In this document: piece after piece, positions 1 to 64,000 of the stretch
How positions within the stretch are numbered: position 1 is the first letter of the stretch
Layout: each line of letters starts with the position of its first letter
Source: Patescibacteria group bacterium
Lineage (GTDB): Bacteria; Patescibacteriota; WWE3; UBA101185; UBA10185
Direction: 5' to 3'
Assembly (NCBI GenBank): GCA_018825365.1
Contig: JAHJEV010000003.1
Span: forward strand, 2,284 to 66,283
Length of the DNA: 64,000 bases
Notes under the pieces: generated by a model
Told to the model about the DNA's origin: nothing
Databases searched by the model: none
What the model saw: only the letters and a program-made list of their open reading frames with translations
Made by a program: the position numbers and the translations under genes

Positions 1-130
1 TAAGGATTACTGCCGAAACGACAAAGGGTCCGGCGAGCGGTCCCCTACCCACCTCATCAATCCCGGCGATGTATTTTATGCCGTCGTTGTAAAGTTTTCT
101 CTCATATTGAGTAATTTCTTGAAAATGCAT
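1..130 (-). CDS. rnhB: Ribonuclease HII, N-terminal part (gene runs off window start)
   Basis: Minus-strand translation from the ATG at 128-130 gives [43 protein letters not shown]. The [15 protein letters not shown] stretch is the RNase HII catalytic motif. Confidence 0.6.
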
Positions 131-164
131 TGGTAGGTATATTTTACGCTAAGGATTATAAAAG

Positions 165-2783
165 TTACTCTTCTTCGCCTTCTTGCGCTTCTTCCATAAT
201 GGCAACGGATGCTACTTTATCCCCTTCGTTAAGCTTTATTAGTCTAACTCCTTGAGTTGCTCTACCAAGTGTAGGTATTTGGTCTACAGATAGTCTTATT
301 ATCTTTCCGGATGTTGTAGCTATGAGCAAATCGCAATCTTCCTCGTGTTTTGAAACCGACATCGCAGATATAAGTGACCCGGTTTTATCCTTGACTTTGT
401 ATGTAAGTATTCCAGAGCCCGCTCTTTTTTGAGTTTTGTACTCATCTGTCGACGTCTTTTTACCGTAACCAAGGTCAGAAACGACTAATAGTTCAATATT
501 TTTATCCTTCTTGGGTATTAATACTGTGCCAACAACTTTATCCTTTTGTTTAGAAAGCTTAATTCCGGTTACTCCTTTTGCGGATCTTCCCATGGATCTG
601 ACATCTTTTTCCTTAAATCTTATAGACTGCCCCATTGATGTGGTAAGAAGTATATCGTCCTCCCCCGATGTTGAATCTACAAATATTAGGTTATCGTCCT
701 TTTCAAGCGTTATGGCGATAATTCCAGCAGTTCTTATATTAGAAAAGTCTCCCATGGCAGTCTTTTTTACTACACCGCGCTCTGTGGTGAAGAAAATGAA
801 GCCCTTTTTGCTTTCTAGCTCTTCATTAGTCTTTGTTAGGAAAGCTTGAACTTTTTCGTCCTGTTTCATACTCAAAAAGTTAATTAATGGCGTCCCTTTA
901 GCATTTCTGGTTGTTTCAGGTATCTCCCAAATTCTCAATTTATATACTTTACCGGTATTTGTGAAGAAAAAGCACCAATCATGGGTATTGCAGATTCTTA
1001 TTGTTACGACTCTATCTTCCTCCCTTAATTCCTGCCCTCTCACGCCCTTTCCGCCGCGTCCCTGCTTCTTGTAGGAGGTTTCTTTAAGCCTTTTGATATA
1101 TCCATTTTCAGATATTGTGACTATGCAGGGTTCTTCAACTATTAAATCTTCATCACTCAACTCCCCTACTTTTCCTTTTATCACCTTGGTTTTTCGTTCA
1201 TCTGAGTACTTCTTTTTTATTTCTTCCAACTCACTTTTAACAAGTGCGATGATTCTTTTAGGTGAAGTCAGAAAATCGTGATAATTCTCTATTGTGTCGA
1301 GTATTGTTTTAAGCTCATCTTCTATCTTTTGTCTCTCAAGTGCGGCCAAACGTCTAAGCTGCATGTCTAAGATTGCTTGAGCCTGTATTTCTGATAGCTC
1401 GAACTTTTTTGTTAAACCCTCCTTAGCAGCATCCGCATCTTTGCTTGATTTAATAAGCTTTATGACAGCATCTAAGTTATCAAGTGCAATTTTCAAGCCT
1501 CTTAGTATGTGCGCTCGTTCCTCGGCTTTTTTGAGTAAATAAATAACTCGTTTCACTACTACTTGTTGTCTGTGCTTGATAAATTCCTCAAGCATAACTT
1601 TAAGAGTCATAAGTTTTGGTTCGTTGTTTAAAAGGGCAACAAAGTTAGAGTTAAACGTGCTTTGAAGTTGGGTATATTTAAAAAGCTGGTTTTTTATCTT
1701 GTTTAATACCGCATCTCTTTTTAACTCAATCACCATTCTTATCCCGTCCTTATTGGATTCATCCCGCAAATCTCCTATTCCGATTACTCTCTTATCTCTT
1801 ACAAGATCCGCAATTTTTGAAATAAGTGTGGATTTATTAACCATGTAAGGAATCTCGGTGACTACAAGTTTTACTTTTTCACCTTTTGACTCCTCTACTT
1901 CCATTTTTGCCCTTGTTACAACTCTTCCGCGCCCTGTCGCATACATTTGAACCATTTCTTTTTGATCGTAAATTATTCCTCCGGTCGGAAAATCAGGTCC
2001 TTGAATTACTTTTGTTAGATCCTCAACATTTGCGGTTGACGAGAAGTCAATTTTTGCTATAGCTGACTCTTCTAGGGGCTGCGATGATGAGTTTTTTAAA
2101 GATTTTGTACTCTTCTCAGGTTTTTTACCCGGTGTTCCAATGTTATCTGCCTTATCAATAAGAATATTTATTCCATCAATTATTTCCCCGAGGTGGTGGG
2201 GAGGTATGTTTGTTGCCATACCAACGGCAATTCCTGTTGCACCATTAAGCAGAAGGTTAGGTAAAAGAGATGGAAGGTAGTTTGGCTCTAAATTTTGAAG
2301 GTCATTTATTGAAAAATTAACAGTTTCCTTATCAATATCAGAATAAAGCTCTTCAGAAATCTTTTCCAGCTTGCACTCTGTGTATCTCATTGCGGCTGGC
2401 GGATCTCCATCAATGCTTCCGAAGTTTCCTTGTGGTTTTATAAGCGGGTATCTTAAGCTGAAATCCTGCCCCATTCGGACAAGCGCGTCATAAATGGAAA
2501 TGTCTCCGTGAGGGTGATACTTGGACATGACGCCTCCAACTACAGTTGCGCATTTGTGGAGTTTCCCCGAAGCGCCCATTCCCGCCTCCTGCATGGAATG
2601 GATAATTCTTCTTTGGACTGGTTTTAGGCCATCTCTCACATCAGGTAGTGCTCGGGATACTATAACGCTCATTGCATAATCAAGATAACCCCCCTGCATT
2701 TCCTTTCCGATATCGGTTTTTATAATATTTGGATCATTAATGATTGGTTCTTGCTTTGTAGTTTTTGGTGTTTCGTCGGCCAT
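165..2783 (-). CDS. gyrA: DNA gyrase subunit A
   Basis: 872-aa ORF. The N-terminus [28 protein letters not shown] is the GyrA signature, and C-terminal beta-pinwheel repeats are present. Confidence 0.95.
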
Positions 2784-2885
2784 AACCTAGTAATTTTAAC
2801 AGGTTTTATTACGCTTTTAAATAGTTTTTAAGTGGAAGATGAAAAAGAAAGCCCGATATTTTTTGTATCAGGCTTTCGTCTGGAT

Positions 2886-3458
2886 TTACATGATTCTTGA
2901 TAGAAACTGATTCAACATTTTGCCAGTTTCTTCAGAACTCTTTTTATTCGCGGAGATTATGAGTGACAGTATGTTGTTCACTTCGGATTTTCTCAGCTTC
3001 CTTTCGGGCAGCCTACCAGGGATATCCGGCGAGTACTTCATTTGGAAGTCAAATCTGATGGCCCAATACTTGATCGGATTGAAATAGTAATGAGGCGACT
3101 GGGTTACCTTCATAACGGGACGAAGTGCCAACCCTTTCCCTCTGACCGCCGTCTGTTCGTCTGATTCCATTGTCTCAATGTTGTACCAGGTGGGATGGAT
3201 GAGCCTGGGTATCCAAACAAAGAGAAAACTCCCGATTTGGCACGATTTGGGTCTGGCAGTTATCACGATTTCCGCGTTGCCAACCACGCCAAGGCGCCAG
3301 TGTAGCCTTATGGTGATCGCGCCTAGGTCAATATGGTACCAGTGGCTAAATGTTTCTGAAGGCAACTGCTCCGCGCTTATCAACTTTTTTACTTTCGTTT
3401 TCATTTCTCTGCTCCTCTCTTTCTTTGTATTTTGGTTGTATTTTACACTACGGGTCAA
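2886..3458 (-). CDS. Hypothetical protein (start possibly at the internal Met near 3404)
   Basis: 190-aa ORF filling the gap between gyrA and the DHH gene. No motif recognised. Confidence 0.35.
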   Translation of the reverse strand: MTRSVKYNQNTKKERSREMKTKVKKLISAEQLPSETFSHWYHIDLGAITIRLHWRLGVVGNAEIVITARPKSCQIGSFLFVWIPRLIHPTWYNIETMESDEQTAVRGKGLALRPVMKVTQSPHYYFNPIKYWAIRFDFQMKYSPDIPGRLPERKLRKSEVNNILSLIISANKKSSEETGKMLNQFLSRIM

Positions 3459-4375
3459 ATGTTTTGTAGTTCCTTAACAATTTCTTTTCTAAGTATTAAA
3501 TCATTCGTTTCAGCAACCCCATCTTTGAACTTAATATCTAACAAATTTTCCAGCATCTTTTTTACCTCTTCATTTTCCGAATAGATATAGTTTCTGCCTT
3601 TAGATATACATGGGGAGTTAAAAAACCACTGATTGTGGTCAAACTCATTTAAAACCTCTTTAATTAAAGGTTTGTAGTCGGCCACAAACTTTCTAGCATC
3701 CCAAAGCTCCATCTGTCCTATTGTGACTTTCATTTTTAGGTTTGGAAATTCAATTATTTTAATATCATTAATGATTGCTTCTCTTGGATTTTTATAAACG
3801 CTGTCTTCTTGGTCAAGAAAATATTTCTCAATCCATGTTTTTGAAAGATCCACAACCAAAGACAGCTCTTTGAAAGCTTCTACGTCCCGAGGGGATGTGA
3901 TTTTTGCCTTAAAGTTAAGAGTGTTTGAAACTATTGCGGCGTAAAGCAGTTTTGCGCTTGTTTGAGATACCTTTTCGGCAAAACCCCGTTTTTTGTACTG
4001 TTCCCATATGAGTGTTGCACACGAACCGATAAGTTCTATTTTGGCTTTGTCGCCTATCTGCTCTTTCCAGTATTTTTCAAATCCGCTGTGATGGTCATAA
4101 ATCTCAATAATGTTTTCAGTTTTAACAAAATCCGGAAACTGTTCCGGATAAGATGCGTCCACTATTACGTAGGAGATATCCGGGTCGTTTGGTTTTGCCT
4201 CGTATTTATATCCCCAAGACTTTATTTCATCCGTAATACTGCTGTTTGGTTCTTCCGTTATGTAGCCGGCTGCGTCCGAGCCTTGAAGGTTTAGGAGTTC
4301 TGTGTAGGCTACAACGCAGGCCAGTGCGTCTATATCGTTTGTATACTTTGAGGCAGTTACTCCTATTTTTGGCAT
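3455..4375 (-). CDS. DHH-family phosphoesterase (divergent)
   Basis: The DHH motif (IEIYDHHSGF) sits in a protein of about 300 aa with N-terminal Asp-rich metal-binding strands. No clear GGGH/DHHA1 motif was seen. Confidence 0.45.
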   Translation of the reverse strand: MPKIGVTASKYTNDIDALACVVAYTELLNLQGSDAAGYITEEPNSSITDEIKSWGYKYEAKPNDPDISYVIVDASYPEQFPDFVKTENIIEIYDHHSGFEKYWKEQIGDKAKIELIGSCATLIWEQYKKRGFAEKVSQTSAKLLYAAIVSNTLNFKAKITSPRDVEAFKELSLVVDLSKTWIEKYFLDQEDSVYKNPREAIINDIKIIEFPNLKMKVTIGQMELWDARKFVADYKPLIKEVLNEFDHNQWFFNSPCISKGRNYIYSENEEVKKMLENLLDIKFKDGVAETNDLILRKEIVKELQNI

Positions 4376-4424
4376 TGTAATTAGAATATCAGATAGTTTG
4401 GATTATTTGTACAGAGTAAATTTG

Positions 4425-4712
4425 TCAAAGCCACTTGTGTGGTTCGTAGGTTCCTTTGACCTTCTGAAGTTTCTTTCGCTTCACAATTTTCTTGGGCTTT
4501 GATTTACTAGATATTTCTTCAATCATATTTACAACTTGTATAATTCTCGCCTTCATCTGGCATTCTTTCTCAAACCAGTAGTCATAAGCAAAATTTTCCC
4601 TTAAATCTTTGTTCTCTTCTGCGGCAAGACCTTTTTCAAAAATTACTTTAGACCTTTCTTCTCTTAGTTTCACAAGCTCATTTCTTAATTTGTCTATTTT
4701 TGTTTCTTCCAT
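4425..4712 (-). CDS. GreA/GreB N-terminal coiled-coil domain-only protein
   Basis: LRENFAYDYWFEKECQMKARIIQ resembles the GreA N-domain (ENAEY...AKEEQ). There is a K-rich tail and no FKBP-like C-domain. Start taken at the internal Met MEETK. Confidence 0.4.
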   Translation of the reverse strand: MEETKIDKLRNELVKLREERSKVIFEKGLAAEENKDLRENFAYDYWFEKECQMKARIIQVVNMIEEISSKSKPKKIVKRKKLQKVKGTYEPHKWL

Positions 4713-4885
4713 GTAGTTATGTTTACCAAAAATGTTGACCTTGCCGCAAGGGGGTGGTAAGATGTTAACATTAGAAAGTCTAGAAATAGGCTTTAGAGGG
4801 ATCTGAAAGGATTCTTTTTTTATGACACAAAACCCTCCATGCATTTAGTTACGAGGGGAGTCTGTGAGGGTTTCTGGGGTTTGTG

Positions 4886-6865
4886 TTACATAATATCTAA
4901 ATTTGCCTGTTTAGCGTGTGTGGTTATAAATCTTTTTCTTGGGGCGACCTCTTCTCCCATCAACATTTCAAAAATCTCATCTGCAGCTTCTGCGTCTTCA
5001 GCTGTGATTTGTTTTAGTCTTCTTGTTTCCGGATTCATTGTGGTTTCCCAAAGCTCTTCCGCGTTCATTTCTCCGAGTCCTTTAAATCTTTGAACGATTG
5101 CCTTTTTACCTTCCGCAGTTTTCAGAAATTCTTCCCTATCTCTATCCGTGAATAAGTATCTCTTCTCTTTTCCCCAAGTTGCTTTGTATAGAGGCGGGAC
5201 TGCAACATAAACATGCCCCTGTAAAATCAGTTCCGGCATGTGTCTATAAAAAAACGTCAGGTGAAGTGAGTTTATATGCATTCCATCAGCGTCAGCATCG
5301 GCCATAATAATGATTTTGTTGTATCTTATCTTTGAAATATCAAATTGATCCCCTATTCCGCATCCGATTGCTATAATCATTGCCTTAAACTTGTCGGAGT
5401 CGACAATTTTATCAAGTCTTGCTCTTTCTGTATTTAAAACCTTGCCAAATATCGGAAGAATGGCCTGATAGTTTCTGTTTCTCCCCTGTTTTGCTGAGCC
5501 TCCTGCGGAATCTCCCTCAACAATGAAAAGTTCGCTTCTTTCAGCGTCCTTTTCGGAGCAGTCGGCAAGTTTTCCTGGTAATACTCCCCCGCCCTCAAGC
5601 GCTGTTTTTCTGATAACAGTGTCTCTTGCAGCTTTTGCTGCCATTCTTGCTTTAAATGAAAGGAGATTTTTCTCAATAATTGAGTTTGCATCTTTGGGGT
5701 TTTCATCTAAAAACTGCTCTAAGGCTTCTTTTACGACCGTTTCAACGGCTACTCTTACATTAGTGTTTCCAAGTTTAGCTTTTGTTTGCCCTTCAAACTG
5801 CAATGTTGCTGAGTCTAAGGATATGGAAATTATAGCCGTTAGACCCTCTCTGAGGTCATCTCCTGTAAGATTTAGGTCTTTGTCCTTTAACGCCCCGCTT
5901 TTTCGTGCGTAATCATTTACACAGCGTGTCAAGGCGCTTCTAAATCCTGTTAAATGGGTTCCTCCTTCGATGTTCTTCAAATGGTTTGCAAAGCAGATAA
6001 CATTTTCTCTAAATGTGTCGTTGTACTGCAGTGCAACTTCAACATTAACTTCGTCGTATTCTTTTTGACAGTAAAATGGTTTAGAATTTAAAACTCCGTG
6101 GTTTCTATTCAAGGCTTCCAAGTACGCTTTTATTCCGCCCTCAAAGTAAAAACTGTACTTTCGATCAATTCTATGATCCAATATGTCGAATTTTATTCCA
6201 GCTGTAAGATATGCGTACTCTCTTATCTGTTGAACGAAGAATTTATAATCAAAGTCTATAGTTTCAAAAATAGTTGCATCGGGTTTGAACTGAACGATAG
6301 TCATTGGTTCGTAATTCCACCCCTCGAGATCTATGTTCCACTCAGCATTTTTAAGTTTGCTAAGTTTATTAAGATCCAGCTTTTCAACCGGTCTTATCTT
6401 GTTTCCGCCCTTTTCGTATTCCTGAATTACTGTTTTGTCCCCTCTTTTTGTTATTACCCGAAACCACTCTGATAGCGCGTTAACAACCGAAGATCCAACT
6501 CCGTGAAGACCTGAGGAGACTTTGTATCCCCCGCCGCCAAATTTTCCTCCTGCATGAAGTTTTGTGAAGGCAAGCTCAAGTGCGCTTACACCATATTCCT
6601 TTTTAATATCAAAGGGAACTCCTCTTCCATTATCATAAACCGCAACCGACCCGTCCTTGCAAAATTCTAGTTTGATATGATTGGCGTAGCCACCAATTGC
6701 CTCGTCCATTGAGTTGTTAACAATTTCGGTGACCAGGTGGTGTAATCCTTCCTGTCCTGTGGAACCGACGTACATTCCGGGTCTTTTTCTTACTGGATCA
6801 AGTCCTTCAAGTACTTGAATTTGTTCCGCTCCATATTCGCTTGGGTTTTTAGGTTTATTTACCAC
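4886..6865 (-). CDS. gyrB: DNA gyrase subunit B
   Basis: 659 aa. The GHKL ATPase N-terminus (GLHHLVTEIVNNSMDEA), the Toprim domain and the C-terminal GyrB tail are all recognisable. Confidence 0.95.
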   Translation of the reverse strand: MVNKPKNPSEYGAEQIQVLEGLDPVRKRPGMYVGSTGQEGLHHLVTEIVNNSMDEAIGGYANHIKLEFCKDGSVAVYDNGRGVPFDIKKEYGVSALELAFTKLHAGGKFGGGGYKVSSGLHGVGSSVVNALSEWFRVITKRGDKTVIQEYEKGGNKIRPVEKLDLNKLSKLKNAEWNIDLEGWNYEPMTIVQFKPDATIFETIDFDYKFFVQQIREYAYLTAGIKFDILDHRIDRKYSFYFEGGIKAYLEALNRNHGVLNSKPFYCQKEYDEVNVEVALQYNDTFRENVICFANHLKNIEGGTHLTGFRSALTRCVNDYARKSGALKDKDLNLTGDDLREGLTAIISISLDSATLQFEGQTKAKLGNTNVRVAVETVVKEALEQFLDENPKDANSIIEKNLLSFKARMAAKAARDTVIRKTALEGGGVLPGKLADCSEKDAERSELFIVEGDSAGGSAKQGRNRNYQAILPIFGKVLNTERARLDKIVDSDKFKAMIIAIGCGIGDQFDISKIRYNKIIIMADADADGMHINSLHLTFFYRHMPELILQGHVYVAVPPLYKATWGKEKRYLFTDRDREEFLKTAEGKKAIVQRFKGLGEMNAEELWETTMNPETRRLKQITAEDAEAADEIFEMLMGEEVAPRKRFITTHAKQANLDIM

Positions 6866-6938
6866 TTATATGTCGTTAAAATTATTTGACTTATATATTT
6901 TACTGGCAGGATGGACTTTTAACAAGGGTTTTTCACTC

Positions 6939-7664
6939 TCACAGGGTGCCCGAAAAGCTTATAACTAAAGCCTCCATCGATATTCTTTGGTTTACATTGC
7001 TGTTTTCTAAATCCTTTTTAATCTCAATAATTCTCTTTATGTTTTTAAGTCTGTTTTCATCCCTTGGTCTTTTTAAGATCATGTCCCTCGCCTCCTCTAT
7101 CCAACATTCCAAAAGTTCCAATATTGTTTCTTTTTCCTCTTTGGAAATTTCTGATGCAAATTCAAGTCTTTTTCCAAGGTTCATTTTTAGGATTTTTTCC
7201 AATGAACTGCTGTTTTCAACAACCGCGCACCCCCTTGGTTTTCTAATAGGTAGCATCCGACATCTGGACACGACAGTTTCGAGTAGTGAGTTTTGAGTTT
7301 TGGAAGAAAGAAGAATCAGTGCATACGCCGGTGGCTCCTCCAAAGTTTTGAGAAGCGAGTTTTGCGCCTGAATGGTTAATTTTTCGCAGTCCAGTATTAC
7401 TAGAAATTTCTTTTGATATGAAAACGGTCGCTCTTGAAGAAACTTAACCCCCTCTCTTGTCTGAGAAATGCCGATTGTTTTTTCATCCTCCAAAAGTGCA
7501 ACGATTTTTATATCGGCTTTCTCAGAAAGATCTTTAGTCTTTTCAAAGTCTTTGTTAGCTTCAGAATTAACAATCTCAACAATCTTTTCTTCCCGAAGAT
7601 TTTTTGTGGAACCAAATATCAAAACACTTCCGTTCATGGTTAGATTATAACTTATAAAAAACAA
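6939..7664 (-). CDS. holB: DNA polymerase III delta-prime subunit-like
   Basis: Box motifs FLVILDCEKLTIQAQNSLLKTLEEPP and SRC, arranged as in a clamp-loader small subunit. Confidence 0.65.
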   Translation of the reverse strand: MFFISYNLTMNGSVLIFGSTKNLREEKIVEIVNSEANKDFEKTKDLSEKADIKIVALLEDEKTIGISQTREGVKFLQERPFSYQKKFLVILDCEKLTIQAQNSLLKTLEEPPAYALILLSSKTQNSLLETVVSRCRMLPIRKPRGCAVVENSSSLEKILKMNLGKRLEFASEISKEEKETILELLECWIEEARDMILKRPRDENRLKNIKRIIEIKKDLENSNVNQRISMEALVISFSGTL

Positions 7665-7778
7665 AAAATAATTTTTGGGGGTTTACAACAATTTCTGGCG
7701 TACCTTATAAACACTACGTCTTATTGAACTTGATAGACATAGTTGTTACCATTTATACTAAGAAAGTTAATCTGCCCT

Positions 7779-9539
7779 ATGACAAAACTTGATAAGATAA
7801 AAACTGTCGCTGACGTTTTGTACGAAAAAAAACTAATAACCTCAGATCAGTTGTCGGCAATAAAATTTGAAAATGTAAACACTGGAAAAAGTATTGAAAG
7901 TCTCATCAAAGAAAGAGGCTATGTAAACGGTGAGAATTTTGCTGAAGCTTTTGGTGAAGTATACAAAATTCCCTACACTACTCTTGTTCCCGGTCAGCTG
8001 GAACCCCAACTTTTGGACATTATTCCGCTTGAAATAGCAAGAAAATACAAAGTAGTTCCTATCAGTGTTGATGAAAAGAAACTTGACCTTGCGATGGTTG
8101 ATCCACTCGACCTTCAAACGATAGATTTCATTGAAAGGAAAACCGGCTTAAAAGTAATTCCCCACATTGTCACAGAAAAAACAATTGACAAGGTATTGGA
8201 AGAGCAAAAAGGAAAAGAACTTGGTGAGGAAATTACAGCTGCAATGGAGGAGATCTCACAGACGACTTTAAAGATTGAAGAAAGTCACGGAGAGTTGACG
8301 GACGCAACAATTAGAGACGCACCTATTGCAAGAATAGTAGGAATGATTTTGGAAACAGCAGTAAAATCGGGAGCCTCTGATGTTCACATTGAACCTGGTG
8401 AGGAGTCCTGCAGATTAAGATACAGAGTCGACGGAATTTTGGCCGAGAAAAGAACTCTTCCAAAGGAAATGACCGAATCGGTGGTTGCGAGAATAAAAAT
8501 TCTTGCCGGAATGAAAATTGATGAGAAAAGAATTCCGCAGGACGGAAGATTCAAAGTTCAGGTTGGAAAAATAGAAACAGATTTGAGAGTCTCTACCCTT
8601 CCTACTATATATGGGGAAAAAGTTGTTATCAGACTTTTGAGGGAACAGGGGGCTGTTTTTACATACAAAGATCTTGGCATGAGGGGGCTTACCTTAAAAA
8701 GACTTGAAGAAATGGTTTTAAAGCCAAACGGAATGATTTTGGTTACCGGACCCACCTCTTCTGGTAAGACTGTTACACTGGCATCCACTTTAGATAGATT
8801 AAATACCGCAAGAGTAAATATAGTAACGGTTGAGGATCCGGTTGAAATTAGAGTTCCGGGTGTAAATCAGGTACAGATTAATGTTCAAGCAGGCCTTACA
8901 TTTGCAACCGGCCTAAGATCTTTCCTTAGGCAGGACCCCAACATTATAATGGTGGGAGAAATAAGAGACGACGAAACCGCTGAGCTTGCCGTACACGCAG
9001 CACTAACCGGGCATTTGGTTTTGTCTACTTTACACACAAACTCTGCTTCAGGCGCGCTTCCAAGACTTATGGATATGGGAGTTGAAGACTTTTTCCTGGT
9101 GTCAACGGTCATAGGCGTACTTGCCCAAAGACTTGTTAGAAAGGTTTGCAAGTATTGCGTTCAGGAATACGAACCTCCGAAAGAAATCGCTGATGAAATT
9201 GCCGCAGTTTTACAGGAATTATCAAAAAATACTGTTCTTATGACTAAAGATCCGGAAAATGCAAAACTTGTAAAGACACTTTTAGAAAAAAACAAACCTG
9301 TTTTATTCAGAGGAAAGGGATGTCCAAAATGCACCGCAGGGTACACGGGAAGAGTTGGTATTTTTGAGCTTTTACAGATGAGCGAAAAAATCGGAGAGGC
9401 GACACTTGCAAAATCTCCGGCGACAAAGATTGAACAGATTGCAAAACAAGAGGGGATGATTACACTTATGCAAGATGGTTATTTAAGAGCGTTGGAAGGT
9501 TCCACGACTCTTGAGGAAGTAATGAGAGTCACAAAGTGA
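7779..9539 (+). CDS. pilB: Type IV pilus assembly ATPase PilB (GspE family)
   Basis: N-terminal GSPII domain, Walker A GPTSSGKT, and a C-terminal tetracysteine (CKYC...CPKC). Start taken at the ATG at 7779; the track's upstream alternative start is unlikely. Confidence 0.9.
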   Translation: MTKLDKIKTVADVLYEKKLITSDQLSAIKFENVNTGKSIESLIKERGYVNGENFAEAFGEVYKIPYTTLVPGQLEPQLLDIIPLEIARKYKVVPISVDEKKLDLAMVDPLDLQTIDFIERKTGLKVIPHIVTEKTIDKVLEEQKGKELGEEITAAMEEISQTTLKIEESHGELTDATIRDAPIARIVGMILETAVKSGASDVHIEPGEESCRLRYRVDGILAEKRTLPKEMTESVVARIKILAGMKIDEKRIPQDGRFKVQVGKIETDLRVSTLPTIYGEKVVIRLLREQGAVFTYKDLGMRGLTLKRLEEMVLKPNGMILVTGPTSSGKTVTLASTLDRLNTARVNIVTVEDPVEIRVPGVNQVQINVQAGLTFATGLRSFLRQDPNIIMVGEIRDDETAELAVHAALTGHLVLSTLHTNSASGALPRLMDMGVEDFFLVSTVIGVLAQRLVRKVCKYCVQEYEPPKEIADEIAAVLQELSKNTVLMTKDPENAKLVKTLLEKNKPVLFRGKGCPKCTAGYTGRVGIFELLQMSEKIGEATLAKSPATKIEQIAKQEGMITLMQDGYLRALEGSTTLEEVMRVTK

Positions 9540-10600
9540 AACTAAATGCAACTCAGATTCTGGAAAAAGTTGTTGATATGAATGCTTCGGACCTTCATGT
9601 GTCTGTCGGTTCAAGGCCCCATGTCAGGATAAATACACAACTTCAGCCTCTTGGGGACTATCCTGTTTTAACAACCGATGATTTAGAATACATCCTTTCC
9701 CAAATTTTAGATGCTAAGCAAAGAGAACTCTTGGAAATAAACAAGGAACTGGATTTTTCAATTGCTCTTGGTCAAAAAGCCAGGTTTAGAATAAACGCCT
9801 ATTTTCAGAAAGGCTACCCAGCAATAGCTTTTAGACATATTCCCCTTGAAGTACCGACGTTTGAGCAACTTCATTTACCCGCCAACCTTGAAACGATATG
9901 TAATTTAAAACAGGGTCTTATCATTGTTGCAGGCCCCGCAGGGCATGGTAAGTCAACAACTATTGCGTCAATGATGGAAAGAATAAATACCACAAGAGCC
10001 GAGCACATAATTACCATCGAAGATCCTATTGAATACATTTTCTCAAGTAAAAAATCATTAATTGAGCAAAGAGAAATGTTTTTGGATACCCATTCATGGG
10101 AAGTTGCTCTAAAATCTATTTTAAGACAGGACCCGAATATAGTTTTTATAGGGGAAATGAGAGACGTGGATACAATGAGATCCGCTCTTCAAATAGCTGA
10201 AACCGGACATCTAGTTTTTACTACGCTTCATACAAACTCGGCCGCTCAAACAGTGGACAGAATAATTTCTTCGTTCCCGGCGGAAAAACAAGGTGAAATA
10301 AAAAACCAACTGGGATCTGTTATCGAAGTTGTTATTTCAGAAAGACTTCTGCCCTCGGCGTCACTGGGGGTAGTTCCTGCTTTTGAAATTATGGTTAATA
10401 CTGACGCAATCTCAAATCTTATAAGAGAAGGAAAACCGCATATGATCGATAACGTTATTAATACAGGCTCTCAGTTTGGGATGATTAGTCTTGAGAAAAG
10501 TATGGCAGAGTTGGTAAAAAGCGGAATTATTACATTTGAAGATGCGATAAAGTTTGCATCCAGGCCAAACGAGTTAAAAAGGTTTGTAGACCGAGAATAA
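9536..10600 (+). CDS. pilT: Twitching-motility retraction ATPase PilT
   Basis: ASDLHVSVG, Walker A GPAGHGKST, and the GEMRD and HLVFTTLHTNSAAQTVDRI motifs. A GTG start overlaps the pilB stop (GTGA). Confidence 0.9.
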   Translation: MKLNATQILEKVVDMNASDLHVSVGSRPHVRINTQLQPLGDYPVLTTDDLEYILSQILDAKQRELLEINKELDFSIALGQKARFRINAYFQKGYPAIAFRHIPLEVPTFEQLHLPANLETICNLKQGLIIVAGPAGHGKSTTIASMMERINTTRAEHIITIEDPIEYIFSSKKSLIEQREMFLDTHSWEVALKSILRQDPNIVFIGEMRDVDTMRSALQIAETGHLVFTTLHTNSAAQTVDRIISSFPAEKQGEIKNQLGSVIEVVISERLLPSASLGVVPAFEIMVNTDAISNLIREGKPHMIDNVINTGSQFGMISLEKSMAELVKSGIITFEDAIKFASRPNELKRFVDRE

Positions 10601-10603
10601 AAT

Positions 10604-11806
10604 ATGCCAATTTTTGATTACACTGCGAAAAATTCATTTGGTAAGTCTATAAGCGGAAGCGTTGATGCAAGATCCCAAGAAATTGCCGTTTCTCTTTTGA
10701 AAAACCAGGGGCTTACGGTTATCGGAATGAATGAAAAGAAAATGTCTTTCATTGATCAGTTCCTGAATTTTAGAGGAGTGCCGAAAGGAGAGACTGTAGC
10801 TTTTACAAGACAGCTTTCTACAATGATCTCAGCAGGTCTTCCAATATCAAGAGCATTGGAGGTTTTGGCCAACCAATCAACAAACAGAAGTTTTAGAAAA
10901 ATAGTTACTGAGGTACTTCGATCTGTTGAAGGCGGTGTATCGCTTTCGATGTCTTTGGCAATTTATCCAAGGGTTTTCAATGAAACATATGTTTCATTGG
11001 TCAAAGCTGGTGAGTCCTCTGGTAAACTGGATTTAATTTTGAAAAAACTTGCGGAAAACATGGAAGCGGAAAGAGATCTTGACTCAAAGTTCAAATCCGC
11101 AATGATCTACCCCATCATAGTTTTTATCGCTATGATTGGGGTTTTCATCATTCTTATGGTTTTTGTCATCCCCAAACTTTCAGAGATGTACACGAATATG
11201 AATATTGAGTTGCCCCTTATCACGAGAGCTATGATTTCGGTCTCCACCTTCATGGTGAGATATGTTTATATCGTTCTCATTTTACTCATAGGTGCGATTT
11301 TAGGGATAAGGTCATTTGCAATGTCAAAAAAAGGAAGAGCAATTATTTCCGAAATTACTATCAAAATTCCGGTGTTTGGAAAAATTACACTTCAAAAAGA
11401 TTTTTCGAGATTCAGTAGAACTCTGTCTTTACTTATAAACTCAGGCGTACCCATTGTTGAATCGCTAAACATAGTCTCAACGTTAATGTCCAGCCAAACT
11501 TTAAAAAATGCAGTTTTAGATGCGGCAACACAGGTTGAAAAAGGCCAGTCACTTTCAAACTATTTCAGAAGTACAACAAAATTCCCTCCCCTTTTAGGCC
11601 AGATGGCCGGAGTTGGCGAGGAAACAGGAAGAATGGACGAAGTTTTGGAAAGGGTCGCGATTTATTATGAAGGTGAGGTTGACAACATGGTTAAGGGTTT
11701 ATCTTCGGCCCTTGAGCCGATAATTCTTGTGATGCTTGGTGTTATGGTAGGGTTTTTGATCATATCGATCATAACTCCTATCTACAAGCTAACCAGTTCT
11801 ATTTAA
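10604..11806 (+). CDS. pilC: Type IV pilus inner-membrane platform protein PilC (GspF family)
   Basis: 400 aa with two GspF repeats and 3 transmembrane segments, located immediately after pilT. Confidence 0.85.
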   Translation: MPIFDYTAKNSFGKSISGSVDARSQEIAVSLLKNQGLTVIGMNEKKMSFIDQFLNFRGVPKGETVAFTRQLSTMISAGLPISRALEVLANQSTNRSFRKIVTEVLRSVEGGVSLSMSLAIYPRVFNETYVSLVKAGESSGKLDLILKKLAENMEAERDLDSKFKSAMIYPIIVFIAMIGVFIILMVFVIPKLSEMYTNMNIELPLITRAMISVSTFMVRYVYIVLILLIGAILGIRSFAMSKKGRAIISEITIKIPVFGKITLQKDFSRFSRTLSLLINSGVPIVESLNIVSTLMSSQTLKNAVLDAATQVEKGQSLSNYFRSTTKFPPLLGQMAGVGEETGRMDEVLERVAIYYEGEVDNMVKGLSSALEPIILVMLGVMVGFLIISIITPIYKLTSSI

Positions 11807-11846
11807 GAAGAATATAATTTATTAACTTAAAGGAGGTGAATAAAAT

Positions 11847-12350
11847 ATGTTATTTCAACCTAAAGAAAAAGGTTTTACGTTAGTTGAGCTTTTGGTAGTT
11901 ATTGCTATCGTTGCTATTCTTGCGGGCGCTGTTTTAATTGCAATTAACCCAGCTACAATGATGCAAAAAGCAAGAGACTCCAGAAGACTTGGAGATATGG
12001 ACACGCTTGTCAAAGCCATGAACTTGGCTATAACAGAGGGTGAGATCACCTTAGCAACTATGGCAGCCGCTACGACTTCAGCACAAGCTACTGCACAGGT
12101 AGTTGATGGTACAGGTTGGATAAGGTTTGCTATACCAGCGACAAAGACTGGCCTTTCGAAATACGTAGCAGCCCTTCCACTTGACCCGACAAACACAGGA
12201 TCGAACGTCTACTCATTCCAGTCAACTTTGACTGATTTTGAGATGGACGCAGTTTTGGAGCATGCTGATAATGCAATAAAAATGACAACGGATGGTGGAA
12301 ACAGCGCTACGAAATACGAAGTTGGAACAAGCCTTACAATCACGAACTAG
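11847..12350 (+). CDS. Type IV pilin (candidate major pilin)
   Basis: Prepilin leader followed by GFTLVELLVVIAIVAILAG. A strong RBS (AAAGGAGGTG) precedes it, and a terminator follows. Confidence 0.8.
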   Translation: MLFQPKEKGFTLVELLVVIAIVAILAGAVLIAINPATMMQKARDSRRLGDMDTLVKAMNLAITEGEITLATMAAATTSAQATAQVVDGTGWIRFAIPATKTGLSKYVAALPLDPTNTGSNVYSFQSTLTDFEMDAVLEHADNAIKMTTDGGNSATKYEVGTSLTITN

Positions 12351-12408
12351 TGATTGGTTAGTGGAGTTGGAATTGCGTACGTAGCCAGAGCTCTGTTTAT
12401 AGAGTCAA

Positions 12409-12444
12409 AGGGGACCCGTATTTGGCGGGTCTCCTTAAGTTTTT
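12409..12444 (+). terminator. Rho-independent terminator after the pilin gene (shared by convergent genes)
   Basis: Hairpin GGGGACCCG-tatttgg-CGGGTCTCC followed by a T-rich run (TTAAGTTTTTA). Confidence 0.5.
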
Positions 12445-12473
12445 ATGAAAAGCCTCAGGTTAATTAAAACACG

Positions 12474-12914
12474 TCACTTCTGGATAATAATTTCTTTCCC
12501 ATACAATTGTTGTTTCACATTATGTTTTATTTCTTCGGAAACGGATTTATTCTTGACAAGTTTCATAATTTCTTTTGGGTCATCGTCAGCTGCTATTCTA
12601 TTTAAATTAACTTTTCCACATTTTTCACAAATGTGCATAAGCATAAGTTCCCCTATCTTTGCTTTCTTCCACTTGCCATCACGGCTTTTTTTGAACGTAA
12701 CTCCGACAGGATGCATCTTCCCCCCACATTTTGAAAGTCTGTCTCCGGTTTTTGTTTCATCAACGTGTTTGCTCCAAAGACAAAATGGGCAATGATTTCT
12801 ATTTCTTGTACCGATATTTCCAATTGCCGAAACATGTTTGCCACAGTGCAAACATTTAAAGTTTTCTTTGATATTGCTTTTCACACTCCAATTATATCTT
12901 AGATTCCTGTACAA
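12474..12914 (-). CDS. RNHCP domain protein (paralog 1)
   Basis: RNRNHCPFCLWSKHVD plus CxxC pairs (CLHCGKH, CEKCGK) form an RNHCP/zinc-ribbon signature. Its start lies only about 8 bp from the divergent pilD start. Confidence 0.7.
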   Translation of the reverse strand: MYRNLRYNWSVKSNIKENFKCLHCGKHVSAIGNIGTRNRNHCPFCLWSKHVDETKTGDRLSKCGGKMHPVGVTFKKSRDGKWKKAKIGELMLMHICEKCGKVNLNRIAADDDPKEIMKLVKNKSVSEEIKHNVKQQLYGKEIIIQK

Positions 12915-12921
12915 TAATTTT

Positions 12922-13806
12922 ATGCAGACATTGTGTTATATTTTTCTTTTTTTAGGCGGCGCTCTTATCGGATCTTTTTTAAACTTGGTTTCTGATCGTC
13001 TTCCAAAGCGTAAGCTGATTATTTTTGGAAGATCCAAATGTGATTTTTGTAACAAACCCCTTGAGCCTAGAAATTTATTCCCTATATTTTCTTTTCTTTT
13101 CCAAAAAGGTAGGTGTTCCTTTTGCAAAAAGAAGCTTTCCCTTTACTACCCCCTTTCGGAGATCTTATCTGGTTTGTTATTTATAGTTGCCGGTTACGCA
13201 TCCAGATTTTTTCAAGTTCCATCATTTGCAACTCTTATTACCTTTATCTTTTATGCCGTTGTATTTAGTTTTTATCTGATTATTTCTCTGACGGATTTGA
13301 AGAAATGTATTATTCCTGACGAAGTTGTCTATCCAGCTATTGGTTTTACTGTTTTATATATTTTATTTTCCAGAGCTTATGATTTTTTGACTATGAAAAA
13401 AGCTCTGTCTAACGATCAACTTGGGGTTTATCTTATAAAAGTTGGATACCTTAATAGTCAGCTTATGTTCGCGCTGAAAAATCTTGGTTTAGTTTTATTA
13501 GGAGCGGTTATTATCTGTTTGTTTTTTATGTTTCTGGTTTGGATCACAAAAGGAAGGGGGATGGGATGGGGAGATGTAAAACTTGGATTTTTAATAGGAC
13601 TTGTTAACGGGTTTCCTTATGGATTTGAGGCGATATTTTTCGGGTTTGTGCTTGGAGCTTTGTATAGTTTGATTTTAATAATATCCAAAAGGAAAACCAT
13701 GAAAGACACGATCGCATTCGGTCCTTTCCTCATCATGGGAAGTGTGCTTACTCTTTTATATGGGGTCAGAATTTTTGATTGGTATACGAGTATAGGGATG
13801 AGGTAA
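12922..13806 (+). CDS. pilD: Prepilin peptidase PilD (A24 family)
   Basis: N-terminal CDFC...CSFC zinc motif, multiple transmembrane segments, and the catalytic DLKKCIIPD and GMGWGDVKL motifs. Start taken at MQTLCYIF. Confidence 0.85.
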   Translation: MQTLCYIFLFLGGALIGSFLNLVSDRLPKRKLIIFGRSKCDFCNKPLEPRNLFPIFSFLFQKGRCSFCKKKLSLYYPLSEILSGLLFIVAGYASRFFQVPSFATLITFIFYAVVFSFYLIISLTDLKKCIIPDEVVYPAIGFTVLYILFSRAYDFLTMKKALSNDQLGVYLIKVGYLNSQLMFALKNLGLVLLGAVIICLFFMFLVWITKGRGMGWGDVKLGFLIGLVNGFPYGFEAIFFGFVLGALYSLILIISKRKTMKDTIAFGPFLIMGSVLTLLYGVRIFDWYTSIGMR

Positions 13807-13855
13807 CTGGAGAGATTCTTAAAATTTTAGGCAAGGAGGAAGAAGAAAAAATGAT

Positions 13856-14380
13856 TTAGTTTTTGTCTTTTAGACACTCTAAGTACATCTTCTCACACCT
13901 TATTATCTGTTCTTCAATTGTATCCAGACCCATATTTTCTCTTAACTCTATCAGTTTATCTGAATCCTTTACGGGTAGTAACTCCGTAATCACCTTACCG
14001 TCTTTTTCTTCAGATTTGACTTGGGTTCCGTATATTTGGTAACCGTATTTTCTTAAGCACACTCTATCCTCAAGAAAGGCCACGTCTTTCTTTGATACAC
14101 CGTTTAAGTTTTCTTTCATTAGTTCTAGGCATCTTTCTCTAAACTCATTATCTTTAGTGTGTTGTGCCAGTAACCACGATGCGTGGGCTGCCCTCTCACC
14201 TACTTTGGAAAATGTCGGCCATCCGATTTTTGAAATTATCTTTTTAAGTTCCTTAGTGTTTTTTTCGTCTGCAGTTTCTACATCTTTCCATGAGAAGTTT
14301 GGATTTTTCCTAAGTTTCTGATCCCGCTTAGCCATTTGTAGAAGCTTCGTCTTATTTAAAAAGCGTTTGAACAAATTCAT
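13856..14380 (-). CDS. Hypothetical protein at the distal end of the rSAM cluster
   Basis: 174 aa (KIGWPTFSKVGERAAHASWLLAQH). No recognised motif. Confidence 0.4.
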   Translation of the reverse strand: MNLFKRFLNKTKLLQMAKRDQKLRKNPNFSWKDVETADEKNTKELKKIISKIGWPTFSKVGERAAHASWLLAQHTKDNEFRERCLELMKENLNGVSKKDVAFLEDRVCLRKYGYQIYGTQVKSEEKDGKVITELLPVKDSDKLIELRENMGLDTIEEQIIRCEKMYLECLKDKN

Positions 14381-14416
14381 ATATATATAAAGTAATACTT
14401 TCCACTCAAATAAAAT

Positions 14417-14448
14417 AGTGCCTACTCATTGTTAATGTAGCAGGCACT
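14417..14448 (-). terminator. Possible terminator downstream of the rSAM gene
   Basis: Imperfect hairpin AGTGCCT...AGGCACT, followed on the minus strand by a T-rich tract. Confidence 0.35.
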
Positions 14449-14456
14449 TGATGTGG

Positions 14457-15752
14457 CTAAGACGTTATGACATTTCTATTATAAGTAACTCTCCCGCTTT
14501 CATCCAATAACCACAGTCCCTTGTTCCACTCTCCTGTGTATGGATTGTATGTGCACCGGGGGTAGGGGGACTCCGCTAGACTAAGTTTTCCACCACAGCT
14601 TCCAAACGACAGAGCTCTGCAGTCGAAACAACAATATCTGTATTCGCAGTCTTTACATACCAAAACACTGTCCTTTGTAGATTTCCAAATGTCTTGAACC
14701 TGCTTACGCTCAACAAGGTTTGTGAGGTTGGTTTCTTTGTAATTTCCCAGAATTGTCCCACGAAGGAAGATACAAGGTAGGAAATCCCCAAATTCTGTCA
14801 CAGTCAAGCAGCCCTTAAGGCACGAATTAAAAGACGTGTGGTTACAAAGAGACTCTTTGTTAGTCTGGAAGTTTGGTTCCATCAGACAACCGTATTTAAG
14901 TATGTACTTCATGTCCGGCAAGAGTGTGGAGTTGTTACCCCGACCGGTAGGCCTCAAAGGGTCTATTTTACTAGATTGTATTCCAAGTTCCCTTTTAAAT
15001 TTTAGGGTTTCCTCTATGGTTTCCTGGTTAGCTCTCATTAACACGGTTTCAGCTCTTACTAGAACACCGAGGTTTCTTAACTGCTTTATTACGGCCACGG
15101 TTTTTCTGTGACTTCCGGGAGTTCTGGTAATGTAGTCGTGAATCTTCTCATCATGGGAGTAGATAGTTGTGGCGATTTTCAACCCCAGACTTTTTATTCG
15201 AACGATGTCTTGGCTTTTAACCAGTGTGAGATTACTAAAGATTTCGATACTGTTAAAACCTATTTCTATGGCATACTCCGCTAGATCCAGGACTGTTTCT
15301 TTGTTACTACCCCTGAATAAGAAAGGTTCCCCGCCTATAAACTGACCCCTCTTACACCCAAGATCTCTTGCCTCTTTTATTAATGAGACCCAACCCTCAA
15401 ATCTTATCGGAGTTTGGTTGCAGTAAACATCCTTATTTCCTGCTTCACCAGAATCCACGTAACACTGAATGCATCGTTCGTTACAGCGCGAAGTGCAGAT
15501 TTCAAACCACACAAAGTTCAGATTTGCCTGTCCTTCGTCTTTGGGAAGTTTGCTATAAGAATGCCTAGAACATTTTGTTGCCAAACCCAAGTTTAGAAGT
15601 TTTTCCCAATAGGCAGCATCACTTGATTTATTAGATAATATACCTACCGCTGCCTGGTTTATTGAGTATACGTTTCCGGAGTTTGTATCTAGTATTGCCC
15701 CTCTGTGAACTCCCTTTACTAAATAGACACCCTTACCAAGTTTGTATTTCAT
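14457..15752 (-). CDS. Radical SAM/SPASM-domain peptide-modifying enzyme with N-terminal PqqD/RRE-like domain
   Basis: CNERCIQC is a CxxxCxxC radical SAM motif. The C-terminus is Cys-rich SPASM (CNHTSFNSCLKGC...VCKDCEYRYCCFDCRA...C). The first ~80 aa (YLVKGVHRGAILDTNSGNVYSINQAAVGIL) match the PqqD-like RiPP recognition element pattern. Confidence 0.85.
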   Translation of the reverse strand: MKYKLGKGVYLVKGVHRGAILDTNSGNVYSINQAAVGILSNKSSDAAYWEKLLNLGLATKCSRHSYSKLPKDEGQANLNFVWFEICTSRCNERCIQCYVDSGEAGNKDVYCNQTPIRFEGWVSLIKEARDLGCKRGQFIGGEPFLFRGSNKETVLDLAEYAIEIGFNSIEIFSNLTLVKSQDIVRIKSLGLKIATTIYSHDEKIHDYITRTPGSHRKTVAVIKQLRNLGVLVRAETVLMRANQETIEETLKFKRELGIQSSKIDPLRPTGRGNNSTLLPDMKYILKYGCLMEPNFQTNKESLCNHTSFNSCLKGCLTVTEFGDFLPCIFLRGTILGNYKETNLTNLVERKQVQDIWKSTKDSVLVCKDCEYRYCCFDCRALSFGSCGGKLSLAESPYPRCTYNPYTGEWNKGLWLLDESGRVTYNRNVITS

Positions 15753-15799
15753 CGCATCTCTCCTCTTTTGTTAGATTATAACTTGCAATATATCACTTA

Positions 15800-16564
15800 T
15801 TAGTACTTTTCACTACTTGCTTTGGAGTACTCTGGGTACTTTTTCTTTATTCTTTGAACAAACTGGTAAATATTTTCCTCATCGTTTTTTAAATACGTTT
15901 TCCATTCTTTTAGAATTTTTCTTTCACACGTTTGCAAATGTGTGTGACCTACTTGCATCCCATCACACTTAAAGTAACTTCCTTTCCTGTTTAACCTAAT
16001 TCGCATTTCATTGTCAGCTATTAATTCAACAACCGCGTGTTCCAAATCTGTTTTTATAAAAAAATTGTGAAGATACTCATGAACAAGATAAACCAAGCTA
16101 TAATTTTTCCAATCCTCCTCATGGCCCCAGAATATACTTCCATGGTAGCTTGATCCCTCCCGCACTTTGTTACTAAGGACGTTCACAACAGAGTTTTTCT
16201 CTGGGAGTTCTGTCTTCAAAATATCCATCAACTCTTTATTTATAATTTCTTTGTTTTTATTCCACTGATTTTCGAGCCGTACTTTATAGTCACAAGCATT
16301 TTTATATATTGAGGAGAACTCTTTTGTGGCTAGTCCTTCAGAAAGAATTTGCGTTATGTCAGAGGTTGCTTCTTTTAATACCTTTTTGTAATCTGGTCCA
16401 GAAAGTAATTCATAGTAGTTACCTTGTATTAGTTGATAACCTTTTTTGTATTTTTTCCATAACTTGTTTTGAAGACTTACCCAACTTTTAACTCTATAGT
16501 TAGGGGTTTTTAATAAACAGGTTATGAAAAGTATTTCTTTTGAGATTTTGAAAGTTAAGTCCAT
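15800..16564 (-). CDS. HExxH-motif protein (candidate zinc metallopeptidase; paralog of 21081..21767)
   Basis: LVYLVHEYLHNFF contains HExxH. It lies between the candidate precursor and the rSAM gene. Confidence 0.5.
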   Translation of the reverse strand: MDLTFKISKEILFITCLLKTPNYRVKSWVSLQNKLWKKYKKGYQLIQGNYYELLSGPDYKKVLKEATSDITQILSEGLATKEFSSIYKNACDYKVRLENQWNKNKEIINKELMDILKTELPEKNSVVNVLSNKVREGSSYHGSIFWGHEEDWKNYSLVYLVHEYLHNFFIKTDLEHAVVELIADNEMRIRLNRKGSYFKCDGMQVGHTHLQTCERKILKEWKTYLKNDEENIYQFVQRIKKKYPEYSKASSEKY

Positions 16565-16630
16565 ATTTTATAAAGGTGGCGAAGTTTATGATCAAGCACG
16601 TTTCACAAACTTCGCCTATTTGGTACATCA

Positions 16631-16786
16631 TTACTTTGGATTACAAGTTCTTGGATAACAGGATGGTGCACATGGACCGTTGGGGGCGCAATTTGGATTA
16701 CACCTAGAGGGTCCTTTCCTGTTGTTTGTCACGAGCTTTATCTCTGGTTTCTCACGGTTTTTCAAATCAGTTGTTGCGGGTTTCAT
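16631..16786 (-). CDS. Small Cys/Pro/Asn-rich peptide, candidate RiPP precursor (51 aa, below the ORF-track cutoff)
   Basis: MKPATTDLKNREKPEIKLVTNNRKGPSRCNPNCAPNGPCAPSCYPRTCNPK. A strong SD (AAAAGGAGATCATA-ATG) precedes it. The sequence shows a charged leader plus a repetitive C-x-P-x core with 5 Cys. It lies on the same strand as the downstream rSAM/SPASM enzyme. Confidence 0.55.
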   Translation of the reverse strand: MKPATTDLKNREKPEIKLVTNNRKGPSRCNPNCAPNGPCAPSCYPRTCNPK

Positions 16787-16995
16787 TATGATCTCCTTTT
16801 CTTCTAGCACTTTTCTATCTTTATGTTGTTATTCTATCACTTCTTGTAAAGCTGTGGGTACTTGACACACCATTCCCTTGGGGAACTTCTAATAGATTCT
16901 GTTTTATATTCAGCTCGAGGGGATATTAATTAAAATTGTTATAGGATTTATGGTAGCCAGATTGTCCAGAAAAGATTGTCCTTATATTTTGGTAG

Positions 16996-18426
16996 TTACG
17001 ATAAACTTGTGATTTGTTGGATTGGGACCCGCAGTGTCTTTACGCTGTCGGATTCAATTTTTTCGCCAGGTTTTAATATTGTTGTTTTAGGAAGGGATAT
17101 CCAAAATGTGCTTCCCTTGCCTATTCCATCGGATGTTGCCCAAACTTTCCCCCCCATTCCCTCAACATAAAGCCTTACAATATAAAGTCCAAGTCCAGTG
17201 CCGCCTGTGTCTGAAGCTATAGTATAGGAATTATCTATTCTTCCGAATTTATGGAAAAGCTTTGGAATATCCGGGGGGTTAATTCCGGACCCGGAGTCTT
17301 TTATCTGAATCACTACTTTATCTTCTTCGTTTTCTACCGTCACTTTTATTCCCCCGTTATCGGTAAATTTAACAGCGTTATCTATCAAGTTTATGATCAC
17401 ATTTCTCATTTTCTCTTTATCGATATCCACAAAAACGTCAAGACACTCTTCATCGAAACTTAAGTTAATCCCTTTGCTTTTAGTCTTTATCTCAAAGCCG
17501 GTAAGAATTTCCTTTATGAGTTCGCAAAGATTTGTTTGAATAATCTTGAACTCTACCTTATCTTGTTCGAATCTGGATATATTAAGCATGTCGTTAATCA
17601 AATCTATCATTCTTTGAGTCCCCCTTTCGGCCTTTTGAAGGTATTCTTTCTGTTTGTTGTTTAGTTTCCCTGTTTTATGTTGATCCATCATCCAAAGATA
17701 ACTTTTAACGATTGTCATTGGGGTTCTGAGTTCGTGTGAGGCTACTGTTAAAAACTCATCCTTCATTTTATTTAGAACCATTAAATTCTCGTAGGCTTCA
17801 TTAAGGTCATCTTTCACTTCTTTTAGGTTTTTATAAAGCCGTGAATTTTCAAGAGCAATTCCTGCGTTCTCGGAAAATTTTCTTAACATTTCCTTTTCAA
17901 AATCAGAAATTTTATCCGCATTTTTTGACATGCTGACTATCAAAACTCCGATAGCTTTGTCTCTGACGGTCAGTGGTGTTGCGATATTCAACTTGGTGCC
18001 AAGGAGCGCCTGGATATCTTTTGAATCTTCAAGTGTAACGGAAGGACCTAAAAGATCAAAAAGATTTCCTGATACGTACTGCTTTTTATCTTTGATGGCC
18101 CTTATACAAAGGTTGTCTTCATACCCTAGGGCTATACTTTTACTTCGAAGCGAGTCTTTTAGTTTTCTCATGACATTTTCATCTTTTATGGTTTGGGATA
18201 TTGCCGTTTTTACAAGTTTTTGTCTTTGTTCATCAACAAGCCAAAGAATCGAAAATTCATATCCCAATGCCATTGGGATGATGTCCGCAATTTTTTGGGC
18301 CATCTCGTCAAAGTCGTTAGTTCCAAGGATTATTTCGATAAGCTTATATGTAGCGTCAAGTGCCCTATTCTTATCAACAAGAGCCAAAAGCTCATTCTCC
18401 TTAAGTTGAACAGTATTATTATTCAT
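16996..18426 (-). CDS. Cytoplasmic sensor histidine kinase with GAF domain
   Basis: GAF region followed by the HisKA H-box (TVASHELRTPMT) and HATPase_c N/G boxes (NLIDNAVKF, DSGSGI, GGTGLGL). No transmembrane segment. Confidence 0.85.
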   Translation of the reverse strand: MNNNTVQLKENELLALVDKNRALDATYKLIEIILGTNDFDEMAQKIADIIPMALGYEFSILWLVDEQRQKLVKTAISQTIKDENVMRKLKDSLRSKSIALGYEDNLCIRAIKDKKQYVSGNLFDLLGPSVTLEDSKDIQALLGTKLNIATPLTVRDKAIGVLIVSMSKNADKISDFEKEMLRKFSENAGIALENSRLYKNLKEVKDDLNEAYENLMVLNKMKDEFLTVASHELRTPMTIVKSYLWMMDQHKTGKLNNKQKEYLQKAERGTQRMIDLINDMLNISRFEQDKVEFKIIQTNLCELIKEILTGFEIKTKSKGINLSFDEECLDVFVDIDKEKMRNVIINLIDNAVKFTDNGGIKVTVENEEDKVVIQIKDSGSGINPPDIPKLFHKFGRIDNSYTIASDTGGTGLGLYIVRLYVEGMGGKVWATSDGIGKGSTFWISLPKTTILKPGEKIESDSVKTLRVPIQQITSLS

Positions 18427-18461
18427 GGCAGTAGCTTAATTATATATGTAAGTTTACAATT

Positions 18462-18758
18462 TTGGATATGGCAAGAAGATTTCAGAAAAAACTTGAGAAT
18501 TTCAAATGTGATAATTGTGGATACGAAGTTGTTGGATTCGGGTACACAAATCACTGTACCCAGTGTTTGTGGAGCAAGCATGTTGATATATTTCCCGGAG
18601 ATCGGAAGGAGGACTGCAAAGGTTTAATGAGGCCAATTAGGATTGAAAAAAAGAAAGATGGGTATGTGATAGTTCACAAATGTGAGAGGTGCGGGGAGGA
18701 AAGAAAAAACAAGGCATCCCCGCAGGATAATTTTGAGCAGATTATAAAAATAAGCTAA
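18462..18758 (+). CDS. RNHCP domain protein (paralog 2)
   Basis: YTNHCTQCLWSKHVD plus CDNCGY and CERCGE, the same motif set as 12474..12914. Confidence 0.7.
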   Translation: MDMARRFQKKLENFKCDNCGYEVVGFGYTNHCTQCLWSKHVDIFPGDRKEDCKGLMRPIRIEKKKDGYVIVHKCERCGEERKNKASPQDNFEQIIKIS

Positions 18759-18814
18759 CTCCCCTACCCGACTTTATTTGACTTGTTGTATTTCCTGACT
18801 GGTGTTATAAATTA

Positions 18815-19228
18815 ATGTATATGGATGAAAATAAAATTCCAAAAAATAATATTTTGATAATAGAAGATGAGCAGGATATTAGAGAAATTTATGTTGAGGT
18901 TTTGACCAATGCTAAATACACGGTAGATCAGGCTGCCGATGGGGAGACGGGGATGCAAAAGATAAAAGAAGGAAACTGGGACCTTTTACTACTTGATATA
19001 ATGCTTCCCGGAAGGGACGGACTTAAGATACTAAAGGAGATTAAAGAAACCCCCGGACTTAAAAAAGGTCCTGTTATTGCTCTGACTAATTTAAACAGCG
19101 AAAACATTATTCATGAGGTTTTTACTTCGGGAGCGGACGGGTATCTGATTAAAAGTGAAATTACACCGGATAAGGTAGTTGAAGAGATTGCGAAGGTTTT
19201 GAGTAAAGAGGAAGAAGAAAACAAGTAA
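18815..19228 (+). CDS. Stand-alone response regulator receiver (CheY-like)
   Basis: ILIIEDE, the phospho-acceptor DLLLLDIMLPG, the T (ALT) and the K (YLIKS). No output domain. Confidence 0.85.
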   Translation: MYMDENKIPKNNILIIEDEQDIREIYVEVLTNAKYTVDQAADGETGMQKIKEGNWDLLLLDIMLPGRDGLKILKEIKETPGLKKGPVIALTNLNSENIIHEVFTSGADGYLIKSEITPDKVVEEIAKVLSKEEEENK

Positions 19229-19280
19229 CGCCTAATTTCGTTTTGATTTCTGAATCCTTGATGTAGTTGTCGAATGGCGT

Positions 19281-19547
19281 CTATTTTTTACTTCCAGACT
19301 TCCACTCAAAATATTTATTAACCCAAGTCGGGTACTTCTCACCTGTTGAATCAAACACCTTGTATTCGAAATCCAGTATATCAATAGCATATGACATTTC
19401 GTCATAATTCGGTTCCTGCAAAAGTCTTGAAGGAAGGTTCCAAGCAGTATTTAAAATATGCATTGATAAGGTTTTATCGTATTTTCTATCATATTGATTT
19501 GTTCCTGCTATTAGTAGTAATAAAAGTTTGTTTTTATCTATTTTCAT
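19281..19547 (-). CDS. Small hypothetical protein inside the inserted segment
   Basis: 88-aa ORF starting MKIDKNK. The upstream part of the track ORF overlaps another frame and is probably not coding. Confidence 0.25.
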   Translation of the reverse strand: MKIDKNKLLLLLIAGTNQYDRKYDKTLSMHILNTAWNLPSRLLQEPNYDEMSYAIDILDFEYKVFDSTGEKYPTWVNKYFEWKSGSKK

Positions 19548-19629
19548 ATTTTTTGTTAAAGAAAATTGCCTGTGGAGTCTTTGTAAAGGTTTCTCCACGG
19601 TCTTGCATTTGACGTTGTTCTGCGGCCTG

Positions 19630-19878
19630 TTAGCCACGATCACGCCCAGGGAGTTCACCGAATGGGGAGCCGGAGTCTTGATAATCATCTCTAGCAGAGT
19701 GCCAAGTCTCTTTAACTTCCCGCTCTGACTGTTGATCGTCATTACCTTCGTTATCTTTCTCCCATTTGTCGTAATCGTGGGTGTCCTCTTCATCCCAGCC
19801 CCTAGTATCCCTTGGGGTAAAGGTGGAATCAACATCCTCATTTTCGTTCTCATCATCAGGACCGAATTTGGTACTCAT
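19630..19878 (-). CDS. Highly acidic D/E-rich small protein
   Basis: 82 aa, MSTKFGPDDENENEDVD...DEEDTHDYDKWEKDNEGNDD. Low complexity, so coding status is uncertain. Confidence 0.25.
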   Translation of the reverse strand: MSTKFGPDDENENEDVDSTFTPRDTRGWDEEDTHDYDKWEKDNEGNDDQQSEREVKETWHSARDDYQDSGSPFGELPGRDRG

Positions 19879-20034
19879 GGGACCCTCTCTTTTTCTGGAT
19901 TTTCTAGATAATATTACTTCCCCTGTTTATTATCAAGTCTGGGGTTCGACAGTGATGTAATTTACAAACTTGGGGGATTGTTCCTGATACCTCTTTAGTC
20001 TCAGGATAAAGTGTTATCTTGCTCTTTTTATCAT

Positions 20035-20161
20035 AAACATTATTCACGAGGTTTTCACTTCGGGAGCGGATGGGTATCTGATTAAAAGTGAAATTACACC
20101 AGATAAGGTAGTTGAAGAGATTGCGAAGGTATTGGGTAAAGAGAAAGAAGAAAACAAGTAG
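20035..20161 (+). pseudogene. Diverged duplicate of the 3' end of the response-regulator gene (gene fragment)
   Basis: About 127 bp at roughly 90% identity to 19102..19228. It keeps the frame (NIIHEVFTSGADGYLIKSEITPDKVVEEIAKVLGKEKEENK*) but has no 5' part. Confidence 0.6.
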
Positions 20162-20189
20162 TTAGTAGTGCCGACTTTTCATCTAATTT

Positions 20190-20753
20190 TTAGACTCTTT
20201 TAGCATTTTGTTTCTTTTCTCTATAGTCGTAAAAGATTTGTTTGAGAGTGGCAAAAGAAGTTAAACCAAAGTCATGCGGATCAAGACCTGTACCAAATAG
20301 TTCGAACAACTCCCACTCTCTGTTAGGGTCTAAGCATATTTTTTTAGAATCAGGATCAACAAATATTGTATTATCCTCCAATACTACTTCAGCAAAGGCA
20401 TGACCTTTAATTGGCTCTTTTGTACCGTTTGGATCCAGATCCAACCATCTTTTCGAGATGGTCTCTAAGTACCTAGTGGAGTAACCCTCAGCTCTCATTA
20501 AGGTACAAAAAACTATAGTGGAGTCTGTGCATCCTGTTACGAAGCCGCTTTTCAATATTTCCTCGGCTGTTCGGGTATGAAATAGTTTAATCCAGTCTTC
20601 GGGGCGTTTCTTGTTTAGGTTTTTGACCATATAGCCAAGTACATATGCAATATACTCAATAGGTTTAGTACCTTTCGGCTTTAACTTTTTGGCTATGTTG
20701 CAAATATATTCAGTTTTTATGGTCAGATGACCATCTTCTAAAAATGTAATCAT
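20190..20753 (-). CDS. Transglutaminase-like cysteine protease superfamily protein
   Basis: GCTDSTIVFCTLMRAEGYSTRY with downstream GHAFAEV and D give a Cys-His-Asp core. Start taken at MITFLEDG; the upstream track extension runs into the GC-rich island. Confidence 0.5.
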   Translation of the reverse strand: MITFLEDGHLTIKTEYICNIAKKLKPKGTKPIEYIAYVLGYMVKNLNKKRPEDWIKLFHTRTAEEILKSGFVTGCTDSTIVFCTLMRAEGYSTRYLETISKRWLDLDPNGTKEPIKGHAFAEVVLEDNTIFVDPDSKKICLDPNREWELFELFGTGLDPHDFGLTSFATLKQIFYDYREKKQNAKRV

Positions 20754-20799
20754 GGCGTAAGTATAAGCTGGGTTTTGAGGTATCACAACAAAACCCGGC

Positions 20800-21085
20800 T
20801 TCTTCGAATCTACGCTGAGGCATCGCGTTCTGCGAGGGCTGCCTGCAGCACTTTGATCTTTCCGTCCACGTGCTCGTACATACCGGATCAAACCCTGCAG
20901 AAGGGGGCAATTTCAGAGCACGTTCCATCGCCTTGGTAGCGTTCGTAGGTACAACCGTTGTTGCAGATCTTGGCCCATTTGCATGAGCGCATACTTGACA
21001 CTTTGTCGGCAGTTCGGTACGTAAGCGGGGCCAATCTTGATACTTTTCCTGTGCGAGAATCTCGGTGAGTGGGTGCGCGTTTAGC
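20800..21085. other. GC-rich island in an AT-rich context (function unknown; contains a candidate 34-aa Cys-rich ORF at 20878..20982, minus strand)
   Basis: About 280 bp that is visibly GC-richer than its flanks. Minus-frame ATG..TGA encodes MRSCKWAKICNNGCTYERYQGDGTCSEIAPFCRV (5 Cys) but has no good SD. The plus frame is also open, which is typical of GC-rich DNA. Confidence 0.2.
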
Positions 21086-21767
21086 TATTTGTTAATAACT
21101 CTACAGCGGATCTTAATATTTCATCGGGGCCCACCCATTTTTTGGACATATATAATTCTCGAAGTTTTTTCTCATCGGTGTATCCGGATTGTTCTGGATT
21201 CGTGAAAAAAGTAAGGCTTTCCTTAAGTAGTTGATAATTGTTATTTCCAAGATCTTTTTCTAATTGAGGATAATAATGAAGAAACATAAAATGATTTAAT
21301 TCATGTTTTGCTGTACTCAACTGAATCTGCACAGGAGATTTATGAAGGAAAAAATATCTTTTCTCGAAATTATATGGGCAGATAATATTAGTAGTGATAA
21401 AAGCGGTAACCTCGTCAAAAGGAAACTTTTTATTATAGAAAGTTTCAAGTTGATATATAACTTGATTTCCAACACTTTTCCACGTATCGTTAATTTTTTT
21501 AATATTCCCTCCCATTTCTGATTCTTTTTCCTTGTAATTAAGTCTTAGATACTCGAGTATCCGTCTGGATTTTTGCTCATTAGTGTCTCCGCTGTGAAAA
21601 ACATCCTGTATTTTTTGAGGAAGTCTATTTACTATGGATTCACTTTTGTTAACCTCGCCGTATGAGTATCCGGTGTCTCCGAAAAATCTAGTATAGTTCC
21701 ACAAATCTTTATCGATGGAATATTCAATGTTTAATTTCATAAGGATAGTATAAAAAAAGCTACCCAC
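21081..21767 (-). CDS. HExxH-motif protein, paralog of 15800..16564
   Basis: AKHELNHFMFLHYY contains HExxH. Its size is similar to the other paralog, and it shares an aromatic/W-rich region upstream of the motif. Confidence 0.45.
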   Translation of the reverse strand: MGSFFYTILMKLNIEYSIDKDLWNYTRFFGDTGYSYGEVNKSESIVNRLPQKIQDVFHSGDTNEQKSRRILEYLRLNYKEKESEMGGNIKKINDTWKSVGNQVIYQLETFYNKKFPFDEVTAFITTNIICPYNFEKRYFFLHKSPVQIQLSTAKHELNHFMFLHYYPQLEKDLGNNNYQLLKESLTFFTNPEQSGYTDEKKLRELYMSKKWVGPDEILRSAVELLTNS

Positions 21768-21802
21768 TTATGCAAAAGCATGTAGGTAGCTAGTTGAGAT
21801 AA

Positions 21803-21916
21803 TCACGACTCATCCTCGCAGTCTTCACAATCTTCGTAGCATTCAACACAATCTACTCCTTCACAATCGATCGGCACACAATCGGGTACGGAGCATTCTG
21901 CGCTTTGTGAAGACAT
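21803..21916 (-). CDS. Small Cys-rich acidic peptide (37 aa) immediately upstream of the HExxH paralog
   Basis: MSSQSAECSVPDCVPIDCEGVDCVECYEDCEDCEDES from an internal ATG of the 90-aa track ORF. It has 8 Cys, and its arrangement mirrors the 16631..16786 / 15800..16564 pair. No strong SD. Confidence 0.3.
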   Translation of the reverse strand: MSSQSAECSVPDCVPIDCEGVDCVECYEDCEDCEDES

Positions 21917-22055
21917 CTTAGCTCGTAAAATTCGAGTGTCAAGTACCCCTTTTTTAGGACTGGTATTGTGAGTGTGTCTGAAGATACTTCTGTTTGAAGA
22001 CTGCAGGAGGCATCTTAAGTCTCGTATGTATTCTTTGGTTATTGTGATAGTTAAT

Positions 22056-22676
22056 CTATTGATGTATTGCCTCAACTAACTCTCCAATTGAATTAAACCT
22101 ATCAAACTCAAGCCCCAGGTCTGTTTTGAAGTTTGAGTAGAAGGATTCCTGGTATCCATTCTCCCAGGGAGATGCTTTCTTGCTCATAGATATTGTTATT
22201 CCAAGATACTTTGCAAAATCTGTGTATCCTTTGCAGTTATATTCCGATCCCTGATCCGTGTGTACCACCTTTGGAAGTTTGTACCCGGTACTTTCAAAGG
22301 CGGAAAGGAGGGCATCAAGCACGAGCTCTTTAGTATGTTTACTAGAGACCGACCATCCCTCAATCTCTCTTGTGAAAAGATCCATAAATGTTGCCAGATA
22401 CATATATCCCTCCTTGTATTTTATATACGTGAAATCCCCCACGTAGGTAATATCAGGAACAATGGGAAAGAGACCTTTTATATGATTCTGATATATTGCG
22501 GGAGGGTTTCTCTCATCTCTTCTTTTCCTTAAGTGTTGTTTTCTTTTGGTAGGCTTAATACCAAATCTTTTCATTACTCTCCTAACTCGTTTCTTACCAA
22601 TACCCAAAGCTAAAGCTACTCTTCTGTGTCCATAGGCAGGATTATCCTCCAGAACAGAAAGTATTTGTTCTCTCAA
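22056..22676 (-). CDS. IS3-family transposase OrfB (integrase core; frame open upstream toward orfA)
   Basis: DDE/rve motifs with IS3 OrfB architecture. It is probably expressed as an OrfAB fusion by a -1 frameshift. Confidence 0.8.
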   Translation of the reverse strand: MREQILSVLEDNPAYGHRRVALALGIGKKRVRRVMKRFGIKPTKRKQHLRKRRDERNPPAIYQNHIKGLFPIVPDITYVGDFTYIKYKEGYMYLATFMDLFTREIEGWSVSSKHTKELVLDALLSAFESTGYKLPKVVHTDQGSEYNCKGYTDFAKYLGITISMSKKASPWENGYQESFYSNFKTDLGLEFDRFNSIGELVEAIHQ

Positions 22677-22809
22677 AACCTCATCCTTGTTTGGAAGTTT
22701 AGCTTGGTAATACAGGCAGGATCTGGAAGTACCAAGTGCCTTTGCTATATATGTCTTTGTGGATTTGGAGATGAATCTAGTTGATCTAGTTTTGGAAAGA
22801 ACAAGTGAT

Positions 22810-23061
22810 CTAACCTCTCCTATTTTTTTTAAACTTGGAAAGCTCCAAGGAAAGCATCCCGATAATTTCCTTTAGTTCCATGTTCTCACGCTTAAGTTTA
22901 GCGTGTTCTATAGTGGAAACAGTTCCGATAGCTTTGTTTCTAAGCCACCCATATATTGTTCTAAAGTGTATCCCGTACTGCTTTGATAACTCAACTACTG
23001 GTATTCCTGATTTAACCTTACTAAGTACCTCATCCTTAATATCTTTAGACACATTAGTCAT
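22810..23061 (-). CDS. IS3-family transposase OrfA
   Basis: The 83-aa HTH protein (GIPVVELSKQYGIHFRTIYGWL) followed by a leucine-zipper-like segment. Confidence 0.8.
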   Translation of the reverse strand: MTNVSKDIKDEVLSKVKSGIPVVELSKQYGIHFRTIYGWLRNKAIGTVSTIEHAKLKRENMELKEIIGMLSLELSKFKKNRRG

Positions 23062-23102
23062 AGAAACCTCCTTAAATTATCCTGAAATTTATTACCTACA
23101 TT

Positions 23103-23642
23103 CTAATGGAGATTCTCAGAATATGTGTCTAGTTTAATGGGTACCTCCCATTGGTGTATAGATACACGGTTTGGTATCAACTCCTTCTTAGCCTTTCTAC
23201 CACAATGTTTGGTTCTGTGTTTCTTACCCTGTTTAAGATCTTGATAAAGCTTTTCTCTTACGCAGTACGGGTTTTTATATATCCAGTTATATATCGTTTC
23301 ATTACAGCAAGGAATTACATCGACAGTTTCAAGATCAATACGAAGTTCAATCCTGCCCCTAATGGCATCAGGAGACCAACCGGATTTAAGTTTTTCAATG
23401 ACGTAGGATTGTGTCTTTGAGTCAGATAGTTTAGGTCTTTTCCCACATCTGCCGCGTTTAGTATCATAGTCGATTTGAGCGATATCAAAGAAGTACCCTT
23501 TTGGTGTAGATCTGTTATTAATTTCCCTGCAGATCGTAGATTTATCTACACCCAGTTTTCCGGCTATTGCCGAAACTGTATACTTTTCATCAAGCAATAC
23601 TTCTATTGCTTTCCGATCTGCAACGGTTATATGTTTGTGCAT
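23103..23642 (-). pseudogene. IS30-family transposase, N-terminal fragment truncated by the IS3 insertion
   Basis: HTH regions (TVSAIAGKLGVDKSTICREI, KLKSGWSPDAIRG, ETIYNWIY) run up to IPNRVSIHQ, which normally precedes the DDE domain. The DDE domain is absent. Confidence 0.7.
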
Positions 23643-23726
23643 ACGAATATTTTAACCGTTGCATTTGGAATTAGAACCTAGGATGGTATTTTATGTTAAA
23701 TAATATTTGATATACTTTAAACTAGC

Positions 23727-24326
23727 ATGATAAAACCAAAGCTTTTAAAGGCTGTTTTGTTTCTGGTAATACTTTCAATAACGCTGTTTATTATCTTTTT
23801 CTTTTTTCATAAATACAAAGAGAGCGGGAAATCAAAAGGATCACAGGGATCACAAAGCGTCTTTGGAACCTTGTTAAAAGGATCGAGTGCTCCAACCAGT
23901 ATATCGACCGAAGGGATAGAAGATATCGTTAACTTTATTAAAGATGCCGGTGCTTCGGGTTCAACCCAGTCAGGATCGGAAGTTCAGCCAAAGGTATGGG
24001 ATTACAAAACATCGTTTATGCAAGGGTTTATTGCCAGTAAAGATGTGGCTAAAGGTACGTTTACACTTTGGATCCCAAGTCCCTCTGACAAGATATTTTC
24101 TGAGACTGACAAAGAGGTAAGAGTTAACTGTACACCGGATATTTCAGTGGTGGTCACTCCAATGAATTTTAATATCATCGAAAGAGATGTAAATATACTT
24201 GAAAAAGCAAAACCAGCGGTTGATGGTATCATGGCCTTTTGTTTGGATGAGAACTGTGACGCTATAGGTAGAAATTGTGCCATAATCCAAGATTTCTATA
24301 ATTTTGCCTATGAACAACAGCGATAA
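23727..24326 (+). CDS. Membrane-anchored hypothetical protein
   Basis: N-terminal transmembrane helix, a G/S-rich linker and a Cys-containing C-terminal domain. Confidence 0.45.
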   Translation: MIKPKLLKAVLFLVILSITLFIIFFFFHKYKESGKSKGSQGSQSVFGTLLKGSSAPTSISTEGIEDIVNFIKDAGASGSTQSGSEVQPKVWDYKTSFMQGFIASKDVAKGTFTLWIPSPSDKIFSETDKEVRVNCTPDISVVVTPMNFNIIERDVNILEKAKPAVDGIMAFCLDENCDAIGRNCAIIQDFYNFAYEQQR

Positions 24327-24413
24327 TTTGGATGGTGCTAAGAGGATAACTTTCAATACCCTAATTTTTCCTGTTACAACTAATCTTCGATTTTGTTTAG
24401 AAAGTTCTTATTT

Positions 24414-24456
24414 CTGATAAAAAAAGACACCCCGTTTCTGTGAAAAACAGGGTGTG
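24414..24456. terminator. Bidirectional rho-independent terminator
   Basis: ACACCCC...GGTGTGT hairpin flanked by an A-run (plus strand) and a T-run (minus strand), between convergent genes. Confidence 0.45.
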
Positions 24457-24468
24457 TTACACAGTATA

Positions 24469-25254
24469 CTATTCAGCTAATTGTTCTAGCAGTTGATACT
24501 GCTCTTCCGTTACCGGGATAACATACATGGTTGCAAACAGACCAGATGGTTTCATTCGATCCGTGATTTGGTCAAAGAAATTATCCCAAACAAAATTGTT
24601 TCCATTGTCTGAGTTGTGAACCGCAAATTGCATTTGTGCACTTTCGGGTGCAACTAATCTTGTTAGCCCAGCACAGTAAGTAAGTTTTTCCCACCACCAG
24701 CCCCACGTAGAGTTATCATATTCGGTTTCATTCCACCAGACCCCACCCGCCGCTATAATCAACGTTCCAACGTAATCCTGTTCAGGATGTATGGGTAGTT
24801 GAATTTCGCTAAGATCGATAAATGTGTCGTTTGCGGTGTCGTACGTAATGACCTGGCTATAAAGATGTGTCGTATCTCCCAGCAGAATTTTTGGTGTCAA
24901 TTCAAAGTTAAGAATGTCCGCTAGTGTCTGATACATATAGCCGAGATCGGTGAGGGTAGAATTTGGCGGCTTCTCAAACTTCAAAAAGATTATGGATTTG
25001 GGATCTGTAGTTACCGATGGAATTATCGTTGTCGTTGTCGTTGGAGTCATTGTTGGAGTTATCGTTGAAACTGGTTTCATCGTGCTAGTTGGTGTAGCCG
25101 TGGAGGTTTGAGTTGGTGTTTTTATTGGTGTGTAAGATGTAACTATCCAAACAGTCCCTGCGAGTAAAAGTACTGCTAATACTGCTACGAAGATCAGAAC
25201 GATACGTAAGGTGTAGTTCTTCTTATTCTTATTCATTTTTCTCTCCTTTTTCAA
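24469..25254 (-). CDS. Membrane-anchored protein with Thr/Pro-rich linker
   Basis: Signal-anchor, a TPT-rich low-complexity stalk, and a Trp-rich C-terminal domain (WWNETEYDNSTWGWWWEK). Confidence 0.5.
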   Translation of the reverse strand: MKKERKMNKNKKNYTLRIVLIFVAVLAVLLLAGTVWIVTSYTPIKTPTQTSTATPTSTMKPVSTITPTMTPTTTTTIIPSVTTDPKSIIFLKFEKPPNSTLTDLGYMYQTLADILNFELTPKILLGDTTHLYSQVITYDTANDTFIDLSEIQLPIHPEQDYVGTLIIAAGGVWWNETEYDNSTWGWWWEKLTYCAGLTRLVAPESAQMQFAVHNSDNGNNFVWDNFFDQITDRMKPSGLFATMYVIPVTEEQYQLLEQLAE

Positions 25255-25367
25255 AGCATTGCTTTTGTTAGATCATGTTTTAAGTTGTAAATGTCCCCGA
25301 ACCGCTATAGGCATTATACCTTTTATATGTTGACTAATCAAAAGATATACGTGCTATAATTTTTTAG

Positions 25368-27665
25368 ATGGTTAAGTTCAGTAAATTTAGATTTTTAGTT
25401 ATAATTCCCCTTTCGTTTTTACTATTTTTTTTGTTTTTTACACTCAAAAATCGTTTATCTGTTGTTTATGCAGCTTCTTGTACAGCGACAGATTGTCCCT
25501 CTGGTTGGTACGTTTGTCAATACGGAACTATGTGCTGTAAAGGTAAAGGTTGCCCGAGTTATGCTTGTGGCTACTATGATTGTTTGGGCTGGGAGTATAA
25601 ATGTGGTGCTTGCAACATATTTGAGTGTTTGCCTGACACTGTAACTTACGACTGTTCTTATAATTCTACCTGTTATTACACTGGTACCTGCTCTTACGCC
25701 TCTACCTGTTCTTATAATTCTACCTGTTATTACACTGGTAGCTGTCCTTACGCTTCTACCTGTTATTACACTGACAGCTGTTGTAGAGGTGGGTATTCGT
25801 GTGGGTGGCATGGGTGGAAATATTCCTGTTCCTATGACTCCTGCAAAAGCACCTATGCTTGCACCAAATCCTTTTCCTGCACAAAATACTATTCCTGCCA
25901 ACAATCCTATTCCTGTACCAAATCCTATTCCTGCACAAAGTACTACACTTGCCAAATCCCCTATACCTGTAAAATTTCCAAGACATGCACTCGTATCGAA
26001 AATGTGTGCAAATGGCGCACTTATGAAGTAGGGAATTGTGAGAAATGTCCATTGCAGTCATATTGTAAAAAGGGTTGGGGTATTGTGAAATGTGATGGAG
26101 CATGTATGATCTGTGTTCCTAGTGTACCTCCCACACCTCCCTGTTCAGCTGTAAACGGTGGTTGGTCAGCATGGAGTGCGTGCAGTGGCTGCAGCCAGAG
26201 TCGGTCATGTACTAATCCGGCACCTTCATGTGGTGGATCCGGTTGTTCGGGAATCGCCACGCAAGCCTGCGGTACTGTAAATGGTGGCTGGTCAGCATGG
26301 AGTGCGTGTCTTTCAACGTGCGGACCGGGTACAATAACTCGTACCTGCTCAAACCCCTACCCTGCTTGTAGCGGAGTGGACTGTTCCCTTCTTGACGGTG
26401 GTAATTATTCTCAAGCCTGTAACGCAGATCCATCTTTACACACATACACACTAAGTATCACTGTAAAGGAGGCACCTACCGATACGTGCCCCGCAACAGG
26501 TACTGTACAGGGTGATACTTTGGTTTCAGTGTATAATGCCGGTAATAATCAAGTTATCTTTTCAGGATATACCCCGGCCAGTGGTGTAATAACTATACCT
26601 GGTATTAACATAGCAATTAAAAACTTTAATATACAAGCCTCAAAAACAGTACCCGGACCAAGTCCTGATGTCTACGACTTAAAATGCCCAAGTACAGGTA
26701 TAGCCTTAGTGTCTGTAAATCCTACTGCCTGTTCAACTCAAAGTGTAGATTTAGGTATCAAGAAACGTCCTAAATTCCCATGGAGTGTTGTTTTAGATGG
26801 GGATGTATATGCTATGTCTGTTTCAACTGCGGTTCCCTCAGGTTTGGCAGCTGGTGGATTTACCAACTATCTCATAAACTACCCATCTTCAATTGGGGGT
26901 ATTGTTCTTGCTAAGGATCTTATACTTACCGATTCATCAAGAGTATACAAGTCCCCGTATGGAGCTTTGTCTCAAAGACTACCATCCACAATTCCCGGTG
27001 GAGATGTGGCACTATCCAGATTTCAATTTACTCCTCCAACTCACAGCGGAGTTAAAACTTTAGCTTTGCCATCTTCCGCAAATCCAATCAGGTTTGACTC
27101 GGACGTAGTTGTATACAAGGCATCAGTAAATGATTTTAATACATGGCTTACGGGAGCAAATCCCACATATCTGGTGCAACACCAAGGTAAACTTGCCATA
27201 CTTTACCTTACGGGAGGAAATGATCTTATCTTTTCTCATGGTTTAAGAGCTATTGGTGGTGCCGGAGGTGGAAGGCTTCTTATCATCACAAACTCAAGGG
27301 TTAAGATATCAAAAGAAGTCGGATCCGCTATTGCATCATATGAGGCCTCTTCCGATCCTAACATTATGGCAGCTATTATATCCTCAGGGGATATCATATT
27401 TGAGTCCCAAGGCACAAGTCCAGGAACCGATATCCCTATTATGGTTGCAGGCCCTCTTGTTTCCAAGTCAACCGTAAAACTTCAAAGAGACCTTGGGGAT
27501 ACCAACAATGGTTTGTATCCTGCTCAATCAGTAAAATATTATCCTAAGTTTCTTTATGATATATCCTCAACCGAATACACACAAAAAGATATGCCAAACT
27601 ATACGGGATTCAGGTCCTTTGATGTTCAGTTTGTATATGATGATTGGAATACTTATCCTTACTAA
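25368..27665 (+). CDS. Secreted Cys-rich protein with two thrombospondin type-1 (TSP1) repeats; candidate pilus-associated adhesin
   Basis: Signal peptide, then a Cys/Tyr/Ser/Thr low-complexity repeat region. Two tandem repeats read [10 protein letters not shown]...C...TCG.G...R.C.NP.P.C (the WSxWSxC TSP1 signature) at about 26150..26400. A long C-terminal domain follows, and the gene ends 15 bp before the PilX-like gene. Confidence 0.8.
25653..25760 (+). repeat. Perfect-to-near-perfect 54-bp tandem duplication inside the TSP1 gene
   Basis: tgttcttataattctacctgttattacactggta(c/g)ctg(c/t)(t/c)cttacgc(c/t)tctacc occurs twice in a row. It encodes the [19 protein letters not shown] units. Confidence 0.8.
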
Positions 27666-27679
27666 GAAACTAAAAGCCT

Positions 27680-28570
27680 ATGAATACTAAAATGAAAAAC
27701 ATAAAAGAAAATGAAAAAGGCCAAGCACTCTTGTTTGTGGTTGTTGCAGTAACTATTGCACTTTCTGTTGGGGTATCAGTATCAACAAGGACCCTGTCTT
27801 CTCAAAAAAGAGTAGCCAGCTCAGATACCGCAATCAGAGTTGCTAATGCTGCTGAGGGGGGAGCTGAGATGATGCTTGGTCAAAGCTATTCCTTCCTGGC
27901 AAGTTTTACTCCCGGTCCTCCCAACTGTGCATCTGTTGGCTTAACCCTGGAGGGTGCAAGTTGTGTACTAACCTATCTTCCTACATCCAAAGATAATATC
28001 ACCACAAAGGCTAGTGTTAATGCAGTAGGTTTTAGTATGAACACCTCTGACCACTACTGGTTTGATTTAAGTCCCGGTATGGTTAAGGATGTGAGATTAG
28101 TAGGATACAGTGACTCAGGATGGTCAGGTTCTAACCATGGTATTTATGTTTGCTGGGAAAATCCAAAAGCAGCAATTTACACTCTTTCTTACAATTCCTC
28201 CGGGAACATAAAAAAGGAATGGTTCGTGAGTAACCATTTCACTAACACATCCAACACATCCGGGTTTTCTATAACCAGTCAAAACAACGGACATGCTAAG
28301 TATACTGCTTGTGCTTCGATTCATCTTGTTTCCTCCCCATATGGTTTGAGAATCAAAACACTTTATGATTCTACAAGGATCCATGTTTATCCTGGCACAA
28401 ACGGCAGCTTTCCAACCCAAGGCTACAAGATAATATCAAAAGGTGAGCTTGTTTCCGGAGGAGGAGGTGATGTTAAAGAAACAAGGGTTGTTGCTGTCTA
28501 TAAATCATTCCCCTACGCTGCTTCCATAATAGATTCCGGTCTTTACTCTGCAGGTGGGGGTATAAATTAA
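27680..28570 (+). CDS. PilX-like minor pilin/pilus assembly protein
   Basis: N-terminus EKGQALLFVVVAVTIALSVG...AIRVANAAEGGAE matches the PilX_N pattern. Confidence 0.55.
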   Translation: MNTKMKNIKENEKGQALLFVVVAVTIALSVGVSVSTRTLSSQKRVASSDTAIRVANAAEGGAEMMLGQSYSFLASFTPGPPNCASVGLTLEGASCVLTYLPTSKDNITTKASVNAVGFSMNTSDHYWFDLSPGMVKDVRLVGYSDSGWSGSNHGIYVCWENPKAAIYTLSYNSSGNIKKEWFVSNHFTNTSNTSGFSITSQNNGHAKYTACASIHLVSSPYGLRIKTLYDSTRIHVYPGTNGSFPTQGYKIISKGELVSGGGGDVKETRVVAVYKSFPYAASIIDSGLYSAGGGIN

Positions 28571-28729
28571 GCTGGAGTGGAAGTAAGCCTTTTGGTAACT
28601 CCATTTTTCTTGACATCAACTTCTCCAAACATCATACTTACAATAAGCAATATTAAGATTTATTGTTGTCCAAATTATGTCTTGTAAGCTTGTAATGAAA
28701 TTATATTTCTTGGAGGGGGTGAGCTGCGA

Positions 28730-29311
28730 GTGAAAAAATCTAAAAAATTCTTAGGACCAAAAACTTCGGGTTTCACGCTTATTGAACTTATGATCGTCAT
28801 TGTAATCATAGGTATTCTATCCGGAGTCTTAATCGCAATCATTAACCCAGTTGCTGCTCAAAATAAAGCAAGGGATGCGAACACCAAAGCTACTATTAAC
28901 AAACTGGCATTGGGAGCATCTTCATTTATAAGTGCAGAAGGCAGGATTCCGGATGAGGTTCAGTTCCTATCAGAGTTTCAAAGTATAGCAGCAAATGGGG
29001 CAACATGCTCTACTGCCAGTGCTGCTGATTGCCAATTTAGTATAACGGGAAGTCCACTTCCGGTGGGAGGTACCGCCGGGTGTAGTAATGCTGCTAGCTG
29101 GGGAGGTGCAGGAGCCAATCAATGTTATTATTCCTACTGTGGTGGGGATGGTGCTGATGCAACCATAGCGTGTAGTTGGACAACCACCACAACCACCTAT
29201 AGGATTATTGCTAAAGCCTTTGGTACTGCAAATGTTATTATGTACAGAAGCGCGGATTCAAAAACGTACTCTTGTACTGCGGCTGGTACAAGCTGTATAG
29301 CACTGTATTAA
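28730..29311 (+). CDS. Prepilin-type (N-methylation domain) pilin, Cys-rich C-terminus
   Basis: GFTLIELMIVIVIIGILSGVLIA. Confidence 0.8.
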   Translation: MKKSKKFLGPKTSGFTLIELMIVIVIIGILSGVLIAIINPVAAQNKARDANTKATINKLALGASSFISAEGRIPDEVQFLSEFQSIAANGATCSTASAADCQFSITGSPLPVGGTAGCSNAASWGGAGANQCYYSYCGGDGADATIACSWTTTTTTYRIIAKAFGTANVIMYRSADSKTYSCTAAGTSCIALY

Positions 29312-29374
29312 TTAACTCGATCTGACCTTTTTTTATAGTGCAGTCCTCAAAAAAGGACTGCACTTGGAGTGTAG

Positions 29375-29839
29375 ATGGGAAAATATAGAAGTAAGGAAGG
29401 TGGTTTGACTTTAATAGAGCTTATGATTGTGGTTTTAGTGCTTGGTGTTTTAAGTGGTATTTCTATTTCAGTGGTCAACCGGGGCCAGCAGCAGGGTCGC
29501 GCAAAAGATGCTGTAAATCTTTCTAGTTTAACAAAAGCGGCCTCAGCAATCGAGTCTTACTATTATGGGGAAGGCAACTACCCGGTAATTACTGCCGCCG
29601 ACAACGGCAATCCGCTACTCAACTCCACCAATATTTCTTTAGATGTATATCTTAAAACCTGGCCGGATGGGTTTTTCTATCTTTATGATTCAGCGTCAGG
29701 CACCTTTGCCGTGTATGTAAAAAGGAATGTAGATGGTAACTTTTACAAATATATTTCTACGGATACCGTAATAAAGTTATGCAATAAGAGTAATTCACAG
29801 ACCACTACAGTTGTTAGTGCTTGTACAGTGATCCCGTAA
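29375..29839 (+). CDS. Prepilin-type pilin
   Basis: GLTLIELMIVVLVLGVLSG. Confidence 0.75.
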   Translation: MGKYRSKEGGLTLIELMIVVLVLGVLSGISISVVNRGQQQGRAKDAVNLSSLTKAASAIESYYYGEGNYPVITAADNGNPLLNSTNISLDVYLKTWPDGFFYLYDSASGTFAVYVKRNVDGNFYKYISTDTVIKLCNKSNSQTTTVVSACTVIP

Positions 29840-29855
29840 TAAGGATAATAAAATT

Positions 29856-30416
29856 ATGAAAAGAAAAAAGGAAACTATTCAGGAAGGTTTCACACTTATT
29901 GAGCTTATGCTTGTGGTACTGATAATTGGTGTTTTAAGCGGGTTGATGCTTGGAGTCATAAATATTCCTGGTATTCAATCTAAGTCTAGGGATGCCAGAC
30001 GTATCGGGGAGTTAAAGAGAATTCAAACGGCTCTTGAGCTTTACTTTGCTGACTTTAGAGGATATCCGTCAAAAACAGCATGGCAAGATTTGAGTGTTGC
30101 CGGAAATTCCGTATCTTCTGCAATCAGTCCGATCTATATTAACAAGGTTCCCGAGGATCCAAAAAAAGGTAGTAACGCGTCTGCGGGAGTGTCTTGTTTT
30201 AACGGCAAAACCGCATATGGCTACTACTATATAACTAACAGTTGTGTCGGATCAGGGTGTTTATCAGGTAAGTATGTTTTGGGAGCTATTATGGAAGTAT
30301 CTGGCAGCGCAACTAATTATTTGTGTTCTAATCTAGGAAACTGTACTGGAGCCACCCCGGCTATAACTTGCGCATGCGGCGGAGCATATTGTTATGGTGT
30401 TGAAAATCCCCTCTAA
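29856..30416 (+). CDS. Prepilin-type pilin (GspG-like N-terminus)
   Basis: GFTLIELMLVVLIIGVLSG...KSRDARRIGELKRIQTALELY. Confidence 0.8.
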   Translation: MKRKKETIQEGFTLIELMLVVLIIGVLSGLMLGVINIPGIQSKSRDARRIGELKRIQTALELYFADFRGYPSKTAWQDLSVAGNSVSSAISPIYINKVPEDPKKGSNASAGVSCFNGKTAYGYYYITNSCVGSGCLSGKYVLGAIMEVSGSATNYLCSNLGNCTGATPAITCACGGAYCYGVENPL

Positions 30417-30912
30417 AAAGTTATTACGCTTTTCAAACCAAGGTGGATTTACTCTTGTTGAACTTCTTGCAACCTCAACCATTGCTTTGATTCTTCTTGC
30501 TCTTGCAATTGTCTATTTTAATCCTGCCGAAAGAATCAAAAGAGCACGGGATGGCAAAAGACTTTCTGATATTTCAAAAATTGATCGGGCGATAAGTGAG
30601 TTTATGCTTGACAAAAAATACTATCCCGACACGCAAGGGGTACTAAGATTAAGCACTGCCCTTCCGGAAGGAAGCACCTCTTTAAACAAATCAAACAAAG
30701 GGTGGATTTTTGATAACTTATCTTCCTACATACCCATGCTCCCGACAGACCCTTTAAATGACGAGACGTATCACTATTCATATATTCGGGGAAGTGACGG
30801 TTATGAATTAGACGCAAAACTTGAGTTAATGACAGATGAGATGCTAAATGATGGCGGTAATGACAACTTAATGTATGAGGTAGGCAGTAACCTAAATCTA
30901 ATCTCGCCATAG
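30394..30912 (+). CDS. Prepilin-type pilin
   Basis: GGFTLVELLATSTIALILLALA. The start is uncertain and overlaps the previous gene. Confidence 0.7.
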   Translation: MVLKIPSKKLLRFSNQGGFTLVELLATSTIALILLALAIVYFNPAERIKRARDGKRLSDISKIDRAISEFMLDKKYYPDTQGVLRLSTALPEGSTSLNKSNKGWIFDNLSSYIPMLPTDPLNDETYHYSYIRGSDGYELDAKLELMTDEMLNDGGNDNLMYEVGSNLNLISP

Positions 30913-30935
30913 CTTTTGTGATAATATAAATTCAT

Positions 30936-31475
30936 ATGAGTCTGCCCAAAAAAACCATATTTTCCGCAGGTTTTACTCTTCTTGAGCTTATGATAGTTGT
31001 TACCATTATTGGTATTATATCCGCAGGTCTTATCCCTGCTTTTTCCAATTACATCAGAAGTCAGAATTTAAAACAAGCACAGGAACAATTGAAAAGCGAT
31101 ATGAGGACTGTTCAAAACAAAGCTTTGACCGGAGCCTTGTCAGATCAACTGCTGGGAAGTACATATATAAAATACTGGGGAATTAAATTTTTCAAAGGAC
31201 AGTCTACTTATGATTATTTTGTTTCCATATCCTCCGCAGCCTGCCCTGCCGGTCCGCCCTATGCAGCAGGGGTTTATCAGGGAAAGGGTTCTTTTGGGTC
31301 TGATTTAAAAATTCAAAATGCTTCGACGTGTGTGTTTTTTGATATAGCAAATGGAGATGTAGTCAGCAGTTTACTATCAGGCGGCTCCGGCTTCGCTTCG
31401 GTTGGGTATTCAGCCACAGAGCTGAAGAAAGTGTTTTTTAATAGTTATGGTCTAATTTATTCCACAAATGAATAG
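30936..31475 (+). CDS. Prepilin-type minor pilin
   Basis: AGFTLLELMIVVTIIGIISAG. Confidence 0.75.
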   Translation: MSLPKKTIFSAGFTLLELMIVVTIIGIISAGLIPAFSNYIRSQNLKQAQEQLKSDMRTVQNKALTGALSDQLLGSTYIKYWGIKFFKGQSTYDYFVSISSAACPAGPPYAAGVYQGKGSFGSDLKIQNASTCVFFDIANGDVVSSLLSGGSGFASVGYSATELKKVFFNSYGLIYSTNE

Positions 31476-31956
31476 AAAAGTACTAAAAAAATACAAACAC
31501 ATGTATAAAAATACAAAGGAAAAAGGGATAGCTTTAGTTGAGGTTATTGCAGCCTTGGGAATTGCCGTTATTGTCATAACATCATTGGTTTCTCTTTCCA
31601 TATCCACGATGAGATCATCCTTAAAAAGCAAGCTCCTTTTGGAGGGTTCAAAGATTGCAAACAGGGAAATTGAGCTTGTCAGAGCCTTTAGGGATAATAG
31701 CGCAACTTGGGAAGACCCGGGGTTTTTATCCATATTAAGCTGTACATCCAGTCCTTGTTATATGAAAGTTGATGGTTCGGGAATTGCCTCAGGCAGTGCC
31801 GTGGACGGAAGCGGAACCGAAGCAATAACCCGTTATTTTACCGTCACAAACAGCGCTGATATTGTGAGGGTTTCCGTATCGGTTACCTGGAAAGTTGGTA
31901 ATGACACACATGGCGCATACGTTAAAACCGATTTATCCAATTGGCGGGGAAGATGA
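31468..31956 (+). CDS. Prepilin-like minor pilin (PilV-like)
   Basis: KGIALVEVIAALGIAVIVITSLV. Start uncertain. Confidence 0.6.
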   Translation: MNRKVLKKYKHMYKNTKEKGIALVEVIAALGIAVIVITSLVSLSISTMRSSLKSKLLLEGSKIANREIELVRAFRDNSATWEDPGFLSILSCTSSPCYMKVDGSGIASGSAVDGSGTEAITRYFTVTNSADIVRVSVSVTWKVGNDTHGAYVKTDLSNWRGR

Positions 31957-31957
31957 T

Positions 31958-32512
31958 ATGAGAAGAGGGCCTATAAAAAAAATCAAAAATAATATTCAGA
32001 AGGGATTTACGCTTATTGAGCTTATGCTTGTGGTCGTTTTAATTGCAGTGTCTGTGGGTGTTACAAACGATATTTTAATGTCACTGGTAAGAAGCAATAA
32101 CAAAACACAAGTTATGACTGAAATTGAGCAACAATCCAATTTTGTTTCATCAAAGATAGAAAGAGAGCTTAGAAACGCCAGGAGCGTAACAACACCCCTT
32201 GCCGGGGCTTTTGGTTCCTCACTTGTTTTTGAGACTAAAGATGGAACCACTATTGAGTACAATGTTGACACTACCTCCGGTCTTATAAAAAGAAAAGTAA
32301 ATACCGGGACGTTAACGAATATAACTTCCAATAATAATCCCGGAGGAGTGGTGGCGACCTGCGGATCCCCCTCTTGTTTCTCGGTTTCCGGGTTCAATCC
32401 TCAAATTGTGAATGTAAGCATAAAGTTTTCCCAGGCACAACCGGGTGCAGGCAGTTCTTACTCCGGTCAAACAACGATTCAAAGTACTGTTGTGGTGAGA
32501 AATACTTATTAA
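31958..32512 (+). CDS. Prepilin-type minor pilin
   Basis: KGFTLIELMLVVVLIAV. Start taken at the ATG at 31958. Confidence 0.7.
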   Translation: MRRGPIKKIKNNIQKGFTLIELMLVVVLIAVSVGVTNDILMSLVRSNNKTQVMTEIEQQSNFVSSKIERELRNARSVTTPLAGAFGSSLVFETKDGTTIEYNVDTTSGLIKRKVNTGTLTNITSNNNPGGVVATCGSPSCFSVSGFNPQIVNVSIKFSQAQPGAGSSYSGQTTIQSTVVVRNTY

Positions 32513-32529
32513 CTTAAATAATTAACCCA

Positions 32530-33342
32530 ATGAAATTTAAAATGATAAAAGAGAAAGGCCAGACGCTTCTGATAATAGTCCTACTTAGCTTTCTTGCCTT
32601 GTCTGTTGGGATTGTTGTTTCAAATAGATTTATAAAAACGCTGAGGGATGTTTCAGAATCTGATAATTCTTCAAGGGCAAGAGCAGTAGCTGAGGCCTTG
32701 GTAGAAAGACTATTGATTGTTTCAAACGCTACTTTAGGAGATTACATTAATTTTGGCAGTTGTGGGACGGCATGTTCCTTGGAAATTAACGGGTTCCTTG
32801 GACAAGTTGTAAGAGCAGACGCAACCCTTTCTTTTGCGGGGGCAAGTGCAGATCCTTTTGAAATAGCAGGAAAAAACGGCGAGGTTTCCCAAATTACGCT
32901 GGTTAGTTACGCGACAAATAGCTCGTTAGATGTTTGTTGGAGCGGGGGGGCATCTGTATACGCTTCATATATTTATGATCAAAGCGGTGTTATAGCGGCC
33001 GATATTTACGCTTACAACCCGGTTGGATATACCGGCTACATAAATAATTTTTCGGATGCCATATCCTCACACGGCTACCCGAATTGTTTTACTGTTTCAA
33101 CTCCATACACCCCAAAGGTATTAAGAATAAGACCTATTAATGCAGATGCTACTATAATTATTGTCCCATCCGGCGGGCACTCACTACCCAGCCAGGGAGT
33201 TTTGATAACCTCAATTGGCAGGGCTGGAGACGCTGTCAAGACCGTAAAAGTCTTAAAATCAAGTGCCTCTGCCCCGGAATATATGGATTTTGTAATTTAC
33301 CAGAAATCAACCACGGATCCGTTGTCTAACAGGCCGAACTAA
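32530..33342 (+). CDS. PilX-like protein (second copy)
   Basis: EKGQTLLIIVLLSFLALSVG...SSRARAVAEALVERLL. Confidence 0.55.
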   Translation: MKFKMIKEKGQTLLIIVLLSFLALSVGIVVSNRFIKTLRDVSESDNSSRARAVAEALVERLLIVSNATLGDYINFGSCGTACSLEINGFLGQVVRADATLSFAGASADPFEIAGKNGEVSQITLVSYATNSSLDVCWSGGASVYASYIYDQSGVIAADIYAYNPVGYTGYINNFSDAISSHGYPNCFTVSTPYTPKVLRIRPINADATIIIVPSGGHSLPSQGVLITSIGRAGDAVKTVKVLKSSASAPEYMDFVIYQKSTTDPLSNRPN

Positions 33343-33356
33343 TGTAAAATTCTGTT

Positions 33357-34388
33357 ATGCCCATAATAGGATTGAATATAGGAAAAAGAAGTTTCAGGGC
33401 TGTTGAGCTTGACTTCAAAAAGGACAAAATAATCCTAAACAATTTTGGTAATTATTCCAACCCCAAAGTTTCAATGGATCCAAACTCTCAGGATGACTTA
33501 GATATGGTGTCACAATCCTTAGAGCAGTTTTTTTCAGAAGTTGGTTTCAGTTCTTCGGATATAATCACAAGTGTCAATGAAACTAATGTTTTCATGAGAA
33601 TTATTAAACTTCCGGCAATGAACGATAAGGAACTTAAAAGTTCTATTAAGTTTGAAGCAGAACAGTATATTCCCCTACCCTTAGATCAGGTGAATGTTTC
33701 GTATCAAAAACTCGAACAGGACTTTTCTGATAAAGGAAAAATGAGTGTTCAAATTGTTGCTGCAAGAAAAGACATTGTTGAAAAATATGTTGAAATACTG
33801 AGAAAAGCAAAGTTAACCCCAAAGGCTATCGAACCTGAAACAATAGCTTTAGGAAGAGTTTTGGGAGATACGAAAGAAAACCCCTCGGGTACTATGATTT
33901 TGGAGATGGGATATTCAAATTCTCTGATTGTTGTTTGCTACGGGGGATTTGTGAGATTCACAAGGGCAATCCCAATCGGAGGGGATGTTATTACAAAGAC
34001 GATCATGCAGTCGCTTTCTTTGGATTATGAACAGGCTGAGGAATATAAAAAAGTCTATGGTTTGGATGATTTTCAGGGAGAAGGGAAAGTTGCAGCTGTG
34101 ATAAAGCCGGTTATTGATAATCTAATTTTGGAAGTTCAAAGGGCTGCTGTTTTCTTCACAAATCACAATCCTTCTGCTAGTATTAAACGAGTAGTATTAA
34201 GTGGAGGAACTGCCCTAATGCCAAACTTATTATCTTATGTTGCTAACAAACTTGATCTTGAGGTCATGTTGGCAAATCCCCTAAACAATATTGAGATATC
34301 TCCAAAATTGGAAAAGCAAAAACAGACTATTATTGATGAGGCACCGCTGTACTCATCCGTAATTGGTTTGGCTTTGAGGAAAATATAA
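33357..34388 (+). CDS. pilM: Type IV pilus assembly protein PilM (actin-like ATPase fold)
   Basis: 343 aa with a PilM-like N-terminus (IGLNIGKRSFRAVEL), followed by pilN and pilO. Confidence 0.8.
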   Translation: MPIIGLNIGKRSFRAVELDFKKDKIILNNFGNYSNPKVSMDPNSQDDLDMVSQSLEQFFSEVGFSSSDIITSVNETNVFMRIIKLPAMNDKELKSSIKFEAEQYIPLPLDQVNVSYQKLEQDFSDKGKMSVQIVAARKDIVEKYVEILRKAKLTPKAIEPETIALGRVLGDTKENPSGTMILEMGYSNSLIVVCYGGFVRFTRAIPIGGDVITKTIMQSLSLDYEQAEEYKKVYGLDDFQGEGKVAAVIKPVIDNLILEVQRAAVFFTNHNPSASIKRVVLSGGTALMPNLLSYVANKLDLEVMLANPLNNIEISPKLEKQKQTIIDEAPLYSSVIGLALRKI

Positions 34389-34967
34389 ATGGCCGGAGAT
34401 ATAAATTTAATACCACAATCTGAGGTAGTTGAGCAGATAAAAACTAAGGCTGTAAAAACAAGCACCCTCGTGGCTTTAATCTTTCTGGGTGTTGTAGTTT
34501 TGATTTGTACCTACCTTTTTATAGTCACCGGTAGTATAAAAAAACAAATCTCTGCCGCTGATAGTGCGATTGCGTCCCTAAGAGGCAGAATAAATGAGTT
34601 ATCTTTAGTTGAAATTTCCGCAAGAAATCTTGATAAGAAATACAAAGTTCTGAATACTCTTTTTGCTCAAAGACCAAAGTACTCCGCCTTGTTGGAAGAA
34701 CTCAACATAAGAAAGTCCAAGCAGATAACAATTGATAGTTTAGATTTAAAGATTGGATCTATGAACATCTCCGGATCTGCTGGAAACTATATCGCAATTG
34801 CTGGATTTGTTAATAACCTGCTAGATAAGACTTTTGAGGGTGGAAACGCCAAACTAAAGGAGGTTTTCACAACCGTTTCTCTAAACTCAGTAAGCCTCGA
34901 AAAATCCACTAACGAAGTTAGATTTTTTATTGTAGTTAATTACAACGATAGTTTACTTAAACAATGA
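34389..34967 (+). CDS. pilN: PilN
   Basis: Short cytoplasmic N-terminus (INLIP), a single transmembrane segment and a periplasmic coiled coil. Confidence 0.7.
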   Translation: MAGDINLIPQSEVVEQIKTKAVKTSTLVALIFLGVVVLICTYLFIVTGSIKKQISAADSAIASLRGRINELSLVEISARNLDKKYKVLNTLFAQRPKYSALLEELNIRKSKQITIDSLDLKIGSMNISGSAGNYIAIAGFVNNLLDKTFEGGNAKLKEVFTTVSLNSVSLEKSTNEVRFFIVVNYNDSLLKQ

Positions 34968-35746
34968 AATCAGGAGAAAACAAAAAACCAGGTTTAAATA
35001 TTGACACATCCAAGATAAAGGGGATTTTAATAAACTTCGTAGTTTCTCTTGTTGCGTCCGGTCTGTCACTGCTTTTGATAATACTAATTGGTTACCCGTA
35101 TTTTAAGAATCTTTCCCATATCAAAGAGGATTTAAGACAAAAAGAGCAATTAAAAAGAGTCCTGAATGATAAAATCGTTATTTTAAACAGACTTGTTGAT
35201 TTCAAAAGCGTAGTTGACGAAGATTCCAATCTTGTTAATCAGGTATTGGTCAACGAGGCAGAGGTCCCAAGACTTTTGGACGAGGTAAATCAGATCGCCA
35301 CCAATTCCGGCATGGATGTTACAAGGTTAAGCTACTCCTACGGGGGAGCCGAAACCCCAGATGTTAGCGAGGGTAAGCAGGTTTCTTATAGTACTGTATC
35401 AATTGCTTTAGGGACCGATTCGAGTTTTGAACAGTTAGTTGTATTTATGAAAGCAATTGAAAATGCCGCGAGGTTCGCAAGTGTTCCAAACTTTAGATAC
35501 GCTGCCACAACAACAATCGAGGGGGAAAGTAAACTTGGGGGCAGCTTTTCAATAGAATCCCCATTTTTACTTGTTAAATCAACAGCAGTAACTGACGAAC
35601 CAGTGGATCTTGATATTTCCAGTCAAAATTTTGTTGACTTCATAAACATGATCAAAGGTTTGAAATTCTATGAGTTTCTAAATCCGAATATTGAGGTTGT
35701 GAAAACAGAAACTCCAACGGAAGAAGTAACCACGCCACAAGAGTAA
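34964..35746 (+). CDS. pilO: PilO-like
   Basis: Transmembrane segment plus coiled coil plus a C-terminal domain, overlapping the pilN stop. Confidence 0.6.
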   Translation: MKSGENKKPGLNIDTSKIKGILINFVVSLVASGLSLLLIILIGYPYFKNLSHIKEDLRQKEQLKRVLNDKIVILNRLVDFKSVVDEDSNLVNQVLVNEAEVPRLLDEVNQIATNSGMDVTRLSYSYGGAETPDVSEGKQVSYSTVSIALGTDSSFEQLVVFMKAIENAARFASVPNFRYAATTTIEGESKLGGSFSIESPFLLVKSTAVTDEPVDLDISSQNFVDFINMIKGLKFYEFLNPNIEVVKTETPTEEVTTPQE

Positions 35747-35748
35747 GA

Positions 35749-36456
35749 TTATTTTTCGATTCTTTTTGAATTATCTTTTCTCCACCTATCTATTTCTTTA
35801 TGATTTCCGTTTAATAGTACTGGCGGGACTTTCACACCCATGAAATTTTCAGGTCTTGTATACTGGGGATATTCGGGAGTCCCCTCATTTTCCTCGGAGA
35901 AAGACTCAATTTTAGCAGCATCTTTCTTTTCCAAGACACCGGGCAAAATTCTGGTTATACTTTCCATAATACTTAAAGAAGGAAGCTCGCCCCCGCTTAG
36001 AACAAAATCTCCGATTGAAATAACATCGGTTGCCAGATTTTCTTCTACTCTGCCGTCAATTCCTTCGTATCTGCCGCAAATAAGGGTAATTTGGGCGCAT
36101 TTTGAGAGTTTTCTGGCCGTTTCTTGGTCGTAAGTCTTTCCTCTTGGGGATAAAACTACAATTTTATGATCTTTTGGAAGAGATTGTTTCTCAGGATTAG
36201 AAAGTTGTTTTTCTATAACGGCTTTACCGTATATTTCACAAAGTGCGTTGTATATCGGTTCGACCGACAAAACCATTCCCACTCCCCCTCCGTACGTTTC
36301 ATCATCAACCGAGCCGTAATTATTAACTGAGAACTCTTTTAAATCCCAAAGCTTGTATTGGGATAGTTTTTTCTCAACGGCCTTTTTAAAAGGTAAATTG
36401 TTCAGATGTTCTGTAAAAAGTTGGGGAAAGACTGTAATAATATCAAATTTGATCAT
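35749..36456 (-). CDS. trmD: tRNA (guanine37-N1)-methyltransferase
   Basis: IDIITVFPQLF...GGGVGMVL are TrmD SPOUT motifs. Confidence 0.9.
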   Translation of the reverse strand: MIKFDIITVFPQLFTEHLNNLPFKKAVEKKLSQYKLWDLKEFSVNNYGSVDDETYGGGVGMVLSVEPIYNALCEIYGKAVIEKQLSNPEKQSLPKDHKIVVLSPRGKTYDQETARKLSKCAQITLICGRYEGIDGRVEENLATDVISIGDFVLSGGELPSLSIMESITRILPGVLEKKDAAKIESFSEENEGTPEYPQYTRPENFMGVKVPPVLLNGNHKEIDRWRKDNSKRIEK

Positions 36457-36700
36457 TTTGTAATGAGTTGCTCTCTTCTAATATCACTGAGATTCTAACG
36501 TCATCTTTTATTGCCTTTGCTTTGGCCATGTTTTTGATGCTTTTTATGGTTCTTCCTTCTTTTCCGATCAAAAGTCCCATGTCTTCTTCTGCCGCGCGGA
36601 TTTTGTATATGAATATGCCACCCTCTTTACCTTCGTCAATTTCGATGGACTCTGGTTTTGTGACTATTTCTTTGATTATATATTCAAGAAATTCTTTCAT
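36443..36700 (-). CDS. KH-domain RNA-binding protein (YlqC-like)
   Basis: LIGKEGRTIKSI is the GxxG KH motif. It sits in the conserved rpsP-KH-trmD position. Confidence 0.8.
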   Translation of the reverse strand: MKEFLEYIIKEIVTKPESIEIDEGKEGGIFIYKIRAAEEDMGLLIGKEGRTIKSIKNMAKAKAIKDDVRISVILEESNSLQNDQI

Positions 36701-37104
36701 TTTTCCTCTTTGGGTGCTTCTTCTTGTGGTTCTTTTTCTGTCTTTTCTTTAATTTCTTCCTTTTTTTCCTCTACTTTTTCCTCAAATTTTGACTCCAATG
36801 CCGGTGTTTCGGCCTTTTCTCCGCCTTGCGCCTTTTTTGTCACCTGTTTTGGTGTGTATTTTAAGTATTCGTACTTCCCGTCGATTAGTTTTTGAACTGA
36901 CTTTGTGACTAAAGCTCCATTTTTAACCCATTTTTCAAATTTTTCTTTGTCGTATTTAAATTCCTGTGGGGTTACCGAAGGATTAAAATGTCCTATTAGA
37001 TCAACAAATCTCCCATTCCTTTTATCACGGGTATTACTTACGACTACCTTATAAGCCGGTAAATTTTTTCTTCCTATTCTTGCTAATCTAATTGTGACTG
37101 ACAT
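36697..37104 (-). CDS. rpsP: 30S ribosomal protein S16 with K/E-rich C-terminal extension
   Basis: MSVTIRLARIGRKNLPAYKVVVSNTRDKRNGRFVDLIGHFNP. Confidence 0.9.
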   Translation of the reverse strand: MSVTIRLARIGRKNLPAYKVVVSNTRDKRNGRFVDLIGHFNPSVTPQEFKYDKEKFEKWVKNGALVTKSVQKLIDGKYEYLKYTPKQVTKKAQGGEKAETPALESKFEEKVEEKKEEIKEKTEKEPQEEAPKEEK

Positions 37105-37154
37105 GGCTGGTTGATTTTAGCAGAAGGGGTTTACCCTGTCCACCCCCTGCTTTT

Positions 37155-37892
37155 TTAACTTTGAGAATGAATTTTTTCTAATGCTCTTTCGGCGGCGTCT
37201 TGCTCTGCCTTTTGTTTGCTTTTTCCCTCACCAAGACCCCACTGCTCTTCTCCAAGATAAACTCCGACCTTAAAGCTCTTTTCATGATCGGGCCCCCAGG
37301 AATCTATGATTTTGTATATTGGTGTTACGCCTGTTCTTTCTTGGGCTTCCTCTTGAAATAATGATTTTGCATCTTTGTACTCTTGATTTTTTACAACCTG
37401 ATCTATTTTGTACATTAATTCCCTGTTGACAAATTCCCTGCAAACATTCAGTCCCCGATCTAAGTATAAAGCTCCAAGAACAGCTTCAAAAGTGTTGGCT
37501 AAGATATATTCCCTTTGCCTACCTCCTGTTGTTTCCTCACCATTTGACAGGAAAAGCATGTCTCCATACCCAAGTCTTTCTGCTTCCGCACCAATCGAAG
37601 GCGTACAAACAACCGAGGATCTAAAATTTGTCAAATCTCCTTCCGGAGATTTCAAATAGTGGTTATATAGAAACTCTGATGATAAAAGCTGTAACACGGA
37701 ATCCCCAAGAAATTCCAATCTTTCATTTGATTCGTTTTTGTATTCCGGATGTTCGTTTAAATAAGATCTGTGTGTGAATGCAGTTTTAAATAGTTCCTCA
37801 CTCGTAAGTTTAGTTTGTAGTATTTCTTCTATTTTTTTAAGGTTAAAAGGCATTTTTTCACTGGGATAAAGGCGAAGGATTCTGTGGGTCAA
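37155..37892 (-). CDS. rnc: Ribonuclease III
   Basis: ERLEFLGDSVL signature and a C-terminal dsRBD. Confidence 0.9.
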   Translation of the reverse strand: MTHRILRLYPSEKMPFNLKKIEEILQTKLTSEELFKTAFTHRSYLNEHPEYKNESNERLEFLGDSVLQLLSSEFLYNHYLKSPEGDLTNFRSSVVCTPSIGAEAERLGYGDMLFLSNGEETTGGRQREYILANTFEAVLGALYLDRGLNVCREFVNRELMYKIDQVVKNQEYKDAKSLFQEEAQERTGVTPIYKIIDSWGPDHEKSFKVGVYLGEEQWGLGEGKSKQKAEQDAAERALEKIHSQS

Positions 37893-37924
37893 AGAACGCT
37901 TCGGCTTTCTCTCAGCCCAATTTA

Positions 37925-38158
37925 TTACTCTATGTGCTCCTCCAATGCGTCTATAACGTCCTGAACGGTTGCAAAGTTATTTATATCATCAACAAGGTTA
38001 ACATGGAAAGATTCTTCAATTTCTGAGAGAATCTCGATTAATTCCATCTCTCCGATGTTTAAATCATCTTCAAAATAGGCCTCTTCGGATATTTCCGAAG
38101 GCTCAAGTCCGGTTCTTTCTGATATTATTTTTTTTATTTTCGAAAAGTAATCTGTCAT
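37925..38158 (-). CDS. Acyl carrier protein homolog lacking the phosphopantetheine-attachment serine
   Basis: Aligns along its length with AcpP (IKKIISERTGL...FEDDLNIGEMELIEIL...). At the DSL position it has GEM, so Ser is replaced by Glu. Confidence 0.7.
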   Translation of the reverse strand: MTDYFSKIKKIISERTGLEPSEISEEAYFEDDLNIGEMELIEILSEIEESFHVNLVDDINNFATVQDVIDALEEHIE

Positions 38159-38613
38159 TTTTCCTCCGTTTTTATAGTGTCGGCCTCTTCCGGCATGTAT
38201 TTTTCAACGACCGCTCCCAAAACCCCGTTTATGAATTTGTGAGAGGTGTCGTTGCCAAATTCTTTGGCAATCTCAACCGCTTCGTCTATCGCCACTTTCA
38301 CCGGTGTCTTTTTGCCAAATAGCGTTTCAAATATGGCAATTCTGAGTATTACTAAATCAATTTTGGCTATTTTGTCAATAGGCCACTCCGGTGCGCACTC
38401 CTCTATTATTCTGTCTATTTCTGAAGAATGGGTTTTTACACCATCGACAATAAATTTCGTAAGCTCGTTATCATACTCAATTCCCTCAGATTCAAGTATT
38501 TCCTTTGATGTTGCGACGCATTCCTCAAGATTAGGTTCGGCAAACTGCCATGAAAATATTGAAGATAATGCAAGTTTGCGGGATGTGTGTCTTGGATCAG
38601 TATCGGATTTCAT
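38155..38613 (-). CDS. nusB: Transcription antitermination factor NusB
   Basis: RHTSRKLALSSIF...IDLVILRIAIFE are NusB family motifs. Confidence 0.85.
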   Translation of the reverse strand: MKSDTDPRHTSRKLALSSIFSWQFAEPNLEECVATSKEILESEGIEYDNELTKFIVDGVKTHSSEIDRIIEECAPEWPIDKIAKIDLVILRIAIFETLFGKKTPVKVAIDEAVEIAKEFGNDTSHKFINGVLGAVVEKYMPEEADTIKTEEK

Positions 38614-38634
38614 TTTGTTTATGCCTTTTTTGGC

Positions 38635-38781
38635 TTATATTTCAATGTATTCCTCTACATGAGGTCTTTTATAACCCTTTTTATCCTTAGTTTTTATTAC
38701 CGATACTATCTCTCTATGGTAGTGAGTGTTTCTTTTCCTCCTTACGCGGCCTTTAGATGATCTTCTTTTTGGAACTGCCAT
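38635..38781 (-). CDS. rpmF: 50S ribosomal protein L32 (48 aa; below the ORF-track cutoff)
   Basis: The minus-strand ORF MAVPKRRSSKGRVRRKRNTHYHREIVSVIKTKDKKGYKRPHVEEYIEI begins with MAVPKRR, the L32 hallmark. Confidence 0.8.
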   Translation of the reverse strand: MAVPKRRSSKGRVRRKRNTHYHREIVSVIKTKDKKGYKRPHVEEYIEI

Positions 38782-38931
38782 AAGTTTCTTTATTCTACCA
38801 ACTATTTATATGGAGTGGAATATACAAGTGAGCGGGGGTGGTGTCAATTGTAAGATGGATATAGGAAAAAATCTGCCGGCGTATCCTGATGATAACATAC
38901 CGGCAGATGTGCTACGTAGTGGCTTGGTTAG

Positions 38932-39162
38932 TCAGCCGCCTGGGTTAAAGGCAAGTTCGTAAATGTATTTCCCTCCTTCTTTTTTTATGAGTTTCTTTAC
39001 CTTGTAGGTAGTCGGAAACACAGTTTTGGAAACTTTCCAAGTTAACTTCTGACCTACTTTAAGTTCCACCGAGGTAGAAATAATCAAACCTTCAATTTCC
39101 ACCTCAATGACTTGTTCCGACCCATCCACATTTAGTAGGGCTTTCTTTTTATTTCCTAACAT
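38932..39162 (-). CDS. Small hypothetical protein (76 aa)
   Basis: Internal ATG with a strong SD (AGAAGGAGAGAAAAAT-ATG). The longer track ORF would overlap rsmD. Confidence 0.4.
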   Translation of the reverse strand: MLGNKKKALLNVDGSEQVIEVEIEGLIISTSVELKVGQKLTWKVSKTVFPTTYKVKKLIKKEGGKYIYELAFNPGG

Positions 39163-39268
39163 ATTTTTCTCTCCTTCTATGGATTTGTATTGAACCGAAA
39201 TTATAGCATGAATAAAAAACAAACTCAAGAAACTATGGGACGAAATACGGGTTGGGGTTTTGTTGTTG

Positions 39269-39850
39269 CTAAGCTTTTTCCAGCAGTGTGATGGTACTCT
39301 TACCGAATTTTCGTTCATCCGCAATAACAAGTGGTGTTCCCTGTATTAAGGGTGCCATCCTAAGTTCATCTCCATGAAAAAGGGCAATAATACCGTTTTC
39401 TTTTAATATATTTCCAAGATTTGAAACCAAGTGTCTATGAGATGTGTCTTTGTACCATGGGTCTAATAAAATGACGTCGTAATTTCTATCTGTATTAACA
39501 ACATACTTTCCAGCGTCTTTTCTAATCACCGAACTCTTTTCCAAAAAACCACACATGACTATGTTCTCTTCAATAACCTTAATACTTTCAGGGCTTTCGT
39601 CCACAAAATCACACCACAAGGCCCCTCTGCTCAAAGCCTCCAGACCCAAATTTCCACTTCCTGCAAAAAGATCCAAACAAACCGCATCTGTAATTTTTTC
39701 TCCCAGCATTGAAAAAAGTGAGGCCTTCGTAATTTCCTGCACTGCCCTAAAACCTTCAATATCCGGAGCTTTCAGTTTCTTGTTTTTAGCTGATCCAGTT
39801 ATTATCCTAATTTCTTTTTGCTTTTCCTGATCAAAATTTTGATTTTTCAT
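39269..39850 (-). CDS. rsmD: 16S rRNA m2G966 methyltransferase RsmD-like
   Basis: LDLFAGSGNLGLEALSRGA and the DPWY (DPPY-type) motif. Confidence 0.75.
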   Translation of the reverse strand: MKNQNFDQEKQKEIRIITGSAKNKKLKAPDIEGFRAVQEITKASLFSMLGEKITDAVCLDLFAGSGNLGLEALSRGALWCDFVDESPESIKVIEENIVMCGFLEKSSVIRKDAGKYVVNTDRNYDVILLDPWYKDTSHRHLVSNLGNILKENGIIALFHGDELRMAPLIQGTPLVIADERKFGKSTITLLEKA

Positions 39851-39851
39851 A

Positions 39852-41882
39852 TCAATTTGTGGTTATATACCTGCCCTTTCTTTGTGTCAATTTTTCCGAA
39901 AGCCTTGGGTACCCGCTAAGTTTTGGGTAGTACCTCTGGGCGCAAATTTTGGCTTCTTCAAGCATTTTAAGGTTCCCTAAATCAGCAATTTTAAGTTTTT
40001 TGAACCCATGCTGTGTGATTCCGAAAATGTCTCCCTGCCCTCTTGTTTCCAAGTCTTTCTCGGCAAGCTTGATTCCATCTTTGCACTCCTCAAGGTATTT
40101 TAATCTTTTATAAGCATTTCTTGAGTTATTGCTCATAAATGTGAAACAGTAACCTTCTTTGTCTGATCTTCCCACCCTTCCTCTTAATTGGTGAAGGCTT
40201 GCAAGTCCGTATCTTTCTGCGCTTTCAATTACAATTACTGCCGCGTCCGGTACGTCTATCCCAACCTCAATAACTGGAGTTGAGACCAGGATTTTTATTT
40301 CTCCGTTTCTGAATTTTTTAACTACTTCCTCCTTTTCTTTTGGCCTCATCCTTCCATGTAGCAGTCCGGTTTTTATCCCTTTAAAAATTCCGTTGGTTAA
40401 ATTCTCAAACTCGACCGTTGCTGCCTTAACTTCTTCCAAAGTTTCACTTTCCGACTCGCTTATTAAGGGACAAACTATAAATGTAGGTTCGTTTTTTTCT
40501 TTTATCCATCGGTACACTTGCTCCCTCATTTTTTTCGGAACTACTTTTGTGATTATCCTTCTTTGTTCAAATGGAAAGTCTTTTAAGACGGAGATACTTA
40601 GATCGCCATATAAAGTAAGAGCCAGTGTACGGGGAATTGGAGTTGCAGTCATTGTTAAAAGGTGGGGCTTTAAGTTTCCTTCTGTAAGACCCATTATTTT
40701 TCCTCTTTGCTCTACTCCAAACCTGTGCTGTTCATCAATAACTACAAGTCCGATATCTTTGTATTTATCTTTTGCAAATAGTAAAGCATGGGTTCCGACC
40801 AAAACATCCCAGTTGTTAGACTTTTTCTTCTTGCTTCCGGTTTCCAACTCGACTTTCATGTTGGTTTTTTTAAGAATTTTGTTAAATGTTTCAAAATGCT
40901 GGTTTGCCAGAATTTCGGTTGGTGCCATATACAAAGTTTTCAGGTTATTAATATGTGCAAGATACGAGGCAACTATCGCAAGAATAGTTTTTCCCGTTCC
41001 AACGTCTCCTTCCAAAAGTCTATTCATGGGAATTGATTTTTGAAGATCTCCAAGTATCTCTGAGAGAGCCGTTTTTTGCGAATTAGTAAGTTTAAAGGGT
41101 AATCCGTCTACTAATTTTGTGGTCTCTTTTTCAAAAGCTTTAAATTTATTCCCTTTAAGTTTTTTTGACCATTCATGTTTCTTTTTCTCAACGTTTAGAA
41201 GTTCGATAAAAAGCTCTTCAAATGCAAACCTTTCTAAATTTTCTTTAGCCTCTATTTCAGATTTTGGAAAATGAATGCTTTCTATTCCCTTTTTTACGTC
41301 TTTAAACTTCTTATCTTTTAAAACTTCCTCCGGGAGAAATTCTTCAAGATTATTTTGTGAATTTAAAATTAATTTTACTTTTCCTCTGATCCATTTTGAT
41401 GTAATCCCGTAGGTTGTCGGATATATGGGTACAAGCCTTCCGGTGTGAACGTTTTCCAATATTTGATTTTCTCCTTCGTTTGTTTGTTCAAGCTCGGGAG
41501 ATATAAAACAAAGCTTGTTGTTAAATGTTCCGACTTTCCCGCTAAGAGAATAGTTTTTTCCCGTGTTTAAAGATTTTTTTAGGTAAGTTTGGTTAAACCA
41601 AATAAGTTCTATCTCTCCGGTGTGGTCTAAAAACTTTGCCCTTGTTAAACCCTTACCGTATTTTGTGAATATATTTTCCACCGGTCCTAGTATTCCCCTC
41701 ACGGTAACTATGTCTCCTAGCTTTAACTGACCTACCGTTTTTACTATTGAAAAATCGTCGTATCTAAATGGAAAGTAGTACAAAAGATCTTCAACAGTGA
41801 AAATTTCAAGTTTTTCAAGCATCTCTTTGTACCTCGGTCCTATTTTTGGGATTTCCGAAACTGGAGATTCTACTTTAATCAT
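39852..41882 (-). CDS. recG: ATP-dependent DNA helicase RecG
   Basis: N-terminal wedge/OB domain and helicase motifs (GDVGTGKT, DEQHRFG, the SAT-like TATPIPRT, LHQLRGRVGR). Confidence 0.9.
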   Translation of the reverse strand: MIKVESPVSEIPKIGPRYKEMLEKLEIFTVEDLLYYFPFRYDDFSIVKTVGQLKLGDIVTVRGILGPVENIFTKYGKGLTRAKFLDHTGEIELIWFNQTYLKKSLNTGKNYSLSGKVGTFNNKLCFISPELEQTNEGENQILENVHTGRLVPIYPTTYGITSKWIRGKVKLILNSQNNLEEFLPEEVLKDKKFKDVKKGIESIHFPKSEIEAKENLERFAFEELFIELLNVEKKKHEWSKKLKGNKFKAFEKETTKLVDGLPFKLTNSQKTALSEILGDLQKSIPMNRLLEGDVGTGKTILAIVASYLAHINNLKTLYMAPTEILANQHFETFNKILKKTNMKVELETGSKKKKSNNWDVLVGTHALLFAKDKYKDIGLVVIDEQHRFGVEQRGKIMGLTEGNLKPHLLTMTATPIPRTLALTLYGDLSISVLKDFPFEQRRIITKVVPKKMREQVYRWIKEKNEPTFIVCPLISESESETLEEVKAATVEFENLTNGIFKGIKTGLLHGRMRPKEKEEVVKKFRNGEIKILVSTPVIEVGIDVPDAAVIVIESAERYGLASLHQLRGRVGRSDKEGYCFTFMSNNSRNAYKRLKYLEECKDGIKLAEKDLETRGQGDIFGITQHGFKKLKIADLGNLKMLEEAKICAQRYYPKLSGYPRLSEKLTQRKGRYITTN

Positions 41883-41951
41883 GATAATATTCTACCAATT
41901 TTCGGATAACGTTCGTATATTGATGTTAGAAACATCAAAAAGGAGAGAAAA

Positions 41952-42221
41952 ATGTTGTGGTTTAGAAGTGAGTCGGAGTTGTTCAAATGCGTTAACGAAT
42001 TTAACGCAGGGTGCGGGAAACCTGAGAATAAGATTAGGGTTCGGTATGGTGCCAACTTTTTCAAATTCAGGAAACGGAAAGTTGGAAAAGAGATCATACT
42101 TGCATGTGTCGGGTTTAACGAAGTTAATGTCGAGCAAAACCGAAATTTTGTGATGTTTATGAACTGTCTAGAAAATCGGGATTATCTTGACACCAACACA
42201 CCGCATCCTCTTGTAATGTAA
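41952..42221 (+). CDS. Hypothetical small protein
   Basis: 89-aa ORF with an SD (AAAAGGAGAGAAAA-ATG), followed by hairpin AGGTCA...TGACCT and a T-run at about 42244..42285. Confidence 0.35.
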   Translation: MLWFRSESELFKCVNEFNAGCGKPENKIRVRYGANFFKFRKRKVGKEIILACVGFNEVNVEQNRNFVMFMNCLENRDYLDTNTPHPLVM

Positions 42222-42276
42222 GAAAAGTTAAAGAGTAATATAAAGGTCATTTCATAAGCTGAGGTGACCTTCTTTT

Positions 42277-42411
42277 TTACAGAATGTAAGGTAGAATCGA
42301 AGCCAGAATAAGTGCGAGAGTTGCGAATACAACAACAGACTTCAGAAGGTTTTCTTTTCTAAATATTCTTTTTATCGATCTTTTTATGTCTCGTTTTTTC
42401 TCTTTCTCCAT
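42277..42411 (-). CDS. Possible small membrane peptide (44 aa)
   Basis: MEKEKKRDIKRSIKRIFRKENLLKSVVVFATLALILASILPYIL, with a basic N-terminus and a single transmembrane segment, directly downstream of tyrS. Confidence 0.25.
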   Translation of the reverse strand: MEKEKKRDIKRSIKRIFRKENLLKSVVVFATLALILASILPYIL

Positions 42412-42422
42412 TTTAAAGATCA

Positions 42423-43628
42423 TTACGCCACCTCAAAAAATTTTCTCTTACCAAATTTTATAATGGTTCCTTTTTTAAATTCTATAAGAAGATACGGATC
42501 TGTGATTTTGTTTTCATCCACCTCTACCCCTCCCTGTTCTACAAGTCTTTTTATTTCACTTACCGACATTTCATCATTTACGTTTTTTAGAAACTCTATT
42601 AACTGCAATGTACCGCTGACCCTAGTTTTAACGACTGACTCAGCTGTTATTTCCTTGTTTTGTACAGTCTTTTCGAAGTGCTCCTGAGCTCTTTTAGCTT
42701 CTTTTTCTCCTCTTATCATTTTTGTTATCTCGTAAGCCATTAGCTTTTTGAATTTCATTGGATTTTCTCCCTGCTTCATTTCTTGTTCCATATTCCAGAT
42801 TTCTTCTAAAGGTACATCCGTCATTACCCTTAATCCTTTCAGGACAAGTTCGTCCGGATAGGACATACCCTTTCCGTAAATATCTTGCGCACTATCATCA
42901 AGATTTATTCCGTTTCCACTGGTTTTTGACATGGTCATCGCATTGGGAGCCTCCATAAGCTCATGGGCTCTGACAAACTTTTCTTTGTTGTTATATATTT
43001 TTGAAAGTTGTCTTCCCACTATCATGTTGAAAAGCTGATCGTTTCCACCGATTTCAAGATCAACATTCATAGCTACAGAATCGTAACCTTGCATTAGTGG
43101 ATAAATAAACTCCTGAAGACCAATCGGGATTCTTTCTTTTAGTTTTTTTTGAAATAGTTCCCTTTCAATCATCTGCTGAACGGTTGTTTTGGACATAAGT
43201 TCAATAAGATCTTTTAGTTTGAGTTTTGAGAGCCACTCCGAATTTCTTATAAATTTAGCTGGGTTTTTACCTCTAAAGTCTATTAAACTCCCCGCCTGCT
43301 TTTTCCAGCCACGCATGTTTTCCTGAATTTCTTCCTCAGTCATTATTTTTCTGTATTTTCCATCACTTGGATCCCCGCATATGGCGGTAAAGTCCCCTAC
43401 CAAAAATATGACCTCATGTCCCAGCTGCTGAAGCATTCTCAAAGCTCTAATTCCCATGGCGTGGCCGACATGAAGGTGCGGCCCCGAAGGATCAAATCCG
43501 CAATAGGCTTTTATTCTCTCACCCGACATCAGTTTTTCGCGTAAAGCATCAGCCGATGGAACCACAATTTCAACACCTCTGGTAAGGAATTTTTCTATTA
43601 GTTTTTCGTCTTTCAGAACTTTTGCCAT
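42423..43628 (-). CDS. tyrS: Tyrosyl-tRNA synthetase
   Basis: The HIGH motif (PHLHVGHAM), KMSKTSG and a C-terminal S4-like domain. Confidence 0.9.
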   Translation of the reverse strand: MAKVLKDEKLIEKFLTRGVEIVVPSADALREKLMSGERIKAYCGFDPSGPHLHVGHAMGIRALRMLQQLGHEVIFLVGDFTAICGDPSDGKYRKIMTEEEIQENMRGWKKQAGSLIDFRGKNPAKFIRNSEWLSKLKLKDLIELMSKTTVQQMIERELFQKKLKERIPIGLQEFIYPLMQGYDSVAMNVDLEIGGNDQLFNMIVGRQLSKIYNNKEKFVRAHELMEAPNAMTMSKTSGNGINLDDSAQDIYGKGMSYPDELVLKGLRVMTDVPLEEIWNMEQEMKQGENPMKFKKLMAYEITKMIRGEKEAKRAQEHFEKTVQNKEITAESVVKTRVSGTLQLIEFLKNVNDEMSVSEIKRLVEQGGVEVDENKITDPYLLIEFKKGTIIKFGKRKFFEVA

Positions 43629-43677
43629 GGTAAAAGTATATCAAAGTTGGGGAAAAAGAGTTATAGAAAAAGAATAA

Positions 43678-43701
43678 CCTCTGTAAATTGTTCTACAGAG
43701 G
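43678..43701 (-). terminator. Rho-independent terminator between the 109-aa gene and tyrS
   Basis: Perfect 8-bp stem CCTCTGTA/TACAGAGG with an 8-nt loop, followed by a T-rich tract on the minus strand. Confidence 0.55.
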
Positions 43702-43715
43702 TTTTCAGTAATTTA

Positions 43716-44045
43716 TTAGAAACTAAATTTGTGTGTCTTGATGATTTCAACTTTGTATTTACCGATATGGTTGAGTTTCAACGCTTCTCGAACAACTACG
43801 TCCCAGTCCCTTTGAGATTTTTTCGTTCTGTAAACCAGCGTGTATTCTTTGCCTATGGTGAGGTGTTTTTGGGATGATAGAACACCCTGTACTGCATTAC
43901 CAGTATCACTCATGGAACATTCAATAGTTCCTGAGGATACTTCCCAGCATCCTAACCAGATTTTCACGGAAAATGCTACAGTGCTCTTCCGCCCCGCATT
44001 TTTCTTTTTTGAACTTCCCGTTTTTCTGAAATCATGCAATTCCAT
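43716..44045 (-). CDS. Hypothetical protein
   Basis: 109-aa ORF with no motif recognised. Confidence 0.35.
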   Translation of the reverse strand: MELHDFRKTGSSKKKNAGRKSTVAFSVKIWLGCWEVSSGTIECSMSDTGNAVQGVLSSQKHLTIGKEYTLVYRTKKSQRDWDVVVREALKLNHIGKYKVEIIKTHKFSF

Positions 44046-44135
44046 TTTTCTCTCCTGTTCGAATGATTTTGCGAATGTTACGACATTATACTATTAGGCT
44101 AGGAGATAAATCAAATCTTATTTTGATATAATAAA

Positions 44136-46895
44136 TTGATGCAAGACAGGGCCTCATTACAAGATAATCCATGGGGGAATTACCGCAAATCATCCTTTTC
44201 TAGAGGAAGATCCCCATTTTTAAAGATAAAGAGTAAAATTAGAAATATAGTTTTTTGGGTTAGAAAGAAATTACATATAATTTTGGGGAAACCTCACTTG
44301 AGTTCAAAAGACAAATACTTATCTGCTTCACAAAGAAGGAAAAGACTTTATCTTAGAACTTATCTTGCATCCATAGCCTTAGTTTTAGTCGCCGGAGGCT
44401 TCTTTTTAGTAATCATTGTGTTTGCAGTTTTCTCGCGTGATCTTCCAAACCCAAATCAACTTTTGGAAAGAACTTACGAACTTTCAACGAGATTTTATGA
44501 CAAAAACGGCGAGCTTTTATATGAGGTTTATGGTGATAAGAATAGAACTCTTGTAAAACTTGAAGACGTGTCTCCCGATGTTGCACACGCAACTCTATCG
44601 GCGGAAGATTCAGAGTTTTATCTTCATAAGGGCTACTCTCTAAGGGGAATTTTTAGGGCCCTTAAAAACATAGTTACAGGTGGGGGTTTGCAGGGAGGTT
44701 CCACTTTAACTCAACAGGCAATTAAAAACTCACTTCTTACTCAAGACAGAACAATTACGAGAAAAATAAAGGAATTAATACTTTCTTTGCAGCTTGAAAA
44801 TAGATACACAAAAGACGAAATAATGCAGATGTATCTTAATGAAAGCCCCTATGGGGGTTTAAACTATGGCATATATAGCGCGGCAAAAGCTTACTTTAAT
44901 AAAACTCCTAAGGACCTTACTCTTTCCGAGTCCGCATATCTTGCGGGTCTTACACAAAGTCCCACATATTACTCTCAGTTTGGTTCCAATCCCGAGGCCG
45001 GTATTGAACGAAGAAATTATGTTTTATATCTAATGAAGGAAAGAGGTTGGGTGGCCGCCGATGGGAAGAGGTATTACATCAGTCAGGAAGAGCATGACAG
45101 GGCAAGAGAGGAAGTTTTGAAGTTTGATATGGAAAAGGTTCCTGTTGAGGCTCCCCATTTTGTTTACTACGTCAAACAATTTTTGGTTGATATTTTGGGG
45201 ACCGAGGCTGTTGAGACTGGAGGTTTAAGAGTTACTACCACCCTTGATTTAAAAGCACAAAGACTTGCTCAAGATATAGTTACAAAGGAAATAGAAACGA
45301 ACAAAAAAAGTCTAAATATGTACAACGGAGTGATGGTTGTTTTAGATCCAAAAACCGGGGGGATTTTAGCGATGGTGGGTTCCAGGGGTTACAATCTGGA
45401 CCCGGAGCCTTTAAACTGTGTTTCAGGCGGGACCGGTGAGAATAGCTGTAAGTTTGACCCCTATGTTAATGTCACTATGTCTAAAAGACAGCCCGGATCC
45501 GCGATAAAGCCGATTACTTATGCCACTTTATTATCCCAGGGCTACACCGCAGCCTATCCCCTGCTTGACGTTCCGACAAAATTTGAGGGTGCTGCTCCCG
45601 ATCAGCCGTATGTTCCAGTAAATTACGATGGGAAGTTTAGAGGGCCGATGTCAATGAGAAAAGCTCTTGGAAACTCCATAAATGTTGCAGCCGTCAAGGC
45701 TTTGAAAATTGCAGGGATCGGAAACATGATCGATCAGGCTGAAAAAATGGGAATCACAACCTTTAAAGACCGAACAAGGTATGGTTTAGCACTAACTCTT
45801 GGCGGCGGGGAAACGAAACTGTTGGAACTTACTGGCGCCTTTGCAGTTTTTGCTGACAAGGGAATCTATAAACAACCTATCCCAATAATTGAAGTTACTG
45901 ATTCTAAAGGAAATGTGATTTATAGACCTTCAGATACTAATAAAAGAGTACTTAGCGAAGAAAATGCCTTCATTATCTCAGATATTTTGTCTGATGACGG
46001 GGCAAGATCCGAAGTTTTTGGTGCCGGAAGCCTTCTTAACATTTACGGGAGACAAGTGGCCGTTAAAACGGGAACCACAGATGATAAAAGGGATAACTAT
46101 GCAATTGGTTATACCCCATCGGTCGTAGCAGGAGTTTGGGTCGGGAACAATAACAACGAAAAGATGAACCCCTATGTTGCGTCCGGTATATCAGGCGCTA
46201 CTCCTATTTGGAATAAATTTATGACCGCTTATTTAAAGGATAACCCAGTTGAAAAATTTGAGGCTCCAAAGACCGTTAAAAAGATGGAGGTTGATAAACT
46301 AACCGGGGGCCTTCCTTACAAAGATTATGATAAGAGAAATGAATGGTTTGCCCAAAACACCGAACCTACTGCTGTTAGTGATTGGTATCAGAGAATTACA
46401 ATATGCGAAGTTGATGGAAGAATAGCAAATTCTGGGTGTATTGATGCAGATAAAGATAAAACGGTGGATTTTATAAAAGTCAAAGCGGAGCTTCCTATTT
46501 GGCAAAGTGATGTGGATGCTTGGATTAAGGAAAACTACAACAATGATAAAAAATACTTCCCACCTCTCATGACTTCAAAGCTTGAGTTTGATGGAGATAG
46601 TGTTTCAAATAAAGATGAGGTTTTTACTCAAATTGTTGGGATAAAAAGTGGAGATTTGGTTCCACTTACATTTAGGCTTACGGCTGAAGTTTCGTGTGCA
46701 AATGATGTGGATAAAGTCACTTTTTATATGGATGATGAAAACAAAGGTGAGGATAGTAAAGCCCCATATGCCAAGACGTTTGAACTTAAAGCTTCTGATA
46801 TTGGAATACATAAGTTTAGGGTTGTTGCGAAAGATGATAAGGGAAACAAGGGAGAACACGAGATTTCTTTGAATGTTATTGGTTATACCAATTAG
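44136..46895 (+). CDS. Class A penicillin-binding protein (glycosyltransferase + transpeptidase), with C-terminal extension
   Basis: GT51 motifs (EDSEFYLHKGYS, GGSTLTQQ), the transpeptidase SxxK (SAIKP), SxN (SIN) and KTGT. Carries a signal-anchor. Confidence 0.9.
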   Translation: MMQDRASLQDNPWGNYRKSSFSRGRSPFLKIKSKIRNIVFWVRKKLHIILGKPHLSSKDKYLSASQRRKRLYLRTYLASIALVLVAGGFFLVIIVFAVFSRDLPNPNQLLERTYELSTRFYDKNGELLYEVYGDKNRTLVKLEDVSPDVAHATLSAEDSEFYLHKGYSLRGIFRALKNIVTGGGLQGGSTLTQQAIKNSLLTQDRTITRKIKELILSLQLENRYTKDEIMQMYLNESPYGGLNYGIYSAAKAYFNKTPKDLTLSESAYLAGLTQSPTYYSQFGSNPEAGIERRNYVLYLMKERGWVAADGKRYYISQEEHDRAREEVLKFDMEKVPVEAPHFVYYVKQFLVDILGTEAVETGGLRVTTTLDLKAQRLAQDIVTKEIETNKKSLNMYNGVMVVLDPKTGGILAMVGSRGYNLDPEPLNCVSGGTGENSCKFDPYVNVTMSKRQPGSAIKPITYATLLSQGYTAAYPLLDVPTKFEGAAPDQPYVPVNYDGKFRGPMSMRKALGNSINVAAVKALKIAGIGNMIDQAEKMGITTFKDRTRYGLALTLGGGETKLLELTGAFAVFADKGIYKQPIPIIEVTDSKGNVIYRPSDTNKRVLSEENAFIISDILSDDGARSEVFGAGSLLNIYGRQVAVKTGTTDDKRDNYAIGYTPSVVAGVWVGNNNNEKMNPYVASGISGATPIWNKFMTAYLKDNPVEKFEAPKTVKKMEVDKLTGGLPYKDYDKRNEWFAQNTEPTAVSDWYQRITICEVDGRIANSGCIDADKDKTVDFIKVKAELPIWQSDVDAWIKENYNNDKKYFPPLMTSKLEFDGDSVSNKDEVFTQIVGIKSGDLVPLTFRLTAEVSCANDVDKVTFYMDDENKGEDSKAPYAKTFELKASDIGIHKFRVVAKDDKGNKGEHEISLNVIGYTN

Positions 46896-47097
46896 ATGTA
46901 GAGTTTCTGATGTATAACATCCATGTTTCCTTCTTCTACAGTATGGAAATACACAACTTCTCTGTAGTAGACAGTAGTCGAAGAACAATCTTATCTACTT
47001 ATTGGTCTTCTCATTTATGCAGTGGGGTGGCCATCTTGAGCGGAACGCTAAGGCGTTAGAAGCATGTTAAACCTCACACTATCCGCAACAATTACGC

Positions 47098-47126
47098 TTG
47101 ACAAATTGTTGAACCTATAGTACACT
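47098..47126 (+). promoter_or_regulatory. Candidate sigma70-type promoter for the lipoprotein gene
   Basis: TTGACA, a 17-nt spacer, then TACACT, about 70 bp upstream of the ATG. An SD (AAGGAG) precedes the start. Confidence 0.35.
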
Positions 47127-47195
47127 GACACCATAGTAATCAATAAGACGCTCAAAATTAAGCGTCCCTATCATATCCCAAATAAGGAGATTACG

Positions 47196-47876
47196 ATGAA
47201 AAGGATTATTGTCACGCTCGCGTTTTTTGTTCTGTCTTTGGCATTGGTCGCTTGCGGTGCCAAGGCTCAGGATGCTTCAATCATGCCTACACCAACGCCA
47301 GCCCCATTTGAGGGAAAAGTAACACTGGTCTATCAGTACGAAACTTTGCCGAAATGGGTTGAAATGGAGAACCTCCCACTTACTGAGGATGTTCCCATCT
47401 CATTCAATAACGACGAAGGTTGGTCTGAAGTGGAAATCTCTATGATTCCCTATGAAGGTGTGGAGCTATTCTCTCTTGAAGCCAACTCTCCGGATTATTA
47501 TCATAAAAAGGAGATAATCGGTGGTTGTCATTGGGTATGGTACGGCCGAGAGAGCGACGATGATACCCTTTACAATGAGTGGTGGCACCCGTGGGCGGAC
47601 GCCAATTATAACCAGTGTACTTCTCTGGAAAAAGGAGCGTCCTTGGCCGATATTGTGGTCTCAATGGCATATTGTAGGCCCTTTGAAAATGGTACTCTGT
47701 GTACTAAGCAAGGACTTACGGTGCTAATTGAATCCGACAGCATTTCATTCACTGCTGAAGGAACATTTCTACCACAGTATAGGGAATGGGTTGAGCAGGT
47801 TGTAAAGTACTTTGGGGGTTATCCCGAATTACCCGAAGTTCTTCAACCGAACTACAACTACACTCTCTTCAAGTAA
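47196..47876 (+). CDS. Lipoprotein (hypothetical), GC-richer than its surroundings
   Basis: Signal peptide with a lipobox LVAC|G. Composition is noticeably more GC-rich than neighbouring genes. Confidence 0.6.
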   Translation: MKRIIVTLAFFVLSLALVACGAKAQDASIMPTPTPAPFEGKVTLVYQYETLPKWVEMENLPLTEDVPISFNNDEGWSEVEISMIPYEGVELFSLEANSPDYYHKKEIIGGCHWVWYGRESDDDTLYNEWWHPWADANYNQCTSLEKGASLADIVVSMAYCRPFENGTLCTKQGLTVLIESDSISFTAEGTFLPQYREWVEQVVKYFGGYPELPEVLQPNYNYTLFK

Positions 47877-47883
47877 CTATAGA

Positions 47884-47930
47884 CCCCACCTGGTTGGATT
47901 GTAAGTTTGACCAGGTGGGATTTTGTTTTC
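47884..47930 (+). terminator. Rho-independent terminator
   Basis: 10-bp stem CCCACCTGGT/ACCAGGTGGG followed by ATTTTGTTTTCT. Confidence 0.7.
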
Positions 47931-48074
47931 TATAAACTTTTTTCTCTGGTAAAATAAAGGTAACACTATGGAAGAAAGGTAAGAGAACTAGTCATACGTT
48001 TGGTGACCCCAGTTAACTTTTATATCTATATATCCTTGGCACTTTTTCCTATAACTGATATATTTGTTATATCC

Positions 48075-49112
48075 ATGGACATATCAGAAAACCACGAAAA
48101 TTTAAAACATGAATTAAAAGAAAAACTTAAATGTGTTTCCTCACGCCAGGATTTAGAAAAAATCAAGTTGGAATATATCGGAAAGAAAGGAATCTTAAAT
48201 CAACTATTCTCTAAAATGACCGACCTTGCCGCTAACGAGCGCAAAGATTTCGGGGCGAGACTTAATGTTTTGAAAAACGAAATAGAAACAATAATTAATG
48301 ATTTTTCCAATAACTTCTCCCAACCCAACACTTCCGAATATGACGAACTTTACAATTCCCTACCAGGGAAAAAGCCTGAAATTGGACACACGCATATAAT
48401 TACCCAAGCAATAAGAGAAATTGTTGATATCTTTAAACCCCTTGGATTTACACGTGTTAGGTATCCGGAAGTTGACTGGGAGTACTTCGCTTTTGAAGCT
48501 CTAAATATGCCTGAAGACCACCCCGCAAGAGATGATTGGGAAACATTTTTTGTGGACTTACCTTTCGATAAAAAAATGGGGAGGGTTGTTTTAACCCCTC
48601 ATACTTCAAACGGGCAAGTTAGAGAAATGCTAAAGGGAAAACTTCCAATCAGAATGCTTAATATTTCAAGATGCGGCAGGCGTCAGATTGATATAAGCCA
48701 CGGACCCACATTCTTTCAGTTTGAGGGACTGGTCGTTGATAAGAACATAAACACGACCCATTTAAAAGGTGTTTTGAATTACTTTGCCAAAAATTTCTTT
48801 GGTCCTGACAGAAAGATAAGACTTAGACCGTATGATTTCAGATTCACAGAACCCAGCTTTGAGGTTGATATTGACTGCGGCATGTGCCATGGAAAGGGAT
48901 GCAAACTTTGTAAAGGCGGATGGCACGAGCTTGGCGGTGCCGGGATGGTTCATCCTAACGTACTAAAAGCTGGAGGTATAGACCCGGAGAAATATTCAGG
49001 TTTTGCATTTGGCTGGGGAGTAGAGAGGACTTATATGATGAAATCAGGAACAAAAATTGACGATATTAGGCATATATTTGCAAATGATTTAAGGTTTTTG
49101 GAGCAATTTTAA
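48075..49112 (+). CDS. pheS: Phenylalanyl-tRNA synthetase alpha subunit
   Basis: Class II motifs (FRPSYFPFTEPS-like FRFTEPSFEVD, GWHELGGAGMVHPNVL, GFAFGWGVER). Start taken at the ATG at 48075. Confidence 0.9.
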   Translation: MDISENHENLKHELKEKLKCVSSRQDLEKIKLEYIGKKGILNQLFSKMTDLAANERKDFGARLNVLKNEIETIINDFSNNFSQPNTSEYDELYNSLPGKKPEIGHTHIITQAIREIVDIFKPLGFTRVRYPEVDWEYFAFEALNMPEDHPARDDWETFFVDLPFDKKMGRVVLTPHTSNGQVREMLKGKLPIRMLNISRCGRRQIDISHGPTFFQFEGLVVDKNINTTHLKGVLNYFAKNFFGPDRKIRLRPYDFRFTEPSFEVDIDCGMCHGKGCKLCKGGWHELGGAGMVHPNVLKAGGIDPEKYSGFAFGWGVERTYMMKSGTKIDDIRHIFANDLRFLEQF

Positions 49113-49113
49113 T

Positions 49114-50985
49114 ATGAACGTACTAATACCCTACTCTTGGATAAAAGATTACATAAAAACAAATGCTGACGCGAAAGAAGCGGCAAGAATTTTATCTTTG
49201 CACTGTTTTAGTGTTGAACGAATAAACAAAGTTAATGGAGACGATGTTTTAGAAGTGGAAGTAACCCCAAATCGAGGTGACGCACTATCTGTAATTGGTA
49301 TCGCAAGAGAACTTAATGTTGTTTTGCCAAGAAATGGATTTAAGTGTGAATGGGTCGGGAAAAAGTCGGAGGTTTTCCACCCGGCAAGCACGGATGATTG
49401 TCTTGAAGCTGTAATAAAAGACAAAACACTTGTTCCGAGGTTTTGCGCGGTTGTTCTTAGCAATGTAAAAATCGGAGAATCTCCCCAAAAAATAAAGGCA
49501 CGGCTTGAAAGTGTCGGTATAAGAACGTTGGGAAATGTTATTGATGTTACCAACTACATGATGATAGATAAGGGGCAACCAATGCATGCTTTTGATTACG
49601 ACAAAATTGAAGGTCACAAAATGATTGTTCGGGAATCCAAGGAAGGAGAAAAAGTCGTTACTCTTGATGGTGTTGAAAGAAAACTTCCTGAGGGTGTAAT
49701 TGTCATTGAGGACGGAAGCGGAAGATTGATTGATCTTTGCGGAATAATGGGAGCCAAAAATAGTGAGGTCGATGAAAGCACCAAGAAAGTTTTACTTTTT
49801 GTACAAGCATACGATCCAGTAAGAATAAGAAAGGCATCCATGAGCCTAGGCCATAGAACCGAGGCGGCCTTAAGATTTGAAAAAGGCATAGATTTTGAAG
49901 GAATTATTCCCGCTCTTTATGATTCGGTTGAAATGCTTCACGAAATAGCCGGGGCGGAGGTTTCATCTGATTTGATAGATATCAAAAATGTTGAAAGAAA
50001 CGTGAAAAGTATTCCTGTGGATTACGAAAAGATAAATAAAATTGCAGGAATTGACATAAAACCGGAAGTTGTAGACCAAACATTGAGTGACTTAGGTTTT
50101 GAAAACAGAAACGGGTTTGTCGTAGTTCCGTCTTGGAGATACGAAGATATAGAAATTACTGAGGATTTGGCTGAGGAAGTTATAAGGATATATGGATACC
50201 ATAATCTTCCGGGACGTTTGTTAACGGGTGAGATTCCCGTAACGGAAAGAGATGATAGTTATTACTGGGAGGATGTGGTGAAAGATTTACTTAAACATTT
50301 AGGGTTTTTTGAATGTTATACCTATTCCTGCACTAAAAAAGAAAATGTTTCCGCCACCGCTTTAAAAATTGTTAACCCCCTAAGTGAGGATTTACTTTAT
50401 CTAAAGACTTCCCTACTCCCGCAACTGGTGGAAGTGTTGGATAAGAATCAATCCTACCGCGATAAAATTAAATTGTTTGAGCTTAGCAGCGTTTATTTTT
50501 CAAATGGAAAGGATCTTCCCCTGCAACAACAGTTTTTGGGTATTGTCACAAAAGGAATAGTAAAGATCGAACTAAGAGGAATTTTGGAGGTGATAGGAGA
50601 CGAAATGGGAATTCAAGACGATTCTCCTTTTGAAATAAGTGACTTTGGCAACGGAAAGTTTGGTGTTGAAATTAACTTTGAAGAGCTCGTTAAAAAAGCC
50701 ACTAAGGAAAAAACTTATATTCCGCTGACGAATTTTAATTCAATAAAAGAGGATCTTACATTTTCCATTCCTCGGGGTGTTTTATACCCTCAGGTTAGAA
50801 GTTTGATTTTGGATTCGGACGAAAGAATTTACAAACTAGGTTTTAAAGATATTTACAAGAATGCTTTGACCTTTGCAATTGAATATCTTGATAGAGAAAA
50901 GCAGATTTCATCAGAGGATACCCAGGAAATAAGAAAAAAGATTTTTGAAAAGCTTGAGAAAATCGGAGTTAGATTAAAGGTTTAA
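49114..50985 (+). CDS. pheT: Phenylalanyl-tRNA synthetase beta subunit (short form)
   Basis: B3/B4 and B5 domains plus a C-terminal FDX-ACB-like domain. At 623 aa it is shorter than typical bacterial PheT. Confidence 0.8.
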   Translation: MNVLIPYSWIKDYIKTNADAKEAARILSLHCFSVERINKVNGDDVLEVEVTPNRGDALSVIGIARELNVVLPRNGFKCEWVGKKSEVFHPASTDDCLEAVIKDKTLVPRFCAVVLSNVKIGESPQKIKARLESVGIRTLGNVIDVTNYMMIDKGQPMHAFDYDKIEGHKMIVRESKEGEKVVTLDGVERKLPEGVIVIEDGSGRLIDLCGIMGAKNSEVDESTKKVLLFVQAYDPVRIRKASMSLGHRTEAALRFEKGIDFEGIIPALYDSVEMLHEIAGAEVSSDLIDIKNVERNVKSIPVDYEKINKIAGIDIKPEVVDQTLSDLGFENRNGFVVVPSWRYEDIEITEDLAEEVIRIYGYHNLPGRLLTGEIPVTERDDSYYWEDVVKDLLKHLGFFECYTYSCTKKENVSATALKIVNPLSEDLLYLKTSLLPQLVEVLDKNQSYRDKIKLFELSSVYFSNGKDLPLQQQFLGIVTKGIVKIELRGILEVIGDEMGIQDDSPFEISDFGNGKFGVEINFEELVKKATKEKTYIPLTNFNSIKEDLTFSIPRGVLYPQVRSLILDSDERIYKLGFKDIYKNALTFAIEYLDREKQISSEDTQEIRKKIFEKLEKIGVRLKV

Positions 50986-50993
50986 TTTCTTTT

Positions 50994-52286
50994 ATGTTTT
51001 CACTAAAGGATTTTGGAGTTACAAAAGAAGTTGGATTGTTAGAAAACGGCACCCGTGTGGTGTTATTTAATAAGCCTAGTGTACCAATCTCAATAAATGT
51101 CGCTTTTAATGCAGGTTCTAGGTTCGATCCTAACGGAAAAGAGGGCCTTGCTCATTTTACTGAGCATATGTTGCTTCAAAAGACTAAGAAATTTAATAAC
51201 GTTGCCAGTCTTTTTAAGTATCTTGAGGAAGTTGGGGGTCGTATAAATGTATTTACAGATAGCGAACAGATTTGTTTAACGATAGATCTTTCCGATAAGG
51301 AGGATTTTGATAAAGCTGTAACAATTATAGACGAGGTAGTCAACAACATGATTGTCGATGACGCCGTGTTTGAAAATGAGAGAAGTGTAATCATGAAAGA
51401 AATCGCGGATATAAAATCAAACCCCCAATCTTATGTTGGTGAGGTAGCAGAAGAACTATTTTTCCAAAACACTGACATTGGAAGATCCGTTTCCGGAGAT
51501 GAGAAATCCGTCAGTAACATCACAAAGAAGGATATATTAAATCTGTACAATAAAAAATTAAATACTAACTACATGACGGTTATTGTTTCCGGAGGAATAG
51601 AGCTTAATGAATTAATTTTGTATCTTAACGAGGGGATAACTCTTCAGAAAGTTACGGATAATCCAAACGCGCTGACGGTAGATTTAAGTATCTTCAGAGA
51701 GAGCGCAATCAAAGTTGAGGTGTATAAAGATACAGATAACGTGCATTTGGTTTTTGGTTTTAGAAGTTGCTCCATGTTTGATAATGATCACATTCCTTTG
51801 GCAGTATTAAGTGTAATTTGTGGATCCGGTTTTACCTCTTCTTTGTATAAGAAGTTAAGAGAAGAGAAAGGTTTGGTATATGGTGTTTCTGTCGATTCAC
51901 TAGGGATGTCGGATAGTGGGGCCTGGGTGGTATCAACCTCAACCCCAAAAGAAAATGTTCAACAGCTTTTGGACATAGTGTGTGATGAGTTTAACAGAAT
52001 TTATGACGGAGGGATTTTTGATAGCGAGTTACGTCTTGCAAAAGATAAAATTATTAAGTCAAGAAAGCAAAGGATGCAAACTTCGAGGGCCTGGGTGGAT
52101 TTTCACACGGCCGGAGAGTCATTAAATCCTAAAAAAGCGAGGGACCTAGATAAGGTTTTGGATAAAATCAGCAAAGTAACATTGGGTGATCTAAGGAGAG
52201 TAGGGAGAAAATATTTTAGCAAGAATTCCTGGTATTTAGCTATGTGTGGAGATACAACTGAGAAAGATTTTAAGATAAATTATTAG
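50994..52286 (+). CDS. M16 (pitrilysin) family zinc peptidase
   Basis: Inverted zinc motif HFTEH (HxxEH) with a downstream E, showing the two-lobe M16 architecture. Confidence 0.75.
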   Translation: MFSLKDFGVTKEVGLLENGTRVVLFNKPSVPISINVAFNAGSRFDPNGKEGLAHFTEHMLLQKTKKFNNVASLFKYLEEVGGRINVFTDSEQICLTIDLSDKEDFDKAVTIIDEVVNNMIVDDAVFENERSVIMKEIADIKSNPQSYVGEVAEELFFQNTDIGRSVSGDEKSVSNITKKDILNLYNKKLNTNYMTVIVSGGIELNELILYLNEGITLQKVTDNPNALTVDLSIFRESAIKVEVYKDTDNVHLVFGFRSCSMFDNDHIPLAVLSVICGSGFTSSLYKKLREEKGLVYGVSVDSLGMSDSGAWVVSTSTPKENVQQLLDIVCDEFNRIYDGGIFDSELRLAKDKIIKSRKQRMQTSRAWVDFHTAGESLNPKKARDLDKVLDKISKVTLGDLRRVGRKYFSKNSWYLAMCGDTTEKDFKINY

Positions 52287-52636
52287 AGAACTTTTTTAAC
52301 TTTCTCAACAATCTCCTCAAATCCCTTTGGATCATTGATGGCAACTTCGGCAAGCATTTTCTTATTCAAATCGATTTTTGCTTTTTTAAGCCCCGCCATA
52401 AATCTGCTGTACATTATTTCAAACTTAGCCAAGGCACCGCTTATTCTTGCAATCCAAAGCGTTCTCATATCCCTTCTTCTGTTTCTTCTTCCTTCAAATG
52501 CATGCTCGCCAGCTCTTAAAACTGCTTCATGAGCTCTTTTTAAAAGCTTGCTTCTTGTTCCTCTATAGCCTTTTGCCATTCGAAGTATTTTATTATGTCT
52601 TCTTCTGGTTCTGACACCACCTTTTGATCTTGGCAT
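52283..52636 (-). CDS. rplT: 50S ribosomal protein L20
   Basis: MPRSKGGVRTRRRHNKILRMAKGYRG. Confidence 0.9.
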   Translation of the reverse strand: MPRSKGGVRTRRRHNKILRMAKGYRGTRSKLLKRAHEAVLRAGEHAFEGRRNRRRDMRTLWIARISGALAKFEIMYSRFMAGLKKAKIDLNKKMLAEVAINDPKGFEEIVEKVKKVL

Positions 52637-52848
52637 TATCTACCTCTTACTTGCTTGGCCAGCAACTTTTTAAATATTTTCCTGTGGCCGACATTCATTT
52701 GCTGTGTGATTTTCCCTTTTTTTATTTTCCTATCAACACTTTTAGTGGCTTTTAAGTGAGCCATACCGATAAGTTTATTCATAAACTTGCCTGTTTTTGT
52801 AACTTTCACCCTTTTCATAAGTGTTTTTCTTGTCTTAAGTTTTGGCAT
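52636..52848 (-). CDS. rpmI: 50S ribosomal protein L35
   Basis: MPKLKTRKTLMKRVKVTKTGK, with the conserved infC-rpmI-rplT operon order. Confidence 0.8.
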   Translation of the reverse strand: MPKLKTRKTLMKRVKVTKTGKFMNKLIGMAHLKATKSVDRKIKKGKITQQMNVGHRKIFKKLLAKQVRGR

Positions 52849-52865
52849 GTTTTACCTTCTTATAA

Positions 52866-53372
52866 TTACTTTCCTGAAAATATTGCCCAAATCAAATTTC
52901 CCATTTGTCTGGGTTCAACTTCCATTTTTGCTACGTCTGATAGCTCTTTTCCGATCTTTCTTAGTTTTTCAATAGCAACTTCCGGAAACATTCCCTCTCT
53001 TCCGCGCATTTTAACAGTGATTTTGACCTTGTTTCCCTCTTCTATAAACTTACGTCCTCTTGTGACAAACCTTTGAATGTCCCCTTCTCCGGTTGTTGGA
53101 GTCATTCTAAACTCCTTCATTTCGGTTTTTTTGCTTTTAGCCTTAGCAATACTGGCCTTTTTTCTTTCTTCGTACAAAAACTTTGTGAACTCAACTATTT
53201 TTGCAACCGGCGGATTGGCGTTTGGAACTACCAATATTAAGTCCAAATCCTGGTTTTTGGCTAGTGCTATGGCCTCGTTTTTGGCTAAAACACCTAAATT
53301 TTCACCCTTATCTGAAATGACCCTTACTTTATCTGATTTTATCTGTTCGTTTTTTATGTACCAGTTTGGTAT
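52866..53372 (-). CDS. infC: Translation initiation factor IF-3 with non-AUG (ATA) start
   Basis: The in-frame extension upstream of the track ORF reads (I)PNWYIKNEQIKSDKVRVISDKGENLGVLAKNEAIALAKNQDLDLILVVPNANPPVAKI, which aligns with the IF-3 N-domain. After the in-frame TAA the first codon is ATA, 7 nt after AGGAGG. Confidence 0.7.
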   Translation of the reverse strand: MPNWYIKNEQIKSDKVRVISDKGENLGVLAKNEAIALAKNQDLDLILVVPNANPPVAKIVEFTKFLYEERKKASIAKAKSKKTEMKEFRMTPTTGEGDIQRFVTRGRKFIEEGNKVKITVKMRGREGMFPEVAIEKLRKIGKELSDVAKMEVEPRQMGNLIWAIFSGK

Positions 53373-53398
53373 ACGTTATCCTCCTAGACTTAGGTAAA

Positions 53399-55198
53399 TT
53401 ACCACAAATTGAGAGATTTGGTCAAATACATTTGCTCAATTATGTGTATTACCTCATCAAGATCCTTGGCCCCAAGATTTTTTTCCGTCCTTAGCCTTAC
53501 GCTCACCTGTTTGTTTTCTACCTCTTTGTCCCCAACTATAAGCATATATGGGATCTTTTTCATCTGAGCGTCTCTTATTTTTGCCTGCATGGTCTCAGCA
53601 CGATCGTCAACATGGGCTCTTAAATGTTTTTCCTCCATTTTGTCTGCAATTTCCTGCGCATATTTAATGTGTTTATCTCCGATTGGTATTATTTCAACCT
53701 GCAAAGGACAAAGCCATACGGGAAAAGCTCCTGCAAAATGCTCCATTAAAAAGCCTACAAATCTTTCACTTGAGCCAAGCGGTGCTCTGTGCTGGACTAT
53801 TACGGACTTTTCCTTGCCGTCTTTATCAATGTATTTAAGTCCGAATCTTTCGGGCATGTAAAGATCAATTTGGTTCGTTGATATGCCGTATTCCGTTCCT
53901 ATGGCTGATTTAACCTTAAAATCCATCTTGGGTCCGTAGTGTGCCGCACCTTCATTTACAACGGTGTATTCAATTCCTGATTTATCCAAAGCTTCTCGGG
54001 TAATTTTCTCCGCCTTTACCCACATCTCCTCATTTCCATGGTATTTATCCATTTTGGCCGAATCTCTCAAATTAAGCTCAATGTGGTAGTTTGTAAGGCC
54101 AAGTGTGTCGTAGTAGTACTTGTGGAGGTTTACTATTTCAACGAAAACCTCAATTGCCTGTTTTTCTGAGCAGTAAACATGGGCATCGTTTTGGCAAAAG
54201 AGCCTTGGGCGGAGTATCCCGTTTATCGATCCTCTGTTTTCATATCTTGCAACCGTTCCGTATTCGGCAATTCTCAAAGGCAACTCTTTGTAAGTTCTTG
54301 GTTTGGATCTAAAAACAAGGTGGTGGAAGGGACAGTTCATTGGTTTAATGAAATAGTCGTCCCCTTCCTCACCGGGAACCCCGACTTTGTACATCTCGTC
54401 TTCAAAGTAAGGAACGTGGCCCGAAAGCTCAAAGAGCTTTCTTTTTGTCATGAATGGAGTTGATACTCTTACATAACCCCATTTTTCTTCCGTTTGCTTG
54501 CCCCAGTTTTCAAGCTCTTCTTTTATAATCATTCCGTTTGGAAGCCAAACTGGAAGCCCCGGGCCTATTTCTTCATAAATATCGAATACCTCTAAGTATT
54601 TGTTTATATTTCTGTGGTCTCTTTTTTTCTGTTCTTCCAGGATTTTTAAGTATTCCTCAAGTTTTTCTTTGGAGTCAAAAGCTGTGGCATAGATTCTAGT
54701 TAACATTTTATTCTTTTCGCTTCCCCGCCAGTATGCTCCGGCAACACTTAGAAGTTTAAAAGCTTTAACTTTTCCGGTTTTATCAACATGATTTCCTGCA
54801 CAAAGGTCAATATCGTGAAACTTGCTTTTGGTATCCCCTACTTCACAAATAGTTGGTTCTTGCTTGTCTTTTTCAAGCTCTTCGATCATCTCAAGCTTAA
54901 AAGGATTTTCTTTGAATATTTCTTTCAGTTCTTTAAATGTTGATTTTCTAACTTTTATGGGAAGGTTCTCATTAACAATTTCCTGCATTCTCCTTTCGAT
55001 TTTTTCGAAATCTTCTTCTGATATCTTATCTGCGATGTCAAAATCCCCGTAGAATCCTCCCTCAATCGGAGGGCCCATTACCTTTTTAGCTCCGGGGAGA
55101 AGGGATTCCACACTCATGTGAAGAATATGCTCAGCCGAATGTCTTAAAGGAAACATCGGATCGTCTTTTATTTTTTCTGTTACTTTTTGTTTTTTCAT
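53399..55198 (-). CDS. thrS: Threonyl-tRNA synthetase (lacks N-terminal TGS domain)
   Basis: The editing-domain HxxxH (LRHSAEHIL), class II motifs (FRSKPRTYKELP, the motif-3 loop) and a C-terminal anticodon-binding domain. Confidence 0.9.
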   Translation of the reverse strand: MKKQKVTEKIKDDPMFPLRHSAEHILHMSVESLLPGAKKVMGPPIEGGFYGDFDIADKISEEDFEKIERRMQEIVNENLPIKVRKSTFKELKEIFKENPFKLEMIEELEKDKQEPTICEVGDTKSKFHDIDLCAGNHVDKTGKVKAFKLLSVAGAYWRGSEKNKMLTRIYATAFDSKEKLEEYLKILEEQKKRDHRNINKYLEVFDIYEEIGPGLPVWLPNGMIIKEELENWGKQTEEKWGYVRVSTPFMTKRKLFELSGHVPYFEDEMYKVGVPGEEGDDYFIKPMNCPFHHLVFRSKPRTYKELPLRIAEYGTVARYENRGSINGILRPRLFCQNDAHVYCSEKQAIEVFVEIVNLHKYYYDTLGLTNYHIELNLRDSAKMDKYHGNEEMWVKAEKITREALDKSGIEYTVVNEGAAHYGPKMDFKVKSAIGTEYGISTNQIDLYMPERFGLKYIDKDGKEKSVIVQHRAPLGSSERFVGFLMEHFAGAFPVWLCPLQVEIIPIGDKHIKYAQEIADKMEEKHLRAHVDDRAETMQAKIRDAQMKKIPYMLIVGDKEVENKQVSVRLRTEKNLGAKDLDEVIHIIEQMYLTKSLNLW

Positions 55199-55342
55199 TT
55201 TTATTACCTTTCAATTATAACTGAAATTTGTTTATGTAAAAGGAAATTAGGAAACATTAGCATTTAGTCAAAGTGTTACCCCCGCAGGGGTTGTGGTTAT
55301 AAAAATGGATTTAAACATTGATTCCATCTGTTTCTTTGTACT

Positions 55343-55786
55343 TCAACGTTTGGGTCTTGTCAACGACAACAAACTTCTTTTGACTTCGGGGGTAAGATTA
55401 AGTTTCAGTGCCTGTTTTAAAGGGAGCCATTTGAAATCTGTATGTTCTTTATTTAGCTTTAATTTTCCCTTTACCAGCCTACTTTTGTAAAAGAGGTTTA
55501 TATACATCAGCCCTTTATGATTTTTCAGCTCGCTTTTATGTTTTTCGAGGTAAAAGTTCAGTTTTTCCGGTTTTATTACGAGGTTGGTTTCTTCTTTCAC
55601 TTCTCTTTCCAATGTTTTGCTAATGTCTTCCCCCATTTCGAGATGCCCTCCAGGCAGTCCCCATAAACTTGGAGCATGGGATGCATTAGGAGACCTCTTG
55701 GTGAACAAATAGAAACCGCCTTTCCTTATTAGAGTTACGAAAACCACTACCACCTGCGGGATTCCTTCAACATATAGTCTTTTCAT
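55343..55786 (-). CDS. NUDIX hydrolase
   Basis: Nudix box GGHLEMGEDISKTLEREVKEETNL. Confidence 0.8.
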   Translation of the reverse strand: MKRLYVEGIPQVVVVFVTLIRKGGFYLFTKRSPNASHAPSLWGLPGGHLEMGEDISKTLEREVKEETNLVIKPEKLNFYLEKHKSELKNHKGLMYINLFYKSRLVKGKLKLNKEHTDFKWLPLKQALKLNLTPEVKRSLLSLTRPKR

Positions 55787-55841
55787 ATTTCCACCATATT
55801 AACTAAATAGTAAATAAACGGCAATAAGATATAATCCAGCT

Positions 55842-56522
55842 ATGATTCTGAACGTTTATAAAGAAAAAAATTGGACCAGCTTTGATGTTGTGGCTAAGGT
55901 AAGAAGCATGTTGGGAAGAAAAAGAAAGGTTGGTCATACCGGAACTTTGGATCCTTTGGCGGAAGGAGTTTTGATTGTTCTTACTGATGAGGATACCAAA
56001 AGACAAGATGACTTTATGACTATGGAAAAAGAGTATGTTGCTAAGATTGCGTTTGGAATTACTACACCAACGTATGATTTGGAAGTATTACCTAATGTAA
56101 GTGAAATGCAAATAAGCTTGAAAGAGGTCAAGGAAATCTTAGAAAAGATATTACCAAAATATATTGGCGAAATAACGCAGAAGGTACCCGCTTACTCGGC
56201 TGTTAAGGTTAAAGGAAAAACCTTATATAAAGAAGCAAGGAAGGGAAAATTAGGCGACATAAAACTTCCCGTTAAGAGAATAACGATCCATGAAGTTGAG
56301 GTTTTAGGTAGTGGGGAGGAAGAAATTGAGACGGTGGGTGGAAAACGTAAATTTCCGGTTATTAAGATGAAAGTCAGGTGTTCCTCAGGAAGTTATATTA
56401 GGTCTTTGGCTCATGATTTGGGAGAAGAGCTTGGGTGTGGCGCTGTTTTGGTTAGTCTATTAAGAACAAGAGTTGGTGATTTTGTAGTTGGCAAGTCTAG
56501 AAAGGTTTCAGATCTGTTTTAA
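55842..56522 (+). CDS. truB: tRNA pseudouridine(55) synthase
   Basis: GHTGTLDPLAEGVL contains the catalytic Asp motif. Confidence 0.9.
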   Translation: MILNVYKEKNWTSFDVVAKVRSMLGRKRKVGHTGTLDPLAEGVLIVLTDEDTKRQDDFMTMEKEYVAKIAFGITTPTYDLEVLPNVSEMQISLKEVKEILEKILPKYIGEITQKVPAYSAVKVKGKTLYKEARKGKLGDIKLPVKRITIHEVEVLGSGEEEIETVGGKRKFPVIKMKVRCSSGSYIRSLAHDLGEELGCGAVLVSLLRTRVGDFVVGKSRKVSDLF

Positions 56523-56593
56523 CGCCTTTAATATTTAACAGAAATGAACTAGTAGAGTAAAATAAACAAAAATCCAACAATAGGAGGAGAAAA

Positions 56594-56950
56594 ATGGGTC
56601 CAAAGGCTACTGGAGGTTGGGGATCGATATCAGGTTTTAGGATTCGCACGAGCTCACTCGCTAAGGAGAGTTGGTCACTAAAGGCTCTGTCGCAGAATCC
56701 GGGTACCAAAGAAAGACCCACGTATGTTCATGCTGACAGCATTACTATAAAAGGTACCGTTGTTACCCTGGTAGTTGGTAGGAGAACATTTACCGGCTAT
56801 GAGTTTGACAATGTTGCTATAAAGCATGGGGTTGAAAATCACGAGAAACCCATAAGTTATTATTACTTTGATGCAAAGGATAAAAGTACCGGGAAATATC
56901 TCAGAATTTGGGTTACGAAGGGGGAGATACACAACGCCCTGCTTAGGTAA
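56594..56950 (+). CDS. Hypothetical protein
   Basis: 118 aa with a strong SD (AGGAGGAGAAAA-ATG) and a terminator downstream. Confidence 0.5.
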   Translation: MGPKATGGWGSISGFRIRTSSLAKESWSLKALSQNPGTKERPTYVHADSITIKGTVVTLVVGRRTFTGYEFDNVAIKHGVENHEKPISYYYFDAKDKSTGKYLRIWVTKGEIHNALLR

Positions 56951-56956
56951 CTAAAA

Positions 56957-56993
56957 AGCCAGGAACTCAAAAAGGACCTGGCTTATTTATTTC
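56957..56993. terminator. Bidirectional rho-independent terminator between convergent genes
   Basis: AGCCAGG...CCTGGCT hairpin flanked by a T-run on both strands. Confidence 0.55.
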
Positions 56994-57006
56994 TACTTAT
57001 CTGGTT

Positions 57007-57381
57007 TTAGTCTCCGGCCTTAATTGCCTCTTCTTTGGTCACATGAATAGTTCCGTTCGGATGATTTGCCGGGCTGTAAATTGTGTATACTTTCAACTGC
57101 TCTGTAGTGCTTGTGTTTATGATATTGTGCTCGGTTCCCGCGGGTATAACAATTCCAAATCCAGCCGAGAATTTATATTCAGTTCCATTTAAAACTGCTT
57201 TGCCAACACCTTCTTCGATTCTGAAAAATTGATCGACCTTGTCGTGCGTTTCCATTCCGATATCTTCCATTGGTTTAAGATTCATCAAAACAAGCTGACT
57301 GTGAGCGTTTGTTGATATTACTTTTCTGAAATTTGTATTTTCTACTGTCTGTTTCTCCAGATTTTCTACAAATATTTCCAT
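57007..57381 (-). CDS. Cupin-domain protein
   Basis: Two-motif cupin signature (G...H.K.DQFF....G and GIVIPAGTEHNIIN). Confidence 0.7.
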   Translation of the reverse strand: MEIFVENLEKQTVENTNFRKVISTNAHSQLVLMNLKPMEDIGMETHDKVDQFFRIEEGVGKAVLNGTEYKFSAGFGIVIPAGTEHNIINTSTTEQLKVYTIYSPANHPNGTIHVTKEEAIKAGD

Positions 57382-57406
57382 AACCTACTCCTTTACAACT
57401 AACTTA

Positions 57407-57955
57407 TTACTCTTTGCAGCAATCAACTGCCTTTTTAATTATCTGACTGAGTTTCTCAAATATACTCATCTCACTTTTAAGTTTTGGCTCCTTGTCTTCA
57501 CTTATGAGATGTATTTTTTGATCATCCCCAGATTTTAGATCTTCGGTTTTAATGATTCCTAAGTTCAAACCCCAAAACATATTGTAAAGCTCATATGATT
57601 TCCTAAACATTTCCTGAGCCTCCACTTTGTCTCCTTTTCCTAGTGCCTTGGTTCCAACCTCCATAAGTCTCATTGATGCGGATAAAAAGTGTTTGCTCGT
57701 ACACCAAATTTCCCCCTCGGGATTTTTCACAATCTTTTTCATGAGTTCCTTTCTCATTTCCCTGACTTTGTTTAAAAGTTCAAGATAAGCACCTTTATCG
57801 GTTTTTGCGCCGGTGAAAAAAAGATGTTCTTCAATTCCAAGCAGATTCATTATCGCAACGGACAAATCTTCTCCTGATGACAAATCCACTTTTTCATTCT
57901 TTTCTATTTTTTTAACCTGATCTATATATTTTTGAATTTTTTCCTGTTCGTTCAT
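57407..57955 (-). CDS. Hypothetical protein
   Basis: 182 aa with coiled-coil character and a C-terminal CC pair. Confidence 0.4.
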   Translation of the reverse strand: MNEQEKIQKYIDQVKKIEKNEKVDLSSGEDLSVAIMNLLGIEEHLFFTGAKTDKGAYLELLNKVREMRKELMKKIVKNPEGEIWCTSKHFLSASMRLMEVGTKALGKGDKVEAQEMFRKSYELYNMFWGLNLGIIKTEDLKSGDDQKIHLISEDKEPKLKSEMSIFEKLSQIIKKAVDCCKE

Positions 57956-57967
57956 AGCAATAGCTTA

Positions 57968-58471
57968 TCAGCTAAGTAGATAAAAAGTAAAACTGGCAAG
58001 CGTCAAAAGAAGCATCGGTAGTATCATCTTTTGGTAATAGATATAAACCTGTCCGTTGTTTAGTTTTCCTAATATTTTATCTAGCCAAACGGAAAGGGAA
58101 AAAGCGATTGACCCGGTAATTATTCCCAAAAGTATCTTATCTATCCCCCACAAAGTGTTTTGGGGGTGGCCGATTGTTTTTCCAAGCCACAGAGGAATTA
58201 TCGTAAGTGCGTACAGTAAAACAATTGAAAGTATTTTGGTGTAGGGAATTTTCCATCCCCTTTTCTCGATCCAGCCTGCAAGCCAAAGGGCACTTGCGAC
58301 AATAAGTCCTCCGATCCAAACTCCGGTGACTGTGTCGTCAATTCCAAGCCACCTGCTTACTCCAAGCCCGATCCCAACAGCAACTATGCATACAGGACAA
58401 ACTGCCAAAGCCGGTTTTATTGCTATGAAAGCAAAAAGAATAAATGACGTTAATGATATGATTGTTGTCAT
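57968..58471 (-). CDS. Integral membrane protein with intramembrane CPVC motif
   Basis: Four or five transmembrane helices. The only Cys pair is VCPVC, in TM1. Confidence 0.5.
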   Translation of the reverse strand: MTTIISLTSFILFAFIAIKPALAVCPVCIVAVGIGLGVSRWLGIDDTVTGVWIGGLIVASALWLAGWIEKRGWKIPYTKILSIVLLYALTIIPLWLGKTIGHPQNTLWGIDKILLGIITGSIAFSLSVWLDKILGKLNNGQVYIYYQKMILPMLLLTLASFTFYLLS

Positions 58472-58472
58472 T

Positions 58473-58904
58473 TTATTGGCCGGATGAAGGTGAGGATTGA
58501 GAAACTTCGGTTTCCGAAACCCCGAGCTTTTCTGAGAGGTATTTTATGACGTCAACAGCTCCTTCATAGCATTTTCCATTGGCGTACAAAAGCGGGATTC
58601 CCAGACCTGCTGTGGGAATGTTGCACCTCTTTGCAACTGCAACAAGTTTTTTGGAGTTAGCTGCGGAGAAAACCTCTATTTTTTCTAACGTTATTTTTTC
58701 TTCAATGTTGTTCTGAGTCATAAATTCCTCAACAATTTTGCAGTTTGGGCATGTGGTTTCATAAAAATACACAGGATTTTTGGAGTTTAATATCTCATCG
58801 ATTGCAACTTGATCTTTTTTCGATTTTGCACCATCCAAAACGATGATTCCGATAAGAAGGCCGATGGTTAAGATTATAAATAGTGTGATTAGCGTTTTAC
58901 TCAT
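58473..58904 (-). CDS. Membrane-anchored thioredoxin/glutaredoxin-fold protein (CPNC active site)
   Basis: N-terminal transmembrane anchor, YFYETTCPNCKIVEEF, and the GIPLLYANGKCYEG cis-Pro region. Confidence 0.7.
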   Translation of the reverse strand: MSKTLITLFIILTIGLLIGIIVLDGAKSKKDQVAIDEILNSKNPVYFYETTCPNCKIVEEFMTQNNIEEKITLEKIEVFSAANSKKLVAVAKRCNIPTAGLGIPLLYANGKCYEGAVDVIKYLSEKLGVSETEVSQSSPSSGQ

Positions 58905-58993
58905 ACTTGTGATTATAAACTATTACATGATTTTGGGAGGGAAAGCAAATGTTCTGTGGTGGGGGTAAGTGCTAGGATGTGCGAACTATCTGT

Positions 58994-59494
58994 TTAGATA
59001 TTATTTAAGAATATTTTGTCAACAACAGAGCCGATCTGTAGCATGTCAGTATTTATAATGTGCCATTTACTAGGATTTGTATTTCTATAAGATAATTTTG
59101 CGTAAACATTCCGAATTAAACCCTCATTTACGCGTTTTTCCCTATTTTGGTTTCTTTCTAAAATGGTTTCCAGTCTTGGGTTTAACCAAACCATGACCGC
59201 ATCAGGTAATTCTTTAAGATAAATTTTTTCTTGCTCGATACTAACTGAATCGTCTATTACAACATCAAAACCAAACTTCTCAGCATTTTTAGCCAGGCAA
59301 CATGTATTTAATGTGGCTAATTCAAACTGACTAGCTGTTTCTTTCGTCCAGTTTGCGGGAGAAGCGTACCCATTTTTTACAAAAAGCCTTAAAATATCAG
59401 TTTCTATTAGAAAGGATTTCTCGAGTTTTTGTGCTAATTTATTAGCTGTTGTAGATTTACCGGAACCGGGGACTCCAGCAATCAAATAAATCAT
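58994..59494 (-). CDS. P-loop NTPase/kinase (AAA_33/zeta-toxin-like fold)
   Basis: Walker A GVPGSGKST and Walker B VVIDD. Confidence 0.6.
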   Translation of the reverse strand: MIYLIAGVPGSGKSTTANKLAQKLEKSFLIETDILRLFVKNGYASPANWTKETASQFELATLNTCCLAKNAEKFGFDVVIDDSVSIEQEKIYLKELPDAVMVWLNPRLETILERNQNREKRVNEGLIRNVYAKLSYRNTNPSKWHIINTDMLQIGSVVDKIFLNNI

Positions 59495-59567
59495 AAATAT
59501 AGTATAACCTAGAAATTGAACTTACCGTTAGATATAAAATAAGGTTGGTAAAACAAATAAAAAATAA

Positions 59568-59644
59568 TGGTGGGCGGTAAAGGAGTCGAACCTATGACCT
59601 CTACAATGTCAATGTAGCGCTCTAACCATCTGAGCTAACCGCCC
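59568..59644 (-). tRNA. tRNA-Val (anticodon GAC), CCA encoded
   Basis: The minus-strand sequence GGGCGGTTAGCTCAGATGGTTAGAGCGCTACATTGACATTGTAGAGGTCATAGGTTCGACTCCTTTACCGCCCACCA has a 7-bp acceptor stem, a D-loop AGCTCAGATGGTTAGAGC, the anticodon loop TTGACAT and a T-arm GGTTCGACTCC. Confidence 0.9.
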
Positions 59645-59687
59645 TAGTTTACACTCACGATCCCTTACCCTAACTTTGCAAAGAAGC

Positions 59688-60287
59688 TTACTTTTTCTTC
59701 TTCGAAGCCATTATTTTATCAATAATTCCGTATTTTATCGACTCTGTTGCATCCATCCAATAATCTCTATCCATATCAGTCTTTACTTTGTCAAGTTTCT
59801 GGCCTGTTTCTTTTGAGACAATTTCAGCATATTGATCTCTTAGTTTGAGCATGTGCCTTGCTGTTATCTCAACATCAGTTGCCTGTCCCTCAACCCCACC
59901 GATTACTTGGTGGATCATTGTCTGGGCTCCGGGAAGCGAGTATCTTTTACCTTTTGATCCGGCAGCCAAAAGCAAAGCTCCGGCTGATGCAGCGAGCCCG
60001 ACATTTATAGTTACAATTTCGTTTTTGACGTGTTTCATAGTGTCGTACATGGCAATTCCGGCGTAAACTTCTCCCCCGGGCGAGTTTATATAAACACTGA
60101 TATCTTTATCCGGGTTTTGGCTTTCCAAAAACAAAAGCTGGGCAATAAATGTATTTGCAACCCCCATATCAATGGGTCCGGTTACAAAAACCACAAAATC
60201 TTTCAACAGTCTGGAATAGATATCATAAGATCTTTCATTTCCGCTTTGATCTCTTTCTATTACGATAGGTACAAGTGTGTTATTCAT
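59688..60287 (-). CDS. clpP: ATP-dependent Clp protease proteolytic subunit
   Basis: Catalytic triad context [14 protein letters not shown]...MIHQ...D, with the conserved tig-clpP order. Confidence 0.9.
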
Positions 60288-61218
60288 GTTTTACTCCCTC
60301 TGTTTCTTCAATCAGCTTTTGAATAAGCTTGTTTTTTTGAAGAACCGTTTTTATATAAAGTCGCTCCATGGGGGAATTCATCTTTTCTCCAAGGGCTTTG
60401 TCCCCTATTGCTCCTATCATATCATCAATTTCCTTGTCAGTAACCTCGATTTTTTCCTCGTTTATCAGGTGTGAAAGGACAAATTCGGCTTTAATATTCT
60501 TTTCGGATGATGCGTCGTAGTCTTTTCTTAAGCCTTCTGCGGTTTTGTTTTGAGCGGAAAGATACTTCTCAACCGGTAAGTTTATTGATTTTAGCTGATC
60601 CATGAGTCTTGCAAGCATTCTATCTGTTTCTTCTTCTTTTAAGATATCTGCAATTTCAACTTCTGATTCTTTCAAAAGTACTTCTATTATCTCGTTTGCT
60701 CCCAAGTGAACATGTTTTTCGTGTTCCTCTTTCTTTTCTTCTTTTTTATCTTCCTTTGATTTCTCATCCGTTTTTTTTGTATCCTTTTTGTTTTCTTCCT
60801 CTTCTTTCTCAGCTTTTTGTTTCTTTTCCTCGTAGTACGCTTTCAAAGCTTTCTTGTAATCTTTCATTTTTATTTCCGGTCTTACTGCGAATGTGGCCGA
60901 GAATTCAAGATCTTTTTCAAGATTAAACTCTTTTACTTCAACTTTAGGATTCGAAACCGGTGAAATATGGTTTTCTTTTAAGGCTTGAGGATAGTAAGTC
61001 TGCAGTAAATCGTTTAATGCGTCTCCGTAAAGCGTGGAAACTCCGATTTTGTCTTTTACCATCTCTTTTGGAGCCGTGCCCTTTCGAAAACCTTCAATTT
61101 CGGTTTCTTGAACGGCCTGGGTTATGGTTTTATCGTATGCTTCCTTAACTTTGCCATTCTCTATGGTAATAGTTAATTTTATGGTTGATTTTGGTAGCTT
61201 TTCGATATTAGTTTTCAT
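60280..61218 (-). CDS. tig: Trigger factor lacking the PPIase domain
   Basis: The N-terminal ribosome-binding domain ([12 protein letters not shown], the TF signature) and a C-terminal arm domain are present. The middle is a K/E-rich linker, and at 312 aa the protein is far shorter than canonical trigger factor. Confidence 0.7.
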
Positions 61219-61368
61219 AGCGTAGATATTGTATCACAGGGGGCAAAGGTCTTGCCTCTATTTTAAGTAGAAATGGGGATTTGACTATTTTTCGAGAGGG
61301 TGGTATAAAAGTAGTATTTCGATAGGGGGAACAACGAACAGCTAACCATGCTTAAGTGACGACCCCCA

Positions 61369-61887
61369 CTATTTTCTCTCTTCTAACTTTTCTCTTAGAT
61401 AGTTTACAAACGCCAAGTAATTCCAAAAGTTTCTATAGAGAGATGAATAGCTATGTATATCCGGGATCACAATTTTCATAAGCTTATCTTTCCTTCTAAG
61501 ATACTCAACAAGGCAGTGAAAATCTCCATCTCCGGAAACAATGACTGCTTTATCATAGTTTGGAAACTCAATCATAGTGTGTAGAACTAACTCAGCATCA
61601 ACATTACCCTTATAGGTATTTTCTCTTTTATCCTTAACTTTTAATGTCGGTTTGAAAACCAATAAATAGCCATCTTTTCGTAGTTTTTTGTAGAGGTTTT
61701 GGTACTTAGGCACGTACCCGACAAATAAGTAACATTTGCCGACACTATACTTGTCCCTTAAATACACTCTAAATCTGCTGAAATCCAGCTTCCAACCTTG
61801 GTTTTTCACACTTACATTTAGGTTTTGGCTGTCTATGAAAGCATATATTTTTTCAACCCTTTTTTTCCTTGGAGTCTTCCCTGCCAT
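61369..61887 (-). CDS. NYN-domain (LabA-like) protein
   Basis: IDSQNL, GNVDAELVLHTM and VSGDGDF are NYN/PIN-like motifs. Confidence 0.7.
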   Translation of the reverse strand: MAGKTPRKKRVEKIYAFIDSQNLNVSVKNQGWKLDFSRFRVYLRDKYSVGKCYLFVGYVPKYQNLYKKLRKDGYLLVFKPTLKVKDKRENTYKGNVDAELVLHTMIEFPNYDKAVIVSGDGDFHCLVEYLRRKDKLMKIVIPDIHSYSSLYRNFWNYLAFVNYLREKLEERK

Positions 61888-62118
61888 TAAGTGGATTTTA
61901 TCAGCAGAGGAAAAAATAAGAATAAACCAATGCCTATTTTGACTAGATTTGTTGATTATTTTATTAGATGTGTTATAAATGTATTAATCACCATGAGGGG
62001 ACACACCTAAGGCTAAGTCCGAAGGATAATGCCCCTCGTTTTTATTTTCCAAAATCGATAAATATCAAAAAGGCAGATTGCCGGGCAAATTAATTTGTAT
62101 TTTGGTTATAATATAAGT

Positions 62119-62463
62119 ATGTCTGAATCCATAAACCTTAATTGCCCGTTTTGCAACAAAGAAACAAGACCAACGGATACCTTCTGCCCCACCTGCGGAA
62201 AAAAGCTTCCTGACAAAAATCTTCCGTTTTCCACCGCGCAGAAAATAAAAATTTATCTCATCAGTGTGGTACTTGCGCCACTCGGTCTGTATTGGTTTGT
62301 TAAGTATTTTAGGAATGAGAACTCGGACAAGAGAAAAACGGCTTTTATTGCTCTTTATTTAACATTATTTACGTTAACCACGCTTACTATAATAAGTTAC
62401 TACTATGTTAAGCAATTAAACACCTACATGGAGTCATACGATTTTAGCGGCTTGGGTTTATAA
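62119..62463 (+). CDS. Zinc-ribbon membrane protein
   Basis: CPFC...CPTCG zinc ribbon followed by two transmembrane helices. Confidence 0.5.
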   Translation: MSESINLNCPFCNKETRPTDTFCPTCGKKLPDKNLPFSTAQKIKIYLISVVLAPLGLYWFVKYFRNENSDKRKTAFIALYLTLFTLTTLTIISYYYVKQLNTYMESYDFSGLGL

Positions 62464-62570
62464 GACAGACATCAACAAAACACACTCACACCACAAAGAT
62501 AAAATATCTCATGGAAGTTGCTCCTTCTGACATTTCTGGAGCTTTACCTTTTAAATATACGACTTTTCTT

Positions 62571-62834
62571 TCAGGTTTGCTTAGTATAAGCCTCGAAACT
62601 ATCGGCAGCTTTAGGATCCAGTGACCTAAGAGTTTCTATAACTTTTGTTTTAAGATCAAGATATGAAATCTTTTCTTCTGCAGCTTTTTCAGGAAGCCAC
62701 AACTCTACTGCCACGGCTACTGCTTCTGCTGTTTCTGGTGTTCCTCCGGATTTTATTACTCCGTTTAGAATTTTACCTCTGTCAAAATCCTGTTCGGTGC
62801 CGTCTTTTTTTATTACTTTAAACATTAAAATCAC
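62571..62834 (-). CDS. ATP-cone domain protein
   Basis: MFKVIKKDGTEQDFDRGKI matches the ATP-cone N-terminus (NrdR/NrdD-like regulator domain). Stand-alone and short. Confidence 0.55.
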   Translation of the reverse strand: MILMFKVIKKDGTEQDFDRGKILNGVIKSGGTPETAEAVAVAVELWLPEKAAEEKISYLDLKTKVIETLRSLDPKAADSFEAYTKQT

Positions 62835-62916
62835 CTCCCTTATGTTTAATTGTATATTAAAAGTTGTGTATAAAGCTATCTTTTGTATCTATTGCTGCTA
62901 CCCGATAGAGTAAAAT

Positions 62917-63402
62917 GTGTTTTATATGGAGAAAATAGTTATTACAAAGGCAAATAAAAAAGATATTCCAAGGATTGTTGAAATTCATAGAAAATGTGTC
63001 TCTACTACAAACTCGAAAAGTTATCCTGTTGAAAATATTAGAGAGTGGTTGGAGCAGATAAATGCTGAGAATGTAGAGTGTCAGCTTAAGAAGTCACTTT
63101 GGTTTGTTTTAAAGAAAGGTAAAACTACCATTGGTTTCTGTCAGTTTAACATTAAAGATAAGGTGTTGTATCAGATGCAGGCTAATCCGGATTACCAAGG
63201 TATGGGATATGGAAAGGTATTGTATAAGTTTATTGAAGAGTATTTCAGGAAGAATGGGGTTTCTAAGATATCACTTTACGCTACTATAAACGCCGTTGAT
63301 TTCTATAGAAGACTTGGTTTCACTACTGTCAAACCAATAAAATTTAAGTTGAAAACTCTTTACAATGATTTGTTTGAAATGGAAAAGAGTATCTACTGCT
63401 GA
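62917..63402 (+). CDS. GNAT family N-acetyltransferase
   Basis: QANPDYQGMGYGKVL (acetyl-CoA binding motif A) and YRRLGF. Confidence 0.75.
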   Translation: MFYMEKIVITKANKKDIPRIVEIHRKCVSTTNSKSYPVENIREWLEQINAENVECQLKKSLWFVLKKGKTTIGFCQFNIKDKVLYQMQANPDYQGMGYGKVLYKFIEEYFRKNGVSKISLYATINAVDFYRRLGFTTVKPIKFKLKTLYNDLFEMEKSIYC

Positions 63403-63623
63403 GTTTAAAAAAAGAAAGGACTGGGCTATTTATATTAGAAAAATATTACTAAGAAAACATTTACAAACTGCAATGTTTGGAATATACTCACTTTAATAAG
63501 TCCTTAGGGTAACGTGGCGCGTAGGGCACTCTCAAGAGGAGTATCCCATTTGAAACGTCAATATTCCCGAAAGGCAATAATTAATCCGCTCTTTTGAGTG
63601 GATTTTTTATTTGTATAAGCTTA

Positions 63624-63935
63624 TTATCGAGGTGTTATTTCTTTTAAATCTATGTTTCCCTTTTGATATTCGAACCTTACAACCCAATTATTGAAAAATC
63701 CGTCTTGTCCAAGTAGTCCGTAAGCCAGTTTATCCATATCATAAGAAAAACCAACCTTGCACTTATGAGGGTGCCCACCGATTTTAAAGGAAATTTCATG
63801 AAAATATGCTTTTTGAGGTTCTCCCGAGGTACCGAAAAATACGAGAGGAACTCCGGATTTAACATCTAACCCTAATTGTTCCCCAATCAAAGCGTGGAAA
63901 ATACAATAATCAGCACCCGAGTCAATTAAAACCAA
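63624..63935 (-). CDS. Retropepsin-like aspartic protease domain protein
   Basis: VLIDSGADYCIF is the D-S/T-G-A clan AA motif. Confidence 0.55.
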   Translation of the reverse strand: MVLIDSGADYCIFHALIGEQLGLDVKSGVPLVFFGTSGEPQKAYFHEISFKIGGHPHKCKVGFSYDMDKLAYGLLGQDGFFNNWVVRFEYQKGNIDLKEITPR

Positions 63936-64000
63936 ATATCCGAAGTTACCGACTTTATCAGTTTCAAAGTCTATCTAAATAACAGGTCTCAAGACTGATT

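Follow-up and report, generated by a model that had tools for sequence, protein, structure and literature searches.

Architecture of the locus

The window, meaning the whole 64,000-nt stretch of Patescibacteria DNA that was analyzed, carries on its reverse strand a compact gene set. Going downstream, it consists of a precursor peptide gene, a stem-loop, the gene of a 254-aa HExxH protein, and the gene of a radical SAM/SPASM enzyme, all in the same orientation and with gaps between the genes of 66 and 47 nt.

The precursor gene (16631-16786, reverse strand) comprises 51 codons plus stop, running from ATG to TAA. Its reverse complement translates to MKPATTDLKNREKPEIKLVTNNRKGPSRCNPNCAPNGPCAPSCYPRTCNPK*, in exact agreement with the peptide that an initial annotation of the same DNA had placed here. 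The start codon is preceded by gaaAAGGAGatcataATG, with the Shine-Dalgarno sequence AAGGAG (16793-16798, reverse strand) lying 6 nt upstream of the ATG. Eleven AAGGAG-N5-8-ATG sites are observed in the 64 kb as opposed to 2.8 expected from shuffled sequence, and the precursor thus has one of the strongest Shine-Dalgarno contexts of the window, as had been claimed. The regular Cys pattern that had been described for the peptide is likewise borne out: all five Cys residues (C29, C33, C40, C44, and C49) are part of C-x-P units, namely CNP, CAP, CAP, CYP, and CNP. In a six-frame stop-to-stop translation, this is the sole segment of the window with at least three C-x-P units within 25 aa, and 40 local shuffles yielded none. 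The peptide divides into a predicted leader (aa 1-28, nt 16703-16786, reverse strand) and a predicted core of 23 residues (aa 29-51, nt 16634-16702, reverse strand; CNPNCAPNGPCAPSCYPRTCNPK). The probable boundary between them is placed, from sequence comparison, at the S-R-C junction, which is kept in three close orthologues.

In a mechanical ORF list, the precursor appears solely as a 59-aa GTG-extended ORF, below the 60-aa cutoff. The window is identical here to the metagenome-assembled Patescibacteria genome GCA_018813105.1 (contig JAHJCK010000002.1), and no gene is called over 16631-16786 either in that genome or in the Logan assembly, which has the same contigs.

The 66-nt spacer that separates the precursor stop codon from the next gene contains a 14-bp stem-loop (16578-16616, reverse strand). 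It has a folding free energy (dG) of −20.7 kcal/mol and a z-score of −4.26, with 0 of 200 shuffles being equally stable. The stem is retained in the close relative locus L003 with two structure-compatible changes (z −5.84). At the same position, the WWE3 locus L005 carries a different sequence, a canonical terminator with a GC stem and a U7 tract; the window hairpin has no U tract. It is presumed to be an attenuator or a transcript-stabilizing hairpin by which precursor mRNA is increased relative to enzyme mRNA. Upstream, an extended −10-like box, TGATAGAAT (16831-16839, reverse strand), is located 45 nt from the precursor ATG. The window and L003 share the block CACCCA.AGCTTTACAA.AA.TG.TAGAATAACA, whereas the flanking intergenic DNA is not conserved, and by its sequence TGATAGAAT may act as an extended −10 promoter. 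A strict scan for sigma-70 promoters and terminators gave no site on the coding strand; support for the promoter-like box and the hairpin comes from conservation and folding.

A DUF6624 protein (13856-14380, reverse strand; PF20329, E 5.9e-16) is encoded 76 nt downstream of the radical SAM/SPASM gene. It is present in L003, absent from L005, and not found among the recurrent neighbor clusters of the 79 loci described below, and its membership in the system is doubtful. Neither this protein nor the GAF histidine kinase encoded upstream is a conserved partner. Clustering of neighbors over the 79 loci revealed no conserved transporter or immunity gene near the radical SAM/SPASM gene, and the GC content is flat over the precursor region.

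Conservation of the precursor gene

Orthologous loci were reached via the nearest relatives of the two proteins encoded downstream of the precursor. Small ORFs are found in the matching position at L003/L011 (53 aa; MKPTTTALKNREKPEIRLVTKSRNAEGASRCRPNCSPNGPCSPSCFPQKCNPS) and at L005/L012 (WWE3, 52 aa; MDTAKKPSTKEEKPEILLVTDVSEVNKTTSRCSPDVGNGCSPNCIPQCAPKQ). Compared with the L003 orthologue, the window precursor shows a dN/dS of 0.136 (rounded, 0.14), with 23 of the 38 nucleotide differences falling on codon position 3. The Cys codons (TGC/TGT) and Pro codons (CCN) drift synonymously, and the sole indel is 6 nt long and in-frame. The Shine-Dalgarno sequence is kept in all three loci, that is, in the window, in L003 (AAAAAGGAGACTATTATG), and in L005 (AAAGGAGCACGTGCTATG). 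Hence, the precursor ORF is a real gene that encodes a peptide and is subject to purifying selection. The initial annotation had proposed to look for exactly this, a conserved reading frame with synonymous drift, as a test of its peptide, and the outcome is positive.

A word-indexed protein search with the precursor peptide returned no match. Three phmmer matches among 1.84 billion representatives were rejected as spurious, being long tandem repeats with neither a C-x-P core nor a leader/core layout. Searches of Pfam and NCBIfam with the window peptide and nine longer relatives yielded noise alone at E ≤ 10.

The radical SAM/SPASM maturase

The maturase (14457-15752, reverse strand) is a protein of 431 aa. 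Its radical SAM domain matches PF04055 with an E value of 4.7e-11 (43.6 bits at a cutoff of 29.5 bits), and the CX3CX2C motif, C90-x3-C94-x2-C97, is invariant in 15 homologues. Seven SPASM Cys residues are invariant as well (C311...G322-x4-C327, C366-x2-C369-x5-C375-x2-C378, and C400), as is G322, and the sequence conforms to the SPASM signature C-x9-15-G-x4-C ... C-x2-C-x5-C-x2/3-C ... C. The Pfam model PF13186 matches the homologues P0002 and P0083; the window maturase itself is below detection by this model at E ≤ 0.01. Residues 296-410, the SPASM part, match TIGR04193 (E 6e-23) with 81.7 bits at a cutoff of 175 bits. This is the best NCBIfam match, and the maturase is under the cutoff for all 25 best of them.

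In the AF2 model of the maturase, four short strands and two helices, made up by residues 1-60, precede the barrel, with pLDDT values there of 62-91. Judged from this model, the segment is a putative RRE-like domain. In a Foldseek search, the model aligns over the whole chain to SkfB, SuiB, CteB, and TigE; for SkfB, SuiB, and CteB, which contain an RRE, the alignment extends over 430-440 columns. PqqE, the anaerobic sulfatase-maturing enzyme (anSME), and ChlB rank below these four, anSME having an E value of about 2e-8. The radical SAM and SPASM Cys motifs, the putative N-terminal domain, and the whole-chain matches to RRE-containing maturases together point to the architecture of a leader-dependent RiPP maturase. 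This enzyme, encoded two genes downstream of the precursor, is the strongest evidence for the RiPP reading, and the initial annotation had not made use of it.

By sequence, the maturase profile matched the generic radical SAM core alone in the PDB, the best match being TigE (8vpo; E 2e-10), a cyclopropylglycine synthase. TigE was rejected as a guide to the chemistry of the maturase, as the match is confined to that generic core.

A family of C-x-P precursors

The protein collection contains 372 relatives of the maturase at E ≤ 1e-10. The best 120 of these, the query itself excluded, are 44-62% identical to it and stem mostly from CPR lineages; the named ones among them belong mostly to WWE3, Woesebacteria, Roizmanbacteria, Levybacteria, and unclassified Patescibacteria. 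Among species-representative genomes, 79 loci with maturase relatives were obtained, spanning CPR lineages, Chloroflexota, Bacillota, Latescibacterota, Actinomycetota, and several archaeal groups. Of these loci, 67 contain one or more stop-to-stop segments with three or more C-x-P units, some of these segments being off-frame noise. From about 42 of the 79 loci, 45 precursors were curated as adjacent small ORFs on the same strand that share a leader box and a C-x-P core. Most of them lie directly downstream of the maturase gene. The sole difference of the window's lineage is that the precursor is located upstream, with the HExxH gene between precursor and maturase.

The leader box has the consensus E-[E/G]-P-[T/E]-I-x-L-V-[T/S] and is represented in the window peptide by EKPEIKLVT (aa 12-20, nt 16727-16753, reverse strand). 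In the 39 of the 45 curated precursors that show the motif pattern, P occurs at −2 in 28, L at +2 in 35, V at +3 in 38, and T/S at +4 in 38. From the box to the first Cys, these 39 precursors have 6-28 residues, with a median of 9. The cores of the curated precursors contain 259 Cys residues, of which 246 (95%) are in C-x-P. Within this unit, position +1 is unconstrained, position +2 is Pro in 95%, and position +3 is Asp in 21% and Asn in 16% (37% together). At position +4, Cys (22%), Gly (10%), and Thr (9%) prevail; Arg is outside the eight commonest residues. The Cys-Cys spacing in the family cores peaks at 4, and their composition is 25% Pro and 14% Cys. The 45 curated precursors have 3 to 14 units each, and an ORF of the more distant locus L056 has 19—variation as expected for an enzyme that acts iteratively. 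The window peptide is a typical short member of the family, with EKPEIKLVT, an 8-residue spacer, and five units.

The division into a leader-like half and a Cys-rich core, which had first been read from the window peptide alone, thus recurs in the 45 precursors curated from about 42 of 79 loci. The further suggestion of an iteratively modified RiPP core is supported by this recurrent C-x-P design and by the radical SAM-SPASM maturase, with its putative RRE, on the same strand. No precursor of the family is covered by a Pfam or NCBIfam model. In the literature searched, there is no description of the family; it may stand as an uncharacterized cluster in the atlas of radical SAM RiPPs (JACS 2022). 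We rate it as an undescribed, widespread set of precursor, maturase, and proposed peptidase within the radical SAM-modified Cys-rich RiPPs.

The HExxH partner protein

The 254-aa protein (15800-16564, reverse strand) belongs to no Pfam or NCBIfam family, and a PDB sequence search with it gave no meaningful match. H162, E163, H166, and E186 are invariant in 17 homologues and create an HExxH-x19-E motif, that is, an HExxH with a distal Glu as third zinc ligand, as in gluzincins. M1 enzymes exhibit HExxH-x18-E. The fold comparison points to an M1/thermolysin-like, hence gluzincin-like, fold.

Clustering of neighboring ORFs over the 79 loci gave two recurrent HExxH families. Family A (about 283 aa) is found at 21 loci and has invariant HEFGH-type motifs; family B, which includes the 254-aa protein of the window, is found at 14 loci and has HEYLH-type motifs. 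Of the 79 loci, 35 have one or the other beside the maturase, and no locus has both. This alternation in the neighboring position suggests that both fulfill the same role. Homology of the two families is not demonstrable (hhalign, 12 columns at the motif, probability 0.9%). Family B occurs also at L007-L010, where there is neither a maturase nor a C-x-P peptide nearby, and thus is not dedicated to the C-x-P system; tblastn gave no decayed maturase in these four loci. A 228-aa HELNH protein of the window (21081-21767) was considered as a second copy of the partner and rejected, as it matches the HMM of neither family.

M1 zinc peptidases are documented RiPP leader peptidases, for example, AplP, which first cuts as an endoprotease and then trims as an aminopeptidase (PMC10885120). 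In addition, a survey of CPR ATP-grasp loci describes SPASM enzymes together with two zincin families, with precursors often not found (PMC8939145). On the basis of the M1-like fold and motif, the AplP precedent, the zincins of that survey, and the alternation of families A and B, the 254-aa protein is proposed as the leader peptidase of the C-x-P system.

Proposed maturation route and alternatives

Purifying selection on the precursor, the gene order, the domain make-up of the enzyme, the co-occurrence throughout the family, and the leader/core design are observed, and as a whole they are in all likelihood best explained by a RiPP precursor that is modified by the neighboring radical SAM/SPASM enzyme and then trimmed by a zinc peptidase. 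That the ORF is a RiPP precursor acted on by this very maturase is held with the same or slightly greater confidence. Along this route, transcription of the precursor gene would start at a promoter-like box of its own, the strong Shine-Dalgarno sequence would provide for efficient translation, and the stem-loop behind the stop codon would limit read-through into the enzyme genes or stabilize the precursor transcript. Within the N-terminal 28 residues, the EKPEIKLVT box would dock on the RRE-like N-terminal domain of the maturase, presumably as a strand bound by that domain. The maturase would then act repeatedly on the 23-residue core, once per C-x-P unit and hence five times. Most likely, each Cys sulfur would be joined to a carbon of a nearby residue, so that small thioether rings follow one another along the core, as in sactipeptides or ranthipeptides. 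Finally, the gluzincin-like HExxH protein would remove or trim the leader, probably up to the S-R|C junction, which we infer to be the cleavage site, and release a modified 23-mer.

The chemistry on the core is the part of this route for which the balance is even: thioether formation is favored in about equal measure as everything else taken together. Most characterized Cys-rich precursors of radical SAM/SPASM enzymes receive thioethers, as in sactipeptides and ranthipeptides. Small local rings are favored because the Cys residues are conserved, the enzyme is of the SPASM type and structurally akin to SkfB and CteB, and the repeated C-x3-D units of freyrasin offer an analogy. The repeat does not plainly encode a thioether to a particular side chain, since no acceptor is fixed and Asp/Asn reach just 37% at +3. 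This lack of an acceptor, with Cys and Pro at +2 alone being conserved (95%), speaks for a different reaction within the same RiPP system, in which the enzyme oxidizes the C-x-P Cys at C-beta, in the way anSME does on C-x-P-x-R, to formylglycine or another Cys-derived group or cross-links it to Pro. In line with this, the sole Cys-x-Pro recognition motif described in the literature searched is the formylglycine motif of sulfatases (PMC6189696, PMC5870055), and anSME structures are among the fold matches of the maturase (E about 2e-8). However, the Arg of C-x-P-x-R is not conserved, as the residues at +4 show; anSME lacks an RRE and, as a fold match, ranks under SkfB, SuiB, and CteB; the 25 best NCBIfam matches of the maturase include no anSME model; and the precedents just named form thioethers. 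Such a reaction is therefore held to be quite improbable here. The broader proposition, that the repeat marks a RiPP class with chemistry new to peptides, in which each Cys-x-Pro turn is recognized in the manner of anSME on sulfatases and every Cys is converted to formylglycine, otherwise oxidized at C-beta, or linked to Pro, is rated as rather improbable too.

Doubt of another kind concerns the partner protein and the peptide itself. HExxH proteins encoded beside radical SAM enzymes in RiPP clusters can be alpha-ketoglutarate-dependent beta-hydroxylases instead of peptidases (PMC12636437), and the 254-aa protein could be such an Fe/alpha-ketoglutarate-dependent HEXXH hydroxylase, acting on core Asn/Asp, or a housekeeping peptidase adjacent by chance, with the leader being removed by an enzyme encoded elsewhere. 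The invariant distal Glu and the M1-like fold point to a gluzincin, and no match was obtained to the model of the hydroxylases (IPR026337/TIGR04267); we regard the two readings together as unlikely. Far less probable is an unmodified precursor peptide, Cys/Pro-rich and either metal-binding or disulfide-stabilized, with an incidental proximity to the radical SAM gene. The core, at 22% Cys, has indeed a metallothionein-like composition, and a disulfide knot had been raised as an option in the initial annotation. Against this stands the recurrence of the leader and C-x-P design beside homologues of the same maturase across bacterial and archaeal phyla (45 precursors, about 42 of 79 loci). Moreover, what is conserved in the N-terminal half is a leader box and not a signal peptide, and the window holds exactly one ORF with a C-x-P leader/core design and exactly one such maturase. 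With a conserved maturase-type leader in place of a signal peptide, a disulfide-knotted peptide in particular appears unlikely from its sequence. The modified, leader-dependent precursor hence is retained as the preferred reading.

Significance of the C-x-P family

Although the genomes of Patescibacteria (CPR) are tiny and generally regarded as poor in genes for natural products, the maturase family has 372 relatives, the best 120 of them being mostly from CPR lineages. The C-x-P family is thus large and at home mostly in ultra-small Patescibacteria, and the window peptide is very probably modified by the neighboring radical SAM enzyme. The precursors of the family are largely invisible to present resources: the window gene is uncalled in the source genome, is represented by no Pfam or NCBIfam model, and is missed by protein searches. 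The leader box E-P-x-I-x-L-V-T and the C-x-P core provide a concrete definition of a precursor that can be converted to a search model. Such precursors also explain why the CPR survey missed precursors in related loci (PMC8939145). The compact three-gene set is suitable for co-expression in E. coli.

With Cys and Pro alone being fixed, the chemistry could be ordinary, meaning small thioether rings, or new, and either outcome fills a gap in what is known of radical SAM-modified peptides. If it were new, the product would be a poly-aldehyde or a Cys-Pro-stapled peptide, and its makers would be hundreds of Patescibacteria and some archaea, possibly using it for attachment to or interaction with host cells. 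The family is useful for genome mining and for CPR biology and is no surprise in kind.

Comparison with known systems

The system most readily suggested by a peptide of about 50 aa with many Cys residues adjoining a radical SAM/SPASM enzyme is SCIFF (TIGR03973), to which the initial annotation had pointed. This affiliation does not hold, for the precursor matches no NCBIfam or Pfam model even at E ≤ 10. SCIFF peptides contain six Cys in forty-five residues, whereas the window peptide has five in 51 aa. Furthermore, the SCIFF maturase model TIGR03974 is absent from the 25 best, all sub-cutoff, NCBIfam matches of the window maturase, and SCIFF is found in Clostridia, whereas the C-x-P system is at home in Patescibacteria. 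The window precursor is not a SCIFF peptide.

GRASP-with-SPASM systems share with the window the model TIGR04193, the best NCBIfam match of the maturase. At the distant relative locus L068, a precursor of the same leader and C-x-P design lies together with an ATP-grasp gene and a family B HExxH gene, which links the C-x-P and GRASP-with-SPASM systems. The precursor of L070 is near-identical to that of L068 (MENTTTNIGESQLECTLVTDVSLEDSDCGPDTCPW...); ATP-grasp and family B genes are undetected there. The CPR ATP-grasp loci of branches 1 and 2 likewise combine SPASM enzymes with two zincin families, and their leader motif P-h-h-x-h resembles the P-x-I-x-L-V of the C-x-P leaders (PMC8939145). In contrast to GRASP-with-SPASM systems, the match of the window maturase is limited to the C-terminal SPASM region and remains at 81.7 of the required 175 bits, and a Thr/Ser...Asp/Glu pattern for ester or amide links is absent from the window core. 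A phmmer search with the L068 ATP-grasp protein detected no ATP-grasp among the window ORFs of at least 60 aa, and such a gene is present in at most 3 of the 79 loci. The window cluster is not a GRASP-with-SPASM cassette.

The sulfatase motif C-x-P-x-R is processed anaerobically by anSME, a SPASM-domain radical SAM enzyme. The C-x-P system resembles the action of anSME on C/S-x-P-x-R in pairing an enzyme of this type with a Cys-x-Pro substrate determinant. The substrates differ, as anSME acts on a folded sulfatase and the window maturase would act on a short leader-bearing peptide of a family with 3-19 repeats. None of the five window units has the Arg at +4 that the sulfatase motif C/S-x-P/A-x-R demands; CYPR has an Arg at +3. 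The enzymes differ as well, the window maturase having the putative RRE-like N-terminal domain and anSME being placed lower in the fold search. Regarding the partner protein, the AplP-type M1 peptidases, which process class III and class IV lanthipeptide leaders, are similar in their HExxH with distal Glu and in the M1-like fold.

A close analogy is that with ranthipeptides and sactipeptides. Freyrasin (PapA/PapB) has repeated C-x3-D units, and thermocellin is the product of the CteA/CteB pair. Common to these systems and to the window are a short precursor with a leader and a core containing several Cys residues and a single maturase of the radical SAM-SPASM (or twitch) type with an RRE, which in the window enzyme is putative. 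SkfB, the enzyme of the sporulation killing factor (SkfA/SkfB), and CteB, both thioether-forming, are among the best whole-chain structural matches to the window maturase. In contrast to them, the C-x-P repeat has no fixed acceptor, the leader box (E-P-x-I-x-L-V-T) differs, neither the precursor nor the maturase is matched by a curated model, and sequence similarity to solved members does not go past the generic radical SAM core. As in freyrasin, the repeated short Cys units suggest one small ring per unit. By analogy, and with the reservation that these classes are defined by chemistry and the C-x-P system is known from sequence, it probably works like a ranthipeptide or sactipeptide system.

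Architecture of the C-x-P precursors

Among the relatives of the window locus, the Cys-x-Pro (C-x-P) units that make up the precursor core occur in several ORF architectures. In the Anaerolineales locus L033, up to four different C-x-P ORFs surround the gene of a single radical SAM (rSAM)/SPASM maturase (2828–3073, 3248–3418, 4827–5054, and 4997–5221). Three of them carry the leader box E-[E/G]-P-[T/E]-I-x-L-V-[T/S], which is absent from the remaining one. They cannot all be real, since one pair overlaps, each ORF being read in a different frame.

In the archaeal and some other distant loci, the C-x-P repeats lie within a bigger ORF of ~100 to 170 aa, which terminates in a charged heptad-like helix at its C-terminal end, e.g., ...LDKLTAEVEELKKKVGR. 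Such larger ORFs are located on the forward strand upstream of the maturase gene in L054 (3025–3441), L058 (3091–3474), L060 (2704–3210), L063 (3001–3432), L065 (2962–3444), L067 (3171–3473), and L069 (2925–3446), and five of these seven form one family upon clustering. The larger ORFs look like a distinct kind of precursor for the same enzyme type, one that carries a coiled coil at its C terminus.

The Actinomycetota relatives (Streptomyces, Kribbella, and Nonomuraea) display a long repeat region of 11 to 12 C-x-P units that shares its frame with the C-terminal portion of the rSAM enzyme (L085, 3408–4484; L086, 3360–4445; L089, 3429–4457). These in-frame repeats would be either a putative precursor–enzyme fusion or a Cys/Pro-rich tail. 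The repeat of Streptosporangium (L087, 4204–4467) occupies its own frame segment, which begins just inside the end of the rSAM match.

Genes surrounding the window cluster

The cluster, comprising the genes of the precursor, the maturase, and a 254-aa HExxH protein, is directly adjoined by a full complement of type IV pilus-like genes (7743–13,806). They encode a prepilin peptidase, an N-methyl pilin, a platform protein resembling PilC, and ATPases of the PilB-like and PilT-like kinds, and the same synteny is found in the close relative L003. On either side of the cluster region lies one RNHCP-domain (PF12647) zinc-ribbon protein, both encoded on the reverse strand: one at 12,474 to 12,914, the other at 2995 to 3285 of L001, which in the window is the stretch that separates the response-regulator gene from the histidine-kinase gene. 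A second HExxH protein of 228 aa, bearing the motif HELNH, is encoded on the reverse strand ~4.5 kb from the cluster (21,081–21,767). It has no NCBIfam match and was matched by neither of the HMMs built for A and B, the two HExxH partner families beside the maturase. Adjoining it is a transglutaminase-core–like protein (20,190–20,891, reverse strand; PF01841, E-value 6e-5). Farther upstream, ~5.5 to 7 kb from the cluster, two reverse-strand ORFs were judged by eye to be transposase- or integrase-like, namely an rve-type DDE and an IS30-like HTH fragment (22,056–22,676 and 23,103–23,642).

Taxonomic labels of the related loci

On several contigs (L013, L017, L018, L026, L028, L037, L045, and others), the genes of the maturase, the precursor, and the HExxH protein have a typical CPR appearance. 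The public-record titles among these contigs read "uncultured Gammaproteobacteria," "Pseudomonadales," or "Saccharibacteria," and the taxonomy assigned to such binned genomes may not be reliable.

C-terminal extensions and comparison with the window peptide

The C-x-P ORF of a Deltaproteobacteria genome (L046, 4748–5293, forward strand, after the maturase gene) contains ~12 densely packed C-[TSA]-P units, followed 3' of the repeats by a peptidoglycan-binding-like domain, judged by eye (...GYYNGPVDGVWNKETWIAIIEFKRANGLQPNGVV...). This domain hints at a tethering of some family members to the cell wall. Many precursors of Woesebacteria, Roizmanbacteria, and Amesbacteria end in a Cys-free polyproline-like tail, such as KPPPPKPPPPKPPN or PPGPPKPPGPN (set of L019, L022, L025, L026, L029, L032, L039, L044, L045, L071, and L084). 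The window peptide is devoid of such a tail.

Follow-up and report, generated by a model that had tools for sequence, protein, structure and literature searches.

A Cys-rich micro-ORF and an HExxH gene beside an IS3-type element in a Patescibacteria genome: a probable relic of a ranthipeptide-like RiPP cassette

Organization of the locus

The window analyzed here is a 64,000-nt stretch of contig JAHJEV010000003.1 from a Patescibacteria group bacterium. It contained two sets of a small Cys-rich peptide and an HExxH protein on the same strand, ~5 kb apart, in agreement with the first-pass annotation, which had placed two such sets within ~6 kb. One set lies in an intact rSAM cluster (cluster 1); the other is an orphan module. 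The features were as follows:

14457–15752, minus strand: rSAM/SPASM maturase of cluster 1
15800–16564, minus strand: 254-aa HEYLH protein of cluster 1, remote paralog of the 219-aa protein
16631–16810, minus strand: 59-aa Cys-rich precursor of cluster 1, leader …EKPEIKLVT…, core CNPNCAPNGPCAPSCYPRTCNPK
20897–20989, minus strand: candidate SPASM C-terminal remnant, CKWAKICNNGC...PFC (31 aa; TIGR04085, tblastn, HMM)
21081–21740, minus strand: 219-aa HExxH...E protein, intact, of a zincin-like family without annotation
21751–21791, minus strand: hairpin (21758–21791) plus U7 run (21751–21757), from folding (dG -19.5 kcal/mol, z -5.2)
21803–21916 (stop included), minus strand: 37-aa Cys/Asp/Glu ORF, MSSQSAECSVPDCVPIDCEGVDCVECYEDCEDCEDES
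21917–21936, minus strand: in-frame leader remnant TRILRAK (cf. ...LGILRSS in relatives), from DNA and peptide alignments
21937–23100, minus strand: IS3-type element (Pfam rve, HTH_21, HTH_Tnp)
23103–23642, minus strand: 179-aa ORF with an HTH only (Pfam HTH_38, E 5e-11)

The micro-ORF was located directly upstream of the HExxH gene, as previously described, and the two were separated by 62 nt. The HELNH motif (codons 21291–21305) was likewise recovered, and the codon of an invariant Glu was found at 21219–21221. However, the earlier length of 228 aa, which relied on a GTG start at 21767, did not hold. Translation almost certainly begins at the ATG at 21740 (219 aa, MKLNIEY...), because the deposited protein (P0001, 219 aa) and all homologs begin there, and the GTG is disfavoured because it falls within the conserved terminator hairpin. 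That hairpin, which separates the stop codon of the peptide from the HExxH start, was missed by a simple terminator scan but detected by RNA folding, and together with the U7 run it is predicted to be an intrinsic terminator or attenuator. It recurred at two related loci, L001 and L035, where it showed a compensatory swap of G-C to C-G. The same region overlapped a conserved, promoter-like TATACT box 7 nt before the ATG.

The core of the 37-aa ORF comprises three tandem C-X3-D motifs (CSVPD, CVPID, and CEGVD), further C-X1-2-D/E motifs and an acidic Cys-rich tail. It carried the Cys-Xn-Asp/Glu crosslink motif of PapA-like precursors (motif definition in PMC9413430); the leader and translation signals of such precursors were absent from the window copy and present in its relatives. 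This suggested that the ORF corresponds to the core of a ranthipeptide-like precursor that has lost its leader. No PapB-type rSAM/SPASM maturase adjoined the micro-ORF in the window.

The broken 5' end

The leader remnant contained neither a start codon nor an SD sequence. In DNA alignments, the homology of the window to L001 and L035 stopped at 21936/21937, so the right end of the IS3-type element was probably at 21937 (TG...). The element comprises orfA (22810–23061) and an rve-domain orfB ending at 22056, and an A-run (A8) at 22823-30 is a possible frameshift site. The last bases of the presumed right end formed an outward-facing TTGACA box, and a 13-mer at this end was repeated at 16855–16867. 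Searches recovered neither a convincing terminal inverted repeat nor another complete copy of the element. Because its left end and inverted repeats are undefined, the exact rearrangement can be given only conditionally, as an insertion plus a deletion or as a recombination. The lack of a convincing SD, noted in the first-pass annotation, was confirmed: the 5' end has been replaced, whereas the L001 relative has AAGGAG 8 nt before the ATG of its peptide. The absence of the SD is explained by the junction, where the rSAM gene, ribosome-binding site, and start codon are gone along with part of the leader. The locus was also present in another assembly (L033).

Upstream of the element, the 179-aa ORF had no catalytic domain and stopped where the element appears to begin; its HTH_38 domain is of a kind that occurs in IS30-type transposases. 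On the other side of the module, the SPASM-like stretch at 20897–20989 matched TIGR04085 weakly (E 8.6e-4; 19.7 bits, under the cutoff of 27), as it did in tblastn (E 0.003) and HMM (E 0.005) searches. It was situated in a G+C-rich patch (50–53% vs. ~35% around). It is possibly, though doubtfully, a leftover of the end of a SPASM domain. Other rSAM remnants were sought in the vicinity of the module by tblastn, which returned only this short stretch and noise. A longer frameshifted rSAM pseudogene in the downstream G+C-rich patch was considered and rejected, as it gave no signal.

Relatives and conservation of the micro-ORF

Four full-length relatives of the micro-ORF (P0180–P0183) were identified, 46–51 aa in length, with the leader LG[IVF]LR. 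Two of the four followed an rSAM/SPASM gene, and the case with a full-length rSAM was PapB-like. At L037, this rSAM gene was followed by a 51-aa peptide and then by another HExxH protein. Its best score was to the PapB family model (QhpD ranked third), although the score of 116 bits was under the PapB cutoff of 340 bits. At L035, a SPASM C-terminus preceded a 49-aa peptide and the HExxH gene, and at L001 an rSAM 3' remnant preceded the peptide with its SD and the HExxH gene. None of ten precursor peptides belonged to a Pfam or NCBIfam family, nor did any NCBIfam precursor model match them.

The reality of the micro-ORF had been doubted, and its lack of an SD and its length of only 37 aa would suit a chance ORF beside a single real gene, the HExxH gene. 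However, independent assemblies had gene calls for the four full-length homologs, and the synteny was conserved. In the micro-ORF frame, pN/pS was 0.18–0.35 with nearly saturated synonymous change (pS 0.6–0.85), and comparison of the window copy with those of L001 and L035 gave 0.33–0.35. These ratios indicated that the frame is conserved under purifying selection. A chance origin is thus extremely improbable. Same-strand Cys/Asp-rich small ORFs adjoined homologs of the 219-aa protein at many independent loci, the recurrence that the earlier annotation had proposed to look for; because of this, the pairing of a Cys-rich peptide with an HExxH gene is judged from these neighbourhoods not to be chance.

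The HExxH...E family

The family of the 219-aa protein comprised 591 clusters at 50% identity (E ≤ 1e-3). The H, E, H, and second E were invariant in 119 diverse members. In the AF2 model (pLDDT 90.8; 91.5 for the 254-aa protein), HELNH lay within a predicted helix (138–157) and the invariant E175 (220-aa numbering) on the following one (161–180), which is the arrangement of gluzincins. E175 aligned with E186 of the 254-aa family and probably binds the metal as a third ligand.

Neither the 219-aa protein, the 254-aa protein nor their homologs had a family in Pfam or NCBIfam, and PDB searches with models and profiles gave no significant match. The only fold matches of the 219-aa protein (Foldseek) were weak ones to catalytic domains of M1 and related Zn peptidases, and the Pfam matches of the family were to M78, SprT, WLM, and DUF6782 metallopeptidases; all of these peptidase matches fell below significance or the curated threshold. 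Membership in M78/ImmA (PF06114), which had been raised earlier, was not borne out: the window protein had no match, and 4 of 119 members matched below the threshold (best E 6.5e-4). Sequences and models suggested a previously undescribed family of zincin-like metalloproteins without a solved relative. Its most likely function in these loci would be that of a leader peptidase.

Another explanation is that the HExxH proteins are not peptidases but Fe-dependent enzymes of oxidative tailoring (alphaKG-HExxH-like or similar), acting on Asp, Asn, Pro, or Cys of an rSAM-crosslinked peptide, for example by hydroxylation. An HExxH(+E) site can hold iron in oxidative enzymes (PMC12636437, PMC12614342), as does the HExxH...E triad of PolE (PMC12614342), and alphaKG-HExxH enzymes, which have a zincin-like fold, occur as partners or fusions of rSAM enzymes and hydroxylate Asp, His, Gln, and Pro (PMC12636437, PMC13060819). 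The cores of the micro-ORF type are rich in Asp, and the two HExxH paralogs found in tandem at some loci would fit distinct tailoring steps. However, the core of the cluster 1 precursor contains no Asp. The window protein did not match alphaKG-HExxH (IPR026337/TIGR04267) at E ≤ 1, no NCBIfam model, the alphaKG-HExxH domain model included, matched any of 15 members at E ≤ 10, and the PDB matches listed included no recognised alphaKG-HExxH entry. Most Patescibacteria live by anaerobic fermentation and lack a TCA cycle, and O2/alphaKG chemistry is less likely in such hosts. Oxidative tailoring is therefore considered rather unlikely. A broader proposal, that the 220–250-aa HExxH...E proteins form a new class of RiPP tailoring metalloenzymes that remodel thioether-crosslinked Cys/Asp-rich peptides by oxidation or hydrolysis, sometimes as paralog pairs, is offered tentatively, as one we would not bet on. 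If true, these proteins would mark a large unexplored rSAM peptide family in ultra-small Patescibacteria.

Comparison with cluster 1

The two HExxH proteins had been proposed to be related. BLASTP did not support this (E 0.93), and a narrow profile comparison (15 vs. 17 sequences) was suggestive only (46% probability, E 2e-4). In hhalign, a wide profile compared with the A2 alignment reached 96.6% (E 5.9e-10) across 204 columns and placed the conserved Glu residues opposite each other. The order of secondary-structure elements was the same in both AF2 models. Thus, the relationship became visible because the wide profile was used, BLASTP and the narrow profile being insufficient, and profile and model comparisons indicate that the two proteins are remote full-length homologs. 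All homologs of the 254-aa protein were found beside rSAM/SPASM genes, and a peptide homologous to the 59-aa precursor was found at L028. Both families appear to form one superfamily without annotation, a recurrent partner of rSAM/SPASM maturases, mainly in Patescibacteria. The proposal that a Cys-rich peptide and an HExxH protein form a recurring pair was supported by the conserved pairing and by the presence of both families in rSAM/SPASM loci.

The earlier suggestion that the two peptides are alternate precursors for the same maturase would make the 37-aa peptide a second substrate of the rSAM enzyme at 14457–15752, with both HExxH proteins in one pathway. At L030, genes of the 254 and 219 types stand in tandem beside a single rSAM gene, the 219-aa gene of the window is intact, and PapB-type enzymes can reportedly be promiscuous and, in part, independent of the leader (PMC9413430; PMC12715619). 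However, the relatives of the micro-ORF carry their own, different rSAM directly upstream (L037, L035), the window copy lacks a leader, start codon context, and SD, and the 37-aa and 59-aa peptides have no core similarity. A shared pathway is accordingly quite improbable. Membership of the cluster 1 rSAM in the subfamily of the micro-ORF's cognate maturase was also rejected, since only generic rSAM and SPASM motifs aligned.

Distribution and genomic context

The genome sample comprised 24 loci, mostly labelled Patescibacteria/CPR, with five labelled Gammaproteobacteria and two labelled 'bacterium'. A maturase was directly upstream of the HExxH gene in 8 of the 24, and two more had other rSAM subfamilies. 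Among metagenome loci, an rSAM gene was present at 31 of 80; for the 40 whose upstream sequence spanned 1.5 kb or more, the count was 20. Of the loci that could be assessed, roughly half had an rSAM/SPASM neighbour, and usually a Cys/Asp-rich precursor with a leader of the form G-h-h-x-h separated the two genes. The only conserved neighbours were rSAM and HExxH genes. Because about half of the family loci had no rSAM or precursor nearby, the HExxH protein may work in trans or serve a different role.

The 37-aa peptide has an extreme content of Cys, Asp, and Glu, and it could instead be a metal binder (a chelator, metallothionein-like), with the HExxH protein as a metal-handling or immunity partner rather than a processing enzyme. 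The HExxH homolog at L002 adjoined a copper ATPase and a CsoR-type repressor, and copper-chelating Cys-containing RiPPs, the bufferins, have been reported (PMC12452194). However, this metal-gene neighbourhood was seen at L002 only, which has no peptide, the recurrent neighbour of the family is an rSAM/SPASM gene, and the protein had no obvious signal peptide or membrane segment in its sequence. Metal binding is very unlikely to be the explanation, and no evidence supported the peptide/immunity pair considered in the first-pass annotation.

Proposed origin of the orphan pair

Here, we propose that the orphan pair is probably a degraded ranthipeptide-like three-gene RiPP cassette, in which the rSAM gene and the leader were lost beside an IS and the HExxH partner, a probable leader peptidase, remained intact. 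In close relatives, the cassette is ordered as rSAM/SPASM maturase, ~50-aa precursor, hairpin, and HExxH protein. By analogy with PapB, which forms Cys-Asp/Glu thioethers at C-X3-D motifs (PMC9413430), the rSAM enzyme would form Cys-to-Asp/Glu thioether rings in the C-X3-D core. The hairpin after the precursor gene may yield more precursor than enzyme transcript, and the leader would most likely be removed by the HExxH...E protein, a small metalloenzyme of zincin-like type; zincin peptidases and SPASM enzymes have been recorded in CPR RiPP loci (PMC8939145). In this genome, IS3-type sequence now abuts about codon 7 of the precursor, and the rSAM gene, ribosome-binding site, and start codon are absent together with part of the leader. 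The leaderless 37-aa ORF is probably not made or not processed, while the 219-aa gene is intact. Residual expression is possible, because the window ORF keeps an ATG and its frame.

The window copy is a decayed example of little functional interest alone, and it illustrates how an IS may leave an orphan peptide/enzyme pair that resembles a two-gene module. Clusters of rSAM peptides are already known, and HExxH proteins in them have lately been found to do unexpected chemistry. The analysis adds an HExxH...E family of ~590 clusters without a Pfam or NCBIfam model, about half of whose members lie by rSAM/SPASM genes and precursors rich in Cys and Asp. The hosts are mainly Patescibacteria, whose secondary metabolism has hardly been studied. 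The HExxH gene could serve as a marker for small precursor ORFs, which gene callers often overlook, and the three-gene cassette as a simple system for testing in E. coli.

Comparison with known systems

One close likeness is to the PapA/PapB ranthipeptides (freyrasin; also QhpC/QhpD), in the tandem Cys-X3-Asp/Glu core and in the best match of the L037 rSAM to the PapB model. PapB joins the Cys sulfur to the C-beta of Asp or the C-gamma of Glu in CX3D motifs (PMC9413430). In contrast to that system, the L037 rSAM scored far under the PapB cutoff (116 vs. 340 bits), the precursors matched no NCBIfam model, and a dedicated HExxH partner was present; unlike a working PapA/PapB pair, the window copy has neither rSAM nor leader.

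The alphaKG-HExxH hydroxylases (ChlH domain, BpmH, PflC/PosC, PesO; IPR026337) are also small zincin-like HExxH proteins in RiPP clusters, where they often accompany or are fused to rSAM enzymes (PMC12636437, PMC13060819). The present family differed in having no match to their sequence model and in its hosts, mostly anaerobic CPR bacteria. With minimal zincins/gluzincins (M78/ImmA-IrrE, SprT, WLM; the M1 core), it shared the HExxH helix, the Glu helix next to it, and a small beta-sheet before them, but its ~100-aa N-terminal helical half had no counterpart there, and it differed further in the spacing of the Glu, 23 residues after the second His.

By description, the family loci resemble the CPR graspetide/SPASM loci of Makarova et al. 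2022 (PMC8939145) in their hosts, SPASM enzymes, and unclassified zincin peptidases. In those loci, the zincin peptidases were predicted to remove leaders, which have a short proline/hydrophobic motif (PMC8939145). They are defined by ATP-grasp ligases, whereas the cassette described here has an rSAM/SPASM maturase and no ATP-grasp ligase.

Organization of the locus

The micro-ORF and the HExxH gene were found where the first-pass annotation had placed them. The pair is what is left of a decayed three-gene radical SAM (rSAM) cassette, rather than the two-gene peptide/peptidase or peptide/immunity unit proposed before. The features of the locus and of the insertion sequence (IS) upstream of its breakpoint were as follows.

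21081-21740, minus: 219-aa HExxH gene (HELNH codons 21291-21305; longer ORF from GTG at 21767)
21803-21916, minus: 37-aa micro-ORF, MSSQSAECSVPDCVPIDCEGVDCVECYEDCEDCEDES
22056: stop of the rve-domain orfB (3' end), upstream of the breakpoint
22810-23061: HTH orfA, upstream of the breakpoint, with an A8 run between orfA and orfB as in IS3-type elements
23103-23642: HTH-only fragment of a second transposase, upstream of the breakpoint

The shorter HExxH gene was adopted because the deposited protein has 219 aa and all homologs begin with MKL; the alternative GTG is inside a strong hairpin (21758-21791, followed by U7) in the 62-nt spacer between the two genes. This hairpin (dG -19.5 kcal/mol; z = -5.2 against shuffles) was kept, with a compensatory swap of a base pair, in two relatives, and it would act as an attenuator. 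A conserved TATACT box is located 7 nt 5' of the HExxH ATG, so the gene may be transcribed from a promoter of its own into a leaderless mRNA.

Conservation of the peptide

The micro-ORF, whose reality had been considered uncertain, was conserved. A peptide profile search recovered four related called proteins of 46-51 aa: MTGSVALGFLRSNVSSMCADTDDCSVDDCVSIDCEGVDCVECDCEDEEE, MNDSVSLGILRSS...DCDDCSVDDCESIDCEGVDCAECDCEDESEES (read from an internal start within an 83-aa call), MSPKDLGILRQFDIVKESDDCSVEDCESIDCEGVDCAECYNDCDNG and MDLEELGVLRPTAFAYGASDDCSVDDCESIDCEGNDCVQCDCVECDCEGYG. The synteny was also kept. The order in locus L035 is a SPASM-domain gene, the peptide gene (overlapping the stop of the former) and an HExxH gene of 61% identity; in L037, the peptide gene overlaps a 450-aa rSAM at its end, and a different, shorter HExxH protein comes next. 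The best NCBIfam match of this rSAM was the PapB ranthipeptide maturase family at 116 bits, which does not reach the cutoff of 340, and QhpD ranked third. In L001, only a frameshifted 3' remnant of the rSAM was present, and the peptide retains an AAGGAG SD. Among the window, L001 and L035, pN/pS of the frame was 0.18-0.35 with pS of 0.6-0.85, which indicates that the micro-ORF is a real coding sequence under purifying selection.

None of the NCBIfam precursor models matched the peptide. Its core comprises three tandem C-X3-D motifs, and PapB joins Cys and either Asp or Glu at such a motif (PMC9413430). By analogy with PapB and QhpD, the missing rSAM would form thioethers in the peptide.

Breakpoint and insertion sequence

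In the DNA alignment, similarity to L001 and L035 was good between the HExxH start and ...CTCGAATTTTACGA, an interval that includes the hairpin and the peptide core, and ended abruptly at ~21936. The inferred IS end, TGTCAAGTACCC..., starts at 21937. Because the breakpoint coincides with this end, approximately the first seven leader codons, the SD and the entire rSAM gene are absent from the window cassette. An in-frame leader remnant persists (TRILRAK, vs. SLGILRSS in L001), and the sole ATG in the frame gives a leaderless 37-aa product. A promoter-like site, with a TTGACA box at the IS end and TAAGAT 16 nt downstream, overlaps this ATG, so no translatable message for the micro-ORF is expected. 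The other rSAM of the window (14457-15752), which belongs to a complete cluster ~5 kb away, might serve the peptide in trans, an arrangement that we regard as quite improbable.

The exact 13-mer GTGTCAAGTACCC at 21936-21948 (plus) recurs at 16855-16867 (minus), in opposite orientation and just upstream of the precursor of the complete cluster. Beyond it, ~12 of 18 further positions match, and the estimated chance expectation for such 13-mer matches is ~0.002, which supports a repeated element end. The second copy may be a solo IS end, in which case both peptide loci would have been rearranged by the same element. The recurrence of the 13-mer also suggests that IS activity rearranged the whole 16.8-23.7 kb stretch. 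The A8 run of the element, at 22823-22830 (minus) at the end of orfA, is a typical -1 programmed frameshift site that would yield an orfAB transposase.

Surrounding features of the window

A G+C-rich patch at 20700-21100 (46-53% vs. ~35% around) separates the HExxH gene from a transglutaminase-like gene (20190-20891; true start probably the internal MITFLEDGH), and may represent debris left by an older gene or a foreign one. Within it, a short SPASM-like stretch (20897-20989; a weak match with E ~1e-3, below the model cutoff) may be another remnant. A 126-nt direct repeat (19102-19227 and 20035-20160, 94% identical) duplicates the 3' end of a response-regulator gene (18815-19228). Between the copies were ~0.8 kb with a 191-aa minus-strand ORF of locally higher G+C, and the last 54 nt recurred in a weaker third copy at 13796-13849.

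Two RNHCP-domain zinc-ribbon proteins, at 12474-12914 (minus) and 18462-18758 (plus), with Pfam E of 1e-27 and 1e-28, flank the rSAM cluster and a two-component system within 6 kb. A predicted secreted protein of 765 aa is encoded at 25368-27665 (plus); its N-terminal third is built from Cys/Tyr/Ser/Thr repeats of 18 nt (6 aa), which appear as two repeat families in the DNA.

Relationship of the two HExxH proteins

BLASTP found no similarity between the 219-aa protein and the 254-aa HExxH protein of the complete cluster (E 0.93), and their homology, which is remote, was detected only by profile methods. A word-indexed search gave only 15-16 close homologs of each, none with a Pfam domain, and profiles built from these few sequences gave no more than a suggestive match to each other (46% probability, E 2e-4), in which HExxH was aligned. 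With the exhaustive HMM search, the 219-aa family grew to 591 clusters at E<=1e-3, of which 278 also passed E<=1e-10; almost all of these proteins have a single domain and a length of 210-240 aa. In a 119-sequence alignment, just four residues were invariant, three of them in the motif (H, E and H) and the fourth a Glu located 23 residues past the second His. The wide profile matched the 254-aa family over 204 columns (96.6% probability, E 5.9e-10), beginning at the N-terminal strand and ending at the C-terminal Trp, with the conserved Glu residues in register. AlphaFold models of the 219-aa and 254-aa proteins (pLDDT 90.8 and 91.5) had an identical element order: strand, three short helices, long helical hairpin, two or three strands, HExxH helix, Glu helix and two helices. 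The two proteins are remote paralogs, as the first-pass annotation had supposed.

Neighbourhoods of HExxH homologs

The genome collection sample comprised 24 loci, of which 17 were labelled as Patescibacteria/CPR lineages, five as uncultured Gammaproteobacteria MAGs and two just as "bacterium". An rSAM/SPASM gene of one subfamily was directly upstream in eight of them (L006, L008, L012, L014, L018, L021, L023, and L024), and two more had an rSAM of other subfamilies (L007, PapB/QhpD-like; L009, FibroRumin-like, 375 bits). In the metagenome collection, 31 of 80 loci had an rSAM ORF, or 20/40 among those with 1.5 kb or more of sequence upstream. All-against-all comparison identified rSAM and HExxH as the only conserved neighbours. 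The interval between them was usually occupied by a small same-strand ORF, whose leader bears a short hydrophobic motif, (P)G-I/V/L-I/V-x-L/M, and whose C-terminal core is rich in Cys and Asp (L008, L012, L014, L018, L021, L024, L041 (three), L046, L057, L059, L064, L072, L077, L081, L083, and L085). In L041:1624-2847, a single upstream rSAM was accompanied by three paralogous Cys/Asp-rich precursor genes, one 5' and two 3' of the HExxH gene, with leaders LPGVVV and LPRIVV.

All examined loci of the 254-aa family had an rSAM/SPASM gene next to the HExxH gene, and a Cys-rich peptide could also be identified in those of the window, L028/L029 and L030. In L030:4001-7143, tandem 254-type and 219-type HExxH genes converged on a single rSAM and a precursor rich in Cys (…CGSGACRDCACLCNCCNCHH…), an arrangement suggesting that both paralog families could work in one pathway, possibly as a pair. 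Several other loci also had two HExxH paralogs.

The association was strong, yet not universal: about half of the loci (e.g., L002 to L005) had neither rSAM nor peptide. In L002:1144-5027, the genes next to the homolog encode a CsoR-like repressor, a P-ATPase of the copper type and an HMA/cupredoxin protein. HExxH proteins of other, barely related kinds (HEMLH and HELTH) were found beside the 219-type gene in L034:1-834 and after the same precursor type in L037:2611-2925, a pattern that looks like interchange of small zincin-like partners.

Nature and possible function of the HExxH family

No Pfam or NCBIfam model matched the 219-aa protein or its close homologs. The M78/ImmA affinity suggested previously was not borne out: recurring sub-threshold matches among the 119 diverse members were to minimal metallopeptidases, with M78 in four, SprT in two, and WLM and DUF6782 in one each. 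Profile searches against PDB sequences found nothing, and Foldseek searches of both models against the PDB gave no significant match. The best of these non-significant matches for the 219-aa model were mostly catalytic domains of M1-family zinc aminopeptidases; the few peptidase matches of the 254-aa model included M1 enzymes, a lanthipeptide zinc peptidase and an M61 enzyme. A small sheet, followed by the HExxH helix and then by a helix bearing the Glu, is the signature of a gluzincin-like metalloenzyme.

HExxH-type sites can also hold iron and perform oxidative chemistry in RiPP pathways (PMC12636437, PMC13060819, PMC12614342), so peptidase activity of the family is only likely. An Fe-dependent tailoring enzyme is an alternative, which we consider rather unlikely. 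We give slightly better than even chances to a leader peptidase, in which case the HExxH protein would remove the leader; readings beyond these two and the use of the other rSAM in trans have little weight.

We found no description of the 219-type family in the literature. The wider HExxH family is unannotated and offers a testable partner for the radical-SAM peptide maturases of Patescibacteria; the nearest published observation is that unclassified zincin peptidases occur with SPASM enzymes in CPR RiPP loci (PMC8939145).

Follow-up and report, generated by a model that had tools for sequence, protein, structure and literature searches.

A protein with two thrombospondin type-1 repeats and an unannotated C-terminal domain encoded at the head of a type IV pilus operon in a WWE3-type bacterium

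The protein of 765 aa encoded upstream of a cluster of pilin and pilMNO genes in the window analysed here (the whole stretch of DNA, 64,000 nt) is, judging from its genomic context, probably an adhesin of modular build, rich in disulfides and secreted by the Sec pathway, which acts in concert with the type IV pilus of a WWE3 (Katanobacteria)/Patescibacteria-type bacterium. We infer adhesion, pilus localisation and an episymbiotic lifestyle, and the protein constitutes a good but unproven candidate for gripping partner cells. Two tandem units in its middle part are confirmed as genuine thrombospondin type-1 (TSP1) repeats, usually regarded as an adhesion module of animals and apicomplexans, and its C-terminal ~410 residues, comprising a sandwich, a beta-solenoid and an invariant tail motif, make up the module that defines its family. 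A TSP1 label on a WWE3 homologue already exists at NCBI; the new part of the finding is the C-terminal domain family.

Recognition of partner cells by CPR/Patescibacteria is little understood, and the sole genetic evidence comes from Saccharibacteria and concerns type IV pili and PilX-type proteins (PMC11623550). The locus offers a specific candidate that can be tested in a further CPR lineage, with a defined family, a partner gene, a candidate docking module and a variable head, together with a distinct prokaryotic TSP1 subtype that occurs both on prepilins themselves and on pilus-linked proteins distinct from them.

Table 1. Features of the gene, its product and the surrounding pilus genes in the window
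Feature	Position	Strand	Remarks
ORF, 765 aa	25368..27665	+	ATG start; secreted modular protein
Sec-type signal peptide, aa 1-35	25368..25472	+	K/R n-region, F/L-rich h-region, V-Y-A/A-S; cleavage predicted from sequence
Cys/Tyr/Ser/Thr-rich head, aa 36-259	25473..26144	+	one Cys per 6 residues
TSP1 unit 1, shortened variant, aa 263-301	26154..26270	+	9.8 bits alone; aligns to TSR2 of thrombospondin-1
TSP1 unit 2, near-canonical, aa 305-351	26280..26420	+	PF00090 27.8 bits; 1LSL; Foldseek TSR matches
CnaB/SdrD-B/transthyretin-like beta-sandwich, stalk-type, aa 359-466	26442..26765	+
Beta-solenoid, IBP (DUF3494-like)/ComZ-like fold, aa ~471-741	26778..27590	+	core of conserved family domain
Extreme C-terminal motif YTG-x4-D-x-Q-F-x-Y, aa 746-765	27603..27662	+	candidate docking strand
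PilX_N-like partner, PilX-like 1, 296 aa	27680..28570	+	hydrophobic N-terminal helix (KGQALLFVVVAV...) and globular domain
Major and minor pilins: seven ORFs in a row with prepilin-type N-termini	28730..32512	+	N_methyl; prepilin motif regex
PilX-like 2, 270 aa	32530..33342	+	paralogue of 27680-28570, 28% identity
pilM, pilN, pilO	33357..35746	+	PilM_2 190.5 bits; PilO 30.6; PilN 19.2 (below cut-off 22.8)
Membrane-anchored protein, 199 aa, four conserved Cys	23727..24326	+	partner gene upstream in some of the loci
pilB	7743-9539	+	T2SSE 423 bits
pilT	9536-10600	+	T2SSE 128 bits
pilC	10604-11806	+	T2SSF 201 bits
pilD, prepilin peptidase	12838-13806	+	A24_N_bact/Peptidase_A24

Protein layout and the TSP1 units

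The domain order (leader, Cys-rich head, two TSP1 units, CnaB-like sandwich, beta-solenoid and conserved tail) agrees with the architecture described in the first-pass annotation, i.e. a signal peptide, a Cys/Tyr-rich repetitive region and a large C-terminal domain. The leader is predicted to be of the Sec type with a cleavage site, and full-length family members have the same x-(F/Y)-A site with Cys directly after the predicted cleavage. No match to the prepilin motif N_methyl (PF07963) was obtained for the protein in a Pfam scan, and the possibility that it is itself a type IV pilin was rejected, as it lacks a class III signal peptide and its N-terminus is Sec-like. Cys and Tyr make up 16.6% and 12.8% of aa 36–259, a hexapeptide-repeat region without Pfam match in which TRF identified tandem repeats of 18 nt/54 nt (25652–25782 and 25840–25971) with matches up to 92%; the 414-aa C-terminal region (aa 352–765) contains only 3 Cys. 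An independent assembly (L003) contains a copy with 98% identity and the same gene context. The split gene call in L003 was considered as a frameshift or phase variation and this was rejected, the contig beginning within the repeat region and the frame being intact. No second copy of the gene was found within the 64-kb window.

The first-pass annotation had claimed two tandem TSP1 units and this is borne out by several lines of evidence. WSAWS motifs start at aa 266 and 308 (WxxW tryptophans W266/W269 and W308/W311), and unit 2 alone matches Pfam TSP_1 (PF00090, gathering cut-off 21.6 bits) with 27.8 bits (E 2.9e-6). Scores above the cut-off were also obtained for the two-unit segment (27.3 bits), aa 255–466 (26.4) and aa 255–765 (22.5), so that the proposed Pfam check succeeds for unit 2 and the head-less segments but fails for unit 1 alone (9.8 bits, E 1.2) and for the full-length protein, which has no Pfam match at E≤1 and no NCBIfam match; the truncation aa 1–360 likewise gave no TSP_1 match. 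The full-length result was rejected as a disproof of TSP1, since truncations removing the head restore the match: the Cys-rich N-terminus masks the repeats, and proteins of this kind will therefore be under-annotated. When searching the PDB with phmmer, the best match was human thrombospondin-1 TSR2-3 (1LSL, E 3.2e-9), on which the two units align one after the other, and among the sequence matches to the TSP1 segment (~12% of the protein) are SCO-spondin, hemicentin and coadhesin of animals. Structure prediction, another check suggested at the outset, points in the same direction; the AF2 model of aa 255–360 displays the three-stranded elongated TSR fold and its best Foldseek matches in the PDB are TSR-containing structures (3R6B with E 1.3e-4 and probability 1.00, and further 1LSL, 7YYK, properdin, UNC5, ADAMTS13 and BAI1), a fold match that rests on a model of moderate confidence (pLDDT 70.5) and on a program that also uses sequence. 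The WSxWS units are kept in the relatives P0003, P0004, P0005, P0123 and P0124 as well as in proteins of L012 and L014.

With the eukaryotic TSRs (thrombospondin-1 TSR2-3, properdin, UNC5, ADAMTS and apicomplexan TRAP) the units share the WSxWS motif, the tandem arrangement, the pattern CSxTCGxG...R...C...P...P...G...C with six Cys per unit, and the extracellular adhesive context. They differ in that one Cys is shifted (an extra Cys at P-x-C-G-G, the last canonical Cys missing), in the TCGxG...R hairpin of unit 1, from which ~5 residues are deleted, and in the R-x-R ladder of the eukaryotic repeats, of which each unit has just one Arg on strand B, R279 (SQSRSC) and R325 (TITRTC), while thrombospondin-1 has two or three. 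The motif C-x-x-T-C-x-x-G, which is the POFUT2 O-fucosylation site in animals, is retained in unit 2. The deviating Cys pattern, the low score of unit 1 and the empty full-length Pfam scan are what would be expected if the WSxWS units had arisen by chance in a low-complexity protein rich in Cys, or stemmed from eukaryotic contamination. That explanation is effectively refuted, as unit 2 passes the Pfam cut-off in three different truncations, thrombospondin-1 is the best PDB match, the top Foldseek matches are TSR-containing structures throughout and dozens of prokaryotic homologues have the same variant, while contamination is contradicted by the bacterial operon setting and the copy in the independent assembly.

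TSP1 had been described as uncommon in bacteria, which was not upheld: it is not rare in prokaryotic metagenome proteins, and among the best 120 matches to the TSP1 segment 87 are not from named eukaryotes and 33 are eukaryotic. Within these 120 matches the shifted-Cys variant is present in 34/87 prokaryotic/metagenome against 2/33 eukaryotic sequences and the short form of unit 1 in 5/87 against 0/33, and by this comparison of sequences the units belong to a prokaryote-enriched TSP1 subtype with a shifted Cys. Proteins from WWE3, Moraniibacteria and Bdellovibrio carry the NCBI name "thrombospondin type-1 domain-containing". One metagenome protein, P0065, is a prepilin-TSP1 fusion (N_methyl 27.3 bits and TSP_1 35.6 bits, both above cut-off) and P0083 and P0010 are borderline cases of such fusions. 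No prior description was found in the literature on thrombospondin type 1 together with CPR, Patescibacteria, Bdellovibrio or pilin, where the nearest preprint deals with type 3 repeats and not type 1.

The C-terminal domain family and its pilus neighbourhood

The C-terminal region defines an unannotated family which is always C-terminal and is found under interchangeable adhesin-type N-terminal modules. The family consists of 135 clusters at 50% identity (81 at E≤1e-10) and the domain ends 0–4 residues from the C-terminus in 53/53 full-coverage members. Among 41 members scanned with Pfam the N-terminal modules were PKD (5), TSP_1 (4) and Big_6 (3), and the family further includes bMG3, CarboxypepD_reg, SdrD_B and SpaA. 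No Pfam match was found on the tail of the query itself at E≤10, nor any covering the tail in the 41 members at E≤0.001, and a PDB sequence search with the domain gave nothing meaningful. The AF2 model of the ~410 residues (pLDDT 90.5, pTM 0.85) shows the sandwich followed by the beta-solenoid. When aligning the last 175 aa (alignment A2, used to find related loci), G747 and D752 proved invariant and Y745, T746, Q754 and F755 conserved in at least 90%; aa 752–765 are disordered in the monomer model (pLDDT <50 for model residues 401–414) and this extreme C-terminal motif is a candidate docking strand.

The gap between the gene and PilX-like 1 is 14 nt, so that the close spacing given in the first-pass annotation stands. 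No terminator-like site was found between the gene and the first pilin, and a promoter scan gave no more sites than expected by chance. The name PilX-like is descriptive only, the match of PilX-like 1 to PF14341 (PilX_N) being below the gathering cut-off (16.9 bits, E 0.0064, cut-off 25.5) and present in just 2/10 of its homologues; there was no NCBIfam match and, in a profile search, no meaningful PDB match. PilX-like 1 has a pilin-like hydrophobic N-terminal helix without a canonical prepilin site and belongs to a family of 59 proteins, all hypothetical. This weak label apart, the PilX-like/pilin/pilMNO cluster reported downstream is real, with PilM_2 and PilO matches (Table 1) and N_methyl at or above the cut-off in 6/7 of the prepilin ORFs (14.2 bits for 31468–31956), and the pilB, pilT, pilC and pilD genes at 7743..13806 are the machinery of the same pilus system. 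On the other side of the gene, the 199-aa membrane-anchored protein has no Pfam match; in L001, L002 and L007 the reading frames of its homologues run into the 5' end of the TSP1-family gene, and these are the only homologues found by profile search.

The placement next to a pilus cluster recurs in divergent WWE3/Patescibacteria genomes. A homologue of PilX-like 1 directly follows the C-domain gene in 11 out of 15 non-redundant gene instances (the window, L004, L007, L008, L009, L010, two in L011, L012, L014 and L015a), the pair mostly opening an operon of pilin and pilMNO genes, and in L015b pilins directly follow it. The order large protein, PilX-like 1, 5–7 pilins, PilX-like 2 and pilMNO is repeated in L007, L009, L012 and L014, in the last case with a response-regulator gene between PilX-like 1 and the pilins, and PilX-like 2 is located directly before pilM in these four loci and in L015. 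It was considered that the adjacency could be an accident specific to the window, caused by nearby IS fragments (L001 and L002 being without it), and this was rejected on account of the shared layout in L007, L009, L012 and L014. The members in L001, L002 and L005 belong to a dnaJ...nusA-infB locus that has no pilus genes in its vicinity. L013 harbours PilX-like 1 and the pilin operon but not the large protein, which is therefore not required for the operon. The tie to the pilus is the C-terminal domain and not TSP1, as other members have PKD, Big_6, bMG3 or SdrD_B instead.

Whether the gene is conserved or variable, a question raised in the first-pass annotation, has a divided answer. Paralogues within a genome (P0004/P0124 and P0003/L012-641aa) are 84–100% identical over TSP1 and tail and 25–50% identical over the first ~150 aa, and the variable part is thus the Cys-rich N-terminus, not TSP1. 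The tails of the nusA-locus paralogues are 90–100% identical to the pilus-locus copy of the same genome and could therefore use the same partner.

Possible function and alternative readings

If the protein acts with the pilus, the C-terminal module would serve as an attachment module docking onto the co-encoded PilX_N-like protein. Such docking would make the protein a component of the pilus priming/tip complex, in analogy to PilY1 with minor pilins or ComZ with PilA2, except that, unlike in ComZ, solenoid and pilin-like part are two different polypeptides here. The two TSP1 repeats would stiffen the conserved body as a segment braced by disulfides and may add glycan binding, and the Cys-rich head, whose variability is seen in the paralogues, may be the ligand-specifying end. 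Extension and retraction of the pilus would then present and pull the head, attaching it to a partner cell or surface. Counting against the pilus-adhesin reading are the weak PilX-like label, the nusA-locus members, the pilus operon of L013 without the large protein, and the likeness to ComZ at the level of the fold.

The same observations leave some room, though clearly less, for an adhesin associated with the cell surface or wall, or an envelope protein, which lies outside the pilus and is merely co-located, perhaps co-regulated, with the pilus genes. The C-terminal domain would in that case be an envelope anchor and the CnaB-like and TSP1 modules a stalk, in line with CnaB/SdrD-B-type sandwiches being typical stalks of wall-anchored Gram-positive adhesins; the three paralogues away from pilus genes at the nusA locus, the L013 operon and the occurrence of IBP-fold domains in many secreted proteins unrelated to pili would also agree with it. 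However, no LPXTG, S-layer-homology, LysM or other known anchoring signal was found and no Pfam/NCBIfam match covers the tail, the nusA-locus tails are close enough to the pilus-locus copy for the same partner to be possible, L011 contains two tandem pairs of a C-domain gene and a PilX-like gene, and the pairing in 11/15 instances, among members only 25–50% identical, would be surprising if the genes were not functionally linked.

An improbable reading is that of a ComZ-like DNA receptor of a competence pilus, whose solenoid binds extracellular DNA that is imported by retraction. ComZ is a DNA-binding protein located next to a minor pilin (PMC6561018), pilT is present and compatible with retraction, and DNA import would be useful to a genome-reduced CPR bacterium. 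[quoted passage not shown]

A more far-reaching version of the pilus-adhesin reading, which we regard as tentative and rather doubtful, is a split tip complex invented by WWE3/CPR themselves, with exchangeable adhesive heads and a prokaryotic TSR lineage. The IBP-fold docking domain would plug via its invariant C-terminal strand into the PilX_N-like adaptor, and each genome would have at least two copies, distributed between the pilus operon and the nusA locus, with a homogenised TSP1 and docking body and divergent heads. The TSR lineage would, among the named matches here, be found mostly in cell-attaching lineages (CPR, DPANN and Bdellovibrio). If this were true, it would represent a cassette-like system for changing the host or surface specificity of a pilus.

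Comparison with known systems

Among known systems the layout resembles that of PilY1/PilC (Pseudomonas, Neisseria and Myxococcus), large non-pilin proteins with a Sec leader which are encoded with minor-pilin genes and have a variable adhesive N-terminus and a conserved C-terminal domain thought to hold the protein on the minor-pilin tip complex. The likeness, a leader followed by variable modules and a conserved tail, goes no further than an analogy of function: the sequences are unrelated and the tip location is putative here, and the tail of PilY1 is a beta-propeller (Pfam Neisseria_PilC), to which the tail of our protein gave no Pfam match, its predicted fold being a CnaB-like sandwich and an IBP-like beta-solenoid.

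Adhesive modules on type IV pili of monoderm-like bacteria are also found in PilX2 of Nanosynbacter lyticus TM7x and in PilB/PilC of S. sanguinis. PilX1 and PilX2 of Saccharibacteria lack canonical PilD signals, and efficient binding to the host depends on PilX2 (PMC11623550). In the TM7x PilX and S. sanguinis proteins the module is fused to the pilin, whereas in our locus adhesion would fall to a Sec substrate of its own, next to a small pilin-like protein (296 aa) in which no adhesive module can be recognised.

For the solenoid, the fold but not the family HMM matches the DUF3494/ice-binding proteins (Colwellia IBP 3WP9 and Shewanella 6BG8). Nothing points to ice binding here, the domain being the invariant tail of pilus-linked modular proteins, and no DUF3494 paper was among the top results of a literature search combining DUF3494 with type IV pili. 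The IBP-like beta-solenoid is shared with ComZ of Thermus thermophilus (PDB 6QVI), which acts with PilA2 and in which the solenoid is inserted in a GspK-like pilin fold within a single, DNA-binding chain. In our protein, by contrast, the solenoid is C-terminal in a chain that has a Sec leader and neither a pilin helix nor a pseudopilin domain, and the pilin-like helix is found on the separate neighbouring protein.

Type-1 repeats behind a cysteine-rich head

The ORF at 25368..27665 proved to be exactly as the first-pass annotation had described it, with a leader, a Cys/Tyr-rich region and two WSxWS units, and its reported closeness to a pilin cluster also held, the next gene beginning 14 nt past the stop codon.

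Features of the window in and around the pilus locus
Feature	Position	Strand	Remarks
pilB, pilT, pilC, pilD	7743-13806		
Second RNHCP-like copy	~12558-12866	-	
GAF-HisKA histidine kinase, small RNHCP-domain protein, response regulator	16996-19219		intact response-regulator gene 18878-19219
Second tblastn match to the L004 response regulator	20036-20152		39 aa, 67% identity
Integrase-core-like ORF	22056-22676	-	
HTH-like ORF	22810-23061	-	
Short ORF	23103-23642	-	
199-aa membrane protein	23727-24326		four conserved Cys
261-aa ORF	24469-25254	-	TM helix, Thr/Pro-rich linker, Trp-rich C-terminal part
TSP1 gene	25368..27665	+	ORF, 765 aa
Sec-type leader	aa 1-35		read from sequence: K/R-rich start, F/L-rich core, V-Y-A/A-S
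Cys-rich head	aa 36-259		16.6% Cys, 12.8% Tyr; one Cys every six residues
18-nt and 54-nt tandem repeats	25652-25782, 25840-25971		in DNA of the Cys-rich part; <=92% matches
WSAWS motifs	aa 266 and aa 308		
C-terminal region	aa 352-765		three Cys only
PilX_N-like partner gene	27680-28570		296 aa
tRNA gene	59571-59644	-	sole above-threshold Rfam match in the 64-kb window

When the full-length protein was scanned against Pfam and NCBIfam (E<=1) no match was obtained, and aa 1-360, which include the Cys-rich region, gave no TSP_1 match in Pfam. Unit 2 scanned by itself matched PF00090 TSP_1 with 27.8 bits (E 2.9e-6, cut-off 21.6), the two-unit segment with 27.3 bits and aa 255-765, from which the head is removed, with 22.5 bits, while unit 1 by itself reached only 9.8 bits; the Pfam check proposed in the annotation thus came out positive for unit 2 and the two-unit segment and negative for the whole protein and for unit 1 alone. 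Since the match appears once the head is removed, its absence at full length is a masking artefact in which the Cys-rich N-terminus suppresses the adjacent domain in hmmscan, probably through composition-bias correction. P0004, a WWE3 homolog already labelled a TSP1 protein by NCBI, is likewise without a Pfam match when scanned whole, and masking of this kind implies a systematic under-annotation of TSP1 proteins with Cys-rich neighbours.

A phmmer search of the PDB ranked TSR2-3 of human thrombospondin-1 first (1LSL, E 3.2e-9), aligned both units in tandem to 3R6B and showed a deletion of ~5 residues in the TCGxG...R hairpin of unit 1. The structure prediction suggested in the annotation gave, for aa 255-360, an AF2 model of moderate confidence (pLDDT 70.5), for which the best Foldseek matches in the PDB were all TSR-containing structures (thrombospondin-1, E 1.3e-4, probability 1.00; also properdin, UNC5, ADAMTS13, BAI1, semaphorin-5A and TRAP). 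As the truncated Pfam scans, phmmer and Foldseek agree, both WSAWS units are TSP1-type repeats.

Compared with animal TSP1, each unit carries a single Arg at the usual position of the R-x-R ladder and an extra Cys at P-x-C-G-G, and lacks the final canonical Cys. This shifted-Cys form was found in 34 of 87 prokaryotic or metagenome hits (82 units) versus 2 of 33 named eukaryotic hits (2 units), and the last Cys is absent from 40/86 prokaryotic and 2/77 eukaryotic units. Judged by sequence, the units represent a prokaryotic subtype of the TSP1 family and not the animal form. The rarity claimed for TSP1 in bacteria was overstated, since 87 of the best 120 database hits are not named eukaryotes, and many of these carry bacterial partner domains (PG_binding, dockerin, PKD, N_methyl). 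Proteins named "thrombospondin type-1 domain-containing protein" come from candidate division WWE3, Moraniibacteriota and Bdellovibrio, and unnamed ones from Paceibacterota and a Woesearchaeota archaeon. Prokaryotic type-1 repeats were not found described in the searchable literature, where the sole apparent match concerns type 3 repeats.

Pilus locus and recurrence of the gene pair

The window carries genes for a complete type IV pilus system; in it, the TSP1 gene is followed by the partner gene and seven genes of prepilin type, then by a second PilX_N-like gene and pilM, pilN and pilO. PilM shares 80% identity with its counterpart in the WWE3 MAG GCA_012798115.1, so the organism is WWE3-like; we know of no cultured representative of the lineage. 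The same arrangement is found in L003, a near-identical strain (98.1% nucleotide identity); a frameshift or phase variation in its seemingly broken gene was dismissed, as the contig begins inside the repeat region with the frame intact.

Among 15 non-redundant gene instances, a partner homolog lies directly 3' of the large gene in 11 (the window, L004, L007, L008, L009, L010, two tandem pairs in L011, L012, L014 and L015a), pilins follow it directly in one (L015b) and three are nusA-locus copies. The position at the head of a pilin operon noted in the annotation is repeated in L007, L009, L012 and L014, which keep the whole order of large protein, partner, pilins, second partner-type gene and pilMNO (in L014 with a response-regulator gene interposed after the partner), and relatives also retain TSP1 units (one in L007, one in L012, three in L014). 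The large gene's place next to one partner gene and to pilin-pilMNO operons is a strong and phylogenetically broad pattern. The large protein is an accessory to the operon, as L013 has the partner and operon without it.

In a WWE3 MAG (L011, 2074-9818) two consecutive pairs (863 aa + 294 aa; 1095 aa + 319 aa) precede the pilins, which suggests that duplication involves the pair and not the large gene alone. Among the pilins of the syntenic L012 cluster is an unusually large prepilin of 556 aa with a Gly_rich_2 domain (11624-13294), of a size without counterpart in the window. A family member with partner and pilin on contig CAZLZR010000144.1 (L008, 6.2 kb, binned as 'uncultured Acetivibrio sp.') may have been misbinned rather than belong to Firmicutes, since the family is otherwise found in Patescibacteria/WWE3.

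The gene of the 199-aa membrane protein lies upstream of the large gene in L001, L002 and L007, and a profile search found it at no locus other than these and the window. The 261-aa ORF between the two genes in the window, with sub-threshold NCBIfam matches only, looks like a lineage-specific insertion, because they overlap directly in those three loci. Three short ORFs, putative transposase pieces judging by sequence, separate the response-regulator region from the 199-aa gene and suggest IS insertion or decay beside the locus; the second response-regulator match near these fragments may be what is left of a duplicated gene. The kinase/RNHCP/response-regulator set turns up again in several genomes, beside genes of the pilus or of the large protein, with at least two of the three in L004, L012 and L014, and without the RNHCP gene in L013; the set is a candidate for two-component regulation of the pilus locus.

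C-terminal domain, partner and variable head

The real novelty of the protein is its C-terminal region. A first search found only five proteins similar beyond the TSP1 stretch, and an exhaustive search with aa 352-765 gave 135 clusters at 50% identity (81 at E<=1e-10, 17 at E<=1e-30). The domain ends 0-4 residues from the C-terminus in all 53 full-coverage members, and full-length members have a Sec-like leader with Cys directly after it. N-terminal to the domain, interchangeable modules were found among 41 members: PKD in five, TSP_1 in four, Big_6 in three, and further bMG3, CarboxypepD_reg, SdrD_B and SpaA. Neither a Pfam family nor a PDB sequence matched the domain, a conserved module whose fold is confidently predicted by modelling. 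Its disordered last 14 residues (pLDDT <50 in the monomer model) hold the most conserved motif of the family, with D752 invariant and Q754 and F755 in at least 90%.

All 59 members of the partner family are labelled "hypothetical", and Pfam domains are absent from every one of them. The partner itself scores 16.9 bits against PilX_N, below the cut-off of 25.5 (2 of 10 homologs match), and has no NCBIfam or PDB match, so "PilX-like" is a description and not a family assignment.

Against a link to the pilus speak three copies, P0004, P0003 and that of L005, which lie between dnaJ and nusA-infB with pilus genes absent nearby, as would fit a surface protein outside the pilus that is merely co-located with it. 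Two genomes have both kinds of copy (P0004 versus P0124 in GCA_012798115.1, L001/L007; P0003 versus the 641-aa protein of L012). Within these pairs, identity is 84-100% over the TSP1 unit and everything C-terminal to it, with the last ~150 residues 100% identical (assembly collapse of identical parts is possible), versus 25-50% in the N-terminal ~150 residues. It is therefore the Cys-rich head that diversifies, and TSP1 belongs to the homogenised body; the pattern suggests gene conversion, or recent duplication followed by fast divergence of the head. Since their tails hardly differ from those of the pilus-locus copies, the nusA-locus copies could rely on the same partner and are weaker as evidence against the pilus link; mere co-location, the main alternative, is rather unlikely.

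A probable pilus-associated adhesin and known systems

A secretion-type leader, a modular architecture and a variable head are evident at the sequence level, and the large protein is probably a modular type IV pilus-associated adhesin. This reading is further supported by the prepilin-TSP1 fusions among database proteins (P0065, both domains above cut-off; P0083 and P0010, borderline) and by Saccharibacteria, in which host binding has been linked to PilX-type proteins lacking PilD signals (PMC11623550). The C-terminal module would dock the large protein on the partner, possibly via the invariant tail strand, and the head, perhaps with the TSP1 repeats, would bind a ligand on a partner cell or on a surface. 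PilY1 with its minor pilins and ComZ with PilA2 serve as analogies for a complex that might sit at the pilus tip. ComZ is a competence pilin with an ice-binding-protein (IBP)-like solenoid, for which its authors have argued a location at the pilus tip and binding to PilA2, the neighbouring minor pilin (PMC6561018); that the large protein is a DNA receptor of this kind is highly improbable.

The large protein is a concrete, testable candidate for CPR host attachment, in a case that is wholly computational. As far as we found, no earlier description combines a tail of IBP fold with a dedicated PilX_N-like neighbour, exchangeable modules of adhesin type and a Cys-rich head that diversifies. The large protein differs from PilY1 in having neither a propeller nor sequence similarity, and from ComZ in having neither the pilin fold nor sequence similarity; it is not a pilin and belongs to neither family, and the likeness proposed to both is one of function.
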